Counted from the stretch's first letter, positions 1 through 64,000 are shown. The stretch is DNA of 64,000 bases from Candidatus Forterrea multitransposorum CG_2015-17_Forterrea_25_41 (GCA_009392915.1 CP045477.1:96001-160000); one strand, 5' to 3'. Program-made: numbers and translations. The notes: a model not told the origin generated them from the sequence alone.

Positions 1-78
1 TATGAAATATTTAACTTTAGAAGAAATTTCAAAAAGATTAGGTGCAAAATATTCAAATTAAGAGTAATGTGATAGATT

Positions 79-486
79 ATGGTAAAAAATTATATGGTTA
101 AAGCAACTAGAAAAAATGCAGTTGCAAGAGCTTCAATTAAACCTGGGAAAGGAGAAATAAGAGTTAATAAAATGTCTCTTGATGCTATTTATCCTACAGG
201 TTATAAAAAAGCAATTGTTTTAGAACCTACAAAAATTGCTTCTGAAGAATTTTCTAAATTTAATTATAATGTTAATGTTATTGGTGGAGGATCTTCTTCA
301 CAAGTCCAAGCAGTTAGAAGTTGTATTGCTAAGGGAATTGTACTTGCTAATGGTAATAAAAAAGCATTAAAAGATAAATTCTTAGAATATGATAGACATC
401 TTTTAATTGATGATGCTAGAAATAAAGAACCAAAGAAAGAACTTGGTGTTGGTGCTAGAAAGAAGAAACAAAAATCTAAGAGGTGA
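79..486 (+). CDS. rps9: 30S ribosomal protein uS9 (S16e)
   Basis: 135 aa; the C-terminal GGGxxxQxxAxR...ARKKKQKSKR tail and overall sequence are typical of archaeal S9; followed by rpoN and S2 as in the conserved archaeal cluster. Confidence 0.85.
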   Translation: MVKNYMVKATRKNAVARASIKPGKGEIRVNKMSLDAIYPTGYKKAIVLEPTKIASEEFSKFNYNVNVIGGGSSSQVQAVRSCIAKGIVLANGNKKALKDKFLEYDRHLLIDDARNKEPKKELGVGARKKKQKSKR

Positions 487-493
487 ATAATTA

Positions 494-688
494 ATGATTA
501 TTCCAGTTCGTTGTTTTTCTTGTGGGCAAGTAGTTGCTCACAACTATGAAGAATTTTTAAAAGAAATTAAAGATAAAAAATTAAAACCTACAGATGTTTT
601 AGATAACTTAGGTGTAAAAAAATATTGTTGTAGAAGAATGTATATTTCAAATGTTGAAGTAATTGATGAAATTATGAAATATAATTAA
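494..688 (+). CDS. rpoN: DNA-directed RNA polymerase subunit N (Rpb10 homolog)
   Basis: 64 aa; MIIPVRCFSCG...KYCCRRM zinc-binding motif is diagnostic of RpoN/Rpb10; SD AGAGGTGA lies upstream. Confidence 0.85.
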   Translation: MIIPVRCFSCGQVVAHNYEEFLKEIKDKKLKPTDVLDNLGVKKYCCRRMYISNVEVIDEIMKYN

Positions 689-714
689 ATATTGAAAAAA
701 AAGTGTGAAAAAAA

Positions 715-1452
715 ATGAATAAAAGTACAGAAAATAAAGCTATTGAAAATAATCCTTCTGAGAAAAGAACTCCAAATAATAGATTTCAAAAAACATTAGT
801 AAATATTGATCTTTATTTAAAAAATGGTATCCATATTGGAACTAAATATAAAAATGGAGCTATGAGAAGATTTATCTTTAAATCAAGAAGTGATAAATTA
901 AATGTAATGGATGTTCAGATAATTGATCAAAGAATAAAAACTTCAATTGAATTTTTATCAAAATTTAATCCTGAAGATGTTGTTTTTGTTTCAAGAAAAA
1001 AATATGCTTTATTTGGTTTAACTTTACTTGAAAAAACTTTTGGTTATAAAATAAAGGTTGGAAGATTTATTCCTGGTACTTTTACAAATCCAGATTCAGA
1101 ACACTTTATGGAACCAAAACTTGTTTTTGTAGTTGATCCTAATATAGATAGACAAGCTATTTTAGAAGCAACTAAAATTAGAGTACCTATAGTTGCTCTT
1201 GCAACAACTTCTAGTAATGTGAGAAATATTGATCTTTTAGTTCCTTTTAACAATAAAGGACGTAAATCTATTGCTCTTTATTTTTGGCTTTTAAACAGAG
1301 AGCTTCAATTAAAGAATGGTTTTATCAAGTCTGAAAAAGAATATAATTACAAAGTAGATGATTTTGTAATAACTAATGATGATAAAAAAGATGATGAAAC
1401 TAGAGATAGAAAACCAAGACCTAGATTTGTTAAGAAACCTTTTAGAAAATAA
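715..1452 (+). CDS. rps2: 30S ribosomal protein uS2 (SA)
   Basis: 245 aa; GIHIGT...VVDPNIDRQAILEATKIRVPIVALATTSSN matches the uS2 core; C-terminal basic/acidic extension. Confidence 0.8.
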   Translation: MNKSTENKAIENNPSEKRTPNNRFQKTLVNIDLYLKNGIHIGTKYKNGAMRRFIFKSRSDKLNVMDVQIIDQRIKTSIEFLSKFNPEDVVFVSRKKYALFGLTLLEKTFGYKIKVGRFIPGTFTNPDSEHFMEPKLVFVVDPNIDRQAILEATKIRVPIVALATTSSNVRNIDLLVPFNNKGRKSIALYFWLLNRELQLKNGFIKSEKEYNYKVDDFVITNDDKKDDETRDRKPRPRFVKKPFRK

Positions 1453-1579
1453 AAGGTTTTTAAATTTTTAAATAAGCTTTTAAATGTTACTATACATCTT
1501 ATATATAGTAATTAATTAATCTAAAAAGGTTAATATTGTTAACAATTATAAAAAAACGTAAAAAAGAGTGTGAAAAATC

Positions 1580-2305
1580 ATGAAAGATAATTATTTAGTT
1601 TCACTTTTAAAAGAACTTAATTTAACTGAATATGAAGCAAAAGCTCTTGTTACGTTATTTAAATTTTCAGAATCTGATGCTCCAACTATTAGTAGAAATT
1701 CTGAAATTCCAAAAACTAGAATTTATGATGTTTTAGATAGACTTAAAGATAAAGGTTTTGTTTTAGAAGTTTATAAAAGTCCTAAAACCTATAAAATAGT
1801 TAATCCTGAAGAAATTTTTAAAGGACTTTTAGATTTAAAACAAAATGAACTTTTAAATCTTTCAAAAAAAGTAGATGATGTTATTTTAAACTCAACATGG
1901 TCTTCTTATGCAAATAGTAATCCTGAAAAAGTATTACAAGTAAACAATATTAAAGATTATAATAAATTTTTATCACAAGAATTTGAAACTGCAGAAAAAG
2001 AAATACATGGTTTTACAAATCTTGATGAAAGAATTGATTCTTTAAAATCTGTTTTTACAAATAAAAATTTATCAATTAATATTTTAACAAATCCAGTTAC
2101 AAAAATACATGAAATTCCAAAACATGTAACTATTCAAGAAACTAACCATTCAATGGATGCTTTTGTTTTAGATAAAAAGAAAGTTATTATGGCTTTAAAT
2201 GATTTATCTTCTCCTAAAAAAGCATATAATTTAACTGTTCTTGAAAATAATCCTACCCTTGCAAATGCACTCTTATCTCATTTTAAGGATTACTGGAAAA
2301 AATAG
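1580..2305 (+). CDS. TrmB-family transcriptional regulator
   Basis: 241 aa; the N-terminal LTEYEAKALVTLFKF...ISRNSEIPKTRIYDVLDRLKDKGFV winged-HTH is typical of TrmB; C-terminal sensor-like domain. Confidence 0.55.
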   Translation: MKDNYLVSLLKELNLTEYEAKALVTLFKFSESDAPTISRNSEIPKTRIYDVLDRLKDKGFVLEVYKSPKTYKIVNPEEIFKGLLDLKQNELLNLSKKVDDVILNSTWSSYANSNPEKVLQVNNIKDYNKFLSQEFETAEKEIHGFTNLDERIDSLKSVFTNKNLSINILTNPVTKIHEIPKHVTIQETNHSMDAFVLDKKKVIMALNDLSSPKKAYNLTVLENNPTLANALLSHFKDYWKK

Positions 2306-2396
2306 TTTTTTTTAATATATTGAATACTTTTTTAAAGTTAACTATCTTTATAAATATATATAAGGGTATATTAACTTTTAAGAGGTAATAAATTAT

Positions 2397-4484
2397 ATGC
2401 AGTTAAAGAAACTAACTTTAGTTTTATTATTTTTATTTATTTTTTCCATACCAGTTTTTTCTTCTTCTATAACTCTTTATGTTTCCTCTCCTTTTTCCTC
2501 TTCATCTTCAAATTTTAGTATTTCTCCTTCACTTTCTTTTGACAAGTTATCTTTAGTTTCAGAAGATAATTTATCTTTATTAAGAGAGCAAAATATTATT
2601 GTTAAAGAAGAAATTATTAAAGAAAAAGAATCTTCTTTAGAAGATAATTCTCTGTTAGAAGAAATAAATTCTCCAAATCATATTTATGAAACTTATTTTC
2701 AAGATTCTGTAATGATTGGAGATGTTTATTTTCCAGAAGGTATAATTGATTCTTCTCAAGTAAGAGAAAGAAGAAATATTAACTCTCAGTCTACAGTTGA
2801 TAATATTTGGGGTACCACTCCATTAACTGGAGAATATCATATTCCTGTTTTTTTAGTTGATTTTTCAGATGTTCCACATACTCTTTCTAAAGAAGTTTTT
2901 GAAGAACAATTTAATTCTCCTCTTTACTTGGACGGTAATGGTACAAGTGTAAGTCAGTATTACAAGAAACAATCCTATGGTGAACTTGATATTACTTTTG
3001 ATGTTTATGATTGGAGAGAAATGCCTGAAACTTATGAATATTATAGTACAAGATTAGGTGTTTTTGGAGCTCAAACAATAGATCTTTTTGGAACTGGTCC
3101 AAATGCAATTGATTTAACTCAATATGATTCTGATAATGATGGTAGGATAGATGGTTTTGTAATTGTTCACGCTGGTTTTTCTTTACAGAACGCTGGTACT
3201 GGTCATATTAAGACATCTACTTTATTAATGTATTCTGATGAAATTTTAACCATTCAAGGTTTGCATTATGGTAATATAGCTGTTACTTCTGAGAGATATC
3301 CTAGTTGTTCTTCTGGTTTTAATGAAAATTTAATTCCATATCCAGATGATTGTAGAATTGGTGTTTTAGATCAAACACATGAGTTTGGTCATATTTTAGG
3401 TCTTCCAGACTTTTATGGTATTGATCCAAATACTGGTGGTCAATCTCCTGGTCTTCAAAACCTAACTATGATGATGATGTATGATGACATTCCTCAAAAA
3501 CCAATTAATTTAGATGCTTGGGCAAGATATTTTTTAGGTTGGATACAACCAACTGTAATTGAAGAGGGCATGGAAGGTGTTTATCCAGTTTATTCAATTG
3601 ACACCAATCCAGATGGTGCTTTTATTTTACAAGATCTAACTGAGATGGATGAACGTGAATTTTTTATAATTGAAAATAGATTTATGCAAAACTCCCCTTA
3701 TAATCAAGATACTTTTCTTTTAAACACTTCTCAACTAAATTGGGATTATTTAAATGGTCATTTTGGTGGAATTGCAGTTTATCATGTTGATGAGCAATAC
3801 ATTGAAGATAATTATCCAACTAACAGTATCATGTGGGATCCTGATGGAGATTTTTATGATGATACTATAGGGCATCCTGGAATCGTTTTTGAAGAAAATA
3901 TAAAATTTTCAGAAAATAATTGGGATTATTCATTAGGAGATTTATATTCTAGTGAACGTAATGCTGGTTTTGGAGATAATACTTTTGGTAATTTTGATAG
4001 ATACCAAAGATTTTATCCAGAATATAATATGTTATGGGATTATCACAATAAAGCCTATAATGGTAATTTAACTGGTGTTACTGTTGGCACTTTAAGTGGT
4101 AGTGGATCTATAGTTTATGCTTATCTTCAAAGTTATCAAGAAACTTTTAATGCTTTAATCTCTTCTCCAAAAAATAACAGATGGTATAAGTATACTAATA
4201 ATTTAAATTTCATTTCAAGTTATTATAATAATTTAGGAGATGTAAGTTGTGTTTGGGAAGATTCCAGTAATAATATTCTATCTCAAGATTGTGAATTTTC
4301 TGCAACTCCAGAAGATTTAGGTTTACCAATCAGTGAATGTTCTGAGAAAATCACTCTAACTTTAGAAATAACAGATCAAGAAACTGGTGATACAATTATT
4401 GATACTGTTGATATAAAGATTTATGAAACCATAAGAGATATTTGTGAGACTGCTCATAACAACACCCAAGCAGCCACAAAATAA
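2397..4484 (+). CDS. secreted zinc metalloprotease, M6 (immune inhibitor A)-like
   Basis: 695 aa; Sec-type signal peptide MQLKKLTLVLLFLFIFSIPVFSS; HEFGHILGLPDFYG zinc-binding motif (HExxHxxGxxD) of the M6/InhA family. Confidence 0.55.
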   Translation: MQLKKLTLVLLFLFIFSIPVFSSSITLYVSSPFSSSSSNFSISPSLSFDKLSLVSEDNLSLLREQNIIVKEEIIKEKESSLEDNSLLEEINSPNHIYETYFQDSVMIGDVYFPEGIIDSSQVRERRNINSQSTVDNIWGTTPLTGEYHIPVFLVDFSDVPHTLSKEVFEEQFNSPLYLDGNGTSVSQYYKKQSYGELDITFDVYDWREMPETYEYYSTRLGVFGAQTIDLFGTGPNAIDLTQYDSDNDGRIDGFVIVHAGFSLQNAGTGHIKTSTLLMYSDEILTIQGLHYGNIAVTSERYPSCSSGFNENLIPYPDDCRIGVLDQTHEFGHILGLPDFYGIDPNTGGQSPGLQNLTMMMMYDDIPQKPINLDAWARYFLGWIQPTVIEEGMEGVYPVYSIDTNPDGAFILQDLTEMDEREFFIIENRFMQNSPYNQDTFLLNTSQLNWDYLNGHFGGIAVYHVDEQYIEDNYPTNSIMWDPDGDFYDDTIGHPGIVFEENIKFSENNWDYSLGDLYSSERNAGFGDNTFGNFDRYQRFYPEYNMLWDYHNKAYNGNLTGVTVGTLSGSGSIVYAYLQSYQETFNALISSPKNNRWYKYTNNLNFISSYYNNLGDVSCVWEDSSNNILSQDCEFSATPEDLGLPISECSEKITLTLEITDQETGDTIIDTVDIKIYETIRDICETAHNNTQAATK

Positions 4485-4561
4485 AAAAATAAGTAAACCA
4501 TTTATATACTTTATGTTATATAATTTATAATATAATTATTTAAAATAAAAAATAAATTAAG

Positions 4562-7531
4562 GTGAATATTTTGATAAAAATAAAAAAAGGACAAATTTCT
4601 TTAGAAGCAATTATTATAATTGGTGTTATTGTTTTAGCAAGTATTATATTTGCGACATTCTATATTTCTAATGTTAATAAAAAAATAGATACTGCAAGTA
4701 ATCTAGATCCTAATTTTTCTGGAATGATTGGATCTGATGAAATGGGGTCAACTGATCCTATAACTATTGGTGAAGAACCAGGTCCAGGCCCAGGTCCAGG
4801 AGGAAGTACTTGTGGTGATAATATTATTGAAGGTACAGAAGATTGTGATGGTACTAATTTAGGTGGTGCTACATGTGAGTCTGAAGGTCAAGGTACAGGA
4901 GATTTATCTTGTAATTCAAATTGTACTTTTGATTATTCTGGTTGTTCTAGTCCAACAGCAAGTTATACAATAACTTCAAGTCATGGATCAAATGGAACTA
5001 TTTTTCCTTTAGGAGCTGTAACAGTTTTAGAAGGGGCAAGTAAAAAATTTAATTTGTATCCAAATGCAGGTTATGATGTAGATACTGTTTCAATTGATGG
5101 TGCAGAAGTTTCTCTTAGTGAAAGAAGAAGTTATACTTTTAATAATGTTACTTCCGGTCATACTATTCATGTAACTTTTAAACCTTATGCTTCAAATGAA
5201 CATATTATTTTTGCAAGTAGTGGTTCTCATGGAACCATAGATCCTGCAAGAAATAATACAGTTATAGAAGGAGATGATATTACTTTTACATTTAATCCAG
5301 ATACAGGATATCGTGTAGGTAATGTCTATATTGATGATACTACTGTTGGTTCAGAACAAATAGAGATTATTAATGATTTTTCTTCAAAAGATTCTGAAAA
5401 TAATAATTTATATTTTTCAGAAGAAGATGTTTTATATTTTGCATCTGATACAGGGACAGGTACTTCTTCAAATTTAGTTTATACTTTTGAAGATGTAGAT
5501 GATAGTCATACTATTCATGTAACTTTTATATCAAACACAACTCCTACATATACTTTAGAATATATTGCTGGAGCAAATGGTAGTATTTCTGGTCCAAATC
5601 CTCAAACTGTAAGTCAAGGAGAAGATGGTACAGAAGTATGTGCTGTTGCAGATGAAGGTTATGAATTTTTTAAATGGGATGATGATTATTATTCTGAATG
5701 TAGAACTGAAACAAATGTAACAAGTAATCAAACATATACTGTTATCTTTAATGAAAATGCAGGTCAAACAATGGCTATGAATTTAGAAGGTGTTGAATCA
5801 ACTCCAATAAATCAAAACTTTGATGTTGTTGTTAATACTTCTGAAACTCCAGGAACTGTAAGTTATGGTTTAGTTGCAGGATTATTAATTTATAATGATG
5901 TTGCAGGAGATTATTTGCCAACAAACAATTGTTCTTATAACGGAACTTTTGCTTCAAATCATACACTTGAAACAAATCAATCTCCAGGTATTGAAAATTA
6001 TACTTTTACATGTAATACTTCTGGAAACTATAAATTTACATTTACAGCAACAGATACAACTAACTCAACAAATGATGTTTCAAGAGATAAATTAATTACT
6101 GTTGTAAATAACCAAACAGCAGCACCAACATTTTCAATTGATGGAGGTACTTATTTTAATGATCAAACATTAACTTTAAGTTCAACAACTCCTAGTGCAA
6201 CTATAAAATACACAACTAATGGTACTATCCCAACTTGTACTACAGGAACAACTTATTCTCCTGCAAGTCCAATTCAAATTAATCAAATTTTAACAGTAAA
6301 AGCAATTGCTTGTAAATCTGGATATATTGATAGTCAAGTTGTTACAGAAATTTATAATTTAAAAGTTGGATATCCAGAACCAAGTGTTAATCCTGGTGTA
6401 TATTCTCAAGCACAGACAATTACTCTTTCAACAGAAACAATTGGTGCAACTTTGTATTATTCAACAGATGGTTCTGATGCTTTTGATGGAAGTGTTTACG
6501 TTCCAGGAGAAGAAATTATAATTTCAAAACCATATACTGAATTAAGAGTGGCAGGAGAAAAATCAAATTATAATGATAGTTCAGAATTTGATGAATATTA
6601 TTATATAAATGGTTATGAATCTCCAACTCCAAGTATGGTTTTTACAAATTATTATGGAGATGCATATAATCTTGTAGGTGCTGCAAATTTAACTCACTCA
6701 GATGTTTTCTTTGAAGATGAAGAAAATAATTTAGTAAGATTTGTTAATCCTAAATTAAATGGAGATTATTTTAACGGAAGTAATGCTTCAGGAGCTACAT
6801 TAATAGATTGTGAGGCATTTTGTTCTGAAAAGTATCTTGGAGGAACTTGTGATTCTTTTGATAAAACTAATTATTCTGGAAATGCAAATAATTTGATATA
6901 TTATAGAAATATGATTCCTGGTTCTGGTGGTGCAAATGATGTTTTCCCTTACACAATTGGGGGTGAGTTATCTAATTCTCCTCAATGGGCTTATGCTTCT
7001 GGAGCTATTGGTGGACCAGATAGAGTAGGATACTTCACTTGTGATTTTTCACACACCTCCAGTCCAGAAGATGCAGACTTTGGATTTATTGATTTATATA
7101 CTGAAGATTTATTATTAAATTATGGTGATCCATTTGATGGTACAGAATTCTATTATGATTCTTCAAGAGTAACTTTTGATAATGTTACAAAGTCTGGTTC
7201 AGAATATACTTATTCAGGTTTAAATGTTGTAGGTAATTTTGACACACCAGGCGCAACTGCTCCAACAGGAACAGTTTATATACTTTCAGATGATTTTTCA
7301 CAAGCTTGTGATGCTGTATGTGATGCTTTATATCAAGAAAGTTCTTGTGAAAATTATGATACAACAGATGTATATACTGCTAAAGGAGTTTCATATAATT
7401 ATTATCCTCCTGAATATGCAACAATATTTAATCCTAATTTAAGTACAGGTTATTATTGGACATCTGGAAGTCAACTTTTCTATGATGTTTGGTCAGAAGC
7501 TGTTCTTTCAGAAGTTACTTGTTCAAAGTAA
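4562..7531 (+). CDS. giant surface protein with archaeal class III (type IV pilin-like) signal peptide
   Basis: 989 aa; the N-terminus (M)IKIKKGQISLEAIIIIGVIVLASIIF has the KG/Q...E(+5) prepilin-peptidase motif plus a hydrophobic helix; a Cys-rich CGDNIIEGTEDCDGTN...C repeat (Myxococcus-type cysteine-rich repeat) follows; Thr/Ser/Asn-rich beta-domain body; the start may instead be the TTG at 4571, which sits 5 nt after SD AAGGTGA. Confidence 0.5.
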   Translation: MNILIKIKKGQISLEAIIIIGVIVLASIIFATFYISNVNKKIDTASNLDPNFSGMIGSDEMGSTDPITIGEEPGPGPGPGGSTCGDNIIEGTEDCDGTNLGGATCESEGQGTGDLSCNSNCTFDYSGCSSPTASYTITSSHGSNGTIFPLGAVTVLEGASKKFNLYPNAGYDVDTVSIDGAEVSLSERRSYTFNNVTSGHTIHVTFKPYASNEHIIFASSGSHGTIDPARNNTVIEGDDITFTFNPDTGYRVGNVYIDDTTVGSEQIEIINDFSSKDSENNNLYFSEEDVLYFASDTGTGTSSNLVYTFEDVDDSHTIHVTFISNTTPTYTLEYIAGANGSISGPNPQTVSQGEDGTEVCAVADEGYEFFKWDDDYYSECRTETNVTSNQTYTVIFNENAGQTMAMNLEGVESTPINQNFDVVVNTSETPGTVSYGLVAGLLIYNDVAGDYLPTNNCSYNGTFASNHTLETNQSPGIENYTFTCNTSGNYKFTFTATDTTNSTNDVSRDKLITVVNNQTAAPTFSIDGGTYFNDQTLTLSSTTPSATIKYTTNGTIPTCTTGTTYSPASPIQINQILTVKAIACKSGYIDSQVVTEIYNLKVGYPEPSVNPGVYSQAQTITLSTETIGATLYYSTDGSDAFDGSVYVPGEEIIISKPYTELRVAGEKSNYNDSSEFDEYYYINGYESPTPSMVFTNYYGDAYNLVGAANLTHSDVFFEDEENNLVRFVNPKLNGDYFNGSNASGATLIDCEAFCSEKYLGGTCDSFDKTNYSGNANNLIYYRNMIPGSGGANDVFPYTIGGELSNSPQWAYASGAIGGPDRVGYFTCDFSHTSSPEDADFGFIDLYTEDLLLNYGDPFDGTEFYYDSSRVTFDNVTKSGSEYTYSGLNVVGNFDTPGATAPTGTVYILSDDFSQACDAVCDALYQESSCENYDTTDVYTAKGVSYNYYPPEYATIFNPNLSTGYYWTSGSQLFYDVWSEAVLSEVTCSK

Positions 7532-7550
7532 TTTTAAAACAATTACTTTT

Positions 7551-7590
7551 AAAAAAGCTTAATTTCTTTTAAGCTTTTCTTTTTTTTTTC
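7551..7590 (+). terminator. hairpin plus T-tract terminator after the giant surface-protein gene
   Basis: AAAAGCTTAA-tttc-TTTTAAGCTTTT is a 10-bp perfect inverted repeat, followed by a T10 tract. Confidence 0.5.
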
Positions 7591-7715
7591 TTTTTATATA
7601 GCTTTTTTTAAATAATTATATTTAAAAACATTCCTCCATATATAATATTTATATATATAGTTCTTTTTTTTAAAAAAACTAAAAAACCAATGACACTATA
7701 AGGAGGTTGTTTGTC

Positions 7716-8255
7716 ATGTCTGAATTTATAAAATTCTCTGTACCTGAAGATTTAAGAGTTTTACAAGATGAAACTATTAAAAAATTATCAAAATCAGGTA
7801 AAATAAAAATAGGTATAAACGAAGTTACAAAAACAATTGAAAGAGGAAATGCAAAATTTGTTATTATTGCTGAAGATGTATCTCCTGCTGAAATTGTAAT
7901 GCATATACCAATAATCTCAAAAGAGAAAAAAATCCCTTTTTCTTATGCAAAAACTAAAGAAGATTTAGGTAAAATGGTTGGTATCTCTGCAAAAGCAAGT
8001 TGTGTTGCTATAACAGATGCTGGTTCAATGCAAAAAGAATTAACAACATTAATTGATAAGATTGAAGAAGTTTCTGGTGGTAAAAAAGCAGCTGTAAAAA
8101 CAGAAGATGTTAAAAAAGAAAAACCTTCTCCTAAAAAAGAAGAAGTAAAAAAAGAAGCTCCTTCTCCTAAAAAAGAAGAAGAAGTAAAAAAAGAAACACC
8201 TAAAGAAGAAAAACCAGAAAATAAAGAAGAAGTTAAAAAAGAAAACAAAGAATGA
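7716..8255 (+). CDS. rpl7ae: 50S ribosomal protein L7Ae with Lys/Glu-rich C-terminal extension
   Basis: GINEVTKTIERGNAKFVIIAEDVSPAEIVMHIPIISKEKKIPFSYAKTKEDLG matches the L7Ae/L30e fold; the likely start is the ATG at 7716, 9 nt after SD AGGAGG (track ORF begins at the TTG at 7707); the tail carries KPSPKKEEVKKE-type repeats. Confidence 0.8.
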   Translation: MSEFIKFSVPEDLRVLQDETIKKLSKSGKIKIGINEVTKTIERGNAKFVIIAEDVSPAEIVMHIPIISKEKKIPFSYAKTKEDLGKMVGISAKASCVAITDAGSMQKELTTLIDKIEEVSGGKKAAVKTEDVKKEKPSPKKEEVKKEAPSPKKEEEVKKETPKEEKPENKEEVKKENKE

Positions 8256-8267
8256 GGTGAATAATTT

Positions 8268-8480
8268 ATGGCTGATGAAGGAATACCTGCAGAAGTAGTA
8301 GAAGTTGTAGGTAGAACTGGTTCTCGTGGAGAAGCTACCCAAGTTCTTTGTAGAGTTATTGATGGTTATGAGAAAGGTAGAATTAAAAAAAGAAATGTCA
8401 AAGGTAATGTTAAGAAAGGAGACATTCTATTATTAATGAATCCAGAAACAGAAGCAAAGGACATTAAGGCACGTAGGTGA
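8268..8480 (+). CDS. rps28e: 30S ribosomal protein S28e
   Basis: 70 aa; AEVVEVVGRTGSRGEATQVLCRVIDG is the S28e signature; SD GAGGTGA. Confidence 0.85.
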   Translation: MADEGIPAEVVEVVGRTGSRGEATQVLCRVIDGYEKGRIKKRNVKGNVKKGDILLLMNPETEAKDIKARR

Positions 8481-8486
8481 TTTTTA

Positions 8487-8681
8487 ATGCAATGTACATT
8501 TTGCGGAAAAGAAGTTCCAAAAGGGACTGGTGTTTTATATGCAAAGAAAGATGGAACTACTTTTATATTTTGTTCAAGCAAATGTAAAATTAATGTTCTT
8601 GAAAAAAAATTCAAAGCACATAAAACCAAATGGACAAATAAATATCATGTAGAAAAAGAAAGACATTTAAAGAAAAAATAA
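8487..8681 (+). CDS. rpl24e: 50S ribosomal protein L24e
   Basis: 64 aa; the CTFCGKEVPKGTG...FCSSKC zinc ribbon is typical of L24e; the L7Ae-S28e-L24e order is the conserved archaeal cluster. Confidence 0.85.
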   Translation: MQCTFCGKEVPKGTGVLYAKKDGTTFIFCSSKCKINVLEKKFKAHKTKWTNKYHVEKERHLKKK

Positions 8682-8781
8682 TTTTTTTTTCTTTTTCTTT
8701 TTTCTTCAAATATTTCTAAATATAAATATTTTTTTTAATATAAATTAAATATTTAAAATAAAAATAAATAAAAGGTGGTTT

Positions 8782-10524
8782 TTGTTGTTTAGACAACCAA
8801 TAATTACAATAATGGGACACATTGATTCTGGAAAAACAACTTTTCTAGATAAGATCAAGGGTACCGGTATTGCAAAACTAGAAGCTGGTAAAATAACACA
8901 GCATATTGGTGCAACAGAGATATCTTTAGATGTTATTTTAAAAATTTGTTCTCATCTTTTAGAAAAATATAAATTTGAAGTAACTATTCCAGGTTTATTA
9001 TTTATTGATACTCCAGGACATAATGCTTTTGATAATTTAAGAGAGAGAGGTGGATCTTTAGCAGATTTAGTTGTTTTAGTTGTTGATATTAATAAAGGTC
9101 TTCAAGCACAAGATATTGAAACTTTAGAAATATTAAAAATGTATAAAGTTCCATTTATTATTGCTGCAAATAAAATAGATTTAGTTTCAGGATATTTTCA
9201 AGAAGGAAAAGATATCTCTCAAGCTTTAGAAAAACAATCAAAATCAACTGAAGATAAAATAGATGAATTAATCTACAAAATTGTTGGACAGCTTTATGAC
9301 AAAGGTTTTCAAGCTGAAAGGTTTGATAGAATCTCTGACTTTAAAAAACAAATTGCAATTATTCCAACCTCTTGTGAAAAAGAATATGGTTTAACAGAAG
9401 CAATTTTATTTTTATCAGTTCTTTCTCAAAAGTTTTTAGGTCCAAGAATAACACTTGATTCTTCTCAAAAACCACAAGCAACAATCTTAGAGGTTGGAGA
9501 AATAACTGGTATTGGAAAAACAGTTGATGCAATTGTTTATCAAGGAGTTTTAAAAGTAAAAGATAAAGTTTCTTTTCTTTCAAGAGAAGGAGTTATTGAA
9601 ACAAAAATAAAATCTCTTCTTAAATTAAATGTAATGAGTGCAATTAATAAAAAAAGAGATTATAAAAACGTAGATTTTGTATCAGCTGCAAGTGGAGTTA
9701 AAATAGTTGGTCCTGATCTTGATAAATGTATTCCAGGAAGTATTATTGTTTCTTCTGAAGATTTAGATGCTGTTGAAAGATTAAAAGAAAAAACATTAAA
9801 TAGTTTTGTATCATCAGATATTGATGGTGCTTTTCTAAAAACAGATACTTTAGGATCTTTAGAAGCATTAATTAAACTTCTTACAAAAAATAAAATTCCA
9901 ATTGCAAAAGCAGATATTGGTCCTATTACACAAAAAGATATTTTAGAGATAAAAGTTTTAAATCAAAGAGATAAGAAAAAAGGAGTTTTGTTTTTATTTA
10001 ATGCAAATATTTCAAAAGATTTTTTAGAAGATTTAAATAAAGAAAAAATTCCAGTTTTTAAAAATAATATAATCTATAAACTTATAGAAGAACATGCCGA
10101 TTGGCTTTTAAAAGAAAACAAAATTGAAAAAGATAGTTTACTTAAGGAAATTATTTTTCCTTGTGAAATTAAAGTTTTAAAAAACCATATATTCAGAACT
10201 AGTAAACCTGCAATTGTTGGAGTTAAAGTTGTTGCAGGAAAATTAACTCCTGGTTCAAGAGTATTATTAAATGATAAAGAAATTGGAGTTGTTGAAGGAA
10301 TTCAAGCTGAAGGAAAATCTTTAGATATTTTAGAAAGAGGTTCTGAAGCTGCAATTTCAATTAAACATGCAGTATATTTAAAAGATTTTAAAGAGGAAGA
10401 TGTTTTTTCAGTATATGTTCCTGATTCCTCTATTAAAAAACTTGAACAAATGATAGATGATCTTACAAATGAAGAACAAGAAATGTTATATAAAATTAAA
10501 TCAAAAAGAATTAATGTAAATTAA
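8782..10524 (+). CDS. infB: translation initiation factor aIF5B (IF2 homolog)
   Basis: 580 aa; GHIDSGKTTFLDKI G1 motif and DTPGH G3 motif, plus downstream beta-barrel domains; TTG start 3 nt after GGTGG. Confidence 0.8.
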   Translation: MLFRQPIITIMGHIDSGKTTFLDKIKGTGIAKLEAGKITQHIGATEISLDVILKICSHLLEKYKFEVTIPGLLFIDTPGHNAFDNLRERGGSLADLVVLVVDINKGLQAQDIETLEILKMYKVPFIIAANKIDLVSGYFQEGKDISQALEKQSKSTEDKIDELIYKIVGQLYDKGFQAERFDRISDFKKQIAIIPTSCEKEYGLTEAILFLSVLSQKFLGPRITLDSSQKPQATILEVGEITGIGKTVDAIVYQGVLKVKDKVSFLSREGVIETKIKSLLKLNVMSAINKKRDYKNVDFVSAASGVKIVGPDLDKCIPGSIIVSSEDLDAVERLKEKTLNSFVSSDIDGAFLKTDTLGSLEALIKLLTKNKIPIAKADIGPITQKDILEIKVLNQRDKKKGVLFLFNANISKDFLEDLNKEKIPVFKNNIIYKLIEEHADWLLKENKIEKDSLLKEIIFPCEIKVLKNHIFRTSKPAIVGVKVVAGKLTPGSRVLLNDKEIGVVEGIQAEGKSLDILERGSEAAISIKHAVYLKDFKEEDVFSVYVPDSSIKKLEQMIDDLTNEEQEMLYKIKSKRINVN

Positions 10525-10540
10525 AATAAACTGAGGTGTT

Positions 10541-10930
10541 TTGAAAATGAAATTAAATATTGCAGACCCAAAAAAAGCAAAAACATATTCCATAGAAGCA
10601 GATGAAAAAAATAGTCTTTACTTTGTTGGAAAAAAATTAAAAGATGAAGTTGATTTATCTTTCATTGCAGCAGGACTTAAAGGAGTAATTACTGGTGGTT
10701 CTGATAAAGATGGTTTTCCAATGCACGGAGCACTCGATTCAGAAAATAGAAAAAAATTATTATTATCTGGTGGAGTTGGATTTAAACCTACAAGAAAAGG
10801 TGAAAGAAGAAGAAAAAGAGTTGCTGGAAGAATAATTACAACACACATTCAACAAATAAATATTAAAGTAACTGCAGGAGATTCAGCAGTTTTAGAAGAA
10901 AAACATACAAAAAAAGATGAAAAAAAATAA
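10541..10930 (+). CDS. rps6e: 30S ribosomal protein S6e
   Basis: 129 aa; GFPMHGALDSENRKKLLLSGGVGFKPTRKGERRRK is characteristic of S6e. Confidence 0.8.
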   Translation: MKMKLNIADPKKAKTYSIEADEKNSLYFVGKKLKDEVDLSFIAAGLKGVITGGSDKDGFPMHGALDSENRKKLLLSGGVGFKPTRKGERRRKRVAGRIITTHIQQINIKVTAGDSAVLEEKHTKKDEKK

Positions 10931-10957
10931 AAGGATAAAATAAGTAGGTATTAATAT

Positions 10958-12163
10958 ATGAATAATGAAATTCAAGCAGAACTAAATATAGGGATTGTAG
11001 GACACGTTGATCACGGAAAAACAACATTAACTTCAAAGCTAACCGGTAAATGGACAGATAGACATTCTGAAGAAATAAAACAAGGAATTTCTATTAAATT
11101 AGGTTATGCAGACGCAGAGTTCTATATTGATCCATCAGTTTCTGGAATTTCAAGCTATACCTCTCAAAAAACACATCCTTTGACAGGAAATAAAACAGAG
11201 TTGGTTAGAAAAGTGTCATTTGTTGATGCTCCTGGCCACGAAACCTTAATGGCAGTTATGCTCTCTGGAGCTGCATTATTAAATGGTGCAATTTTAGTTG
11301 TTGCTGCAAATGAAGAATGTCCTCAACCAAGAACTATTGAACATCTTTTAGCACTTAAGATGCATGGTATTAAAAATTTAGTTGTTGCTCAAAATAAAAT
11401 AGATTTAGTTTCAAAAGAAGAAGCTCTTTTAAATTATAAAAAACTAAGAGAGTTTTTAGATTCTGAAGGTTATAAGGATTCTCCAATTATTCCAACTTCT
11501 GCTCATTTTGATACAAATATCGATGCTTTAATTTATGCAATTGTAAACACTATTGAAAAACCTTCAATTGAAAAATTATCCTCTAAACCTTTAAAGATGC
11601 AGATTGTAAGATCTTTTGATATTAATAAACCTTCAACAAAATTAAAAGAACTTAAAGGTGGAGTTTTAGGTGGAGCTATTTTAGAAGGTAAAATCTCAGT
11701 TAATGAAAAATGTTTTATTTATCCTGGTTTTGAAAATGGTCCAATTGAGTTTAAAGTTAAATCTTTAAATTCTGAAAAGATTTCTCTTAAAGAAGCACAT
11801 TTAGGTGGACTTATAGCAATTGGAACTGATTTAGATCCTTTCTTTTGTTTTTCAGATAAAATGGTTGGTCAGATTGTTTGTGAAGAAAAATCAAAACCTA
11901 CTCTTTCAAATATTATTAAGATTGATTATAATAAAATAGAAAGATTAATTGAGCCAAATCAATCAGAATTTAAGATTGGAGAAAGAGTTGTTTTAGTTAT
12001 AGGATCTTCTGCTCAAGTAGGAGTTATTAAAAAAATAAATAAAAATAATGAATTTGAAATAATGCTTGCAAGAAATGCAGCTTTTTATCCAAAAAATAAA
12101 GTTGCAGTAAGCAGAAATGTTAATAGTAGATGGAGACTTGCAGGATATGGGGAGATTAAATAA
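10958..12163 (+). CDS. eif2g: translation initiation factor aIF2 gamma subunit
   Basis: 401 aa; NIGIVGHVDHGKTTL GTPase; zinc-knuckle region; the archaeal aIF2gamma-PIN-rpoE-spt4 gene order follows. Confidence 0.8.
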   Translation: MNNEIQAELNIGIVGHVDHGKTTLTSKLTGKWTDRHSEEIKQGISIKLGYADAEFYIDPSVSGISSYTSQKTHPLTGNKTELVRKVSFVDAPGHETLMAVMLSGAALLNGAILVVAANEECPQPRTIEHLLALKMHGIKNLVVAQNKIDLVSKEEALLNYKKLREFLDSEGYKDSPIIPTSAHFDTNIDALIYAIVNTIEKPSIEKLSSKPLKMQIVRSFDINKPSTKLKELKGGVLGGAILEGKISVNEKCFIYPGFENGPIEFKVKSLNSEKISLKEAHLGGLIAIGTDLDPFFCFSDKMVGQIVCEEKSKPTLSNIIKIDYNKIERLIEPNQSEFKIGERVVLVIGSSAQVGVIKKINKNNEFEIMLARNAAFYPKNKVAVSRNVNSRWRLAGYGEIK

Positions 12164-12554
12164 TGTTTTGATTGATACTAATGTATTAATCTATATGTAT
12201 GAAAACAAAAAAGATATCTTTGATTATGTTACAGTTTTAATCCCTGATCCTAAGTTTTTTATTTTAGATAAAGTTTTTGATGAACTTTCAAAAGTTTATA
12301 AAGCTAAACCAAATAAATTTTTAGGTATTAAAAGATATTTAGAAAAATTAAAAGAAATAAATAAGTTTGAAATTATTGAAGTTGGAGAAGATGTTTTAAG
12401 TCTTAGTGTTAAATTTACAAAAATAGATAACTTATTAATATATTACAGTAATAAATATTTAGTATATACAAATGATAAAATATTAAAAGATAAAATTAAA
12501 AAAAAAGGAAATAGAGTTTTAACTTTAAAAAATAATGGTGTTTTATTAATTTAA
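12147..12554 (+). CDS. PIN-domain protein of the conserved aIF2gamma-rpoE neighbourhood
   Basis: NVLIDTNVLIY is an N-terminal PIN signature; overlaps the aIF2gamma stop; the ATG at 12147 is chosen, though the track ORF starts at 12117. Confidence 0.6.
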   Translation: MGRLNNVLIDTNVLIYMYENKKDIFDYVTVLIPDPKFFILDKVFDELSKVYKAKPNKFLGIKRYLEKLKEINKFEIIEVGEDVLSLSVKFTKIDNLLIYYSNKYLVYTNDKILKDKIKKKGNRVLTLKNNGVLLI

Positions 12555-12583
12555 AAAAAAATATAAAAAGAGGAAGATTTTAT

Positions 12584-13213
12584 ATGGGTTATAAAAAATT
12601 TGATGTAGAAGGAATCGTTTCAGTATCTCCTTTAAATTTATCTGGAGAATTAAAAGATATTTTAAAAGAACAATTATCAATTAACTATGATGGTGTTATT
12701 GATAAAGACATAGGTCTTATAATTGCAATAACAGATGTTTTAGATCATAGTGAAGGAGAAATTATTCCTGGAGATTCAGATGTTTTCTTTAAAGTTAAAT
12801 TTAGAGTAATAAGTTTTCTTCCTAAATTACATGAAGTTATTAGAGGTAGAGTTACACAAGCAACTGATTTTGGTGCTTTCATAAATATTGGCCCTTTTGA
12901 AGGTTTATGTCACGTATCTCAAGTAATGCCAGATTTTAATTCTTATAACCCTGAACTTCCTGGTTTCTTTGCAAAAGAAAGTAAAAAAACATTAGTGGTT
13001 GAAGATAAAGTTTTAACTAGAATTTCAAACATTAGTTTTAAGAAAACAATTGCTGAAACAAAAATTGGTCTTACAATGAGACAAACAGGTCTTGGTAAAG
13101 AAGAATGGATTGCAATTGATGCAAAGGCTGAGAAGAAAACTACTAAAAAAACATCTAAAAAAGATGATACTAAAGAAAAAAAGACCACAACTAAAAAAGG
13201 TGGTAAAAAATGA
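12584..13213 (+). CDS. rpoE: DNA-directed RNA polymerase subunit E' (Rpo7) with Lys-rich tail
   Basis: 209 aa; N-terminal Rpo7 fold plus S1/OB domain (GRVTQATDFGAFINIGPFEGLCHVSQV); C-terminal KKTTKKTSKK extension. Confidence 0.75.
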   Translation: MGYKKFDVEGIVSVSPLNLSGELKDILKEQLSINYDGVIDKDIGLIIAITDVLDHSEGEIIPGDSDVFFKVKFRVISFLPKLHEVIRGRVTQATDFGAFINIGPFEGLCHVSQVMPDFNSYNPELPGFFAKESKKTLVVEDKVLTRISNISFKKTIAETKIGLTMRQTGLGKEEWIAIDAKAEKKTTKKTSKKDDTKEKKTTTKKGGKK

Positions 13214-13434
13214 ATAAAAAAGCATGTAGAAAGTGTAGAAAAATTATAGAAGAAGTTGAAGTTAATGAAAAAGGAAAAGAAGAATCTGTAAAGGTTTGTC
13301 CTGTATGTGAAAGTACAAATTTCACAACTTTTTGGAAAGGTTCTGCACTTGTTGTAAATCCTGAAAAATCAGAAATTGGTAAGGCAATGGATGTAACAGT
13401 TCCTGGAAAATATGCCTTAAGATTAAGTAGGTGA
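13210..13434 (+). CDS. spt4: transcription elongation factor Spt4 / RNAP subunit E''
   Basis: 74 aa; CRKCRK...CPVCES zinc ribbon; overlaps rpoE by 4 nt (translational coupling). Confidence 0.75.
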   Translation: MNKKACRKCRKIIEEVEVNEKGKEESVKVCPVCESTNFTTFWKGSALVVNPEKSEIGKAMDVTVPGKYALRLSR

Positions 13435-13437
13435 TTT

Positions 13438-13463
13438 ATAAGTATTATTATACTTATTTTTTA
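13438..13463 (+). terminator. hairpin plus T-tract after spt4
   Basis: ATAAGTAT-tatt-ATACTTAT is a perfect 8-bp stem, followed by TTTTTT. Confidence 0.45.
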
Positions 13464-13570
13464 AGAATGGATTTTACGAAAGTAAAGTCTTAAATTTTTC
13501 TTGAAAATTAGTTTTTTTAAGGAAAATAAAAATCTCTCTCAAAGATTTTAGAAATATAAGGTGAAAATTA

Positions 13571-13981
13571 ATGGAAATAGAATTTGAAAAATCAAGAAAT
13601 GAACTTTTAAATAGAACAAATGTTTTTGTAAAAATAAGAAGTGTTAAAACACCAAGTAAAAAAGAACTTCAAACAAAAGTTGCTTCTGTTCTTGCGTGTG
13701 ATCAAGCATTAGTTGTTGTTGATAAAATTTCTCAAGAATTTGGATCTAAAATTTCAAATGCATATGTTAAGGTTTATGATTCTTTAGAAGTTTTAAAAAA
13801 AATAGAACTTGAACATAATATTAGAGATCTTTTAAAAGAAGAAAAAGAAAAAGAAGATGCTCTTAAGGCTGAAAGAAAAGCAAAAAAAGAAGCTGCAAAA
13901 AAACCAGCTGAACCTGAAAAAGAAGAAGCTGAAAAAGAAGAAGCTGAAGAAAAGTCTCAGGAAGAAGTTAAAGAAGAGTAG
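13571..13981 (+). CDS. rps24e: 30S ribosomal protein S24e with Lys/Glu-rich C-terminal extension
   Basis: 136 aa; the S24e core occupies the first ~100 aa, followed by a KEEKEKE...KKEAAKK tail; SD AAGGTGA. Confidence 0.75.
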   Translation: MEIEFEKSRNELLNRTNVFVKIRSVKTPSKKELQTKVASVLACDQALVVVDKISQEFGSKISNAYVKVYDSLEVLKKIELEHNIRDLLKEEKEKEDALKAERKAKKEAAKKPAEPEKEEAEKEEAEEKSQEEVKEE

Positions 13982-14033
13982 TTTTTAAACAAAAACTAAT
14001 TTTTAAAAAATTGGAAAATTAAGGTGAAAAATT

Positions 14034-14261
14034 ATGGCTAAAAAGAAAGGAGCTAATTCAGTTAAGAAAGGTAAGAAAGCTCATAAGAAAACTGTAAGAG
14101 TTAAAGTGAATAAATTTTATGAAGTTTCTGGCGCAAGTGTTACAAGAAAAGGAAAAGATTGTCCTAAATGTGGTACTGGTGTAAAGATGGGTTCTCACAA
14201 AACAAAAGATGGTCAAGTAAGATATGCTTGCGGTAAATGTGGGACAACAGTTTGGGAATAG
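14034..14261 (+). CDS. rps27ae: 30S ribosomal protein S27ae
   Basis: 75 aa; CPKCG...CGKCG zinc ribbon; the S24e-S27ae pair is conserved in archaea; SD AAGGTGA. Confidence 0.8.
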   Translation: MAKKKGANSVKKGKKAHKKTVRVKVNKFYEVSGASVTRKGKDCPKCGTGVKMGSHKTKDGQVRYACGKCGTTVWE

Positions 14262-14375
14262 TTTTATTTTAAATAAATGTGATTTAATATTTTCTATATA
14301 TTAGATCTCTTTTTATTTTTATTTCCTATTTATTTTTTATTTTTTGAAAATAGAAAAATTAAATTTAAAGAGATT

Positions 14376-14816
14376 TTGTCTAATTTTGGTGTTAAAAAAA
14401 TCTCTTTTAAATATTTTATAAAACATACTTTTATTGTTTTTTTTATTTTGTTATTTATAAGTATGTTTATTAATCTAGTATTTATTTTATTTGGTTTTAC
14501 AGATTTAGGTCTTGTTACTGAAAAAATAAAAACTCTTTCTCCATTTTTTATAGTTTATTTATTAGTTATTAGAGTTTTTTTAGAAGAATGGTTTTTTAGA
14601 GGTTTTTTAGTTTATAAAACAGGTATTTTATTTTCTGCATTTCTATTTGCTGCAGGACATTATGGGTATGGGTCTATTGTTGAAGTAGTGGGTGCTTTTA
14701 TATTAGGTTTAGTTTTAGCTTTCTATTATAAAAAAATAAATAATATTTATCCTCTTTATGCTGCGCATTTTCTATATAACTTAATGGTTATTTTAGTTAC
14801 TTTTTTTACAATTTAA
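14376..14816 (+). CDS. CPBP-family intramembrane metalloprotease (CAAX protease-like)
   Basis: EEWFFRGFL (motif 1 EExxxR), FAAGHYGYG (FxxxH) and AAHFLYN (HxxxN) on a polytopic membrane protein; start uncertain (TTG). Confidence 0.55.
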   Translation: MSNFGVKKISFKYFIKHTFIVFFILLFISMFINLVFILFGFTDLGLVTEKIKTLSPFFIVYLLVIRVFLEEWFFRGFLVYKTGILFSAFLFAAGHYGYGSIVEVVGAFILGLVLAFYYKKINNIYPLYAAHFLYNLMVILVTFFTI

Positions 14817-15261
14817 TTTTAATTAACAATAGTTAATTAATTATATTTTTTAAAAATTAATTTAAAGAAAAGAATAGTGGTATAGTTTAATTTATTAATG
14901 TGTAATATTTTGTATATCTATTTTAGTATTATATATATATAGTTTATGTTCTATTCTTATATTGGATTGAAAAAGCTATTCTTTATAGAGATGATAGAAG
15001 AGCTTTTGTGAGTATTATGAGTATGACAATACAACACAAATCCGATAGTTAGGAGGAGCTAAACTCAACGTGTTTAAACGGAAAAAAAATTAAGGTGTGC
15101 TCCCCTATCTTTAACATTTACTATTTTTATTATTTTCTAATATTATTTTTTCAAATTCTATTTTTTTAAGTAAATCGTAATTTATAAATAATTTTTTAAT
15201 AAGTAACCTAAGTAACAATGTTACATAGGTTTATATTCTTTTTGTTATATGTATTCTTATA

Positions 15262-15624
15262 ATGGTTACAATAAAAAATATGGCTGATAATCCTGAAAAG
15301 ATATGGTTGCAATTTCTTATATTGAGATTGATTTATGAAAATCCAACTTATGGTTATAAGTTAATTAAAGATATTAATAAAATAAGTAATGGAAAATATA
15401 TTGTTAAATCAGGTACTATGTATACTACACTTAGACGAATGGAAAAAAATAAATTACTAAATTCTATTTGGGAAAAAAATGAGTCTGGTCCTAGTAGTAG
15501 AATTTATAATCTAACTATAAAAGGTAAAATGAAACTTAAAAATTTACTTAAAATGGTTGTTGAAAGAAAAAAAATAATAGATCAGTTAATTAAATTTTAT
15601 GAAAAAGAATTTAAAGAACAATAA
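15262..15624 (+). CDS. PadR-family transcriptional regulator
   Basis: 120 aa; LQFLILRLIYENPTYGYKLIKDI...GTMYTTLRRMEKNKLL is a PadR winged helix. Confidence 0.7.
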   Translation: MVTIKNMADNPEKIWLQFLILRLIYENPTYGYKLIKDINKISNGKYIVKSGTMYTTLRRMEKNKLLNSIWEKNESGPSSRIYNLTIKGKMKLKNLLKMVVERKKIIDQLIKFYEKEFKEQ

Positions 15625-15648
15625 ATATAATGTAAATTAAGATTATTT

Positions 15649-15873
15649 ATGAAAATAAAATTACATCAAATATTACTTTGGATTACAATAATTTCTTTAA
15701 TAGTTTTAGTTATATCTACTGTGCCTTTATTAGTTAGTTATTTAAAAAATCTAGATGTTAAATTTCCAATGTTTGTAACTATTCATGTTTGGTCTGGTAT
15801 TATACTATTAGTGGTTGTATTATTAAGAGTTTTTATTAATCGTAAAAAATTAAAGATAATGCTTACTAATTAG
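15649..15873 (+). CDS. small 2-TM membrane protein (PadR operon partner)
   Basis: 74 aa with two hydrophobic helices; sits between PadR and the CARDB gene. Confidence 0.4.
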   Translation: MKIKLHQILLWITIISLIVLVISTVPLLVSYLKNLDVKFPMFVTIHVWSGIILLVVVLLRVFINRKKLKIMLTN

Positions 15874-15897
15874 TTATTTTAAAAATTAAGGAGTTAA

Positions 15898-17103
15898 TTG
15901 ATTAATATGTTTTCAAAAAAAATTATTTTAGTATCTGTTTTATTTTTACTTACATCTTTATTTTCGGGGTTGATTTTCTCTGAAAGATATATAGATAGTT
16001 CTTATGTTCAAGTTATTGCTCAAGAAGTAAGTCCTGAACCAGTAGAGCCTGGTCAAGATTTTTTACTAAAAGTTAGAGTTCATAATTTTGGAACAGTGGA
16101 TGCTAAAAATGTAAAAATTAATCTTGATTTAAATTATCCTTTTTATTTAAAAAATACAAGTGAGTCTTATATTGACTTTAATTCGATTTGTTCTAATTGT
16201 TCTGCAGAAAATACATATTATTTTACAGTTTCAAGTTCTGCAGTTTCAGGGATATATCCAATACATTTTAATATATCTGAAATAAATAATGAAACTGTTT
16301 CTTTTAAACCTCAAATAATAGATATTTCCATATTAGGTAAACCTGATTTAGTTTTAGAAACCATAAAAGTAGATCAAAATATTTCTGCCGGAGATATATT
16401 TAATATTAAATTTTTATTAAGGAATATAGGTACTGGGAATTCTAGAAATATAAAAATAATTCCTAATTCTGATGATTTTATGCTTATTGGGACAAATACT
16501 AAATGGTTTGAAGAATTAGGTCCCAATAAAGAAATTATTTTTGATTTAAATTTTATTTCAAACAAAGATTTAATTTCAAATAGTTATATTTTTCCTATAG
16601 ATCTTGAATTTTTAGGAGAAAAACAAAATTTTTATACCTCTTCATATAATATTGGAATTAATCTTTTAGGAAAAGCAGATTTATCTTTACAAAATTTAAA
16701 AATTACTCCTTTAAACCCTTCTTTAAAAGATTTAATTAATTTTGAAGGAATTATTGAAAATATAGGAAATGGAAAAGCAAATAATGTTTCTTTAGAATTA
16801 TTTGTTTCAAATGATGAGAATTATAAATATTATATTGGTCAATTAAATAAAGATGATGATGCTCCTTTTTATTTTAATGAAATTAAATTTAATTCTGTTG
16901 GAAATAATAAAGTAAATTTGATTGTAAATTATGATGATGATTACGGTAATTATAAAATAGAAATTCCTTTAAATCAAAATATAAATAAATCTAATAATTT
17001 ATCTTTATTTTTTATAGTTTTATTTTTATTTTTGGTTTTATTTTTTAGTTTGTATTTATTAAAAAATAATAAACACAATAAAAATAAAAAAATAAAGAAT
17101 TGA
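15898..17103 (+). CDS. secreted CARDB-domain repeat protein with C-terminal TM anchor
   Basis: signal peptide; at least 3 repeats of a VEPGQDF...NFGTVDAKNVKIN / NIGTGNSRNIKII / NIGNGKANNVSLEL beta-sandwich (CARDB-like); C-terminal hydrophobic helix plus KNNKHNKNKK. Confidence 0.55.
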   Translation: MINMFSKKIILVSVLFLLTSLFSGLIFSERYIDSSYVQVIAQEVSPEPVEPGQDFLLKVRVHNFGTVDAKNVKINLDLNYPFYLKNTSESYIDFNSICSNCSAENTYYFTVSSSAVSGIYPIHFNISEINNETVSFKPQIIDISILGKPDLVLETIKVDQNISAGDIFNIKFLLRNIGTGNSRNIKIIPNSDDFMLIGTNTKWFEELGPNKEIIFDLNFISNKDLISNSYIFPIDLEFLGEKQNFYTSSYNIGINLLGKADLSLQNLKITPLNPSLKDLINFEGIIENIGNGKANNVSLELFVSNDENYKYYIGQLNKDDDAPFYFNEIKFNSVGNNKVNLIVNYDDDYGNYKIEIPLNQNINKSNNLSLFFIVLFLFLVLFFSLYLLKNNKHNKNKKIKN

Positions 17104-17114
17104 TTTAGATTTAT

Positions 17115-18314
17115 ATGAATAAAAAAGATATTAAGCTAATGTTTTTTTTAGCTTATAAAAATATAATTAAAAGTAAATCTACTTTTATTGTAATTGTAGC
17201 TGTAATGGCTATGAGTTTTTTGTCAATAACTTTTTTTTCTGCAATTATTGATGGGTTAAGTTATGAATTTGAAGAGTCGATGATTGATGGTCAAACAGGG
17301 CATTTAATGATCGAACCATCTAATGAAGAAAGTTTTATATTTAATTCTGATAGATTAGAAAAAAATATTTCTAAAATTCCAGGAGTAATTGGTGTTTCTT
17401 CAAGATTAGAATCAAATATTTTAATTACTTATAAAAATGAAGAGCTAGGGGCACCTGTTTTCTTTATTGATCCTATTGATGAACAAAAAGTATCTAATTT
17501 TCATGAAAGTTTAATAGAAGGTAGTTTTCTTTCATATAAAGATACATCTGAAATTATTATTGGTTCTGATTTACTAGAACAGTATGCGCCTATAGATGAT
17601 ACTAAGAAAAGGTTTAATCTTAGAATAGGGGATAATATTATTTTAACTTTTAATAATGGTTATAAAAAAGAATATAAAATCAAAGGTATTTTTAAAACAG
17701 GTTCTAAGTTTAATGATGATAAAATTTTAATTAATAAAGAAGAATATTTTTCAATATTTAATAAAGAAGATATTTCTCATAAAATACTTGTTAAACTTCC
17801 TTCAAGAGGTCTTGAAAAAGAATATATTCAAAAGATAGAAGCTTTAGGAATAATTGAACAGATTAACCCTTGGGAAACTAAGATTGGTATGATTAAACAA
17901 TTTGTAGGAAGTCTTCAAATTACAAATCAGATAACTGGTTTTATAGGTTTATTAACTGCATTTGCAACAATTTACATAATTATTTTTATAAATGTAACTA
18001 ATAAAAGAAAGCAGATAGGTATATTAAAAGCTATAGGTATAAAAAAAAAAATTATTCTTGGATCATATATTATTCAATCTTTTATTTATGGTTTTGTAGG
18101 TGTTATTTTTGGAAATATTATTATGCAAATTTTGTTGGCTTTACTTGCAAGTTATCCATTATCTATGCCTATTGGGGATGTAGTTCCATTACTAACAATA
18201 GGTAAATTATTAACTACCTCTTTTATTTTAATTTTAGCCTCTATTGTTGCAGGTTTTTTCCCTTCTAGAAAAGCTTCTAATGATAATATCTTAGATGCTA
18301 TATTTGGAGGATAG
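17115..18314 (+). CDS. ABC transporter permease, FtsX/MacB-like
   Basis: 399 aa; N-terminal TM, large extracytoplasmic domain, then 3 C-terminal TMs typical of the FtsX-like permease (DUF214). Confidence 0.65.
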   Translation: MNKKDIKLMFFLAYKNIIKSKSTFIVIVAVMAMSFLSITFFSAIIDGLSYEFEESMIDGQTGHLMIEPSNEESFIFNSDRLEKNISKIPGVIGVSSRLESNILITYKNEELGAPVFFIDPIDEQKVSNFHESLIEGSFLSYKDTSEIIIGSDLLEQYAPIDDTKKRFNLRIGDNIILTFNNGYKKEYKIKGIFKTGSKFNDDKILINKEEYFSIFNKEDISHKILVKLPSRGLEKEYIQKIEALGIIEQINPWETKIGMIKQFVGSLQITNQITGFIGLLTAFATIYIIIFINVTNKRKQIGILKAIGIKKKIILGSYIIQSFIYGFVGVIFGNIIMQILLALLASYPLSMPIGDVVPLLTIGKLLTTSFILILASIVAGFFPSRKASNDNILDAIFGG

Positions 18315-18317
18315 ATT

Positions 18318-19007
18318 ATGATTAAAAATATTATTGAAGTAAATAAACTTGAAAGAATATATTCTAATGGAATTGTTAAAACTTATGCCTTAAAAGACGT
18401 TTCTTTAAGTATAAAACCTGGTGAATTTGTTGCAATTATGGGGCCTAGTGGTTCTGGAAAAAGCACTTTACTTCATCAGTTAGGACTGTTAGATACTCCA
18501 ACTAATGGAAGTATTATTATTGATAATGAAGATGTATCGAAATTAACTGATAAACAAAAAACTACCTTTAGATTAGAAAAATTAGGTTATGTTTTTCAGT
18601 CATATAATTTATTACCAGAACTTAATGTTATTGAAAATGTTTTTTTAACCTCTATGGCTAAAGGTTTAGATCCTAAAGAATATAATTTGAGAGCAAAAGA
18701 TATTCTTGAAAAAGTAGGTTTAAAAGATAGATTGTATTATTATCCTTCTGAACTTTCTGGAGGTCAACAACAAAGAGTTTCTATTGCAAGAGCATTAGTT
18801 AATAAACCTAAAATTTTATTTGCAGATGAACCAACTGCAAATCTTGATTCTGATTCTTCTCAAGATATAATTGATTTATTTAAAAAATTAAATAAAGAAA
18901 TTAATCAAACTATTGTTATGGTAACACATGAATTAGAAGAAGGTAAAAAAGCAGATAGGATAATTTGGATTAAAGATGGTATTCTAGATAAGTCTGTAAA
19001 AGTTTAA
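18318..19007 (+). CDS. ABC transporter ATP-binding protein (MacB/LolD type)
   Basis: GPSGSGKST Walker A, LSGGQQQRVSIARAL signature, ILFADEPT Walker B. Confidence 0.85.
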   Translation: MIKNIIEVNKLERIYSNGIVKTYALKDVSLSIKPGEFVAIMGPSGSGKSTLLHQLGLLDTPTNGSIIIDNEDVSKLTDKQKTTFRLEKLGYVFQSYNLLPELNVIENVFLTSMAKGLDPKEYNLRAKDILEKVGLKDRLYYYPSELSGGQQQRVSIARALVNKPKILFADEPTANLDSDSSQDIIDLFKKLNKEINQTIVMVTHELEEGKKADRIIWIKDGILDKSVKV

Positions 19008-19108
19008 CTATTTATAAATAAAATATTTAATATTTTTATTATAACTATATTTTAAATAAAATTTAGATCTATAGATATTTTTATATATTTTATTAATATA
19101 GTTTATTT

Positions 19109-19618
19109 ATGAAGTCAAGATATATTTTATTAGTTTTAATATTGTTAATTATAATTATAGGTTTTATTATATTTTATAATAAATCAAATTCTAATTATTT
19201 TTTAAAAAATAATATTTTGGATAATAATTTATCTGTAGAAGAAATAAATGCTTTAAACGCAACTTTAAATGATGAATATAAAGCAGAAGCTATCTATCAA
19301 AAAGTTATTAATAAATTTGGAAATGTTCCACCTTTTGTAAATATTATGTCTGCTGAACAAAAACATAGTTCTTCTTTAATTATGTTATATAATAAATATA
19401 ATTTAACTATTCCAGAAAATGATTGGTATAATGAAGTTCCAGAATATGAAAGTGTTCAAGAAGCTTGTAAAGCAGGAGTTAATGCTGAAATTGAGAATGC
19501 TGCTTTATATGATGAAATGATGAAAAATATAACTCATGAAGATATAATTCAAGTTTTTAATTCCTTAAAAAATGCTTCTTTAGAAAAACATCTTCCTGCT
19601 TTTGAAAGATGTTCTTAA
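19109..19618 (+). CDS. DUF2202 ferritin-like domain protein, membrane-anchored
   Basis: N-terminal TM; LNDEYKAEAIYQKV...MSAEQKHSSSL...NAALYDEM...LEKHLPAF matches the DUF2202 ferritin-like pattern. Confidence 0.5.
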   Translation: MKSRYILLVLILLIIIIGFIIFYNKSNSNYFLKNNILDNNLSVEEINALNATLNDEYKAEAIYQKVINKFGNVPPFVNIMSAEQKHSSSLIMLYNKYNLTIPENDWYNEVPEYESVQEACKAGVNAEIENAALYDEMMKNITHEDIIQVFNSLKNASLEKHLPAFERCS

Positions 19619-19799
19619 TTAGTTGTATTAAATTTCATTTTTCTTTGAGGTTCAATTTCCGCCAGAAGCTTTGCTTTTTAATTTATGTTATTTTAATTTA
19701 TTTTTTATTACTTTTAGAAATAAATCTATTTAAATAGTTTATTTTTATATATATGTATTATTCGCGAATAATGTTGGACAAAAATTTTGAGGTGGTTGT

Positions 19800-20474
19800 G
19801 TGTTTGATATCGCAGATTTTCCAAAATTAGAATCTCCCTTTATAAGAAAAACTATTAATGAAAAATATATAGTAACTTTTGAGATTAATCCTAAATATAA
19901 ATGGATTTTTAATAGAAACATTGTTTTAGCTTCAGAAAAGATAGATGGAACTAATGTTTCAATAATTATAAATAAAGGAAAAATAATTGATATATACAAT
20001 AGAAAAAATAAAATTGAAATATTAGCAAATAAAAAATATTTTAGATTTATAGATGGTATCAACTATGCCTTATATAAAGAATTATTTAGAACAAATAAAT
20101 CTATGCAAATATTTGGAGAATTAATTGGGCCAACAGTTAATGGAAATCCCTATAATGAAGTAAGAAACATATGGGTGCCTTTTTCTTACTTAAAAGAAAA
20201 ATGTGAATTTAAATTTTGGAATAAATTTTTAGAAGAAGAAATTGACGGTAAAGATTTAAGCGAAAAAGAAATATTTGAAAAAACATCAAATATTTTTAAA
20301 AATCTTTGGAGTCTTTATTATAGAAGAAAAACAGGCGAAAAGATATTTGCTGAAGGAATTGTATTTTATAATAAAGAAACTGGAGAGATGTGTAAACTAA
20401 GAAGAGATATGTTTGATTGGTATGAAGGAATTAGTCATGATTTTTTTAAAGCTAAAGCAAAAAAAGATCTATAA
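19800..20474 (+). CDS. stand-alone Rnl2-like ATP-dependent RNA ligase adenylyltransferase domain
   Basis: 224 aa; motif I EKIDGTN (KxDGxN), FGELIG (motif III-like), AEGIVFY (motif IV EGxV), CKLRRD (motif V Lys); GTG start 6 nt after SD GAGGTGG. Confidence 0.5.
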   Translation: MFDIADFPKLESPFIRKTINEKYIVTFEINPKYKWIFNRNIVLASEKIDGTNVSIIINKGKIIDIYNRKNKIEILANKKYFRFIDGINYALYKELFRTNKSMQIFGELIGPTVNGNPYNEVRNIWVPFSYLKEKCEFKFWNKFLEEEIDGKDLSEKEIFEKTSNIFKNLWSLYYRRKTGEKIFAEGIVFYNKETGEMCKLRRDMFDWYEGISHDFFKAKAKKDL

Positions 20475-20560
20475 AATGTAATTTTTATAAACATATTTTA
20501 TATTACTCACATCTGTGTATTACTCACAATCTTTTTAAATGTTTTGAGTAATACATATTT

Positions 20561-21496
20561 ATGAGTTATTTATCTAAACTTAAAAGAAATAATAAAACAT
20601 ATTATTATCTTGTAGAAAATATTCCTATATCTAAAGGTAGGCGAAAACAAATTAGAAAATATATAGGGACAATTAAACCTACAGATCAAAAATTATCTTT
20701 AGAACTATTAAAGTTTGAAAAAGAAATTACTTCTAAAAAAAAACAAATGCAAGGATTTACCTATTTAACTAAAGAAGAAATAAAAGAAGTAGATGAAATT
20801 AATTCAAATTTTTGGAAAAAATATAATAAATTATCAAAAACTGAGAGAGAAGAATTTTGGAATAATTTTATTGGAATTTTTGTTTTTAACACAAACTCAA
20901 TAGAAGGTTCAACTTTAACATTAAAGGAAGTTGAACTACTATTATCTGAAAATATATCTCCAAATAGACCTTTAGAAGATGTTTTAGAAGCAAAATCTGC
21001 AAAAAAAGCAATTAATTTTATTTTAAATTATAAATCTGATTTGTCAATAGATTTAATTACTAAAATTCATAAAATATATTTTAAAGAAAGCTTTCCAGAT
21101 ATAGCTGGTAAATTTAAAAGATTAAATAATAGAATAAAAGGATCAAAATTTGATACTACTCCAAAAGAACTAGTTTTAACTGATTTAAAAATACTTATAG
21201 ATAATTATAAAAAATTTAAAAAAGAATTACATCCAATAGAATTATCTGCTTGGTTGCATTGGTCTTTTGTAAAAATTCATCCTTTTCAAGATGGAAATGG
21301 AAGAATTTCAAGATTACTTATGAATTTTATACTTTTTAAAAATAAATATGCTTTAATAGATATTAAAACAAAAGAAAAACAAACATATTTTAATTCTCTT
21401 GAAAAATGTAATTATTTGAATAATGGAAAACCATTAGCTCAAAGATTAGTTAGAAGATTTAAAAAACAGTATAAAAATATATTTTCAAATTTATAG
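20561..21496 (+). CDS. Fic/Doc family protein (class II, self-inhibited AMPylase-like)
   Basis: HPFQDGNGRISR is the canonical Fic motif HxFx(D/E)GNGRxxR; upstream TNSIEGS matches the inhibitory-helix motif (S/T)xxxE(G/N). Confidence 0.8.
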   Translation: MSYLSKLKRNNKTYYYLVENIPISKGRRKQIRKYIGTIKPTDQKLSLELLKFEKEITSKKKQMQGFTYLTKEEIKEVDEINSNFWKKYNKLSKTEREEFWNNFIGIFVFNTNSIEGSTLTLKEVELLLSENISPNRPLEDVLEAKSAKKAINFILNYKSDLSIDLITKIHKIYFKESFPDIAGKFKRLNNRIKGSKFDTTPKELVLTDLKILIDNYKKFKKELHPIELSAWLHWSFVKIHPFQDGNGRISRLLMNFILFKNKYALIDIKTKEKQTYFNSLEKCNYLNNGKPLAQRLVRRFKKQYKNIFSNL

Positions 21497-21525
21497 TTTT
21501 ATTAATTTTTTTTTAAAAGAAAAAA

Positions 21526-22272
21526 CTATTTATAACTTAAAAGCTTTTTAACATTTATATTCTCATTAAAAATCTCTTTTGACATTCCTTCAACATGTCC
21601 AGCACCAACAACAACCACAATGCTGTTAACATCTTCTTGTTGTAAGATCTGTCTAATACCATAAGCCATAAACTGATCTCTCTCATCAATCATTATTCTC
21701 TTTAAGGTCTTATGTCTTTTCATGAAAATTTCAAGAAGTTTATTTAGTTTGTCACCACTCTCTTCATCATCAACGCTTTTTAAAAGAACATTTACATCAA
21801 AGTCTTTACCAAGTTCTTTTCTTGTGTTAAATCCTCCAAAGAAAAGTCTAAATTTATCTCTAAAGGTTAAATTTTTTAAAAGTTTACTTAAAGTAAACTC
21901 TGCATCTCTATCCAGAAGTAAAAGCTTTGATTTATTCTCTTGAGCAGAAATAACTCCTTGCATCATTTCTTCTCCAGGAGTTGTATCAAATTTACTTGCA
22001 ATTTTTTTTTGAAATTTTTGTAAAACATAATATACTAAAAAAAGTCCAGGTTTTTTAGCTCTAAAAATATCTTTTAATCTAATCTCTCTTTTATTTTCTT
22101 TTGTCATCATGCTTTGAAATCTTTTTCTATCAAGCTCAATTCCAACAACATCAGGTTTTTCTAAATCAATAGTTTCTTTTACTTTTTCCTTGCTTTTTTT
22201 AGAAATATGTGCTGTTCCAACAATAATTATTTTTTTATTATTATAAAAAATAGTTTTAATCATAATTTTCAC
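21526..22272 (-). CDS. TraB/GumN family protein
   Basis: 248 aa; IIVGTAHISKKS...VVGIELD N-terminal pattern and a C-terminal GAGH motif typical of TraB/PrgY-like proteins. Confidence 0.55.
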   Translation of the reverse strand: MKIMIKTIFYNNKKIIIVGTAHISKKSKEKVKETIDLEKPDVVGIELDRKRFQSMMTKENKREIRLKDIFRAKKPGLFLVYYVLQKFQKKIASKFDTTPGEEMMQGVISAQENKSKLLLLDRDAEFTLSKLLKNLTFRDKFRLFFGGFNTRKELGKDFDVNVLLKSVDDEESGDKLNKLLEIFMKRHKTLKRIMIDERDQFMAYGIRQILQQEDVNSIVVVVGAGHVEGMSKEIFNENINVKKLLSYK

Positions 22273-22380
22273 TTAAAATAAACATTTAAATAGGTTTTTA
22301 ATATATTATATATTATAAATAATAGGAAACATTTTTAATATGTTTTTAAAATATTTAAATTAAGGAAAATCAAGATATAT

Positions 22381-25300
22381 ATGAAAAATAAGATACTAAT
22401 AATTTTTTTATTTACAATTTTACTTTCAACTTTTATTTTTTCAGATCCTGTTGTAAAGATAAATGATAATTTAACAACATATACAAACAGTGATTCTGAA
22501 AACTTCTATGTTGAAGTAAGTAATACTGGAGATAATTGTGAAGTTGAATCTGATTTTATAAGTATTAATTTAAGTTCAGATGCAGCAAGTTCTTTTCCAT
22601 ATTTAATATACTGTAATCTTGAAAGAAATTATAGTGGTTATTTTTCAGTAGATTTTTCAACAAACACACCAACACCTCCAATACCAAATGTTTTAGTTAA
22701 TAATGAAGATACTGTTATTGCAGACTATAATGGGTTTACTGCTAATTTAGTAGTTGACACAATAAATACTATAACAGGAACTTTTGATTTAAATTCTGTT
22801 GATTCAGTTGTAAATAATTACTATAAAGGAGATGTTGAAGTTACTTCTTTAAGTTCTTTTTCAGATGCACATTCTGGTTTAAAAGAATATTACATTTATA
22901 TTGTTGAAGTTGATTCAGTAAATGACTATAGAGATGATTATTATAAGAGATTAATTGTAGATGTTAATGAAACTTCTATTGATTTAGGTACATCTACAAC
23001 TGTTTCTGATGGAAATTATTTTGTTTTAGTTGAAGCTTTAGATTATGCTGAAAATCTTGCAATACCTTCTCAAGTAATTTTAAATAAAAAAAATATGTAT
23101 GTTGATAATACAGCACCTCAAGTAACTTCTTTTAGTTTAGGAAGTTTTTCAGAAGGTACAACTTATTATGTTCCTTCAACAACTACTACTTTGACTTTAT
23201 TAATTGAAGATGATGGTGTAGGGGTAAGGAATGAACCTCTATATACACAAATAGATAGAGATAGTGTAAAGTTAGCAGATTATAATTCTATATTAGGCGG
23301 TTTCTTTTTTGATTTTACAACAGTTGATTATGATATTGATGGTTCATATGAGCTTGCAGCAACAGATCTTTTAGGTAATTTAAATGAAAAAACATTTTCA
23401 ATAATGATAGATGAAACTTCTCCAACAACTCCAACAATTTCAACAGTTACAAGAGCTGTAGATAATAATGTTACAATTTCAAATTGGGGTACTTCAACTG
23501 ATTCTGGAAGTGGTTTAAAAGAATACAAAGTCTATAGGTCAACTTCTTCTTTTACAGAAGTTTCAAATCAAGATTTAATTTGTACAGTTTCTGCAGCTGC
23601 TTCAAAAACTTGTCTTGATTCAACTTCAAAATCAGATGATACAAGATATTATTATGGTGTTACTGCAGTTGATAATGCAGGAAATAATAGTCCAGTTGTA
23701 ACTGCAAGCATAAAAACAGGTCCTGAACTTGATATTTATATTGATTTAGAAGATTCTGATTTTGTAAATACTGTTACTCCAGAGATAACTTTAGAGTATG
23801 GTTCTGATGTTAATGCTGTTAGATTTAGTTGTAATGCTTCAACTTTTACATCATGGGTTGAAGTTTCGGGAACTTCTGAGGTTTATGAAAGTTTTAATGT
23901 AACTTCTGGAAATGGATGTAATACAGATCAAGGAGATAAAATAATTTATGTTGAAGCAAGAAGTGAAGACGATCCTTATCTTATTACTAGAGAATCTTTT
24001 GAGTTTGAACTTGATTCAAAAGCACCAACAATACCTAGTAACATAGAAGTTTTAGAACAAGCAAATGGTTCTTTAAATATTTCTTGGACAAGCTCAACAG
24101 ATGTAAATGGTAGTGGTCTTGAAGAATACAGGATTTATTATTCAGAATCTGAGTCAGTTTCTAAATCCTCACAATATATGACTTCTTCAGATGAAGAGTA
24201 TATTTTTAATCCTAATGAAGATAAAACATTTTATTTTAAAATATCTGCAATTGATGAAGCATTAAATGAATCTGATCTTTCATCTATTGCTTCTGGAACT
24301 GCAAAAAGATTTGGACCTTCTTTTACTTTTAATGCAAGCCCAAAAAATTTAATTGATGATGTTTATTATTTAAAAAAAGGAAATGTTTTATTTACTATTA
24401 CAAGTAGTGAAGAATTAAAACAAACACCTATTATTAGACTTAAAATTGGTAATTCACCTTATAAATCAATTTCTGCAATTTATAGTAATTTAATTACAAC
24501 TTTTAATTATTCTTTAGAAGAAAGTGGAGATTCAATTTTAGAAATTACAGGTACAAATAATAATAATGAAACAACAACTGATACTTTTAATTTTATAGTA
24601 GATGCAGAAGTTCCAACTTTTACTGCTGACTATAATTTCTTTGAAGATACTAAATTATATGAATTTAAAATAAGTGATTTTTCAGATGATGTTTTCAGAG
24701 TTCAATATTTATTTAATAATGTTGAAGAAGTTTGTTTTATTGAAGATTCAAATAACAATTATCTTTGTTCACTTGATTCTACTCTTTATAAAGATGGTAA
24801 TCATAAAATGTATGTTTTAGTTTATGATAGAGCATTAAATTATGAAACTGAAATTATTTCTTTTGAAATAGATAATGTTGATGAAGCTTTAATTTTAAAA
24901 GAAAATTTAGTTGCTGAAATTAATACAAATATTTTTACAATTGAAGATAGAATTTCTTTCCTTCAAGCAATCTCTTTAGAAGTTTCTCAAGATGTTTTAG
25001 ATAAATTTTCTGAAGCTAAAGAAAAAGTTGTTCTTGCAAAATCTCTAGAAGATTCAAATAATTTTTCAGAAGCTGTAAATACTTATACTTCTGTAAATAA
25101 TTCTTTACTTGAGATATTAGAAGTTTTACCTACAGAAAATGTTTTAAAAACAAAAACTATTGAAATTGATCTTTTAGATAATTCTTTTGATCTTAATACA
25201 GTTATTTTGGATCAAAATATATTAACTGATAATTTGTCTTTTTATGATGTTAATAATCAAGACCTAAATTTTATATCAGTTTCAAGAGAATTTAGTGTTT

Positions 25301-25959
25301 TTGAAGTATCTGGTCAAAACTTTTATTCTAGTAATTTAATTTTTGTAAATGACTCTAATGTAGATAAAGTAATTTCTTTTATTGAAGTAATACCTAAAGA
25401 ATTTGAAAAATCTTCAGATAATATTTATTTTGATAGAAATATTGTTGTAATTGATAAAGATCCAATAATTCTTTATAATTTAGTAATTCCTAAAAATTCT
25501 TCTCTTACAACAAAATATATTAGTCAAACAGCAATTACAAGTTTTGATATTTTAACTAAATTTGATGCAATTGTTTACAAGTCTCCTCTTCTTTTAACTG
25601 GATCTGTAAATTTAGAAGATTTAAATTTTGAAAAACCTTTAATTGATAGTAAATCTTTATTTATGATAGCAGTTGTTCTTTTAATAATAATTATCTTACT
25701 TTTAGTAATCTGGATGGTGGCTTCTGGTCGTAAGAAAAAAGAAGATGTCTTTAAAGAAATGGAACCTAAGGATGCTATGAATAAATATCTTGGAAATAAA
25801 CTAAATAGTAATTCTCAAGAAAAATCTTCAACTGATTCTTCTTCATCTAAAACTTTAGAAGAAAAAGAAGAAGAGCATAAAAGTGATCTTGAAAAGAAAA
25901 AGAAGTATGATAGTAATTATGAGTTTATTTTAGATGCTGTTAAAAGAAGTAATAAATAA
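22381..25959 (+). CDS. large secreted surface protein with C-terminal TM anchor (S-layer/adhesin-like)
   Basis: 1192 aa; Sec signal peptide; Thr/Ser/Asn-rich beta-rich body with Ig/FN3-like segments; C-terminal LFMIAVVLLIIIILLLVIWMVASGRKKK anchor plus a 70-aa charged tail. Confidence 0.5.
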   Translation: MKNKILIIFLFTILLSTFIFSDPVVKINDNLTTYTNSDSENFYVEVSNTGDNCEVESDFISINLSSDAASSFPYLIYCNLERNYSGYFSVDFSTNTPTPPIPNVLVNNEDTVIADYNGFTANLVVDTINTITGTFDLNSVDSVVNNYYKGDVEVTSLSSFSDAHSGLKEYYIYIVEVDSVNDYRDDYYKRLIVDVNETSIDLGTSTTVSDGNYFVLVEALDYAENLAIPSQVILNKKNMYVDNTAPQVTSFSLGSFSEGTTYYVPSTTTTLTLLIEDDGVGVRNEPLYTQIDRDSVKLADYNSILGGFFFDFTTVDYDIDGSYELAATDLLGNLNEKTFSIMIDETSPTTPTISTVTRAVDNNVTISNWGTSTDSGSGLKEYKVYRSTSSFTEVSNQDLICTVSAAASKTCLDSTSKSDDTRYYYGVTAVDNAGNNSPVVTASIKTGPELDIYIDLEDSDFVNTVTPEITLEYGSDVNAVRFSCNASTFTSWVEVSGTSEVYESFNVTSGNGCNTDQGDKIIYVEARSEDDPYLITRESFEFELDSKAPTIPSNIEVLEQANGSLNISWTSSTDVNGSGLEEYRIYYSESESVSKSSQYMTSSDEEYIFNPNEDKTFYFKISAIDEALNESDLSSIASGTAKRFGPSFTFNASPKNLIDDVYYLKKGNVLFTITSSEELKQTPIIRLKIGNSPYKSISAIYSNLITTFNYSLEESGDSILEITGTNNNNETTTDTFNFIVDAEVPTFTADYNFFEDTKLYEFKISDFSDDVFRVQYLFNNVEEVCFIEDSNNNYLCSLDSTLYKDGNHKMYVLVYDRALNYETEIISFEIDNVDEALILKENLVAEINTNIFTIEDRISFLQAISLEVSQDVLDKFSEAKEKVVLAKSLEDSNNFSEAVNTYTSVNNSLLEILEVLPTENVLKTKTIEIDLLDNSFDLNTVILDQNILTDNLSFYDVNNQDLNFISVSREFSVFEVSGQNFYSSNLIFVNDSNVDKVISFIEVIPKEFEKSSDNIYFDRNIVVIDKDPIILYNLVIPKNSSLTTKYISQTAITSFDILTKFDAIVYKSPLLLTGSVNLEDLNFEKPLIDSKSLFMIAVVLLIIIILLLVIWMVASGRKKKEDVFKEMEPKDAMNKYLGNKLNSNSQEKSSTDSSSSKTLEEKEEEHKSDLEKKKKYDSNYEFILDAVKRSNK

Positions 25960-25971
25960 TTTTGAAAAAAT

Positions 25972-27156
25972 ATGATTGAAGGTATAGATAAAAGAATAAT
26001 TATTGTTGGTGGTGGACCAACAGGACTTTATTGTGCTTATCTTTTAAAAAAATTAAATCCAAATATAATTATTACAGTCATAGAAGAACATAAAACTTGT
26101 GGTTCTCCAATGTGTTGTAGTGGTTTAATTGATGTTTCTGGTTATAATAGATTAAAGCTTAAAAATTTTTTAGTTTTAAAAGACTTTTTAATAAATAAAA
26201 TATATGGATCTCACATCTATGGTCCTTTAGAAGCAAAAATAGATGTTCTTTCAAAAGATGTTAAAGCATATGTTATTGATAGAGAAAAATTTGATAATAG
26301 TATAAAAGAATTAGCCTTAAGTTTTGATGTTGAACTTTTATCTGGAAAAAGAGTTGTTTCTATTGAAAATAATTTTGTAACTTTTAAAGATTTAGAAACT
26401 GATTCTGAAGAACAATTAAGATACGATTATTTAGTTGGAGCAGATGGTCCTAATTCTTTGGTGAGAAAAACTTTTTTCCCTGAAATTAAAAACTCAGAGT
26501 TTGTGCATACTTATCAAGTAACAGTTGAAGGAAATTTTGATAATAGAAATGTTTCTGTTTATTTAGGTGATTTTGCAAAAGGTTTATTTGCATGGATTGT
26601 TCCTGAATCATCAAGTGTTGCAAAAATTGGTTTAGGTGTTTCTTTAGGTAAAAATCCTAAAGATGCTTTTTTAAAATTTAAAGAAAAATATAAATTGACT
26701 TATCAAAGAGAGATTTATGAATGTTCAGGTATATTGCCTATCTCTAAACCATTAAAAAATTTAGTGCATGACAATGTTTTACTTGTTGGAGATGCTGCTT
26801 GTTTTGTAAAGTCTACAACTGGAGGAGGAGTGAATTTTGGACTTCTTTCTTCTGAAATGGCATCAAAAGCAATTAATGAAAGAATTAAAGAGTATAAGTC
26901 TCTTAAAAACTATAATACTTTATTAAAAAAATACCGTAAAGAATTAAATACTCATTATAAGATTAGGAATTATTTATTGTCTAAAAATTTTGTAGAACAA
27001 GATAAATTGCTTTTAAAGATTAAAGATTCAAATATTCATAAAATTTTAGAAGAATATGGCAACATGGATTATCCTAGTGAATTTTTATCAAAGATTTTTA
27101 CAAATAAAAATAGTTTTTTATTAATTCCTGAATTTTTTAAATTTATTATTAAATAG
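25972..27156 (+). CDS. geranylgeranyl reductase family FAD-dependent oxidoreductase
   Basis: IIIVGGGPTGL dinucleotide-binding motif, PMCCSG, LVGDAA...GGG; typical of archaeal lipid reductases. Confidence 0.6.
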   Translation: MIEGIDKRIIIVGGGPTGLYCAYLLKKLNPNIIITVIEEHKTCGSPMCCSGLIDVSGYNRLKLKNFLVLKDFLINKIYGSHIYGPLEAKIDVLSKDVKAYVIDREKFDNSIKELALSFDVELLSGKRVVSIENNFVTFKDLETDSEEQLRYDYLVGADGPNSLVRKTFFPEIKNSEFVHTYQVTVEGNFDNRNVSVYLGDFAKGLFAWIVPESSSVAKIGLGVSLGKNPKDAFLKFKEKYKLTYQREIYECSGILPISKPLKNLVHDNVLLVGDAACFVKSTTGGGVNFGLLSSEMASKAINERIKEYKSLKNYNTLLKKYRKELNTHYKIRNYLLSKNFVEQDKLLLKIKDSNIHKILEEYGNMDYPSEFLSKIFTNKNSFLLIPEFFKFIIK

Positions 27157-27769
27157 ATTTATTTTCTAATTTTTCAATTTCTCTTTCAAAATCTTTCCAA
27201 CTTTCAATTTTTTTAGTATTTTTAGGAAGTGGTCTTTTTTTATTCCATTTATATTGATTATTTTTATCAAATAAAAAAAGTTTTGTTTTTGAATTTTTTG
27301 AAGCTATGTCTTTTATTTCATCTAAATTATCTTCAATTACAACATCTATTTTAAATTTATTTACTAAATCTCCTTTAGTAAATATAGGTTCATTTTTATC
27401 TGTATTTTTATAATCAATAAATAATATTTCTTCAAATTTATTTTTATAATGTTTATCAATCCAAAGAATTGTTTGAAATTTAACTTTACTATTTCTTGCT
27501 GTAATTATATATATTTGATGTTTTAAACTTAATTTCTTAATAACTCTTGTAGAGCCTTTAATAGGTTTCATTGATAAATGTTTTTCTGTATTAAGAAATT
27601 CTTCCCAGTCATTATAAAAACTATTAAAATCAGAATGGAATAAATCATAGCCTGATGGTTTTTTTGAATGCACTTCTTTTTTTTTAAGAGAATATTTTTT
27701 ATTTAAATAGTTAATAATTGTTTTGAAAGTAGGTGCAATGGTATTATCAATATCTATTCCAATTTTCAT
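27149..27769 (-). CDS. HAD-superfamily hydrolase (5'(3')-deoxyribonucleotidase-like)
   Basis: N-terminal MKIGIDIDNTI (DxDxT HAD motif I); ~200 aa. Confidence 0.5.
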   Translation of the reverse strand: MKIGIDIDNTIAPTFKTIINYLNKKYSLKKKEVHSKKPSGYDLFHSDFNSFYNDWEEFLNTEKHLSMKPIKGSTRVIKKLSLKHQIYIITARNSKVKFQTILWIDKHYKNKFEEILFIDYKNTDKNEPIFTKGDLVNKFKIDVVIEDNLDEIKDIASKNSKTKLFLFDKNNQYKWNKKRPLPKNTKKIESWKDFEREIEKLENKSI

Positions 27770-27802
27770 AATTAATCATATTTTATTATATATATTAAAT
27801 AT

Positions 27803-27874
27803 AGCTCGGAGGAGATTCGAACTCCTGTCGTAAGATCCAGGGTCTTACATGCTTGGCCTCTACACTACCGAGCT
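27803..27874 (-). tRNA. tRNA-Gln (anticodon CUG), atypical C33
   Basis: manual fold of the minus-strand sequence AGCTCGG-TA-GTGT-AGAGGCCAA-GCAT-G-TAAGA-CCCTGGA-TCTTA-CGAC-AGGAG-TTCGAAT-CTCCT-CCGAGCT; 7-bp acceptor and GGAGTTCGAATCTCC T-arm; colinear with the tRNA-Gln(UUG) at 46239-46310; no CCA encoded. Confidence 0.7.
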
Positions 27875-27957
27875 TTTTTTGTTTTTAAATCTTTCTTTAT
27901 ATATAATATATTTATCATATAAAAATCTATTTAAAACAATTGTATTAATATATAATT

Positions 27958-29172
27958 ATGGATATTTTAAAAATTAGAGAAGATTTTAAAGTTTTAAAAG
28001 AAAATAAAATAATATATTTTGATAATGCAGCATCTTCTTTAAAACCAAAACAAGTTTTAGAAGGAATTAGTGAGTATTATTTAGACTTTCCTGTAAACAT
28101 TCATAGAGGTATACACAAATTATCAATGAGAGCATCTATAATCTATCAAGAAACAAGAGAAAAGCTTGCAAAGTTTATAGGATCTAAAGAAAATGAAGTT
28201 GTTTTTACAAACAATAGTACAGATGCAATCAATTTAGTGATGTATTCTCTTTATAATTCTGAATATTTAAAAAAAGATGATGAAATAATTCTTTCAATTC
28301 TAGAACATCATGCAAATTTAGTTCCTTGGCTTTTTTTATCTAAAAAAATAGGTGTTAAACTTAAGTTTGTTGAAATAAAAGATGATTTTACACTTGATAT
28401 GGAAGATTTTAAAAATAAACTTTCTTCTAAAACAAAGTTAGTTGCAATTACACATATTTCAAATACTACAGGAACTATTGTTCCAATTAAAGAAATTATT
28501 TCTTTATCTAAGAAATATGATTGTTTAACATTAATTGATGCTTCTCAATCAGCACCACATTTTAAAATAAACTTTAAAGAACTTGATTGTGATTTTCTTG
28601 TATTTACAGCTCATAAAATGTTAGGTCCTACAGGTTTAGGATTTTTAATTTCAAAAGAAAATAATTTAGAAAAGTTTATGCCATTTAAGTTTGGTGGGGA
28701 CATGATTAAAAATGTTTCAACAACTGATTTTAGTACTAATAGTGTTCCTTTTAAATTTGAAGCAGGAACTCCAAATATATCAGCAGTTTTTGGTTTTTCA
28801 AAAGCTATTGATTATTTATCTGATATTGGACTTGAAAATATTGAAAAACAAGATAAACTTTTATTAGAGTATGGTATTGAAAAATTAAAAGCTATTAAAA
28901 ATTTAGAATTTTTTAATCCTTTAGATAAAAATTTACAAAGTCCTATCTTTTTATTTAGACTTAAAGGTATTGATTGTAATGATCTTTCTGCAATTTTAGA
29001 TGATATGTCAAATATTGCAACTAGAGCGGGAGTTCATTGTGCAGAACCAATTGTTACAAGATTTGATAAAAATGGACTTTCAAGAGCTTCTCTTTATTTT
29101 TATAATACTTTTGAAGAAATTGATAAGTTTGTAGAGTCAATAAAGACAGTTGATGGTAAAATAAATGGATAG
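27958..29172 (+). CDS. cysteine desulfurase (SufS/NifS class V aminotransferase)
   Basis: 404 aa; FDNAASS...HANLVPW...SAHKMLGPTG (PLP lysine) ...RAGVHCA catalytic Cys region. Confidence 0.8.
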   Translation: MDILKIREDFKVLKENKIIYFDNAASSLKPKQVLEGISEYYLDFPVNIHRGIHKLSMRASIIYQETREKLAKFIGSKENEVVFTNNSTDAINLVMYSLYNSEYLKKDDEIILSILEHHANLVPWLFLSKKIGVKLKFVEIKDDFTLDMEDFKNKLSSKTKLVAITHISNTTGTIVPIKEIISLSKKYDCLTLIDASQSAPHFKINFKELDCDFLVFTAHKMLGPTGLGFLISKENNLEKFMPFKFGGDMIKNVSTTDFSTNSVPFKFEAGTPNISAVFGFSKAIDYLSDIGLENIEKQDKLLLEYGIEKLKAIKNLEFFNPLDKNLQSPIFLFRLKGIDCNDLSAILDDMSNIATRAGVHCAEPIVTRFDKNGLSRASLYFYNTFEEIDKFVESIKTVDGKING

Positions 29173-29271
29173 TTTTGTTTTTTGTATAATAATTAATATT
29201 TTAAATACTTTCTATTCATAATATTAATATAAAATGTACATATACAATTCCGATATAAAAGGGGGAAAAAT

Positions 29272-29562
29272 ATGACTAGCGAAAATGGATCTGTTGAAAC
29301 AAATATAATATATATTGGTAAAAAAGTAACAATGTCTTATGTTTTAGCAGTAATAACTCAATTTAACCAAGGTGCAGAAAGTGTTGTTATTAAAGCAAGA
29401 GGTAAAACAATATCAAAAGCAGTTGATGTTTCTGAGATTGTGAAAAATAAATTTGTAAATACTTTAAGAGTTGAAAAAATAAATATTTCTACAGAAGAGA
29501 TAACAACTGAAAACAATACCCCTATGAAAGTTTCTGCAATTGAAATTATACTTGCAAAGTAA
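29272..29562 (+). CDS. albA: DNA/RNA-binding protein Alba
   Basis: 96 aa; IGKKVTMSYVLAVITQF...VVIKARGKTISKAVDVSEIVKNKF is the Alba signature. Confidence 0.85.
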   Translation: MTSENGSVETNIIYIGKKVTMSYVLAVITQFNQGAESVVIKARGKTISKAVDVSEIVKNKFVNTLRVEKINISTEEITTENNTPMKVSAIEIILAK

Positions 29563-29566
29563 ATTT

Positions 29567-31015
29567 CTAATTAACTATTAGTTTTGGTATTGGTAAGTTT
29601 AATTGAGGAAAATAATTATTTATTTTCTCAATAATTTTTTTTTCTTTTACAATTACTTTTTCTTTGTCTATTAAATATTTATTTTCATTTACATCTATTT
29701 TCTTAATGGTTTCAAGCTTCAAATATTTTATTGATTGAGCAAGTAAAGAATCATAAAACTTAGTATTTTTATGTTCTATAAACTTAGGTATCTCTTCAAT
29801 AAGGTCATTTATAAGTTTGTATTCTGTTAGATATTGTATAAACATAGGATTTTGTTCTAAATTGTTCTTGAAAGAATAATTATAGTTAAAAGAATTACTT
29901 AAATTTATAGAAGTTTCTAAATATTTTAATCTCTTTAAATATTCTTTTATTTTAATAGATAAGAAAGATTCTTTCTTTAAACAATACCATTTGATTTCAT
30001 CTAAGTTATCAATTATTTCAATTTCTTCTTCTGAAACTAAATTTACTGCATCTATTAAAGGAATACTTGCAAAATCTCCTTTGTAAAAAGGTCCTGTTGG
30101 CATTTCTTTTAAACCATTATTTTTTTTGAAATTAATTCTATTTTCTTTATTTATATTCTCTTGATGGAATTGTTCATATGCCCATTTTTGATCTTTTGAA
30201 ATAAAATAGAATCCTTGTTTTTTAAATCTTACTTTAACAATTGAATTTGATAAAACATTTATATCTAAATAGTTTTTTGGTTTACAACAATCACAATTTA
30301 AAGTATCATGCCCTATATTGTAAAAATCTTTTGTTAAAAGATATGGCCAGATATTTGAAAAATCCATTTTAATTCCTTGTCTTATGTTTTTTTCTTTTTC
30401 TAAGTATTCTATACTAATTTTATTGTTTAGCATCATTTTATTTTCAAAATATAAGTTTTCAAAGAAATTATTTAAAATTTCTTGATTATTAATATTTTTA
30501 ATTTTTATTTTTAATATGTTACTTAAAAGTAGTTTTTTAGTTAAGTTTTCAATTAACTTTAATTGCTCTTCTTTTAAGAAAGGATTTATATATTTTTTAA
30601 CAATTGAACTTATATTGTTATTTTCTATTTTTTTAATTCTTGTTTTTGAAACAATTATAAATAAATCATAATAACTCCATTCTTTCTCAATTAAATACTC
30701 TCTTTCAATATCTAAGATTAATATGTTTTTAGAAGTAGATATAGATAATATTTTATAAATCTTATTTAATGTTTCTTTATTTTTTGCAATTACTTTAATT
30801 TTATTTTTTTCAATTTTTTCTATATTTACTTCTCTTTTAAAATCAGATAATAGCTTTTGTACTACTTCTTTTGGAAGGTCAATATAAAAATAAGGGTTAA
30901 ATTTTTCCTTATAAACAAAATCATACTTATTGCTATAAGGATCTTTTGAAAAATAGCTTATAATTCTTTGTTTTTCTTCTTCATACACGCATTCTGTTAA
31001 ATATAGTTGTTCCAT
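29567..31015 (-). CDS. degenerate family-B DNA polymerase homolog (PolB-like, likely catalytically inactive)
   Basis: 482 aa; the N-terminus LYLTECVYEEEKQRIISYF...KFNPYFYI is colinear with the PolB N-terminal domain (ILDVDYITEEGKPVIRLF...FRPYIYAL); ILILDIE matches Exo I (FDIET); the Exo II NGDxFD is absent; DFAS-IPLI (motif A lacking LYPS), LSNSFNYNY (motif B-like) and FYDSLL (motif C lacking DTD) occur in the canonical order. Confidence 0.45.
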   Translation of the reverse strand: MEQLYLTECVYEEEKQRIISYFSKDPYSNKYDFVYKEKFNPYFYIDLPKEVVQKLLSDFKREVNIEKIEKNKIKVIAKNKETLNKIYKILSISTSKNILILDIEREYLIEKEWSYYDLFIIVSKTRIKKIENNNISSIVKKYINPFLKEEQLKLIENLTKKLLLSNILKIKIKNINNQEILNNFFENLYFENKMMLNNKISIEYLEKEKNIRQGIKMDFSNIWPYLLTKDFYNIGHDTLNCDCCKPKNYLDINVLSNSIVKVRFKKQGFYFISKDQKWAYEQFHQENINKENRINFKKNNGLKEMPTGPFYKGDFASIPLIDAVNLVSEEEIEIIDNLDEIKWYCLKKESFLSIKIKEYLKRLKYLETSINLSNSFNYNYSFKNNLEQNPMFIQYLTEYKLINDLIEEIPKFIEHKNTKFYDSLLAQSIKYLKLETIKKIDVNENKYLIDKEKVIVKEKKIIEKINNYFPQLNLPIPKLIVN

Positions 31016-31196
31016 AATCTATTCACTTAATTTTCACAAATATTATAAATAATCTAAAAAGTTGGCAGTTCTTTTTAGGTTATCTTTAAAGGCAATATAT
31101 AATTAGATTGTATAAAATATATCTCTTTTCAAGGGGGGTACTTGGCCGAGAAAGATAATCTTTTAGTTTAAAAATAGTTCTCTCCATTATTTCTAT

Positions 31197-32831
31197 ATGG
31201 CAATTAAAAAAAATATTTTAACTTTAGAGCTCAAATTATTAATATTTTCTCTAATTTCTTTATTTGTCCTTAAAATATTTTATATTAAACAATTAGATAT
31301 AATCTTAATTACAACTTTTTTTGATATTTTAATTTTTACATTTATTTTTTCAATTTTTATTTTATTTAAAAATATTTTTTCAAAAGTTTTATTTCATATT
31401 ATTTATGTTTTAAATTTTATTCTTTTTTCTTTTTTCTACATTTTCTATTATGATGTATCTCAAAGAGGGCTTTTCATTTCTAAAATAAAATTAGATGCAA
31501 TTACTTTTGTTTTAAAAAATATTATTTCTTTTAAATTAATATTAATTGTATTTCTTGCTTTATTTTTTATCTATTTTTTATCTTTTTTTATTTTAAAATA
31601 TAAAAAGTTTTTATTAAATTCATTTACTTTAAAATTAGTTTCTGTGATTTCTCTTTTAATATTTTTATTTCTAGTATTATTATTTAATCTAAATTATAAT
31701 CCTTATGCTGATGTTGTTTTAAATTTTAAAAATAGTTTTAGTTATATTCCTTTAGAAGATAATTCTAAAGATTTATCTATTTTTCCAGTAAACAATACAT
31801 TATATCCTGAAAATGAATTAGATATTAAATATAAAAAAATAATTCTGCTTATTGGTGAAGAATGGATGTTTTCTAGCTTTTTGAAAGATAGTAATTCTTT
31901 AGATAATAGTTTTTTTAAAAAAACTGAAAATAATACTCATTTTTATTCAAATTATTACACCACAAATCAAGATAGTAGAACTGCTATTTACACTTTACTT
32001 ACAAGTCAATTTATTCCTTTTGAAGCATATTTAGATTCTACTTATTCAATATATCTTGAAAAGATTAAAACAGTTCCAAGTCTTGTAGATTATTTTAATG
32101 ATAATAATTATTCTTCTTTCTTTGTAGTTTCTTCAATTGAACAACCAGATATTGCAACTCCTTTTAATTGGACTGAAATTGTAACTTTAAAAGAAGATGT
32201 TTATAATAGTAATAATTATTATTGTTCTTCACTTTTTACATATGAAACTTCTTGTGAAGATCTTTCTATTTTAGATGATGTGAAAAAAAAATTAATTTCT
32301 GATGAAAATATATTTTTAGTTCAAGAGTTTATTTATGGTCATAGCTACAAACATATTATAGATACTAAAAAATCAAGAACTCAATATTATAATAATTATT
32401 TTAATTCATTATATGATTTTTTAGAAAAAGAATCCTTGTTAAAAGATACTTTAATAATCATTACTTCAGATCATGGTTCTAGAGCTTACAATGAAATGGT
32501 TTCTCCTGAAGGATATCATATTCCTTTTTTAGTAATTTCAAACAATTTAGATTATAAAGATGATGATTCTCTTTTATCTCATTTAAATTTTAAAGATATT
32601 CTTTATAAATATATCTTAGGTATAGATTATATACCAAACAATAAATCTATAATGTTTACTGGTGGAACAAACAGTGATCTTTTAGGTTTTATTACAAATA
32701 AAAATGATTTTGGAATAATTAATTCTTCTAAATCATTATTAATAAATTATAATAAAGAAGATTTATCTATTAAAGAGAAATCTCAAAATCATTATAGTTA
32801 TTATAATTTTTTAAAAAATAATTTTAAATAA
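31197..32831 (+). CDS. membrane-anchored sulfatase/LtaS-family (alkaline phosphatase superfamily) transferase
   Basis: N-terminal ~5 TM helices followed by an extracytoplasmic domain with the IITSDHGSR motif typical of sulfatase/LtaS/phosphoglycerol transferases. Confidence 0.55.
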   Translation: MAIKKNILTLELKLLIFSLISLFVLKIFYIKQLDIILITTFFDILIFTFIFSIFILFKNIFSKVLFHIIYVLNFILFSFFYIFYYDVSQRGLFISKIKLDAITFVLKNIISFKLILIVFLALFFIYFLSFFILKYKKFLLNSFTLKLVSVISLLIFLFLVLLFNLNYNPYADVVLNFKNSFSYIPLEDNSKDLSIFPVNNTLYPENELDIKYKKIILLIGEEWMFSSFLKDSNSLDNSFFKKTENNTHFYSNYYTTNQDSRTAIYTLLTSQFIPFEAYLDSTYSIYLEKIKTVPSLVDYFNDNNYSSFFVVSSIEQPDIATPFNWTEIVTLKEDVYNSNNYYCSSLFTYETSCEDLSILDDVKKKLISDENIFLVQEFIYGHSYKHIIDTKKSRTQYYNNYFNSLYDFLEKESLLKDTLIIITSDHGSRAYNEMVSPEGYHIPFLVISNNLDYKDDDSLLSHLNFKDILYKYILGIDYIPNNKSIMFTGGTNSDLLGFITNKNDFGIINSSKSLLINYNKEDLSIKEKSQNHYSYYNFLKNNFK

Positions 32832-32838
32832 ATTTATC

Positions 32839-34143
32839 ATGGCCTTTAAATTATCAAAAAGAATGTTTTTTTTTATAATCTTTCTATTTATCTTTATTTT
32901 TTATTATATTTCTATTAAAGGAAGTTTTGTAGTTTTTTTAATAATGTCTTTTATTTTTTTATATTTAATAGTTTTAATAATTATTTTATATGTTCTTTAT
33001 CCAAATATTGCAAAAGAGAGGGCTTTTCCTAAAAAAGCACCAACTGTTGCAGTAGTAACTTATGCTTTTAATAATTTTCAACCTGTAAAAAGAACTATTG
33101 AAGCTTTATTAAAATTAGAGTATCCTATCCCTTTTAAGGTTTATGTAATAACTGACGGAACTTGTATTTTTTTAAAAAACTTAAAAGGTGTAAAACAAAT
33201 TGTAATTGATAAAAAATATTTTAAAAAATCAAAAAATACTAAATCTATTGTGATGAATGAAGGTTTAAAATATATTAAAGATGAAAATATTTTTTGTGTT
33301 GATGGAGATACTATAGTTGATAGTAAGGCTTTAAAAAGAATGACTGGTTTTTTAGATGAAAAACAAGTAGTTGCTGTAAATGGAATTTTAGTTCCTGAAA
33401 ATAGAAGTAGTTTTTGGGAAAAAGTTCAAGTTATAGAATATAGTCTTAATTGGGGTATTTATCAAAGAATTTTATCTGCAATGGATTCTATTAATATTCC
33501 TATTGGTGCAATGTTTCTAATGAAAAAGAAAGTATTTGATCAATTAGGAGGCTATTCTACAAACAATTTTGTTGAAGATAAAGAATTAGGTTATAGAATT
33601 ATTAAAGCTGGTTATAAGATAAGATGTTGTGAAGTTGCATATGGTTTTACAGAAACTCCTAAAACATTAAATGGCTGGTATAAACAAAGGAAAAGATGGT
33701 CTAGAGGAGAGCTTGCAACTATATATGAGCATAGAGATGTTTTATTTAATTTTAAATATAGTGTATTTGGAATGTTTGTTTTACCTTTTACTTTTTTTGT
33801 TCAAACTGTAGGTGTTGCTTTTATTTTTACATATATTTTTATTTATTTAAGAAGATTTATTATTTTTATTTATTTTTTAATTTCTGAATTTTTAAAAAAC
33901 TCTATTTTATTATATCCTAATTTTAGTAGTATTGTGCTTCCATCTACAATTTATGTTATTTTCTTATCTTTAATAATTTTCTTGATATATGCTTTATTTG
34001 CATTTAAAATAACAAAATTTAACTTAAATTACAAATATATTCTTCCTTTTGCATTTTTTATATTTATATATACCTATTTATTAATTTCTGTATATTTAAT
34101 ATCTATAATACAAGAGTTTTTAGGTTTTGAAAACAAATGGTAG
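32839..34143 (+). CDS. processive family-2 glycosyltransferase (synthase-like) with TM domains
   Basis: AVVTYAFNN (GT-A start), DGD, and QRKRWSRG (the QxxRW motif of processive GT2 synthases); N- and C-terminal TM bundles. Confidence 0.7.
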   Translation: MAFKLSKRMFFFIIFLFIFIFYYISIKGSFVVFLIMSFIFLYLIVLIIILYVLYPNIAKERAFPKKAPTVAVVTYAFNNFQPVKRTIEALLKLEYPIPFKVYVITDGTCIFLKNLKGVKQIVIDKKYFKKSKNTKSIVMNEGLKYIKDENIFCVDGDTIVDSKALKRMTGFLDEKQVVAVNGILVPENRSSFWEKVQVIEYSLNWGIYQRILSAMDSINIPIGAMFLMKKKVFDQLGGYSTNNFVEDKELGYRIIKAGYKIRCCEVAYGFTETPKTLNGWYKQRKRWSRGELATIYEHRDVLFNFKYSVFGMFVLPFTFFVQTVGVAFIFTYIFIYLRRFIIFIYFLISEFLKNSILLYPNFSSIVLPSTIYVIFLSLIIFLIYALFAFKITKFNLNYKYILPFAFFIFIYTYLLISVYLISIIQEFLGFENKW

Positions 34144-34153
34144 TTGAAATGAT

Positions 34154-34852
34154 ATGAATAAAAAAGATAAAAAATTTATTAAAAATAAAACTTTTAACAA
34201 TAATGTATTATTATTTGCATTCTTAATAATTGTGGTGTTATTTATTATTGTCTTTTCTGCAATTAATTTTTATGATAGTCATAAAAGAAAAGTAATTGAA
34301 GACGATTATAATATTTTACAACAACAGATTATTTTAAATGATCTTTATAAAAAATATTTAGATGAAACTAATTCTGAAAAATGTACTGTTTTAAAAAATC
34401 AATTAGATTCTTATCTTAATATTAATAGTGAACTTTACTTAAGACTTAAAAAAATAAATAGAAATGCAATTGTTGAATCAGATGATAGAACTAAACTTTT
34501 ATTTGTTTTAACAAATATTAATCTTTGGCTTCATTATAACTCTATTGAAAAAGAGTGTGGATATAATAAAGAAAGAGCAATTTTATATTTTTATCCTGAG
34601 TTTCAAGATTTTAGTGTCGAAAAAGCAGAATCTGATGCTAGAACTTTATTTTTTGCAGAAAAATTAGAAAGATTAACTAAAGAGTGTAATTTAAATTCAA
34701 TTGCTCTTCCTTATGTTGATTATATTCCTATTTTAAATCAAATAATTTCTGATTATAATATTAATTCATCTCCATCAGTATATATTAATGGAAAAGTATA
34801 TTATGATGTAAATTTAGATGAATCTTTCTTAAAAGAGATTGGATGTAGATAA
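34154..34852 (+). CDS. hypothetical membrane-anchored protein (thioredoxin-like C-terminus?)
   Basis: N-terminal TM; the C-terminal PSVYINGKVYYD resembles the DsbA-type PTFVINGK, but no CxxC is present; function unknown. Confidence 0.3.
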   Translation: MNKKDKKFIKNKTFNNNVLLFAFLIIVVLFIIVFSAINFYDSHKRKVIEDDYNILQQQIILNDLYKKYLDETNSEKCTVLKNQLDSYLNINSELYLRLKKINRNAIVESDDRTKLLFVLTNINLWLHYNSIEKECGYNKERAILYFYPEFQDFSVEKAESDARTLFFAEKLERLTKECNLNSIALPYVDYIPILNQIISDYNINSSPSVYINGKVYYDVNLDESFLKEIGCR

Positions 34853-34864
34853 AAGGGATAACTT

Positions 34865-35605
34865 TTGGCTTTACAGCAAACACATGTTATTTTTTTAAAA
34901 GAAATTATAGAGCTACATCCTAATCTTTTAAAAAACTATAATAAAAAATCGCTTTATTATGGAGCTGTTTATCCAGATATTTTTTATATTAGGCTACTTA
35001 AAACTAGACCTAATTTTTCACTTTATCTTCATGAAAATAAAAATATTATAAAAATAGGTGAAGAACTTTATAATAATTCATCTAATATTTCTGAAAGATC
35101 TTTTTCAATTGGTTTTTTATCTCATTTTTTTCTAGATAAAAGAATACATGGTTATTTAGAGAAAATTGGATTTATAGATGGCCCTGAACATTTATCTCTT
35201 GAGTTTTATTTATATATGTTTTTAGATAAAAAAACAAAAGTTAGTGTTTCTAAAAATCCAAACAAATTATTAAAAAAAATATTTAAATTTTATTTTAATA
35301 AACAAAATTATTTTTTTATTCCAAACATATTAATTAAAAGATTATTTTTGTTTGTTTGTAATTATATAATTAAAGAGACTATTGATATTAAGTATAAAAA
35401 AATAAAAAAAGGTAATTTTTTTAAAAATAATTTACTTAAAATCTCTTATTATTTTGCTTTTAATTCTTATGGTTACAGTGTATCTAAATTATTTAATCCA
35501 GATTTTAAATTTTTAGAAAAACATTTGCCTTTTCTTTTAAAAGAATATAATCTGGCAAAAAAAGATTTTATTGATTTTTTAAATAATGGTAATTTTTATG
35601 GTTAA
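34865..35605 (+). CDS. hypothetical protein, zinc-dependent phospholipase C-like?
   Basis: N-terminal QTHVIFLKEII and GAVYPD/SHFFLD patterns loosely recall the PF00882 family; weak. Confidence 0.25.
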   Translation: MALQQTHVIFLKEIIELHPNLLKNYNKKSLYYGAVYPDIFYIRLLKTRPNFSLYLHENKNIIKIGEELYNNSSNISERSFSIGFLSHFFLDKRIHGYLEKIGFIDGPEHLSLEFYLYMFLDKKTKVSVSKNPNKLLKKIFKFYFNKQNYFFIPNILIKRLFLFVCNYIIKETIDIKYKKIKKGNFFKNNLLKISYYFAFNSYGYSVSKLFNPDFKFLEKHLPFLLKEYNLAKKDFIDFLNNGNFYG

Positions 35606-36077
35606 AATATTATTTGTTTGTAGTGGGAATGTTTTTAGAAGTATGTGTGCTAAATATTGTTTAGAATATTTTTTAGCTAAAAATAATATTAAAAATATTT
35701 CTGTAGATTCTGCAGGTATTTCTGTAACTTCTAAAAAACCACAAAATATTGCTTTAGAAGTTAAAGAGTTACTTTTTAAAAAAGGAATAGATGTTTCAAA
35801 GCATTTATCTAAGAATGTTTCAAAAGTTGATTTAAAATCTTTTGATTTAGTAATCTCTATGGGTTATAATCATAAAAAATATTTAAAAGAAAAATATGGT
35901 ATTTCTTCTGTTTTATTTAATAAAGTGTGTTACGGTGTTAATTATCCTGTTTATGATAATAATGAAATTTTAAAAGAATATAAAGGTTTTAGAGGTAAGA
36001 TTTATAATATAGAAGTTGTTAAAAAAATTTATTCAGATATTAAATTTTTTCACAAAAATTATAAAAAATTCATTTAA
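35598..36077 (+). CDS. low-molecular-weight protein tyrosine phosphatase / arsenate reductase fold
   Basis: KILFVCSGNVFRS P-loop (CxGNxxRS) and a DSAG-containing segment; the ATG at 35598 is chosen (the track ORF from 35586 overlaps the upstream gene). Confidence 0.75.
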   Translation: MVKILFVCSGNVFRSMCAKYCLEYFLAKNNIKNISVDSAGISVTSKKPQNIALEVKELLFKKGIDVSKHLSKNVSKVDLKSFDLVISMGYNHKKYLKEKYGISSVLFNKVCYGVNYPVYDNNEILKEYKGFRGKIYNIEVVKKIYSDIKFFHKNYKKFI

Positions 36078-36705
36078 TTTTTTTTAAACAAATTTTGTTT
36101 ATTGGGCATTTTTCACAATTAGGATTTCTTGGAAAACAAATGTTTTGTCCTAAGATAACAAATAAATAGTTTGTATCTATCCAAAATTTTTTAGGAAGTT
36201 TATTTCTTAAAACCATTTCTGTTTCTAAAGGGTTTTTTGTTTCAATATAGCCTATTCTATTAAATATTCTGTGTACATGTGTATCTACACAAATAGCTGG
36301 TATTTTATATGATACTGCAATTACTAGATTTGCAGTTTTTCTTCCTACACCTGGAAGAGTAATTAATTCTTCTATGGTTCTTGGTACTTTATTATTAAAA
36401 TCTTCTTTTAATTTTTTTGCAAGTAACTTTAAGTTTTTAGCTTTAGTTTTATAAAATCCAACAGGATATAATAATTGTTCTAATTTTTCAATTTTAATTT
36501 TTATTAAGTCATCTGTATTCTTTATTTCTTTAAATAAATTATCACAAACTTTTGCAGTAATTTGATCTTTTGTTCTTGCTGAAAGCATTGTTCCAATTAA
36601 TACATAAAAAGAATTTTTACTTTTAATATCTATTTGTTCTGCAAGAGGAATTGTGTACTCTTTTAACTCTTTTTCAAGAATTTTATATATTTTTTCAATA
36701 TCCAT
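36070..36705 (-). CDS. nth: endonuclease III (DNA glycosylase/AP lyase)
   Basis: HhH-GPD fold (LPGVGRKTANLV), catalytic region, and a C-terminal 4Fe-4S cluster loop CFPRNPNCEKCPINKIC. Confidence 0.85.
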   Translation of the reverse strand: MDIEKIYKILEKELKEYTIPLAEQIDIKSKNSFYVLIGTMLSARTKDQITAKVCDNLFKEIKNTDDLIKIKIEKLEQLLYPVGFYKTKAKNLKLLAKKLKEDFNNKVPRTIEELITLPGVGRKTANLVIAVSYKIPAICVDTHVHRIFNRIGYIETKNPLETEMVLRNKLPKKFWIDTNYLFVILGQNICFPRNPNCEKCPINKICLKKIK

Positions 36706-36791
36706 ATTAATTATTTTTGTTAAGAAAACATTTAAAAAGACATCTATAATATATATTAATATTTTAAATATATTTTAAAGAGATTATTAAT

Positions 36792-38186
36792 ATGAACAAA
36801 AATTTAACAAAATTATTTTTCTGGATATTTGGTATAATATTCAGTGGAATTTTTTATTTTTTCTCAAAAACATCTACTTCTTTATCATATATTAATGAAA
36901 TTAAGTTTCTTCCATACGTAATAATGTTAATAATTATTTTGTTATTTTTCTTAATTGGTATTTTATTTTCGAAAATACCTTTTTTTTGGTATTCAAAATT
37001 TAGAAAATCCAATCTTAATGAAGTTTTATCTGAAGTTGATGTAAAAAAAACTGAAGAAAATATTGATCAATTAATTGATAAATTAAAAGATGCTATAAAA
37101 AATATTAGTAAAAGTAATTATTCTCAAATATCTATAAATTATTTAATAAAGAATGTAGGTATTTCAAAAGAAAGTGCAGATGGAATTATTAAAAATATAA
37201 AGAGATTAAAAAGATTAAAAACTTTATCAATAGCTTTAGGAATTATAATTTCTTTAGGTTTATATTTTTTTGTAAGTAGTTTACCAGTATTTAATATTAT
37301 TCCAAATTATGTGTTTATAATATCTGCAGTAATTATTTTTCTTTTATTTGTTTTAGAAGGTTATTTAATTACAAGAATGCCTGATTCATTTTATTTAAAT
37401 TTAATTAATATAAATAAAGAAAAAATATTAGAAGTTAAAAGAGAATCTTTAGAAAAAGAAGAAAAGTTAAATAATTATAATCAAAAACAAAAAGGTTTGT
37501 TAGATAATATTCAAAAAGCAACTAAATTTCTTTTATCTCAAGATGTAAGTAAAGAAGCAATTTCTAATTTCTTTAGTAAATATGATGTTGATCAGTCTAC
37601 AATTTCAAAATTTATTGAACTTTCAGAAAAAGAATTAAATATTGAAAAGAATAATTCTGGAAAAGTTTTATTTAATGCAAAATCAGATTCTGCAATAAGA
37701 TTAACTCTTTCTAAAATACACGATAGTTTTGAACAAATTAATCAAATATATAATGAAGTTTCAAAACTTCAAAAAGAAGTAAGTGATATTTCTCAAAGAC
37801 AAGAAAAACTTGAAAAAATGTCAACTATTAGTGTTTCAAAAGAAGTTAAAAAACTTAAAAAAGAACCAATAATGTCAAACAAGTATAAGGATTTAAAAAA
37901 AGCAGATCCTAAAGAAATTAAAGAATTGTTAGATAAAAGAAATGAAGAATATGATAAACTTATAAGTTATTTATATCACTTGTTCTTACCATCTGTTGAA
38001 ACTTCTTCTCAAAATGATGTTTTTTCTACATTAGTTTATTATGGTTATCCTTATGAGATTGTAGAAGATGTTTTACAAAAGTTTAAAGATAAAAAAATTA
38101 ATTTCGGGAAAGATAAAAAAGTATCTTTCTCTGAAAAATTAGTAAATAAAATTAATGGTTTTTATGAATTATTTGCCTCTAAATAA
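36792..38186 (+). CDS. polytopic membrane protein with long coiled-coil (paralog A of unknown family)
   Basis: 464 aa; two TM hairpins (res ~5-60 and ~145-190) flank a soluble insert, followed by ~200 aa of predicted coiled-coil and a conserved C-terminal domain (VYYGYPYEIVEDVLQKF); paralogous to 49583-50956. Confidence 0.5.
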   Translation: MNKNLTKLFFWIFGIIFSGIFYFFSKTSTSLSYINEIKFLPYVIMLIIILLFFLIGILFSKIPFFWYSKFRKSNLNEVLSEVDVKKTEENIDQLIDKLKDAIKNISKSNYSQISINYLIKNVGISKESADGIIKNIKRLKRLKTLSIALGIIISLGLYFFVSSLPVFNIIPNYVFIISAVIIFLLFVLEGYLITRMPDSFYLNLININKEKILEVKRESLEKEEKLNNYNQKQKGLLDNIQKATKFLLSQDVSKEAISNFFSKYDVDQSTISKFIELSEKELNIEKNNSGKVLFNAKSDSAIRLTLSKIHDSFEQINQIYNEVSKLQKEVSDISQRQEKLEKMSTISVSKEVKKLKKEPIMSNKYKDLKKADPKEIKELLDKRNEEYDKLISYLYHLFLPSVETSSQNDVFSTLVYYGYPYEIVEDVLQKFKDKKINFGKDKKVSFSEKLVNKINGFYELFASK

Positions 38187-38189
38187 AAA

Positions 38190-39479
38190 CTATATTAATT
38201 TTACTTTTTGTATTTTTGAAAAACTATAAAGTGAGCTTCCAAAGAACTTTTGTTCTTTTGAAAATTCTATTTCTTTAAATAGTTCTTTTAAATTACCTGT
38301 TAAATTTAAGTTTGTAATAGTTTCCTTAAAATTACCATCTTTAATAACCTTTCCAGAAGATATTGTTAATGAAAAGTCACCAGTTGTTATTTTGTTTGTG
38401 TGAAACCCTAAAATCTCATAAACTAAGATTCCTTTTTTAGTTTTTGATATCATATCTTCTATTTTTTTAGTACCTGCTTCTTGTATTAAGTTTGTATATT
38501 CTGGATTAAATCCATTTTCAAGGAATGCATTTCCAGTTGGTTTTTTATTATATTTTATACTTTCATAAAGATTATAGATTGGTTTTCTAAAAATACCTTT
38601 ATTAATTATATTTTTCTTAGAAGTCTTAAATCCTTCATCATCTATTCTTGAAGAATTTAAAAAATAATCAATAGTTGGATCTTCTTTTAGATTTATGTTT
38701 TCAGAAAATATTTTTTTTCCTAAAGAATCGTGTAAAAAACTATTTTTCTTTTCAATAGCTTCTCCTTTTGTTCCTGAAAGAATAAATTCAAAAAATTCTC
38801 TTGTAATTTCTGGAGTAAATATTAAAGTGTATTCTCCTTTTTCACCATTTACAGGATCCATTAAAGTATATGCATTATGTTTTGCTTGCATAAATGTTTG
38901 ATTAATGTCAATATCTTCTTTTTTTGTAAATATTGAAGAAAAATCACCAGATGATTTTTTTTTATTTTTTGTAATTACTAGAGATGATAGTGAAATAAAA
39001 TCAATTTTATTTTCTTTACTAAGATAAGGATTTATAAAAAAACTTTCTATATGGTTTTTTGAAACACCTCCAAGATATCCTTGAATATATTTATCTTTAG
39101 TTAAGTTTTCTTTAATTTTTTCTAAAGTTTTTGAAAAATCTATTTTTTCTATTTCTGAATCATATTTTATTTTCTTATTATTAATATCTTTTCCAAAATT
39201 TTCAAACTTAACTTCTGATTTTTTATTTCTGGCAATATCTTTTGCTTTCTTAACACCTTTTTCAATTTTTTCTTTTGTAATTCCTTGTATGCTGTAGGAA
39301 CCTATTTTTCCTTTATCTATAACTCTTATAAATAATCTATCTATGTTATTCATTCTATAATTTTCAATTGAGAAATTTCTAAATTCTCCTTTTTCACTTT
39401 CATTTTTTATATATTTAAAAGTAACTTCTTCTTTTTTACTTATTTTTTCACAATAATTAAATATTTCTTCTTTATTCAT
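38190..39479 (-). CDS. PmbA/TldE family metalloprotease partner
   Basis: 429 aa; TldD/PmbA-fold C-terminal domain; lacks HExxxH; overlaps the upstream tldD-like gene by 8 nt. Confidence 0.65.
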   Translation of the reverse strand: MNKEEIFNYCEKISKKEEVTFKYIKNESEKGEFRNFSIENYRMNNIDRLFIRVIDKGKIGSYSIQGITKEKIEKGVKKAKDIARNKKSEVKFENFGKDINNKKIKYDSEIEKIDFSKTLEKIKENLTKDKYIQGYLGGVSKNHIESFFINPYLSKENKIDFISLSSLVITKNKKKSSGDFSSIFTKKEDIDINQTFMQAKHNAYTLMDPVNGEKGEYTLIFTPEITREFFEFILSGTKGEAIEKKNSFLHDSLGKKIFSENINLKEDPTIDYFLNSSRIDDEGFKTSKKNIINKGIFRKPIYNLYESIKYNKKPTGNAFLENGFNPEYTNLIQEAGTKKIEDMISKTKKGILVYEILGFHTNKITTGDFSLTISSGKVIKDGNFKETITNLNLTGNLKELFKEIEFSKEQKFFGSSLYSFSKIQKVKLI

Positions 39480-40860
39480 GTTTTGTACCCCCTACAATAA
39501 CATTTTCTATTTTAATTAAGGGGCTACTTCCACTTACAAAAGCTGTTTGCCCATTTTTTCCACAATACCCAAATTCAAAATTTCCAACCTTGTTTGAAAT
39601 TTCTGTTATTTTATTTAAATATTTTAAAATATCTCCAGATATTGATGCTTGTTTATATTTATTTATAATTTCTCCATGTTTATATTCATAAGCTTGTCTA
39701 ATTCCAAACATAAATGTTCCAATATTTGTATCTACTTCTCCACCTGAAAATCCTTTAAGTAAAAATCCAGTGTAATCTGATAACATATCTTTTACTTTAG
39801 TTGTTCCTTCTTTAAAATATGTGTTGCTCATTCTAACTATAGGAAGATAATTATAGTTTTCACTTCTTGCAGAACCATTTGAAACTTCATTTAATTTTGT
39901 TGCAGTTGTAATATCTGTCATAAACTCATTTACAACTCCATTTTTAATAAGATCTACTTTTTTTGATTTAATTCCTTCATCATCATATTTAAAATATCCA
40001 AAATCTTTTTTCTCTGGATTATCTATAATATTTACTTCTTTGTTATTTGAAACTTTTAATCCTTTTTTAAGAACTGTTGTTTTATCTATTAAAAAATCTC
40101 CTTCACAAGCATGACCTATTGCTTCATGTGCTAAAAGTTCACCAACATCTGGACTTAAAATAATATCTGTTGTAATTGCAGGACATGGTTTTGATTCTAA
40201 TAATTCTTGAAGTGTTCTTCTATTTTCAAGAACCGTTTTCATTTTATCTTCTTTGTTAAATATTTCAAGACCACCTAGATTTCCAAGTCTATCTACATTA
40301 GTTTCTATTTGGTTATTTCTTTTTCCTGTTATTTTTGAATAAAACACAGTATATGGTCTTTTTTGATGTATTTCTGAATCGTTTGTTAAAAAGTATTTTT
40401 CAATTTCTGTTTCTTTATAAATTATTTCTGAATTTAGTATGTTTATATCTCTATTACTTGTTTTTAATATTTCTTTATTAATTTCATTAAATTCTTTTAT
40501 TTTTTGAGAATTTGAAATACTTTCAAAATCTTTATATTTTAAAATATCTTTTCCTTTATTTGTGGAATAATTCTTAAATTCTGTTTTTTTATTTATTTTT
40601 TTTGTATTTTCAATAACTCTATCTATTTTTTCTTTATATTTTGAAAATTCATTTAATGCTAAGAAACCTACTTTTTTATCTACAATTATTCTAATTCCAA
40701 TTCCTTCAGTTTCTTTTTCAATAAGTTCTTTTGTAGAAGTATTTTCAACATCTATTATTCTATTTTTATGTTTTTCAAACCTTACTTCAAAATAATCAAG
40801 GTTTTTTGTATTTAGATATTTTTTAATATCATAAAGCATAGGTATTATTTTTTTATCCAT
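39472..40860 (-). CDS. tldD: TldD family zinc metalloprotease
   Basis: 462 aa; LAHEAIGHACEGD carries the TldD HExxxH zinc site. Confidence 0.75.
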   Translation of the reverse strand: MDKKIIPMLYDIKKYLNTKNLDYFEVRFEKHKNRIIDVENTSTKELIEKETEGIGIRIIVDKKVGFLALNEFSKYKEKIDRVIENTKKINKKTEFKNYSTNKGKDILKYKDFESISNSQKIKEFNEINKEILKTSNRDINILNSEIIYKETEIEKYFLTNDSEIHQKRPYTVFYSKITGKRNNQIETNVDRLGNLGGLEIFNKEDKMKTVLENRRTLQELLESKPCPAITTDIILSPDVGELLAHEAIGHACEGDFLIDKTTVLKKGLKVSNNKEVNIIDNPEKKDFGYFKYDDEGIKSKKVDLIKNGVVNEFMTDITTATKLNEVSNGSARSENYNYLPIVRMSNTYFKEGTTKVKDMLSDYTGFLLKGFSGGEVDTNIGTFMFGIRQAYEYKHGEIINKYKQASISGDILKYLNKITEISNKVGNFEFGYCGKNGQTAFVSGSSPLIKIENVIVGGTKHE

Positions 40861-40934
40861 GTAATATTAGTGTATAGTTACTTTTTTAAAACAATATTTA
40901 GTATAATTATTTATATACAGTAATTTAAATTATA

Positions 40935-41489
40935 GTGTTATATGATACAAACATGAAACAAACAAAGCTATCTGACTTTAAGCTTAAAAAACCTAGTTTT
41001 TTTAATAGTTTAATAGTTTATAAGAAAACTTCTTTTATCTATAAAATCTATTATTGGTTAATGGACTTTAAGTTGTTCTATAAAAATAAAAAAACTCTTA
41101 AATATCTAGTCATAGGTCTTTCAGGAGAAATTATTGATTTTTCATTTTTACTTTTATTTACAGAAGTTTTTAATATTTTTTATCTATTATCAGCTGTTAT
41201 TGCATATTTTTTTGCTATAATAAATAATTTCTTTTTAAATGTGATATTTACTTTTAAATATAAACCTTTAAATAAATCTGAATTAATTGGTGCTTTATTT
41301 AATTATTTTCTAGTCTCTTTATTTGGTTTTATATTAAGTGTTTTATTGATATTTGTTTTTGTTGAAGTCTTAAATATTTATTATTTAATTGGTAAAGTCT
41401 TTTCTTCAATAATTGTTTTTATTATGATATATACTGGTCATAATTTTGTGTTTTCAAGAAAAAAATTATCAATTTGTAAATTCAATTAA
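40935..41489 (+). CDS. GtrA-like small membrane protein
   Basis: 184 aa; 4 TM helices with the GtrA-family pattern (LKYLVIGLSGEIIDFSFLLLF...). Confidence 0.45.
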   Translation: MLYDTNMKQTKLSDFKLKKPSFFNSLIVYKKTSFIYKIYYWLMDFKLFYKNKKTLKYLVIGLSGEIIDFSFLLLFTEVFNIFYLLSAVIAYFFAIINNFFLNVIFTFKYKPLNKSELIGALFNYFLVSLFGFILSVLLIFVFVEVLNIYYLIGKVFSSIIVFIMIYTGHNFVFSRKKLSICKFN

Positions 41490-41538
41490 AAAGAACAATT
41501 ATATTTGTTTTGTTATAATATAATATATGTGATATATA

Positions 41539-42879
41539 ATGAAAAACTTAACAACTGACGATATTGGTAAAATCATAGAAATCAAAAGAAAAGTAAATAA
41601 TCAAGAGATAACTCATAAAGGTTATTTAGTTGAAATCTTAAATGATTCTTTAAAAGTTAAGCTTTTAGATAATGGTTATAATATAAGTATTTTTTCAAAA
41701 GAAATTTCTTCTTTTTCTTTAGATGAGTCTAAAGTTTCTTTAGGAAAAGTTAATTCTAAAGACTTTAAAGAAAATTCTTCTCTTCCAAATATTGTATATA
41801 TTGGAACAGGTGGAACTATTGGAACACATGTTGATTATGTTACTGGTGGAGTTACAATGTCAAGAACTCCTCAAGAAATAATTTCTACAACACCTGAACT
41901 TGAAAATATAATTAATATTAAAAAAATAGAATCTCCTTTTAGAAAAGCATCAGAAGACATTTATTATAAAGATTGGCTTGTTTTATCTGAAGTTGTTTTT
42001 AAATATTTAAATGATCCTTCAATTGACGGAATAATTATAACTCATGGAACAGATACTTTATCTTTTACAGGGAGTGCACTTTCTTTTTTAATTGAAAACA
42101 TAAATAAACCTGTTCTTTTAGTTGGTGCTCAAAGATCTCCTGATAGAGCAAGTTTTGATGGATCTTTAAATCTTATTTGTGCAGCTCGTTTTGTAAAGGA
42201 AAAAATACCTGGTGTTTTTACTGTTATGCATGGTTCTATTAATGATGATTTTTGTTCAGTTATTAAAGCTGTTAAATCTAGAAAAATGCATACTTCTAGA
42301 AGAGATGCTTTTATTCCAGTAAATGATATTGTTTATGCAAAAGTTTTTTCTGATGGTAAAATAGATTTTTTAAAAAAAGAAATTTTTTCAAAAGATAAAA
42401 TTCCTTTATTAAATAAAGAATATGAAGAAAAAGTAGCACTTATAAAAATACATCCAAATATTGATCCTTCAATAATTGATTGGTATATTGAAAAAGGTTA
42501 TAAAGGAATTATTTTTGAAGGAACTGGTTTAGGTCATGTTCCAACTGCAGAAAATAATGATTCTATTCTTCCTTTAAAATATCAGTTTATACCTTATATT
42601 AAAAAAGCAATTGAATCTAAATTAATTGTAGTTATGTCTTCCCAATGTCTTTTTGGAAGAGTAAATAATAAAGTTTATTCTAACCTTAGATATCTTTCTC
42701 AAGCAGGTGTTGAATATTTAGATTCTCATGACATTTTACCAGAAGTTTTACAAATAAAACTTTCAGTTGCTTTAAAAAAATTTAAACCAAAAGAAGAAAT
42801 AATTAAATATCTTAAGACCAATATTTCTGGCGAAATAACTTCTAAAGAAGTTCCTTCTTTTTATGATGAAGTTTTATAA
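41539..42879 (+). CDS. gatD: glutamyl-tRNA(Gln) amidotransferase subunit D
   Basis: 446 aa; asparaginase-like domain IVYIGTGGTIGT...HGTDT; followed directly by gatE. Confidence 0.85.
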   Translation: MKNLTTDDIGKIIEIKRKVNNQEITHKGYLVEILNDSLKVKLLDNGYNISIFSKEISSFSLDESKVSLGKVNSKDFKENSSLPNIVYIGTGGTIGTHVDYVTGGVTMSRTPQEIISTTPELENIINIKKIESPFRKASEDIYYKDWLVLSEVVFKYLNDPSIDGIIITHGTDTLSFTGSALSFLIENINKPVLLVGAQRSPDRASFDGSLNLICAARFVKEKIPGVFTVMHGSINDDFCSVIKAVKSRKMHTSRRDAFIPVNDIVYAKVFSDGKIDFLKKEIFSKDKIPLLNKEYEEKVALIKIHPNIDPSIIDWYIEKGYKGIIFEGTGLGHVPTAENNDSILPLKYQFIPYIKKAIESKLIVVMSSQCLFGRVNNKVYSNLRYLSQAGVEYLDSHDILPEVLQIKLSVALKKFKPKEEIIKYLKTNISGEITSKEVPSFYDEVL

Positions 42880-42900
42880 TGTTTATTAATATGATTTATT

Positions 42901-44823
42901 ATGATTAAAATTGATATAAATAATTTAGATTATGAAAAACTAGGCCTTATGTGTGGTCTTGAATTACATCAACAGTTAAACACAAATAAACTTTTTTGTA
43001 ATTGTCCTTCAAAATTAATTAATGATGATTTAAAGCCAGATAAAGTAATCCATAGACAATTAAGAGCAGTTTCTTCAGAGACTGGAGATTTAGATGTTAC
43101 TGCAAAAGAAGAACAAGATAAAAATAAAATTTTTAAATATCTTTTTTATAATTCTTGTAATTGTTTAGTTGAAACAGATTCACAACCTCCTTTAAATATT
43201 AATAAAGATGCTTTAAATATTGCTTTAGTTGTTTCTTTTTTAACAAATTCAGTTGTTGTAAATACTTCTCATGTTATGAGAAAACAAGTAATTAATGGTT
43301 CTAATGTTTCTGGTTTTCAGAGAACTACAATGATTTCAACTGATGGTTATCTTGATTTTAGTTTTGGAAAAGTAAGAATTGATAAAATTCTTTTAGAAGA
43401 AGATGCTGCTAGAACAATTGAAAAAACTGATTCTATTGTAACTTATTCTTTAGATAGGCTTGGTATTCCTTTAATAGAATTAGTTGCATGGCATGATATG
43501 CACACTCCTGAACAAGTTAAAGAAGTTGCATTATATCTTGGACAAATGTTTCGAAGTACTGGTAAAACTAAAAGAGGTTTAGGTTCAATCAGACAAGACA
43601 TTAATATTTCTATTAAAGATGGTTCTAGAGTAGAGATTAAAGGTTGTCAAGATCTTGATTTAATTCCAGAGATTGTTAATAGAGAGATTGTTCGTCAATT
43701 AAATTTAATAGATATTAAAAAAGAAGTTATTGAAAAAAATCTTACTTCATTTTCTTTAAAACCTATTATGATTAATGATTATTTTAAGCAAACTGATTCT
43801 AAAGTTGTTTTAAAATCTTTTTCAGAAAATAAAAATGCTTATTTATTTTTACTTCCTGGATTTAAGGGTTTTTTAGGTAGAGAAATTCAACCAAACAGAA
43901 GACTTGGAACTGAAATTGCAAGTGTTTTAAAAATGAGAACTACTCTAAAAGGTCTTTTCCATTTAGATGAACTTCCAAATTATGGTATTACAGAAAAAGA
44001 AGTTAATTTAATTAAAAAAGATTTTTCTGTTAAAGAAAATGATTCCTTTATAATTATTTTTTCTTCTGAAAATGAAATTTCTTCAGTTAAAAATGTAATT
44101 GAAGATAGACTTAATAAACTTAAAGACGGGGTTTTAAAAGAAACTAGAGCTTCAACTGTTGAAGGAAATACAGAATATCAAAGACCTCTTTCAACTTCTT
44201 CAAGAATGTATCCTGAAACTGATCTTTCACCAATTGTTTTTAATGAAGAATTATTAGCTTTAGCTAAAAAAGAAGTTCCTTTATCTTTAGAAGATAGAAA
44301 AAAATTATATGTTGATACTTTTAAACTAAGTTCACAACTTGCAGATAAAATGAAACTTAATAATTTTGCACCAATTTTTGAAAAAATAGTTTCTGAATAT
44401 AAAATTAATCCTACAACTCTTTCAGTATTTTTACTTGAAGATTTAATTAAAGCTTCAAGAGAAGGAGTTTTAGATCTTGATGATGTTAATGATTCTTTAT
44501 TAATTAATTTTTTTAAAACAAAAGATTTGTTTAACAGAATTAATAAAAATAAACTTTTAGATGTCTTTATTGAATTTTTAAAAAATCCTCTTGATTTAGA
44601 AAGAATTATTCAAGAAAATAAAAAAGAGGATTTATCTTTTGATGTATTAACTAATATTATTGATCAAGTAATAGATGAAAATAAAGATTTTATTTTAAAA
44701 CAAAAAGAAAGATCTTTAGGTTTATTGATGGGAAGAGTAATGTCTAAAACTGAAAATAAATATGATGGGAAAATTATTTCTCAAACAATTAAAGAAAGAT
44801 TAAATCTTTTTTTAAAAAATTAA
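42901..44823 (+). CDS. gatE: glutamyl-tRNA(Gln) amidotransferase subunit E
   Basis: 640 aa; the GatB/GatE N-terminal LHQQLNT...CNC pattern and a C-terminal GatB/YqeY-like domain. Confidence 0.85.
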   Translation: MIKIDINNLDYEKLGLMCGLELHQQLNTNKLFCNCPSKLINDDLKPDKVIHRQLRAVSSETGDLDVTAKEEQDKNKIFKYLFYNSCNCLVETDSQPPLNINKDALNIALVVSFLTNSVVVNTSHVMRKQVINGSNVSGFQRTTMISTDGYLDFSFGKVRIDKILLEEDAARTIEKTDSIVTYSLDRLGIPLIELVAWHDMHTPEQVKEVALYLGQMFRSTGKTKRGLGSIRQDINISIKDGSRVEIKGCQDLDLIPEIVNREIVRQLNLIDIKKEVIEKNLTSFSLKPIMINDYFKQTDSKVVLKSFSENKNAYLFLLPGFKGFLGREIQPNRRLGTEIASVLKMRTTLKGLFHLDELPNYGITEKEVNLIKKDFSVKENDSFIIIFSSENEISSVKNVIEDRLNKLKDGVLKETRASTVEGNTEYQRPLSTSSRMYPETDLSPIVFNEELLALAKKEVPLSLEDRKKLYVDTFKLSSQLADKMKLNNFAPIFEKIVSEYKINPTTLSVFLLEDLIKASREGVLDLDDVNDSLLINFFKTKDLFNRINKNKLLDVFIEFLKNPLDLERIIQENKKEDLSFDVLTNIIDQVIDENKDFILKQKERSLGLLMGRVMSKTENKYDGKIISQTIKERLNLFLKN

Positions 44824-44838
44824 AAATGTGAATTATTT

Positions 44839-45348
44839 ATGGCTAAACATGATATTCTTTATGCTCCTTGGAGAAAAAAATATGTAACTTCAAATACTAA
44901 AAAAGAAAGTAAAAATCCTAAAACTTGTATTTTTTGTAAAGCTCCAAAAGAAGAGGTAATATTTTCAAGTAAAAAAATATTTCTTCAAGCAAATAAATAT
45001 CCTTATGGGGAAGGTCATCTTTTAGTAATTCCAAAAAGACATGTAAATCAAGTTATAGATCTAACTTCTAAAGAAAGAGAAGAATTATTTAATATGATTG
45101 ATCTTTCAGTTTATGCTTTAAATATTTTTATGAAACCTGAAGGTTATAATATTGGTTGTAGTATAGGTGATGTTGCTGGAGAAAGTATTAAACATTTGCA
45201 TTTTCATATCTTACCAAGATATAAAGGAGATGTTGCATGGTCAAGACTTTGTGATTTTGAAGTTGTTTCATTATCTCCAAATGAATTAGCTATTAGTCTT
45301 AAAGAAATTATTGAAAAAAATAAACTTGCAAAAAAATTTAATCTTTAA
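44839..45348 (+). CDS. HIT (HINT-like) family nucleotide hydrolase
   Basis: N-terminal CIFC, HLLVIPKRH, and the histidine triad HLHFHILPR. Confidence 0.75.
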   Translation: MAKHDILYAPWRKKYVTSNTKKESKNPKTCIFCKAPKEEVIFSSKKIFLQANKYPYGEGHLLVIPKRHVNQVIDLTSKEREELFNMIDLSVYALNIFMKPEGYNIGCSIGDVAGESIKHLHFHILPRYKGDVAWSRLCDFEVVSLSPNELAISLKEIIEKNKLAKKFNL

Positions 45349-45475
45349 GTAAAATAGTTTGTTTTTTTATCTTTTTTTAAGTTTTTCTAAGGTTTATATG
45401 TAACCATTAGTTTTTAAATATATTTATACATTATATATATAAATTTTATATTTATGCTTTTTTGGTGATTAAGAT

Positions 45476-45961
45476 ATGTTTAAACTATTTAAGAAGACAA
45501 GAGTTACAGAAGTTGTTGAAATTGATGAGTCTACTATTTCTGAAATTAAAAGACCTAAAGTTGTTCAAGTAGAACAAAAGAACTATAGAGTTAAATCTAT
45601 TGATTGGTTAGAACAACATTATATAGTTGTTTCAGAAGTTGCATCTGGTAAAAAAACTGGTGCAAGACAACAAGGAAAATTTACTTTTGAAGGAAGACAG
45701 ATCTATAAGGATGATGTTACAAGAAAACTTTATAGTGATCTTTTAGATAATTATAGTTATTATGCTATGACTGTTAAAAGATATATTGTTGTTAGAAAAG
45801 AACTTGAGATTATTGATAAACAAAAAGATGAAGAATACTTAATTGCAGGTAGAGCGAAAGAATTTAATTTAGAAGCTTCAAGACTTGAGAATGCATTAAA
45901 TGTTTATCTAACAAATATTAATGTTATTAAAAATAAGATTAAGGATTATTTATATTCTTAA
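45476..45961 (+). CDS. hypothetical protein
   Basis: 161 aa soluble ORF, no recognisable motif, good coding periodicity. Confidence 0.4.
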   Translation: MFKLFKKTRVTEVVEIDESTISEIKRPKVVQVEQKNYRVKSIDWLEQHYIVVSEVASGKKTGARQQGKFTFEGRQIYKDDVTRKLYSDLLDNYSYYAMTVKRYIVVRKELEIIDKQKDEEYLIAGRAKEFNLEASRLENALNVYLTNINVIKNKIKDYLYS

Positions 45962-46008
45962 ATCTTTTTTCTATTTTCTTATAAAATTAGTTTTTTTTAA
46001 AAAATATT

Positions 46009-46203
46009 TTAAATCATTCCTTTTGCCATACCTTTGGTTGATCTTAAACATTTTTTATGCCAATACTGTCCACCCCATTTTTTATCACAACCTTTTTGGT
46101 TGCAAAGGGCGCATGTTTCATCAGGATATTTAGATTTTGAGAAATCTATTCTTTTTTCATTATCTTCTTTATTTTCTTTTTTTTTAAATAATCCAAATAC
46201 CAT
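46009..46203 (-). CDS. small Cys/His-rich (zinc-binding?) basic protein
   Basis: 64 aa; CALCNQKGCDKKW...HKKC; chosen over two overlapping low-complexity plus-strand ORFs; no clear SD. Confidence 0.3.
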   Translation of the reverse strand: MVFGLFKKKENKEDNEKRIDFSKSKYPDETCALCNQKGCDKKWGGQYWHKKCLRSTKGMAKGMI

Positions 46204-46238
46204 TTTTTTTCACAATTAGTTTTTTTTTAAAAAATTAT

Positions 46239-46310
46239 AGTCCGGAGGAGATTCGAACTCCTGTCGCCAGGTTCAAAGCCTGACATGCTTGGCCACTACA
46301 CTACCGGACT
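46239..46310 (-). tRNA. tRNA-Gln (anticodon UUG)
   Basis: minus strand AGTCCGG-TA-GTGT-AGTGGCCAA-GCAT-G-TCAGG-CTTTGAA-CCTGG-CGAC-AGGAG-TTCGAAT-CTCCT-CCGGACT; clean cloverleaf; no CCA encoded. Confidence 0.85.
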
Positions 46311-46443
46311 ATTTTATTTAGCAAAGAAATATTTTCTTTTCTATTAATATCTAAAAAAGGAAGGGTTTTTATTTCTTTATTAAGTTAAATATTTAATAAT
46401 AGAAATATTTTTATATACTATTCTTTATAAATTAATATATAAA

Positions 46444-46518
46444 GGGAGTGTAGCTTAGTCTGGTTGGAGCACTCGACTGATAATCGAGAGGCCGCAGGTT
46501 CGAATCCTGCCATTCCCA
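46444..46518 (+). tRNA. tRNA-Ile (anticodon GAU)
   Basis: GGGAGTG-TA-GCTT-AGTCTGGTTG-GAGC-A-CTCGA-CTGATAA-TCGAG-AGGCC-GCAGG-TTCGAAT-CCTGC-CATTCCC-A; no CCA encoded. Confidence 0.85.
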
Positions 46519-46559
46519 CTTTCTATTTTTATATAGATTTTAAAAAAAGAGGATAATTT

Positions 46560-46733
46560 ATGAGAAATATACAAGATGTATTAAAATCAGATTCCGATTA
46601 TGATTTTTCTGAATTTGATTATGATGAAGATCCTAAAAAGAAAAAACAAGACCAATTAGATTCACAAGAAGAAGAAATTCGTGTTGATGATGAATGGGAT
46701 GATGAGTCAGATGATAGTGATTCTGACTATTAA
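46560..46733 (+). CDS. small highly acidic protein (57 aa)
   Basis: not in the ORF track (under 60 aa); ATG 8 nt after AGAGGA; sequence MRNIQDVLKSDSDYDFSEFDYDEDPKKKKQDQLDSQEEEIRVDDEWDDESDDSDSDY; sits directly upstream of the histone-fold gene. Confidence 0.35.
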   Translation: MRNIQDVLKSDSDYDFSEFDYDEDPKKKKQDQLDSQEEEIRVDDEWDDESDDSDSDY

Positions 46734-46853
46734 TTTTTTTTATTTTTTTACTTAATTTTAGTGCTATTTTTTAGTTAATAATAATCTATTTAAATACTTT
46801 GTACCATATATTATTATAGTGTTTTTAATAATTAATGAAAGGGGTATTTAAAT

Positions 46854-47267
46854 ATGAGTGAAGTTGAAAAACAAATAAATGATCAAGAAGTTTTAGAAAA
46901 AAAAGAAGAAGCTTTAGTTGATGATGAAGATGAAGCTTTAGAAGAAGATGATGAAAAACTTCCTTTCCCTAATGCTAGAGTTGTAAGACTTATGAGAGAA
47001 AGTTTAGATCAAAATAAACAAATCAAATCTGTTGTTAAAAAAGAAATGAATATTTTCTTAGGAAGAATAGTTGAAACTATTTGTAAGAAAATGAACGAAT
47101 TTGATTATAGTTATGTTGATTATGGTATGTTTAAGCAAGCAATAGAAACTTTTGAAAATATTCAAACAATTGAACTTGAAAAAATAAGAATCATAAAAGC
47201 TTTAGAAAAAATAAAAGCAGATTGTGATGTCTTAGTAAATGATGTTGAAAGAAAATTCCATGAATAG
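46854..47267 (+). CDS. histone-fold protein (CBF/NF-Y / archaeal histone superfamily) with acidic N-terminal tail
   Basis: 137 aa; acidic N-terminal 35 residues, then LPFPNARVVRLMRES...IKSVVKKEMNIFLGRIVETICKK, which resembles the alpha1-L1-alpha2 of NF-YC/NC2-type histone folds (LPLARIKKIMK...). Confidence 0.5.
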   Translation: MSEVEKQINDQEVLEKKEEALVDDEDEALEEDDEKLPFPNARVVRLMRESLDQNKQIKSVVKKEMNIFLGRIVETICKKMNEFDYSYVDYGMFKQAIETFENIQTIELEKIRIIKALEKIKADCDVLVNDVERKFHE

Positions 47268-47348
47268 ATGGAATTTTTTATTTTTATTTTTTTTAAAATA
47301 TTTTTTTTTTAACTTTAAAAAAAAACAAAAAACCTATTTAAAAAGAAG

Positions 47349-48980
47349 GTGATTTTTATGACTGATTCTCAAACACAAAATAACGCCATGTTTGGTGAAG
47401 GAACTAGACGTGAGAGGGGCAAAGATGCTCAAAAAATAAACATACTTGTTGCAAAAGCAGTTGCTAATGCGGTAAAGTCTACTTTAGGTCCAAGAGGGAT
47501 GGACAAGATGCTTGTTGATGAACTTGGAGATGTAACTATTAGTAATGATGGTGCTACAATTTTAAAAGAAATGTCAATAGAACACCCTATAGGTAAGATG
47601 TTTGTTGAACTTGCAAAAACACAAGATGATGAAGTTGGAGATGGTACTACTTCAAGTGTTATTATTGCAGGTGAGTTAGTTTCTAAAGCTGAAAACTTAC
47701 TTGATGAAAATATACATTCTTCAATAATTATTAGAGGATATAAAATGGCTTCTGAGAAAGCAATTTCTTTTTATCAAGAAATTTCAGAAGATATTTCTTT
47801 AAGTGATAAAGATCTTTTATTAAATATTGCAAAAACTTCAATGACAGGAAAAGCTTCAGACTATAGTGATTATCTTTCAAAAGCTGTTGTTGATTCTATA
47901 TTGATGATTTTAAATGAAACAAATTATAAAGAAATTGATAGAGATAAAATAAGACTTGAAAAAAAGATTGGATCTTCAATTTCTGAAACAAAAATAATTG
48001 ATGGTATTGTTCTTGATAAAGAGATTGTGCATCCTGAAATGCCAAAATCTTTAGAAAATTGTAAAGTTGCAATTTTAAATACTGCTCTTGAGATTAGAGA
48101 ACCTGAAAATGATACTAAAATACAAATCAATTCTCCTGAACAACTTCAAATGTTTATTGAACAAGAAGAAAGTCAATTAAGAAAAATGGTTGATAAATTA
48201 ATTGAAACTAAAACAAATATTGTTTTTTGTCAAAAAGGAATTGATGATCTTGCAGAACATTATCTTTCAAAAGCTGGTATTTCTGCAATTAAAAGAGTTA
48301 AACAATCAGATATTGAAATTTTAGCAAAATCTTCAGGCGCAAAGATTATTACAAGAATAAATGATATGTCACAAGAAGATTTAGGTTTCTTTGGAAAAGT
48401 TTATGAAAAGAGAATTTCTGGAGAAAATATGTTGTTTATTGAAAATCCTAAACAAAAAGGAATTGTTACAATTCTTTTAAGAGGTTCTTCAGAACAAGTT
48501 TTATCTGAAACAGAAAGAACAATTACAGATGCTATTGGTGCTGTACTTTCTTCACTTAGATCAGGAAAATATGTTTCTGGTGGGGGTTCTTGTGAAATTG
48601 AAGTTTCTTTAAGACTTAAAAACTATGCTAAAACAATTGGAGGAAGAGAACAACTTGCAATTGAAGCATTTGCAGATGTTTTAGAATCTATTCCTAAAAT
48701 TTTAGCTGAAAGTTCTGGACTTGATGCAATTGATACTTTAGTTTCTTTAAGAAGTATACATCAAGATATAAATAATAAAAGTTATGGGGTAGATGTAATT
48801 AATAGTAAAATAGAAGATATGAAAAAATTACATGTTATTGAACCATTAAACCTTAAAACCCAAATTATTAATTCTTCTTTTGAAGTAGTTGAAATGATTC
48901 TTAGAATAGATGATATTATTGCAGCTTCTTCAAAGAATAAAGGGCAAGGTTTTCAAGGAATGCCAAATAATTTAATGTAG
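47349..48980 (+). CDS. ths: thermosome subunit (group II chaperonin)
   Basis: 543 aa; [21 protein letters not shown] and the equatorial/apical domain pattern; SD AAGGTGA; coordinates taken from the ORF track. Confidence 0.85.
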
Positions 48981-49011
48981 ATTTTAAAAAAGAAAAATAT
49001 ATAAACTCTTA

Positions 49012-49031
49012 CCTTCTATAAATATTTATAA
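49012..49031 (+). promoter_or_regulatory. candidate BRE/TATA promoter (CCTTCTATAAATATTTATAA)
   Basis: shares the CCTT-TATAAATATTT core with the elements at 52416 and 55744; lies ~55 nt upstream of the OB-fold gene. Confidence 0.35.
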
Positions 49032-49076
49032 CTTGTAAATTTTAACAAGTTATTATTTTATAAATTTGATAAATAT

Positions 49077-49415
49077 ATGAAAGTAAAAGATATAAAACCT
49101 TTCCAAAAAAAAATAAGTCTTTTATGTAAAGTAATTTCAAAGACTGAAATAAGAAAAGTAGTTTCAAGATTAGATGAAATTGAACATAAAGTTTGTGAAG
49201 CTTTAATTGGTGATGATACTGGTGTTGTTTATCTTACTTTATGGGATTTATCTATAGAAAATTTACAAGAAGGTAAGGTTTATTCTTTTGAAAATCTTTA
49301 TTCTTCAGAGTTTAAAAAATCTTTAAGACTTAATCTTGGAAGATTTGGAGAATTTAAAGAAGTTTCTCAAGAAATTGAAGTAAACAAAGAAAATAATCTT
49401 TCAAAAGAAGTTTAA
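49077..49415 (+). CDS. single OB-fold ssDNA-binding (RPA/SSB-like) protein
   Basis: 112 aa; KISLLCKVIS...ALIGDDTGVVYLTLWD matches the RPA-type OB-fold signature (IGDETGxIRLTLW). Confidence 0.55.
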   Translation: MKVKDIKPFQKKISLLCKVISKTEIRKVVSRLDEIEHKVCEALIGDDTGVVYLTLWDLSIENLQEGKVYSFENLYSSEFKKSLRLNLGRFGEFKEVSQEIEVNKENNLSKEV

Positions 49416-49450
49416 TTTTTTTCTTTTTAAAAAAGTATTATTATTATTTT

Positions 49451-49525
49451 GGAAGTGTAGCTTAGTCTGGTTAGAGCATTGGTCTTATACACCAAAGGTC
49501 GCAGGTTCGAATCCTGCCATTTCCA
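49451..49525 (+). tRNA. tRNA-Ile (anticodon UAU)
   Basis: GGAAGTG-TA-GCTT-AGTCTGGTTA-GAGC-A-TTGGT-CTTATAC-ACCAA-AGGTC-GCAGG-TTCGAAT-CCTGC-CATTTCC-A; the anticodon loop reads C-U-U-A-U-A-C; near-identical backbone to tRNA-Ile(GAU). Confidence 0.75.
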
Positions 49526-49582
49526 CTTTTTTTTAAAAATAAAGCTTTATAAATCTAATTAACTACTATATATTAGATAATT

Positions 49583-50956
49583 ATGGGTTATTCTTTTAAA
49601 AAAGAAAGTAGATTATTTTTTTGGATATTAAGTATTTTACTTTCTTCATTAATATTTTCTATATTATATTTCTTCCAAGTGTTTGGAAGTTCTCAAAATA
49701 ATTCTCTTTCATTTATCTTTTCATTAATTATTTTAATTGTTTTATTTATTGTTGGTATGTTTAATTATAAACTTACAACAAAGCTATATGGTTTTATTTC
49801 TTCACAAAGAGATTTATCTAAACTTATAAGTAGAATTAATCTAGATGATTCTGAAGAAAATATTCAAAAAATGATTAGTAGATTTAAAGAAGTTTTTTAT
49901 AATCTTGATCTTTCAGATAAAGAAGGTTCAATTTTAATTATTAGAAAAACTGTTGGCTTAGATTCTGATGCTGCTTTCAAAGTATATAAGATTCTAAAAA
50001 ATATTAGTTTTACAAAAAATGTTTTAACTATTTCTGGTTTTTTAATATCTGTAATTGTTTATTTTATAATTACAAAAATTAATTTTTTTAATATTATTAC
50101 TGAAACTAAGTTTTTCCCACTTGCAATTTCTTTATTATTATTTTTTATATTTTTATTTGAAAGTAGATTGTCTTCTAAAATACCTTCTAGTTTTTATATT
50201 AACCTTGTAATTATTAATAAAAAAGCATTAACAAATAGTAAAAAGGATGTAATTGATAGTGAAAATCAATTAAATAATATTTTTAAAAAAAGAGATGAAA
50301 TTAGAGAAAAAATAAAAGATATTGTTTTTAATTTAACAAAACAAGGTTTTAAAAAAAAAGATGTTGTTGAAATAATTAATTCTAGAAAAAAAGATTCTTA
50401 TGGTCTAAAAGATTTAATTATGCAATCAAATGAAGATTTTAATTCAGAAGCAAAAAAAGCTTCTTTTAAAGATGTTTCTTTAGATATTGAGAATATTTTA
50501 AAATTTTATGAAGATGTTAAAAATAAAGAAAAAGAAGTGCTTTCTTTAAAAGAGAAAATAAACCAAATTAGAGAAATTCAAGAAACTGTTGAAAAAATAA
50601 ATTCTAATGATTGGGATTATTATAAAAATATTAAATTTAATTTAAATAAATCTAAAGAATTTGAAAGAAACATAACTGATGAAATTTCAAGTAAATTACA
50701 TCATAGATCTGAACTTAAGGAAGATAAAGAAGTTATAATTAAAAATTTATATAATTTATTCATAAATTATAAAGACTCAATTACAAAAGATCAAGTTTAT
50801 TCTTTTTTAATTTCTAAAGGTTATTGTTATGAAACTATTATGGATCTTTTTGATGAATTTAAGAAAAATAATATTGATTTAACTAAAAATAAAAAAACTT
50901 TTCAAGACAAAATTATTTCAAAGATTAATAATGTTTATGAAAGTTTTAAAGATTAG
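49583..50956 (+). CDS. polytopic membrane protein with long coiled-coil (paralog B)
   Basis: 457 aa; same architecture as 36792-38186 (2 TM, insert, 2 TM, PSSFYINLVIINKK, coiled-coil, C-terminal VYSFLISKGYCYETIMDLFDEF). Confidence 0.5.
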   Translation: MGYSFKKESRLFFWILSILLSSLIFSILYFFQVFGSSQNNSLSFIFSLIILIVLFIVGMFNYKLTTKLYGFISSQRDLSKLISRINLDDSEENIQKMISRFKEVFYNLDLSDKEGSILIIRKTVGLDSDAAFKVYKILKNISFTKNVLTISGFLISVIVYFIITKINFFNIITETKFFPLAISLLLFFIFLFESRLSSKIPSSFYINLVIINKKALTNSKKDVIDSENQLNNIFKKRDEIREKIKDIVFNLTKQGFKKKDVVEIINSRKKDSYGLKDLIMQSNEDFNSEAKKASFKDVSLDIENILKFYEDVKNKEKEVLSLKEKINQIREIQETVEKINSNDWDYYKNIKFNLNKSKEFERNITDEISSKLHHRSELKEDKEVIIKNLYNLFINYKDSITKDQVYSFLISKGYCYETIMDLFDEFKKNNIDLTKNKKTFQDKIISKINNVYESFKD

Positions 50957-51061
50957 TTTTTAGATAAATTTAAAAATCTGTTTATAAATATAATAAATAA
51001 AAGAGATATATTTAAATTTAAAAGAGATAATAAAAATAGATAATAAAAGAGATAATAAAAC

Positions 51062-52408
51062 ATGATTGAACCAAACACATTTTTTTTAATATTTTCAGCA
51101 ATTTTTTTAATTGCTTTTTTTGGAAATCTTTTTTTTAAAAAGACAAGATTTTCAGATATTTCTATTCTTTTAATCATCGGTTTTTTAATTGGTTCTGTGT
51201 TTAACATTATTACCAATTCTCAACTTGAAATTTTAAAAAGTATGTCTTCTTTATTTGGTTCTTTAGCTTTAATTATTATTCTTTTTGAAGGTGGACTTCA
51301 TCTTAATTTTTATAAAGTTTTAAGAGAGATTGGAAAAGCTACAATGTTTACAATTGCAGTTTTCTTTTTTACAGTTCTTTTCTCTGGAGTTTTACTTCAT
51401 TATATTTTTTCAATACCTGCAATTTATGCACTTTTAATTGGTTCTGCAATTGGAGGTGTAAGTTCTGCTGTGGTAATTCCTTTAGTTATGAACTCTAAAT
51501 CTAAAGAAGAAACTAAAACTTTAATTACTTTAGAGTCTGCAATTACTGATGTTTTGTGTATTATTGTCTTTATAACTCTTTTTGAAATAATTGTGACTCA
51601 AAAATCAAGTATTCAGTTTGTTACTCAAAATATAATTTCTGCATTTGCAATTGCAACTGTTATAGGTGCAGTTTCAGGAATTGTTTGGACAAAGGTTTTA
51701 AGAGATTTTAATGTTATTAGAAAATTTAATTATCTTTTAACTCTTTCTTTTTTATTTTTAATTTATGTTTTAATTGAATATGCAAAAGGAAATGGAGCTT
51801 TTGGAGTTTTAATCTTTGGTTTAGTTTTAGGTAATTCTAATGAAATTTTAAAAATATTTAAAATGAAAACTTTAAGTCTTGATAATGTTGTTAGTTTAAA
51901 TGAAGTTTATAAGTTTCAAGCAGAAATTAGTTTATTTATTAAAGCATTTTTCTTTATTTATTTAGGACTTATAATTGATCTTTCTTCTGTAACTTTAAAT
52001 ATTATTTTAATTTCTGCAGTTTTAATTTTTGTATCAATTGCTTCTAGGTATTTATCCATTTATATATTTTCTGGAGATAAGACAATTAAGCAAGATACAA
52101 GATATATTTTATCTCTTCATGCAAGAGGACTTGCTGCTGCTGTTTTAGGTACTTATCCAATTGCTATGGGTCTTGTAAACAATTATACTTTAATCCTTTT
52201 ACCAATAACTTTCCTTGTAATCTTTTTAACAAATATTACAACTACTTTTATGTTTTTCTTTACAGAAAGAAATAAACTTAAGGAAGAGTCTTTAAATGAA
52301 GAATCTTCAGAAAAAGATTCTTCTCAGGAAGAAGAAACTAATCCTTATAGTTTAATTAAAAAATCTAATAAAAATAAAGATTCTAAAGAAAAAATAGATG
52401 ATAATTAA
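51062..52408 (+). CDS. cation:proton antiporter (NhaP/CPA1-type Na+/H+ exchanger)
   Basis: 448 aa; ~12 TM helices; LFEGGLHL and IGGVSSAVVIP segments typical of CPA1; acidic C-terminal tail. Confidence 0.6.
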   Translation: MIEPNTFFLIFSAIFLIAFFGNLFFKKTRFSDISILLIIGFLIGSVFNIITNSQLEILKSMSSLFGSLALIIILFEGGLHLNFYKVLREIGKATMFTIAVFFFTVLFSGVLLHYIFSIPAIYALLIGSAIGGVSSAVVIPLVMNSKSKEETKTLITLESAITDVLCIIVFITLFEIIVTQKSSIQFVTQNIISAFAIATVIGAVSGIVWTKVLRDFNVIRKFNYLLTLSFLFLIYVLIEYAKGNGAFGVLIFGLVLGNSNEILKIFKMKTLSLDNVVSLNEVYKFQAEISLFIKAFFFIYLGLIIDLSSVTLNIILISAVLIFVSIASRYLSIYIFSGDKTIKQDTRYILSLHARGLAAAVLGTYPIAMGLVNNYTLILLPITFLVIFLTNITTTFMFFFTERNKLKEESLNEESSEKDSSQEEETNPYSLIKKSNKNKDSKEKIDDN

Positions 52409-52415
52409 AAATCTA

Positions 52416-52434
52416 TTCCTTTATAAATATTTTG
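52416..52434 (+). promoter_or_regulatory. candidate promoter TTCCTTTATAAATATTTTG upstream of ileS
   Basis: 19-nt element identical to 55744-55762; contains the TATA-like TTTATAAATA; followed at +24 by the shared AATATTTATG box. Confidence 0.4.
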
Positions 52435-52602
52435 TATCTATAAAATATTTATGACTTACAATAATACTTTAAGTTTTTATAAAGATAACTTAATTTCTAT
52501 AATTATAAGTATTATTATATATTGATAGGCAAAGATTAACCTTCATTCTAATTTTAATCTTTTGCCAAAATTTTAAGCTTTAAAGGTAGGTGGGCAAAAA
52601 TT

Positions 52603-55443
52603 ATGTTTTCAAATCAAAATGAAAAAGAAATAAAAGAGTTTTGGGAAAAAAATAATATTCCTAAAAAAGTAAGAGAAAAAGAGTCTGATAAACATTATTA
52701 TTTTATAGACGGACCTCCATATGCAACAGGTTCTATTCATTTAGGAACTGCAATGAACAGGATCTTAAAAGATATTCTTTATAGGTTTAAAAGACAAGAA
52801 GGTTTTAAGGTTTTAGACATTCCTGGTTTTGATACTCATGGTGTGCCAATAGAACGTAAGGTGCAAAAAAAATATGATTTAAAATCAAAAGAAGATATTG
52901 AAGCTTTTGGTATTGAAAAATTTTCAAAAGAATGTCATGCATTTGCAACTAAACACATCTCTGAAATGTCAAAAGATATTTATGATTTAGGACAATGGAT
53001 GGATTGGGAAAATCCATATAGAACTTTAGATCAAACCTATATGCAATCTGCTTGGTGGACTTTTAAAAAAGCTTTTGATAAAGGTCTTTTATTTCATGAC
53101 AAATATCCTATCCATGTCTGTCCTGATTGTGAAACTTCAGTTTCTTTTAATGAAATTGAATATCAAGATTTAACTGATCTTTCAATTTTTGTTTCCTTAC
53201 AATCAAAAGAAGATTCTTCTCTTTTCTTTGTTATTTGGACAACAACTCCATGGACTCTACCTGCAAACATGGCAATCATGGTTCACCCTAAATATACATA
53301 TGTTGAGCTTATCTCAAACAATAAAAAATATATTGTTGCAAAAGATTTATCTGAAAAATTAATAAAAGAATTTAATTTTGAAAACTATACTTTAGGTAAA
53401 GAATATTTAGGAGAAGAACTTGTAGGTAAAGAATATCTTCCTGTTCTAGGAGAATGGTTAAATCTTCCTGAAGATTATACAAAAAATGCATATAAAATAA
53501 TCTCTTCAGCAAGACATGTAAACCTAGAAGACGGTTCTGGTTTAGTTCATTGTGCTCCAGGACATGGTAAAGAAGATTATCAAGTTGGAAGAGAATTTAA
53601 TATTCCTATATTTTCTCCGGTTACAATGTCAGGTGAGTATGATGATTCTGTTTCTTTTGGAAAAGGAAAAAAAGTTAAAGAACTTGATTTAGATATAATG
53701 AAATATTTACATGAAAAAGAATGTATCTTAGCTAAAAGAAAAGTAAAACATAGTTACCCTACATGTTGGAGATGTCATAATCCTTTAATAATGGTATCTT
53801 TACCTCAGTGGTTTTTAAGAATTGAAGATTTAAAACCAAGACTTGTAGAACTTAATGAAAGTGAAGTTTCTTGGCATCCTTCTTGGGGAAAAGATAGATT
53901 TTCAAACTGGCTTAAAAATTTATCTGATTGGCCAATTTCAAGAGCAAGATATTGGGGAACTCCTGTTCCTATTTGGAAATGTGATAACTGTGAAAAAATA
54001 CATGTCTTTGAGTCTTTAGAAGATTTAAAGAAAAAAGCTCCTGAAGTAGATTTAAATATGGATATTCATAAACCATTTATTGACAAAATAGAAATTACTT
54101 GTGATTGTGGAACAAAGGTGAAAAGAATTCCAGAAGTATTTGATGTTTGGTTTGATTCTGGTGTTGCATCATGGGCATCTTTAGGTTATCCTTTCAAAAA
54201 AGAATTATTTGATAAATATTGGCCAGCAGATGCTAATTTAGAAGGTCCTGATCAAATAAGAGGTTGGTGGAATTCTCAAATAATTGCTTCTGTAATTGCT
54301 TTTGATAAAGTTCCATTTAAACAAATTTCTATGCATGGTATGGTTCTTGCTGGAGATAAAAGAAAGCTTTCTAAATCTGAAGGAAATGATATTCCTTTAA
54401 TTGAAAGATTTTCACAAACTTCAATTGATTACTATAGATATTATTTTGCAAAAGAATTTTCAGGAGAAGACATTGTTTTAGATTCTAAAAAATTTGATGA
54501 AGTTAGAAGAACTTTAAATCTTTTAGAAAATCTTTATAATTTCATTTCTCTTTATGATGAAAAACAAACATTTGTAACTTCTTTAGATGTTTCAAAAGAA
54601 ACTTTACTTGTTGAAGATAAATGGATTCTTTCAAGATTTAATAATCTTTTAAAAAATAGTTATGCAAACTTTTCAACAACTAACTATTCAAAAGTTATAA
54701 ATGATTTTGAAAAATTTTTGCTTGAAGATTTTAGTAGAATATATGTTAAACTTTTAAGAAAAAGAAAAGATGAAAATCATGTTCTTTCATATGTCTTTTC
54801 CTCAAGTTTAATATTGATCTCACCAATAGTTCCTCATTTTACAGAATTCATGTATCAAAAGTTTTCTGTAAAAGAAAAAGAATCTGTGCATTTCTACCAT
54901 AATCCTTTAATCAATGAAAGTTTAATTGATTTAGATCTTGAAAAGAACTTTGACCTTTCTCAAGAAGTTGTAAAAACAGCTCTTTCTTTAAGAGAGGACT
55001 TAAAGAAAAGATTAAGATGGATCTTACCTGAAATGCATGTTGTTTTAAAAGACTTTGAAAAAATATCTATCTTTAAGGAAATTATAGAAGATATGGCAAA
55101 TATTGAAAATGTAAGTTTTTCAAATAATGCTCCTGATAACATGCCTTCAAAAGAAGTTTTAAAAGATGTTTTTGTATACATTAATGAAAACATTGATTCT
55201 TCTTATAAAGAAGTTTGGGAAGTATCAGAGCTTACAAGGCTTATACAGTCTGAGAGAAAGAAACAAAAGTTAAATCCAAATGATAAAGTTTCTTTGAAGA
55301 TATCTTGTAGTGAAAAAGATTTCCTTGTAAAAAATAAACCTAAAATTGAAGATGCAACAAACACTATTCTTGATATCTTGGACGATTTAAGTGAAGACAA
55401 TAAACAAAAGTTAATAGAGAGAGAAGTTTCTTTCTCTTTTTAA
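52603..55443 (+). CDS. ileS: isoleucyl-tRNA synthetase (compact, 946 aa)
   Basis: PPYATGSIHLGTAMN (HIGH region), GFDTHGVPIE, KLSKSEGN (KMSKS); CP1 editing and zinc-binding CxxC pairs; IleRS-like rather than ValRS by the xDTHGxPIE motif. Confidence 0.7.
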   Translation: MFSNQNEKEIKEFWEKNNIPKKVREKESDKHYYFIDGPPYATGSIHLGTAMNRILKDILYRFKRQEGFKVLDIPGFDTHGVPIERKVQKKYDLKSKEDIEAFGIEKFSKECHAFATKHISEMSKDIYDLGQWMDWENPYRTLDQTYMQSAWWTFKKAFDKGLLFHDKYPIHVCPDCETSVSFNEIEYQDLTDLSIFVSLQSKEDSSLFFVIWTTTPWTLPANMAIMVHPKYTYVELISNNKKYIVAKDLSEKLIKEFNFENYTLGKEYLGEELVGKEYLPVLGEWLNLPEDYTKNAYKIISSARHVNLEDGSGLVHCAPGHGKEDYQVGREFNIPIFSPVTMSGEYDDSVSFGKGKKVKELDLDIMKYLHEKECILAKRKVKHSYPTCWRCHNPLIMVSLPQWFLRIEDLKPRLVELNESEVSWHPSWGKDRFSNWLKNLSDWPISRARYWGTPVPIWKCDNCEKIHVFESLEDLKKKAPEVDLNMDIHKPFIDKIEITCDCGTKVKRIPEVFDVWFDSGVASWASLGYPFKKELFDKYWPADANLEGPDQIRGWWNSQIIASVIAFDKVPFKQISMHGMVLAGDKRKLSKSEGNDIPLIERFSQTSIDYYRYYFAKEFSGEDIVLDSKKFDEVRRTLNLLENLYNFISLYDEKQTFVTSLDVSKETLLVEDKWILSRFNNLLKNSYANFSTTNYSKVINDFEKFLLEDFSRIYVKLLRKRKDENHVLSYVFSSSLILISPIVPHFTEFMYQKFSVKEKESVHFYHNPLINESLIDLDLEKNFDLSQEVVKTALSLREDLKKRLRWILPEMHVVLKDFEKISIFKEIIEDMANIENVSFSNNAPDNMPSKEVLKDVFVYINENIDSSYKEVWEVSELTRLIQSERKKQKLNPNDKVSLKISCSEKDFLVKNKPKIEDATNTILDILDDLSEDNKQKLIEREVSFSF

Positions 55444-55461
55444 TTTTTTAAGTGATATTTT

Positions 55462-55647
55462 ATGAAATTAATTATAGATTCTAAATTAGATATATCTTTA
55501 AAAGAATGGTCTGAAGGAAAAAAATCTTTAGGAGATGTTTCTAAAGAAAATAATTTATCTATATGTCAAACAATGGAAGAAGCTAAAAAAAGAGGTCTTT
55601 CTTCAAGCATATCTTTAGAAGATATAAAAGATGATTTCAACTTATAA
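55462..55647 (+). CDS. small hypothetical protein
   Basis: 61 aa ORF directly after ileS; no SD; weak. Confidence 0.2.
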   Translation: MKLIIDSKLDISLKEWSEGKKSLGDVSKENNLSICQTMEEAKKRGLSSSISLEDIKDDFNL

Positions 55648-55743
55648 AGGTTATTTATAGTTTTTTCTTATATTTTATTTTTAATAATCTTTTTTTAAAT
55701 TAATTTTTATAATTAATAAATATCTTTAAAAGGTTATTTTCAA

Positions 55744-55762
55744 TTCCTTTATAAATATTTTG
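55744..55762 (+). promoter_or_regulatory. candidate promoter TTCCTTTATAAATATTTTG upstream of asnS
   Basis: identical 19-mer to 52416-52434, with the same downstream AATATTTATG (+24) and AATACTTT (+42) boxes. Confidence 0.4.
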
Positions 55763-55982
55763 CTTCTTATTAATATTTATGTATTTCAAAATACTTTTAT
55801 CAAAAACAAGATTTTTACAAATCTACTTATTTTCTGTAGTTAACTTTAATCTCCTTTAGAGGGAGAGAATTTAATATTTATCGGTTTATATAATATTTAT
55901 AGTACTTTATTAAAATAAAGTCTAAACATATTTATAGTAATTTTTAAAAAAAATATATTTATAAAAAAGGAGTTAATAATTT

Positions 55983-57287
55983 ATGGAAAAAAAATATTTA
56001 TCAATAAAAGAAGTTTTAGAAAAGAAAGAAGGAGAGGTATCTTTAAGAGGATGGGTACACAGGTTTAGAGACCAAAAGACAACAATCTTTATAACCTTAA
56101 GAGATGTTACAGGGGTAATACAACTTGTGTGTGATCAAGATAAAGTATCTCCAGAGCTTTTTGAAAAAATAAAACAAACAACTATAGAATCATCAATAGT
56201 TGTTTCTGGAACTGTAAGAAAAGAAGAAAGATCTCCTCAAGGTTATGAAATTGATATAAAAGATTATGAGATTGCAGGTCTTGCAGAAACTTATCCAATA
56301 TCAAAAGATTTTTCTGAAGAATTTCTTTTAGATGTAAGACACTTATGGTTAAGATCAAGAAAAATGCAAGCAATCTTAAAAATAAGATCAACTGTCTTTA
56401 GAGCTATTCATGATTATTTTAGAAGTCAAGATTATTATGAATATCAATCTCCAGTTCTTCAGTCAGTTCAATGTGAAGGAGGATCAAGTTTATTTAAGGT
56501 TGATTACTTTGAAAAGAAAGGTGTCTTTTTAGCACAGACATGGCAATTGTATGCAGAGCCAGCTATCTTTTCTTTAGAAAGAATATATACAATCTCTCCA
56601 TCTTTTAGAGCGGAAAAGTCAAAGACAACAAGACATTTAGCTGAATATTGGCATGCAGAGATGGAAGGAGCTTGGGTTTCTTTTGAAGAGTTACAAGAGC
56701 ATGCAGAAGGTTTAATAAAAAAAGTAATCTCTGATGTTTTAAAACACCATAGAGATGATCTTGAAACTTTAAAGAGAGATGTTAAAGTTTTAGAAACTGC
56801 AATTTCAAAACCTTTTGTAAAAATGACATACACCGAAGCTTTAGAGATTTTAAAAAAAGAGCATGACATGCATGTTGAATGGGGAAAAGACCTAAGAACT
56901 GTTGAAGAGGATCTTTTATCTAAAATGTATGATACTTTTATTATTATTACAAGATATCCAAAAGAAGTAAAAGCTTTTTATATGAAAGAAGATCCACAAG
57001 ACCCTAGAGTAGTTTTAGGTTTTGATTGTATCGGTCCTGAAGGTTATGGTGAGATTATAGGTGCAAGTGAAAGAGAGGATGATATTAAAAAAATAGTTGA
57101 AAGACTTGAAAAAGACGGAGAAGATGTCTCACAATATGATTTCTATCTTGACACTAGAAAATATGGTTCTGTCCCTCATTCTGGTTTTGGAATGGGTGTT
57201 GAAAGAATAATCTCTTATATCATAAAAGCTGATACAATAAAGGATGCTATTGCTTTCCCTAGAACAATGGTAAGGTATAGACCTTAA
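55983..57287 (+). CDS. asnS: asparaginyl-tRNA synthetase (class IIb)
   Basis: 434 aa; N-terminal OB anticodon-binding domain; FRAEKSKTTRHLAEYWHAEMEGAW (motif 2), GFGMGVERI (motif 3); the C-terminal FPRT matches AsnRS rather than AspRS (FPRD). Confidence 0.6.
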   Translation: MEKKYLSIKEVLEKKEGEVSLRGWVHRFRDQKTTIFITLRDVTGVIQLVCDQDKVSPELFEKIKQTTIESSIVVSGTVRKEERSPQGYEIDIKDYEIAGLAETYPISKDFSEEFLLDVRHLWLRSRKMQAILKIRSTVFRAIHDYFRSQDYYEYQSPVLQSVQCEGGSSLFKVDYFEKKGVFLAQTWQLYAEPAIFSLERIYTISPSFRAEKSKTTRHLAEYWHAEMEGAWVSFEELQEHAEGLIKKVISDVLKHHRDDLETLKRDVKVLETAISKPFVKMTYTEALEILKKEHDMHVEWGKDLRTVEEDLLSKMYDTFIIITRYPKEVKAFYMKEDPQDPRVVLGFDCIGPEGYGEIIGASEREDDIKKIVERLEKDGEDVSQYDFYLDTRKYGSVPHSGFGMGVERIISYIIKADTIKDAIAFPRTMVRYRP

Positions 57288-57595
57288 TTTTTTAAAAGAT
57301 AAAAGTATTATACTTTTTATAATACTTTTTCTTATATTATTTTAGATAATTTTATTTTGGGAATATATGATTAAAAATAAATCTAAGATTGTTTTAGAAG
57401 TAATTAAAGAAGTTGAAAAATTAAAAAAACAAAAGATTAAACCAATGTCAAAGAATGATTTAAATGATTTCTTTGAAAATGCTAAAAATTAATTTTTTAT
57501 ATTTAAATATTTTTTATATTCAATTTATTTGTCTAATTTTGTTTTTGTAATACAAATAGATTGTTTTTTAAACTTTTTGTATTACATAAATATAT

Positions 57596-58099
57596 ATGTT
57601 AAATAATAAAGTTAATGCTGTAATTGACTCTTCATTTTGGATAAACTTGAGTAGAGTTGATCTTACAAAATATTTATTAGATTATTTTACTATTTATTCT
57701 ACCATAAAAGTAAAAGAAGAACTTTTTGATTTTTACGAAAGAAGAGGTTATTTTTCAAAAGATTCTTATCTTTTTAAGTTATATTTAGAAGCAGATTTTA
57801 TTATTTTAAAAGACCTTAAAGAAATTACTTTAAAAATAAAGCAAGAATTGTCAAAAGATTCTGGAGAGTTATATTCTGCTGCTCTTTTAAAGGAAATTGG
57901 AGGTGTTTTTTTAACAGATGATAAGGGGGCACTTAATTTTTGCAAAAATAATAATCTTTTTGCAATTACTTCTGTTTATTTAATAGTTAGACTTTATAAG
58001 GATAATTTAATATCAAAAGAAAAAGCTAAATTTTCAATTATGCGATTAAAAGGAAAAATAAGTAATATACATATACAATCTGCTTTAAAGGATTTATAG
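57596..58099 (+). CDS. PIN-like nuclease domain protein (DUF3368-like toxin candidate)
   Basis: 167 aa; N-terminal AVIDSSFWINL acidic PIN start; internal TDDKGAL. Confidence 0.4.
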   Translation: MLNNKVNAVIDSSFWINLSRVDLTKYLLDYFTIYSTIKVKEELFDFYERRGYFSKDSYLFKLYLEADFIILKDLKEITLKIKQELSKDSGELYSAALLKEIGGVFLTDDKGALNFCKNNNLFAITSVYLIVRLYKDNLISKEKAKFSIMRLKGKISNIHIQSALKDL

Positions 58100-58119
58100 T
58101 ATAAAAGGAGGTTTTTAAC

Positions 58120-58476
58120 ATGGTTAAAAAAGATTATAAATTGAAATCTTATAGATTATCTGATAGTTCCTTAAAATTAATATATAATGTTTCTAAAGAA
58201 AAAGATTTGAGTGAATCTGAAGCTTTAAGAATGTTAGTTGACAAAGGGCTTTATGAATATAAGTTAGAGTCAGCAATAAAAACATATTATGATAAAAATT
58301 TAGATTTAACTGCTGGAGCAAAACTTGCTGGTATTTCCAAAAGAGAGTTTATGGAAGAACTTTCAAGAAAAGGGGAAGGTATTAATCTTTCAAAAGAAGA
58401 TTATGATTATTCTAAAAAATCTTTTGAAAAATTATTTGGAAAAACAAAAAAGAAAACTACTCAAAAGCCCAAGTAG
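58120..58476 (+). CDS. UPF0175-like HTH antitoxin candidate
   Basis: 118 aa; LDLTAGAKLAGISKREFMEELSRKG resembles the UPF0175 HTH (ISLGKAAELAGMSRWEF...); SD AAGGAGG. Confidence 0.45.
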   Translation: MVKKDYKLKSYRLSDSSLKLIYNVSKEKDLSESEALRMLVDKGLYEYKLESAIKTYYDKNLDLTAGAKLAGISKREFMEELSRKGEGINLSKEDYDYSKKSFEKLFGKTKKKTTQKPK

Positions 58477-59905
58477 TTTTTTCTTTAGAATCAAAAAGAA
58501 TAACTCCTTTTTTCTTAAGGTTTATTCTTATGATGTCTGCTTCTTCCCATTTCTTAGAATCTCTTAATTCTTGTCTTTTTAAAATTAATTTTTCAATTTC
58601 TTCAACAGGCATTTTATTTTTTGCTTTATTTTCACTATTACTTTCAAAATTTAAAACTTTAAAAACAAGATTTACTTTTTTCAAAAATTCTAAAATCTGT
58701 GATGCTTCTTCTCTGGTTAATTTTTCTTGATCCATTAGTTTGTTTGTTTCTTTTACAAGGAAAAAGATTTGCGCCCATGCATTTGGTGTGTTAAGATCAT
58801 CATCCATGGCTTTTTCAAAATTAAAGATTGATGTTTCAATAATTTCTTTTGCATAAAACATTTCTTTTTCTTGTTTAACTTCTTGAAGTCTTCTTATATA
58901 GTTGTTTAGGTTTTGTAAAGTTTTTTTAGCATCTAAAATAGATTGTTCTGTATAGTTTTGTGGTTTTCTATAATGTCCTGTTGAGAAAACATATCTAAGT
59001 TCTTCAGCTGTATTTTTCTTTAAAAAGTCTTCAATGGTTATAAAGTTTCCTAAGGATTTTCCCATTTTCTTTCCATCAATTGAAAGCATTGCTGTATGTA
59101 CCCAGTAGTTTACCATCTTATGATTTAAACAACCAAAGTTTTGTGCAATTTCATTTTCATGATGAGGGAAAACATGTTCTATTCCTCCGCCATGAATATC
59201 AAAATTATCTCCAAGATATTTATTACCCATAACTGAACATTCCATGTGCCAACCAGGATAGCCAAGACCCCATGGAGAATTCCATTTCAAGATATGCTCT
59301 GATTTTGCTTTTATCCAAACTGCAAAGTCTGCTGGGTTTTTCTTTTCTTCATCATTTTTAAATCTTGTATCTTTTAAAAGATCTTCAATCTTTCTGTTTG
59401 AAAAAGAACCATATTCTGAATATTTTGAAACATCAAAATAAATTCCATTTTTAGTTTCATATGCAAAACCATTTTCAAGAAGTTTTTTAACCCATTCTAT
59501 TATTTCTGGAACATGTGCTGAGGCTTGTGGTTCTATGTTTGGTCTTGATATTTTTAAATCATCAAAAGCTTTCCACATTCTATGTGAATATTTATAAGCA
59601 AGTTCCATTGGGTGTACTTTTCTTTCTTTTGCTCTTTTTGTCATTTTGTCTTCTCCAGAATCTCCTAAGCCATCATCTGTTAGATGACCAACATCTGTAA
59701 TGTTTCTAACATAGAAAATCTGGTAGTTATGAAAAATTTTAAAATAATTGATTAAAAGATCATAGTAGATATATGACATTGCATGCCCTAAATGAACATC
59801 ATCATAAACAGTTACTCCACACACATATATTTTAAGTAAACCTTTTTCAACAGGTTTAAAGGCTTCTTTTTTTCTTGTAAGTGTGTTGTAGAGTTTTATT
59901 GTCAT
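58457..59905 (-). CDS. cysS: cysteinyl-tRNA synthetase
   Basis: 482 aa; CGVTVYDDVHLGHA (HIGH), zinc-binding Cys, KMGKSLGN (KMSKS); SD GGTGA. Confidence 0.85.
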   Translation of the reverse strand: MTIKLYNTLTRKKEAFKPVEKGLLKIYVCGVTVYDDVHLGHAMSYIYYDLLINYFKIFHNYQIFYVRNITDVGHLTDDGLGDSGEDKMTKRAKERKVHPMELAYKYSHRMWKAFDDLKISRPNIEPQASAHVPEIIEWVKKLLENGFAYETKNGIYFDVSKYSEYGSFSNRKIEDLLKDTRFKNDEEKKNPADFAVWIKAKSEHILKWNSPWGLGYPGWHMECSVMGNKYLGDNFDIHGGGIEHVFPHHENEIAQNFGCLNHKMVNYWVHTAMLSIDGKKMGKSLGNFITIEDFLKKNTAEELRYVFSTGHYRKPQNYTEQSILDAKKTLQNLNNYIRRLQEVKQEKEMFYAKEIIETSIFNFEKAMDDDLNTPNAWAQIFFLVKETNKLMDQEKLTREEASQILEFLKKVNLVFKVLNFESNSENKAKNKMPVEEIEKLILKRQELRDSKKWEEADIIRINLKKKGVILFDSKEKTTWAFE

Positions 59906-60141
59906 ATATTTTTCACCTTTTTATAATATATTTATAATTAATATTATAGTATAAAAAGTTTATAAAATGCTTCTTTTGTTTTATTTTTGTAATTTTTAAT
60001 ATTTTAAGAATATATATAAATATATTGTTTCTTATATAATATATAGTTTAGATAGTTATTGTTAACTTAAAAACTATATTTAATTAATTTAAATTTATGA
60101 AATAATAATTATGGAACATTTATAAAAGAGGTTTTATTAAT

Positions 60142-62544
60142 ATGCAAAAGAGATTAGGTATTTTAGGTATTTTTTTAATAGTTTTAATGTTTGTTTTTTC
60201 ATCAGGCTTTGTTTTTGCTGAAAATTCATTTGTAAGTTATAGTTCTACTTCAAAAGTAGGTTGGGAAATAACTTCTGCTGAAATTACAAATGATAATATT
60301 GAAATTAATTACATGAATAATCTTGAAGCAAGAGATTCTTGTAAAACAAATGAAAGAACTTTTATGTGGGTTCCTTTTGCAACAGAATATAGAGGTTTGT
60401 TTTTAGTAACTCTTTTTGTTCCTAATAATTTTAATAATGAATCTGGATTTGATTCATTTTTGTATGATAATTTGTCTGACAGAGGAAAAAGTGAAAATGA
60501 AACAGAAGATACTCTTAAAAAATATGAACGATATTTAAAAAGTAATGATCCTACTTTTATGAATTATTTAAATAGTTATGTTAGTGAAGATAAATATTTT
60601 TATATAGTTAAAATTGAAGATGATTTTAAACAAAATAAAAATTATACTCATAATATTGATTTAAGTATGATTAATGAATTAGATAAATTTGGAAAAGTTT
60701 ATATTTATTTATATGATCATTGTGGAAGTTTATCTTCATTTTATCATAATGACTATAAAATTTCTAAAAATCTTGCGAAAGCAGTTTATAATTTTAGTGA
60801 TGGTCAAGAAGAAACTTCTAAAAAAGAAAATGCTACTTCAATAAAATTATCTTCTTCTATTGAAGATAATAAAATAAAATTAGATTCAAATGTTACTGAT
60901 AATGTTAATATTTATTATACATTAGATGATTTTAATTTAGAAAACCATTTTAAATCAAAATTTGTTGAATTTAATTATAATAAAGAAAAAATAAATACTT
61001 ATCTTAAAAGTAATTCTTGGAATATTAATCAATTTGGGGTAAATTTTAAAGTGACTAAATATACTGCACCTGTATCTTTATCTTCTGGACAAAAACTAAA
61101 TGCAATTGCAGTTAATTATGATAATTTTACTTTAAGTAATTATCTTGAAGGAATTACTCTTTCATCTTCTGAAAATTATTCTTCATCTTCTCAAAGCAAT
61201 AATTTTTCAATTAACTTTAAAGAAGATAAAAAAACAGATAATGTGATTTGTGAAAAGGAAACAAAAATTTGTTATGTTAAATTTAATCAAAACATTGATT
61301 TAGATTTAATTGCAAATAAAGTAAATGATGGAAATGTTTATTTTTATATTAATGATATAGAAGGAGATATTGAAAATATTGTAAAAAGCTTATCTTCTCC
61401 TCTTTTAAATATTACACCACCTGCTAAATTAAATGATAATAAACTAAGTTTAGGAAGTAATTTATTCAAATATTCAGATTTAGAAAATTATACTCTAAAT
61501 CTTAATCAAAATGAATCAAAGTTTTTTACTATTAGTGCTTTCCAATTAAATACAAATGTTGATAAGTTATATTTTGTATTTTTACCTGACGAAAACTTTG
61601 AAGATTTAGTAAAATATAAAACTTTACAAAAAATAATAAATTCTGTATATTGTGATGGTTGTAAAATTCCAGATTGGATGCCAAATGGATTAATAATTGA
61701 TAATCAAAATTTATCTACTAGTGATCCTGATCCTTCTACTAGTGATCCTGATCCTTCTACTAGTGATCCAAATTGTAAATATACTGGTGATTTTGAAATT
61801 TTATGTGATTTTCATATCTTTAATTTAGATAAAGATATTGGAAGTAGTTCTATTGATAGTTCAGCAGGAACATTTAGCCCTAAAGAAACATATTATTTAG
61901 AAATTGAATATTTTTATAATGATAAAAAAAATAATTTTAATAAAAATTTAGAAGCTTATAAATTATTTGAATCTGAAAAAAATAATTTTAATCTTACTGA
62001 AAATGAAATTACAATATTTTTTTCAATAATTGGAGGAGAATCCTCTTTTTTAAATGATCAAGCTGGTGATCAAGGAGAATCTATAGGTTTAACTCAAATA
62101 AATAAACCTATATGGAGAACAGAAAGTGGTTTTAATGATCTAAAAGTATATCTTCCAAGTGAAGTTAATACAGTTGAAAAATATTATAAATATTTTGATG
62201 ATTCTAAAAATGATTTAAATAAATCTTTATATTTAGGTCTTGCAGTTTTTAAATATAATTTAAATTATGCTAAAAATAATATTTCTAACTTTAATTCAAA
62301 GTATTCAGATATTGATAGAGCATTTATAATGTTTTACGCACACCAGTTTAATATAAGAGATACAAAAACATTCTTTAATACTGTAAATATTCCTACAGAT
62401 AAAGAAAATGTAATTATTAATTGTGCAGGAACTGGTAATGATTTATTCCAAAATTCTTCTTTAAAGAAACTTGGTTGTGTTGCGACTGTAGGTTCTGTAA
62501 GAAAAATTGGATGGTATCTTAATTACATAAATAATTTAAATTAA
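60142..62544 (+). CDS. secreted protein with C-terminal lytic transglycosylase (SLT/lysozyme-like) domain
   Basis: 800 aa; signal peptide MQKRLGILGIFLIVLMFVFSSGFVFA; STSDPDP x3 linker; C-terminal IIGGESSFLNDQAGDQGESIGLTQI matches the SLT motif ES.F...A.S..GA.GLMQ. Confidence 0.45.
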   Translation: MQKRLGILGIFLIVLMFVFSSGFVFAENSFVSYSSTSKVGWEITSAEITNDNIEINYMNNLEARDSCKTNERTFMWVPFATEYRGLFLVTLFVPNNFNNESGFDSFLYDNLSDRGKSENETEDTLKKYERYLKSNDPTFMNYLNSYVSEDKYFYIVKIEDDFKQNKNYTHNIDLSMINELDKFGKVYIYLYDHCGSLSSFYHNDYKISKNLAKAVYNFSDGQEETSKKENATSIKLSSSIEDNKIKLDSNVTDNVNIYYTLDDFNLENHFKSKFVEFNYNKEKINTYLKSNSWNINQFGVNFKVTKYTAPVSLSSGQKLNAIAVNYDNFTLSNYLEGITLSSSENYSSSSQSNNFSINFKEDKKTDNVICEKETKICYVKFNQNIDLDLIANKVNDGNVYFYINDIEGDIENIVKSLSSPLLNITPPAKLNDNKLSLGSNLFKYSDLENYTLNLNQNESKFFTISAFQLNTNVDKLYFVFLPDENFEDLVKYKTLQKIINSVYCDGCKIPDWMPNGLIIDNQNLSTSDPDPSTSDPDPSTSDPNCKYTGDFEILCDFHIFNLDKDIGSSSIDSSAGTFSPKETYYLEIEYFYNDKKNNFNKNLEAYKLFESEKNNFNLTENEITIFFSIIGGESSFLNDQAGDQGESIGLTQINKPIWRTESGFNDLKVYLPSEVNTVEKYYKYFDDSKNDLNKSLYLGLAVFKYNLNYAKNNISNFNSKYSDIDRAFIMFYAHQFNIRDTKTFFNTVNIPTDKENVIINCAGTGNDLFQNSSLKKLGCVATVGSVRKIGWYLNYINNLN
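61717..61770 (+). repeat. 21-nt tandem repeat (2.6 copies) encoding STSDPDP linker
   Basis: ACTAGTGATCCTGATCCTTCT x2 plus the partial ACTAGTGATCCA. Confidence 0.8.
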
Positions 62545-62610
62545 ATATTTTTACTTTAATTAAAAGAGAAACAATTCTCTTTTTATTTCTTTATTTACTA
62601 TATATTATAT

Positions 62611-64000
62611 ATGAGTAAAAGATATTTTACAATAATTTTCTTTATATTTCTAATAATAGGTTTATCTGTTCCTATTTTTTCTGCAGAAATAAACCTAAAT
62701 CCTTCTAAAACTTATTACTACAACCAAGAAATTAATCTAGGAACAACTTCTCTTCCAGAAGAAACTTTCTATGTAAACCTAAAAATAACTTCTGAAAACA
62801 GAACTTTATTTGAAAGAGATTTTTTAAAAGAAGAAGCTTTTAACATCCCTTTTATCTTTCAAGACTTCTACCCTTCTTCTTTAACTTTAACTTATAATTA
62901 TTTTTCAGTTTCTAAAGATTTACTTGAAACAAAAGAAGCTAATTTACTTTTAACAAAACTAAACCAAGAGATTGAATATTTTTTCTGTAATGAAATTGAA
63001 TGTGAAAAAGAACTTTTTGATGTTATTGAAGAAAATAAAGATTTCTATCTTTCCTCTTCTCTAAAAAACATGTCTTTTACAGTAAAGATAACTTCACAAG
63101 ATTATTTAAAAGACTACAAAGAAGTATCTTTACCTTTAAAACTTAATTTAAAAGAAGGAGTTTATTCTTTAGAGATTTCAACACTTCTTGATGATTCAAT
63201 ATTTTCAAAGACTTTAGATATTATTGTAGTCTCACAAGATCAGATTTCTTCTCCTGAAAACAATCCTTCAGGTCTTGAAGGTTTAGGTTCTGGTGTTCAA
63301 GGTGTTCCTTCTCAAAATATTTTTCAAAAAATAAAAAGTAACAGCTTACAAGATAATTTAAGAAGCTATTGGTATATTCTTTTAATAATTATTATTTTAT
63401 TATTTTTAATATTTAAAAAAAGAAAAAAAGAACCTATGCAAGAAAATATTAAAAAAGAAAGTTCTCTTTCAAGAAGAGAAGCAAGAAAAATACATTTATT
63501 TATATTATTAATAATTATTTCTTTATTTTCACAAATTACTTTTGCAAACTTTGTTGATAAAGAATACGAGTTTAGTTACTTTACAGATGATTATAAACTT
63601 TTAGAAAAAAACTTTCCTCAAGAAAACGAAATTTCTTTATATCTTACAAATTTAAAGCAAACTAATTCTTATTTTTTACCTTTAATAAACCATACAAACC
63701 AATCTTTAGTTTATTCTCAGAAAAAAGAACTTTATCAAGGAACACTAGAATACATTCCAATATATTCTTTATTTGCAATTGATATAAATAAATCACAAGG
63801 AAATTATGCTCCTTTCTTGCCAAATGAACAATATTCTCAATATTGTAAACCAGTTTTAGATTATTTTAAAAATCATCCTGTTAGTACAAAAGTAGATTTA
63901 ATAAACAGAAATAAATTTTATTTAACAAATTATATTGGTTTTTCAAAAGAATGTATAGATGAGCTTATCTCTAAAAGATGGCTTCAAGAAAAATATGTTT
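62611..64000 (+). CDS. secreted/anchored surface protein, 3' partial (runs off the window)
   Basis: open frame from the ATG at 62611 to the window end with no stop (checked codon by codon); signal peptide MSKRYFTIIFFIFLIIGLSVPIFSA; internal YWYILLIIIILLFLIFKKRKK anchor, then a second signal-like hydrophobic segment. Confidence 0.45.
   Translation, partial: MSKRYFTIIFFIFLIIGLSVPIFSAEINLNPSKTYYYNQEINLGTTSLPEETFYVNLKITSENRTLFERDFLKEEAFNIPFIFQDFYPSSLTLTYNYFSVSKDLLETKEANLLLTKLNQEIEYFFCNEIECEKELFDVIEENKDFYLSSSLKNMSFTVKITSQDYLKDYKEVSLPLKLNLKEGVYSLEISTLLDDSIFSKTLDIIVVSQDQISSPENNPSGLEGLGSGVQGVPSQNIFQKIKSNSLQDNLRSYWYILLIIIILLFLIFKKRKKEPMQENIKKESSLSRREARKIHLFILLIIISLFSQITFANFVDKEYEFSYFTDDYKLLEKNFPQENEISLYLTNLKQTNSYFLPLINHTNQSLVYSQKKELYQGTLEYIPIYSLFAIDINKSQGNYAPFLPNEQYSQYCKPVLDYFKNHPVSTKVDLINRNKFYLTNYIGFSKECIDELISKRWLQEKYV

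Follow-up and report, generated by a model that had tools for sequence, protein, structure and literature searches.

Gene organization at the locus and its archaeal host

The DNA analysed here (64,000 nucleotides, hereafter the window) contains an open reading frame for a protein of 800 amino acids with a lysozyme-like C-terminal domain (Table 1). Translation gave exactly the position and length proposed in an earlier, sequence-only reading of this DNA. The window has a GC content of about 24% and encodes the archaeal markers thermosome, aIF5B, aIF2-gamma, an Rpb7-like subunit and GatD/GatE, as well as a protein whose signal peptide is of class III (archaeal pilin) type. The thermosome shares 99% identity with a protein bearing the label 'Candidatus ainarchaeum sp.', which is of Iainarchaeota type, and approximately 59% with proteins from Diapherotrites, Micrarchaeota, Woesearchaeota and Aenigmarchaeota. 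These markers and relatives bear out the DPANN-type archaeal host suggested earlier. Near-identical relatives of the 800-residue protein carry the labels 'archaeon' or 'Candidatus ainarchaeum sp.' only, and the exact protein is also encoded on a JGI metagenome contig of 663,621 bp. Genes for murein synthesis were not seen within the 64-kb window, and the archaeon presumably produces no murein of its own.

The protein begins with MQKRLGILGIFLIVLMFVFSSGFVFA, followed by EN after the predicted cleavage site of a Sec-type signal peptide. A Kyte-Doolittle scan of the whole protein revealed no further hydrophobic segment. Because the signal peptide is the only one, the protein is predicted to be exported without a membrane anchor, in line with the secretion proposed earlier. 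Asparagine accounts for 12.8% of the residues, against a share of 5.5% across nine housekeeping proteins encoded in the window. This enrichment, which the sequence-only reading had attributed to the N-terminal region, exists there (13.5% in residues 27–530) but is not confined to it, since residues 579–800 reach 14.4%. The 10 cysteines and 18 N-x-S/T sequons would be compatible with an extracellular archaeal protein. No paralogue was detected in the window when all six-frame ORFs were searched with the family profile (hmmsearch).

In related loci the gene is always located between a CysRS gene, which is transcribed divergently, and Kae1/TsaD. This interval also encodes, in the closest genomes, a secreted protein of 1289 residues, and the start of its gene lies in the window. 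This protein has a signal peptide and internal hydrophobic segments and contains no Pfam domain. Full-length orthologues, 95–97% identical between strains, are present in the loci L001, L002, L012 and L014, and the gene is missing at the same site in L015 and L016. We regard it as a neighbour of the lysozyme-like gene and at most as a possible functional partner. Upstream of the lysozyme-like gene lies a toxin–antitoxin pair (DUF3368/UPF0175).

Table 1. Features of the lysozyme-like gene and comparison of the window with related loci. Positions are counted from the first nucleotide of the window.
Feature	Position	Strand	Remarks
ORF of the lysozyme-like protein	60142–62544	+	ATG start, TAA stop, 800 aa
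Sec-type signal peptide, aa 1–26	60142–60219	+	Predicted cleavage after VFA; sole hydrophobic segment
N-terminal variable region, aa 27–232	60220–60837	+	No recognisable domain; most divergent between alleles
Putative beta-sandwich module, aa ~233–330	60838–61131	+	Resembles Fn3_assoc / CHB_HEX_C_1, sub-threshold
Middle Cys-containing region, aa ~345–523	61174–61710	+	Ends in Y-C-x-x-C-x-I-P-D-W-M-P, aa 503–514
21-nt tandem repeat, STSDPDP linker	61714–61769	+	TRF period 21, 2.7 copies, 100% matches, score 112
Lysozyme-like (GH23-like) domain, aa 545–800	61774–62541	+	Confidently modelled core aa 579–800 (61876–62541)
Glu633-Ser634 codons, putative catalytic acid and motif I serine	62038–62043	+	Invariant
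G649-L-T-Q652 codons, SLT motif II (GLMQ) equivalent	62086–62097	+	In register with Slt70/MltE/MltC
Downstream co-oriented gene, start	62611–64000	+	1289 aa in related contigs
L001 (allele P0005) versus window	Flanks to 60221 and from 62530		Flanks 96–97% identical; inside, 840 nt at 82%, rest unalignable
L012 (allele P0006) versus window	Flanks to 60221 and from 62556		Flanks ~97% identical; inside, ~1.2 kb at 70%, rest unalignable
L014 (allele P0002), flanks versus window			92–100% in 200-nt windows, mostly 95–98%
L014 (allele P0002), gene versus window	Divergent from about 60940 to 62730		5′ half 94–97.5%, flank-like; divergent part 47–90%
L007 (allele P0007) versus window			97% downstream; 71–74% inside the gene

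A divergent lysozyme-like domain at the C-terminus

Neither the full protein nor residues 546–800 matched the lysozyme clan in Pfam searches, even at E ≤ 10, and the domain assignment was therefore tested by other means. The curated threshold of SLT (PF01464) was not reached by the window protein. Three of 35 family members reach SLT at E ≤ 0.01, and individual members match SLT (best 7.2e-10), SLT_3, Transglycosylas and Phage_lysozyme2. A phmmer search of the C-terminal part against the PDB yielded a chance SH3 match and nothing else. Eight close relatives were found by homologue search, and a C-terminal profile, searched with HMMER against 1.84 billion representatives, recovered 34 proteins at E ≤ 0.001; the weakest tail of this search merges into true c-type lysozymes. 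Judged by these searches, the family is small and divergent. Nearly all members share the same build, in which the domain comes last, after a signal peptide, an extended N-terminal part and a Cys-containing junction.

The C-terminal segment reads GGESSF...GLTQIN (GGESSFLNDQAGDQGESIGLTQI, residues 631–653). In an alignment of 35 full-length proteins reaching down to approximately 17% identity, no column of the whole protein is invariant apart from E633, S634 and Q652, which places the motif beyond chance. G649 (at least 90%), F728, Y732 and Y792 are nearly invariant, and an alignment of the domain alone agrees. Using hhalign, E633-S634 fell on the catalytic Glu-Ser and G649-L-T-Q652 on the GLMQ of E. 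coli Slt70 and MltE; the Glu-Ser pair aligned to the ES of Slt70 (precursor residues 505–506), to E64-S65 of MltE and also to the ES of MltC and MltD. A profile of four E. coli lytic transglycosylases (LTs) was matched with E = 1e-4 over 137 columns. Profile searches of the PDB returned c-type lysozymes only, with marginal E-values from 0.0075, and all of them at Glu35, to which E633 aligned. The SLT catalytic motif that the sequence-only reading had recognized at the C-terminus thus stands in register with Slt70 and MltE, and its Glu, whose lack of conservation among homologues would by that reading have refuted the idea, is invariant.

Motif I (E-S) of the family-1 LTs is present as E633-S634, and motif II (G-L-M-Q) has its counterpart in G649-L-T-Q652, whose third position varies. 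Conservation does not extend to motif III (AYNxG): hhalign placed A701-V-F-K-Y-N under AAYNAG, with N and G absent. A701 is conserved in at least 90% of members and the Tyr position is occupied by F, Y, N or I (pattern A-[VI]-[FYN]-x-x), in a low-confidence stretch whose register is uncertain. At the place of the c-type Asp52, two positions before the conserved Gly, the domain alignment contains no conserved acidic residue; members read GESIG, GPSYG, YYSFG, CGSMG etc. around this Gly. The domain neither matches the Lys profile (PF00062) nor has the compact fold of approximately 130 residues, and its extra C-terminal helices carry the conserved residues K788 and Y792.

An AlphaFold2 model of residues 579–800, built from an alignment of 32 sequences, reached a pLDDT of 93 and a pTM of 0.91; an earlier model from 8 sequences (pLDDT 61.5) was left out of the fold searches. 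The model has an alpha-helical lysozyme-like fold with a groove between two lobes. Glu633 is located at the C-terminal end of model helix 42–56, which leads through a loop into a small beta-hairpin bearing G649 and Q652. As modelled, this is the usual lysozyme arrangement, and a catalytic Glu closing the helix before a beta-hairpin is also what is found in goose-type lysozymes. Foldseek ranked the LT/g-lysozyme group best in the PDB, with weak E-values from 0.05. Among viral structures it found phage SLT/LT_GEWL proteins and virion lysins, again with weak E-values (from 0.02). The fold, which the sequence-only reading had wanted checked, can on the basis of the model be firmly placed in the lysozyme-like superfamily, closest to GH23 (family-1 LTs and goose-type lysozyme).

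The N-terminal part and the repeat hinge

A Pfam search of residues 27–232 gave no match. The adjoining region (residues ~233–330) is probably a beta-sandwich module, as suggested by sub-threshold Pfam signals for Fn3_assoc (E = 0.001–0.003, 18–19.5 bits against a cutoff of 23) and CHB_HEX_C_1 (E = 0.012–0.13). The Fn3_assoc signal recurs in six of nine close homologues. In an alignment of nine sequences, comprising the window protein and eight homologues, the region contains the conserved block IYYTLDDFNL...KYT.PV.LSSGQKLNAIAVN. The same alignment shows C370, C377, Y503, C504, C507 and I509–P514 of the middle region to be invariant, and YC..C..P.W.P is retained across the wider family in the consensus of the 35-protein alignment. 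Several relatives carry accessory modules, as replacements or additions: Lcl_C/DUF1566 in six, LRR in two and an FGE-sulfatase-like module in one. As far as domain searches tell, the pattern is that of a conserved, presumably lytic module to which exchangeable modules, putatively for binding, are joined. The allele P0005 has an extra C-terminal domain of approximately 210 residues. By eye it had been considered an NlpC/P60-like Cys/His peptidase; Pfam and the PDB gave no support for this, nor did they reveal any relatives of the domain, and the assignment was dropped.

The linker in front of the lysozyme-like domain translates as STSDPDP-STSDPDP-STSDP. Earlier it had been described as three STSDPDP copies encoded by a 21-nt tandem repeat; the period of 21 nt is perfect, but only two copies are full and the third is partial. 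The length variability foreseen for this repeat was found in the allele P0001, a protein of 793 residues that is 99% identical to the window protein and present on 20 ENA contigs. Its DNA (locus L002) differs from the window in the repeat region solely by an exact deletion of 21 nt, i.e. one repeat unit, so that copy number differs between populations (three versus two). Other alleles in the nine-sequence alignment have a single degenerate copy or none.

Allelic hypervariability of the mature protein

Comparison with related loci revealed a sharp contrast between the gene and its surroundings (Table 1). In L001 and L012 the loss of identity begins at the end of the signal peptide (60221) and ends at the stop codon (62530–62556). 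The signal peptide itself is near-identical across all alleles, with high nucleotide identity to the related genomes until 60221. The neighbouring proteins of L001 and L012 (AsnRS, CysRS and the toxin–antitoxin pair) are 96–99% identical to those of the window, whereas the lysozyme-like protein is only about 50% identical overall to their alleles P0005 and P0006 (25–34% in the N-terminal part, 64–74% in the middle and 36–48% in the catalytic domain). At least five alleles occupy the CysRS–Kae1 site in backgrounds that are approximately 97% identical, and the putative active-site residues are unchanged in every one of them. The part of the gene encoding the mature protein is a hypervariable mosaic cassette, swapped or recombined between genomes that are otherwise approximately 97% identical. 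Such a pattern is what one would expect if a surface protein recombined and its targets drove its diversification. A scan of GTDB genomes with a single protein returned one locus only.

A target of a diversity-generating retroelement (DGR) has a variable repeat (VR) at its 3′ end, with the matching template repeat and a reverse transcriptase close by. In L012 and L016, whose alleles bear Lcl_C, the vicinity of the gene's 3′ end contains no direct repeats of at least 30 nt, and no reverse transcriptase is present among the called genes of the related loci. Moreover, the divergence covers the entire mature protein, unlike the VR of approximately 100 nt in DGR targets. With neither template/variable repeats nor a reverse transcriptase in these loci, and with divergence of this extent, diversification by a DGR was rejected.

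Proposed function and alternative explanations

We favour, with moderate confidence, the interpretation that the gene encodes an exported modular enzyme that cleaves murein and is aimed at bacterial peptidoglycan. The Sec signal peptide would direct the enzyme out of the cell. The long Asn-rich N-terminal part, probably glycosylated and disulfide-bonded, would most likely serve as a spacer or targeting module, and the Ser/Thr/Asp/Pro repeat as a flexible hinge of variable length. The C-terminal 220–250 residues would form the glycan-cleaving domain with Glu633 as its single general acid, and Ser634 and the G649-L-T-Q652 hairpin may shape the substrate cleft as in family-1 LTs. A single-acid mechanism, as in LTs and g-type lysozymes, is suggested because a conserved second carboxylate equivalent to Asp52 is lacking. 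The chemistry would thus resemble that of an LT or of a goose-type lysozyme, both cutting the beta-1,4 bond between MurNAc and GlcNAc; transglycosylase and hydrolase are indistinguishable by sequence.

Peptidoglycan of the bacteria on or beside which the archaeon lives is the most likely target, since the top matches by structure and by motif are without exception murein enzymes and since the archaeon is not expected to have murein of its own. Cleavage could breach the wall locally for attachment or feeding, or could release amino sugars and peptides. Wall cleavage in a cross-domain interaction is a plausible function, in which we infer separately that the domain is catalytically active, that it acts as an LT or a hydrolase, that murein is its substrate and that it has a cross-domain role. 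The replacement of the mature part and the swapping of modules (Lcl_C/DUF1566, LRR, FGE-sulfatase-like) would suit diversification driven by the host or target. A bolder form of this proposal, which we hold tentatively and consider rather improbable, sees a cross-domain 'attack and recognition' cassette: the whole mature part, targeting modules as well as a rapidly evolving catalytic domain, would be recombined among near-identical strains so that alleles match different bacterial hosts, and the cassette would work like a receptor-binding or lysin module of phages. If this were true, the lineage would live on bacteria and not on archaea, and the allele at the CysRS–Kae1 site would be a determinant of host range.

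The main rival is that the lysozyme-fold glycosidase is active on a substrate other than murein, for instance chitin-like or another beta-1,4 amino-sugar polymer, pseudomurein, or a surface glycan, either from an archaeal host or from the cell's own envelope or matrix. We think this unlikely. It is quite improbable that the domain is a dead lysozyme fold that merely binds glycans in what would be purely an adhesin. The architecture is indeed like that of surface proteins, relatives contain adhesin-type modules (Lcl_C, LRR) and the sequences on the binding side are highly divergent; against this, with divergence down to approximately 17% identity and hypervariable alleles included, nothing in the protein stays invariant except the Glu-Ser pair and the motif II Gln, which argues for an active site that is retained and not decayed. 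Finally, we give next to no credence to the idea that a virus or mobile element brought the gene into the archaeal chromosome as cargo, be it an endolysin or a virion-associated lysin: despite structural neighbours such as phiKZ gp144, tail-associated lysins and the SLT/LT_GEWL proteins of phages, and a hypervariable locus with the DUF3368/UPF0175 pair upstream, the gene occupies the same CysRS–Kae1/TsaD site in genomes with 76% to 97% identical flanks, a conserved chromosomal synteny on which a prophage or mobile-element origin was rejected, the listed loci contain no phage structural, integrase or terminase genes, and the variable segment starts right after the signal peptide and stops at the stop codon, boundaries that point to allelic diversification of a resident gene and not to insertion of an element.

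The exported murein-cleaving enzyme favoured here bears on the question of whether some DPANN lineages depend on bacteria instead of archaea. To our knowledge, every DPANN archaeon in culture grows on another archaeon. Because the gene is the strain-variable spot in an otherwise conserved neighbourhood, it is a candidate determinant of specificity, whose alleles might be compared with the bacteria that accompany them in metagenomes. Residues 545–800 with E633 offer a concrete and small target for biochemistry. Since the window protein has no Pfam match to the lysozyme clan and its family is annotated as 'hypothetical', the reported absence of GH23/SLT in DPANN surveys may partly reflect undercounting.

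Comparison with known systems

Family-1 LTs (GH23; E. coli Slt70, MltC and MltE, C. jejuni Cj0843c) resemble the window domain in the predicted fold and in motifs I and II. Their reaction is non-hydrolytic and yields 1,6-anhydro-MurNAc products. In contrast to them, the window domain is not detected by Pfam SLT, does not have the AYNxG of motif III and carries extra C-terminal helices with the conserved K788 and Y792; it is archaeal and follows an unrelated N-terminal region of approximately 520 residues and a repeat hinge. Goose-type lysozymes, the GH23 hydrolases, are eukaryotic, small, single-domain proteins, with approximately 12% identity to the window domain.

The best sequence-profile matches of the family in the PDB are c-type lysozymes (GH22; hen egg-white, insect). 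The family pattern ESSF...(S)[FY]G.AQIN..W mirrors (F)ESxF...DYG[IL]xQIN..WW around Glu35 of these enzymes. However, c-type lysozymes use two catalytic carboxylates, Glu35 and Asp52, and the window family has an equivalent of Glu35 only. Virion-associated lysins of phages and T6SS muramidase effectors (phiKZ gp144, phi29 gp13, Tse3, TseP) may be compared by way of analogy, the likeness being one of use; unlike them, the window gene is resident, chromosomal and archaeal, and its product is predicted to be exported by Sec and not delivered by an injection machine.

The core idea is not new, because exported DPANN proteins with LT-like domains have already been published. Castelle 2021 (PMC8204110) reported large exported DPANN proteins with a murein-like LT domain (fam00969) and proposed that they may bind and degrade bacterial cell walls, with Rinke 2013 and Castelle 2015 cited there for earlier observations. 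Later surveys make the same point (PMC10936187, PMC11537232). According to these three sources, genomic clues to DPANN lineages that depend on bacteria are few, and exported enzymes that cleave murein belong to them. New are the small divergent family itself (34 representatives), which standard annotation has missed, the hypervariable mosaic of the mature protein in genomes with approximately 97% identical flanks and, probably, the occurrence in a lineage labelled other than Pace- or Woesearchaeota. Members have no precomputed Pfam SLT annotation and are named 'hypothetical' or by Lcl_C/DUF1566 only. The published description of fam00969, to which the family may yet belong, differs in two respects: its lineages are Pace- and Woesearchaeota, whereas the closest named relatives of the window family bear an Iainarchaeota-type label, and hypervariability at the strain level does not figure in the available part of the account. 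Both concern large proteins that are exported by DPANN archaea with very small genomes and contain an LT-like domain, and for both the proposal is that bacterial walls are bound and degraded, possibly in episymbiosis with bacteria.

Allelic variation of the lysozyme-like gene

Comparison of the window with four related loci from other contigs or genomes (L001, L007, L012 and L014) showed that the part of the gene encoding the mature lysozyme-like protein (60222-62541) is a hypervariable, mosaic cassette. In the flanks of the gene, nucleotide identity to these loci is approximately 96-97%; it falls exactly past the signal peptide and is regained where the stop codon lies. This site, between CysRS and Kae1/TsaD, is occupied by at least five different alleles.

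The product of the co-oriented downstream gene carries a signal peptide as well as internal hydrophobic segments, and no Pfam domain was detected in it. This protein is 95-97% conserved between strains, whereas the neighbouring lysozyme-like protein is variable. Its gene is lacking at the same site in two further related loci, L015 and L016. Upstream, a toxin-antitoxin-like pair is located between AsnRS and CysRS, and the second gene of the pair shares 20 nt (58457-58476) at its 3' end with the convergent CysRS gene. The pair is duplicated in L012 and missing in L015.

Accessory domains

Several alleles (P0006, P0007, P0008 and P0010, at loci L012, L007 and L016) end in an Lcl_C/DUF1566 domain, and one distant relative of the lysozyme-like protein carries an FGE-sulfatase-like domain. 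Both are C-type-lectin-like folds, which are frequent targets of diversity-generating retroelements. A template/variable repeat pair was sought beside the lysozyme-like genes of L012 and L016 and none was found. One allele, P0005 (L001:6001-9072), has an additional C-terminal domain of approximately 210 residues (residues ~813-1023) that contains a Cys...His pattern (CATFAREAG ... YTHVALYVGD). By eye this domain resembles an NlpC/P60-type peptidase, but Pfam and PDB sequence searches did not support the assignment.

Search sensitivity

Using an alignment of eight C-terminal sequences as query, a word-indexed homologue search returned no matches, even though the aligned proteins themselves are in the database and an exhaustive HMMER search recovered 34 proteins of the lysozyme-like family. 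An empty result from the word-indexed search should not be taken to mean that homologues are absent.

Other genes of the window

Two tRNA-Ile genes are present, one with the anticodon UAU and the other with GAU, as well as two tRNA-Gln genes with the anticodons CUG and UUG. A genome-encoded tRNA-Ile(UAU) is uncommon in archaea, where AUA is usually decoded via a modified CAU anticodon.

Features of the window and their positions
Feature	Position	Remarks
Downstream gene	62611-64000, continuing past the window end; full length L002:10449-14318	1289 residues
Toxin-antitoxin-like pair	57596-58476	DUF3368 PIN-like and UPF0175
tRNA-Ile genes	49451-49526; 46444-46519	
Zn-dependent phospholipase C homologue	34865-35605	
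Family-2 glycosyltransferase	32839-34143	
Sulfatase-family protein	31197-32831	
Fic/DOC-domain protein	20561-21496	
CARDB-domain surface protein, then FtsX-like permease and ABC ATPase	15898-19007	
989-residue protein	4562-7531	Class III (pilin-type) signal peptide; CHB_HEX_C_1, Fn3_assoc and Flg_new_2 modules
Peptidase_M6 (InhA-like) homologue	2397-4484	Large surface or secreted protein

The sulfatase-family protein, the glycosyltransferase and the phospholipase C homologue are encoded by clustered genes (31197-35605) whose products act on the envelope or on lipids. If secreted by a putative episymbiont, a phospholipase C could have a partner's membrane as an additional target. Besides the lysozyme-like protein, two more large surface or secreted proteins, the Peptidase_M6 homologue and the 989-residue protein, are encoded at 2397-7531. 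The types of beta-sandwich module found in the 989-residue protein are also weakly detected in the lysozyme-like protein.
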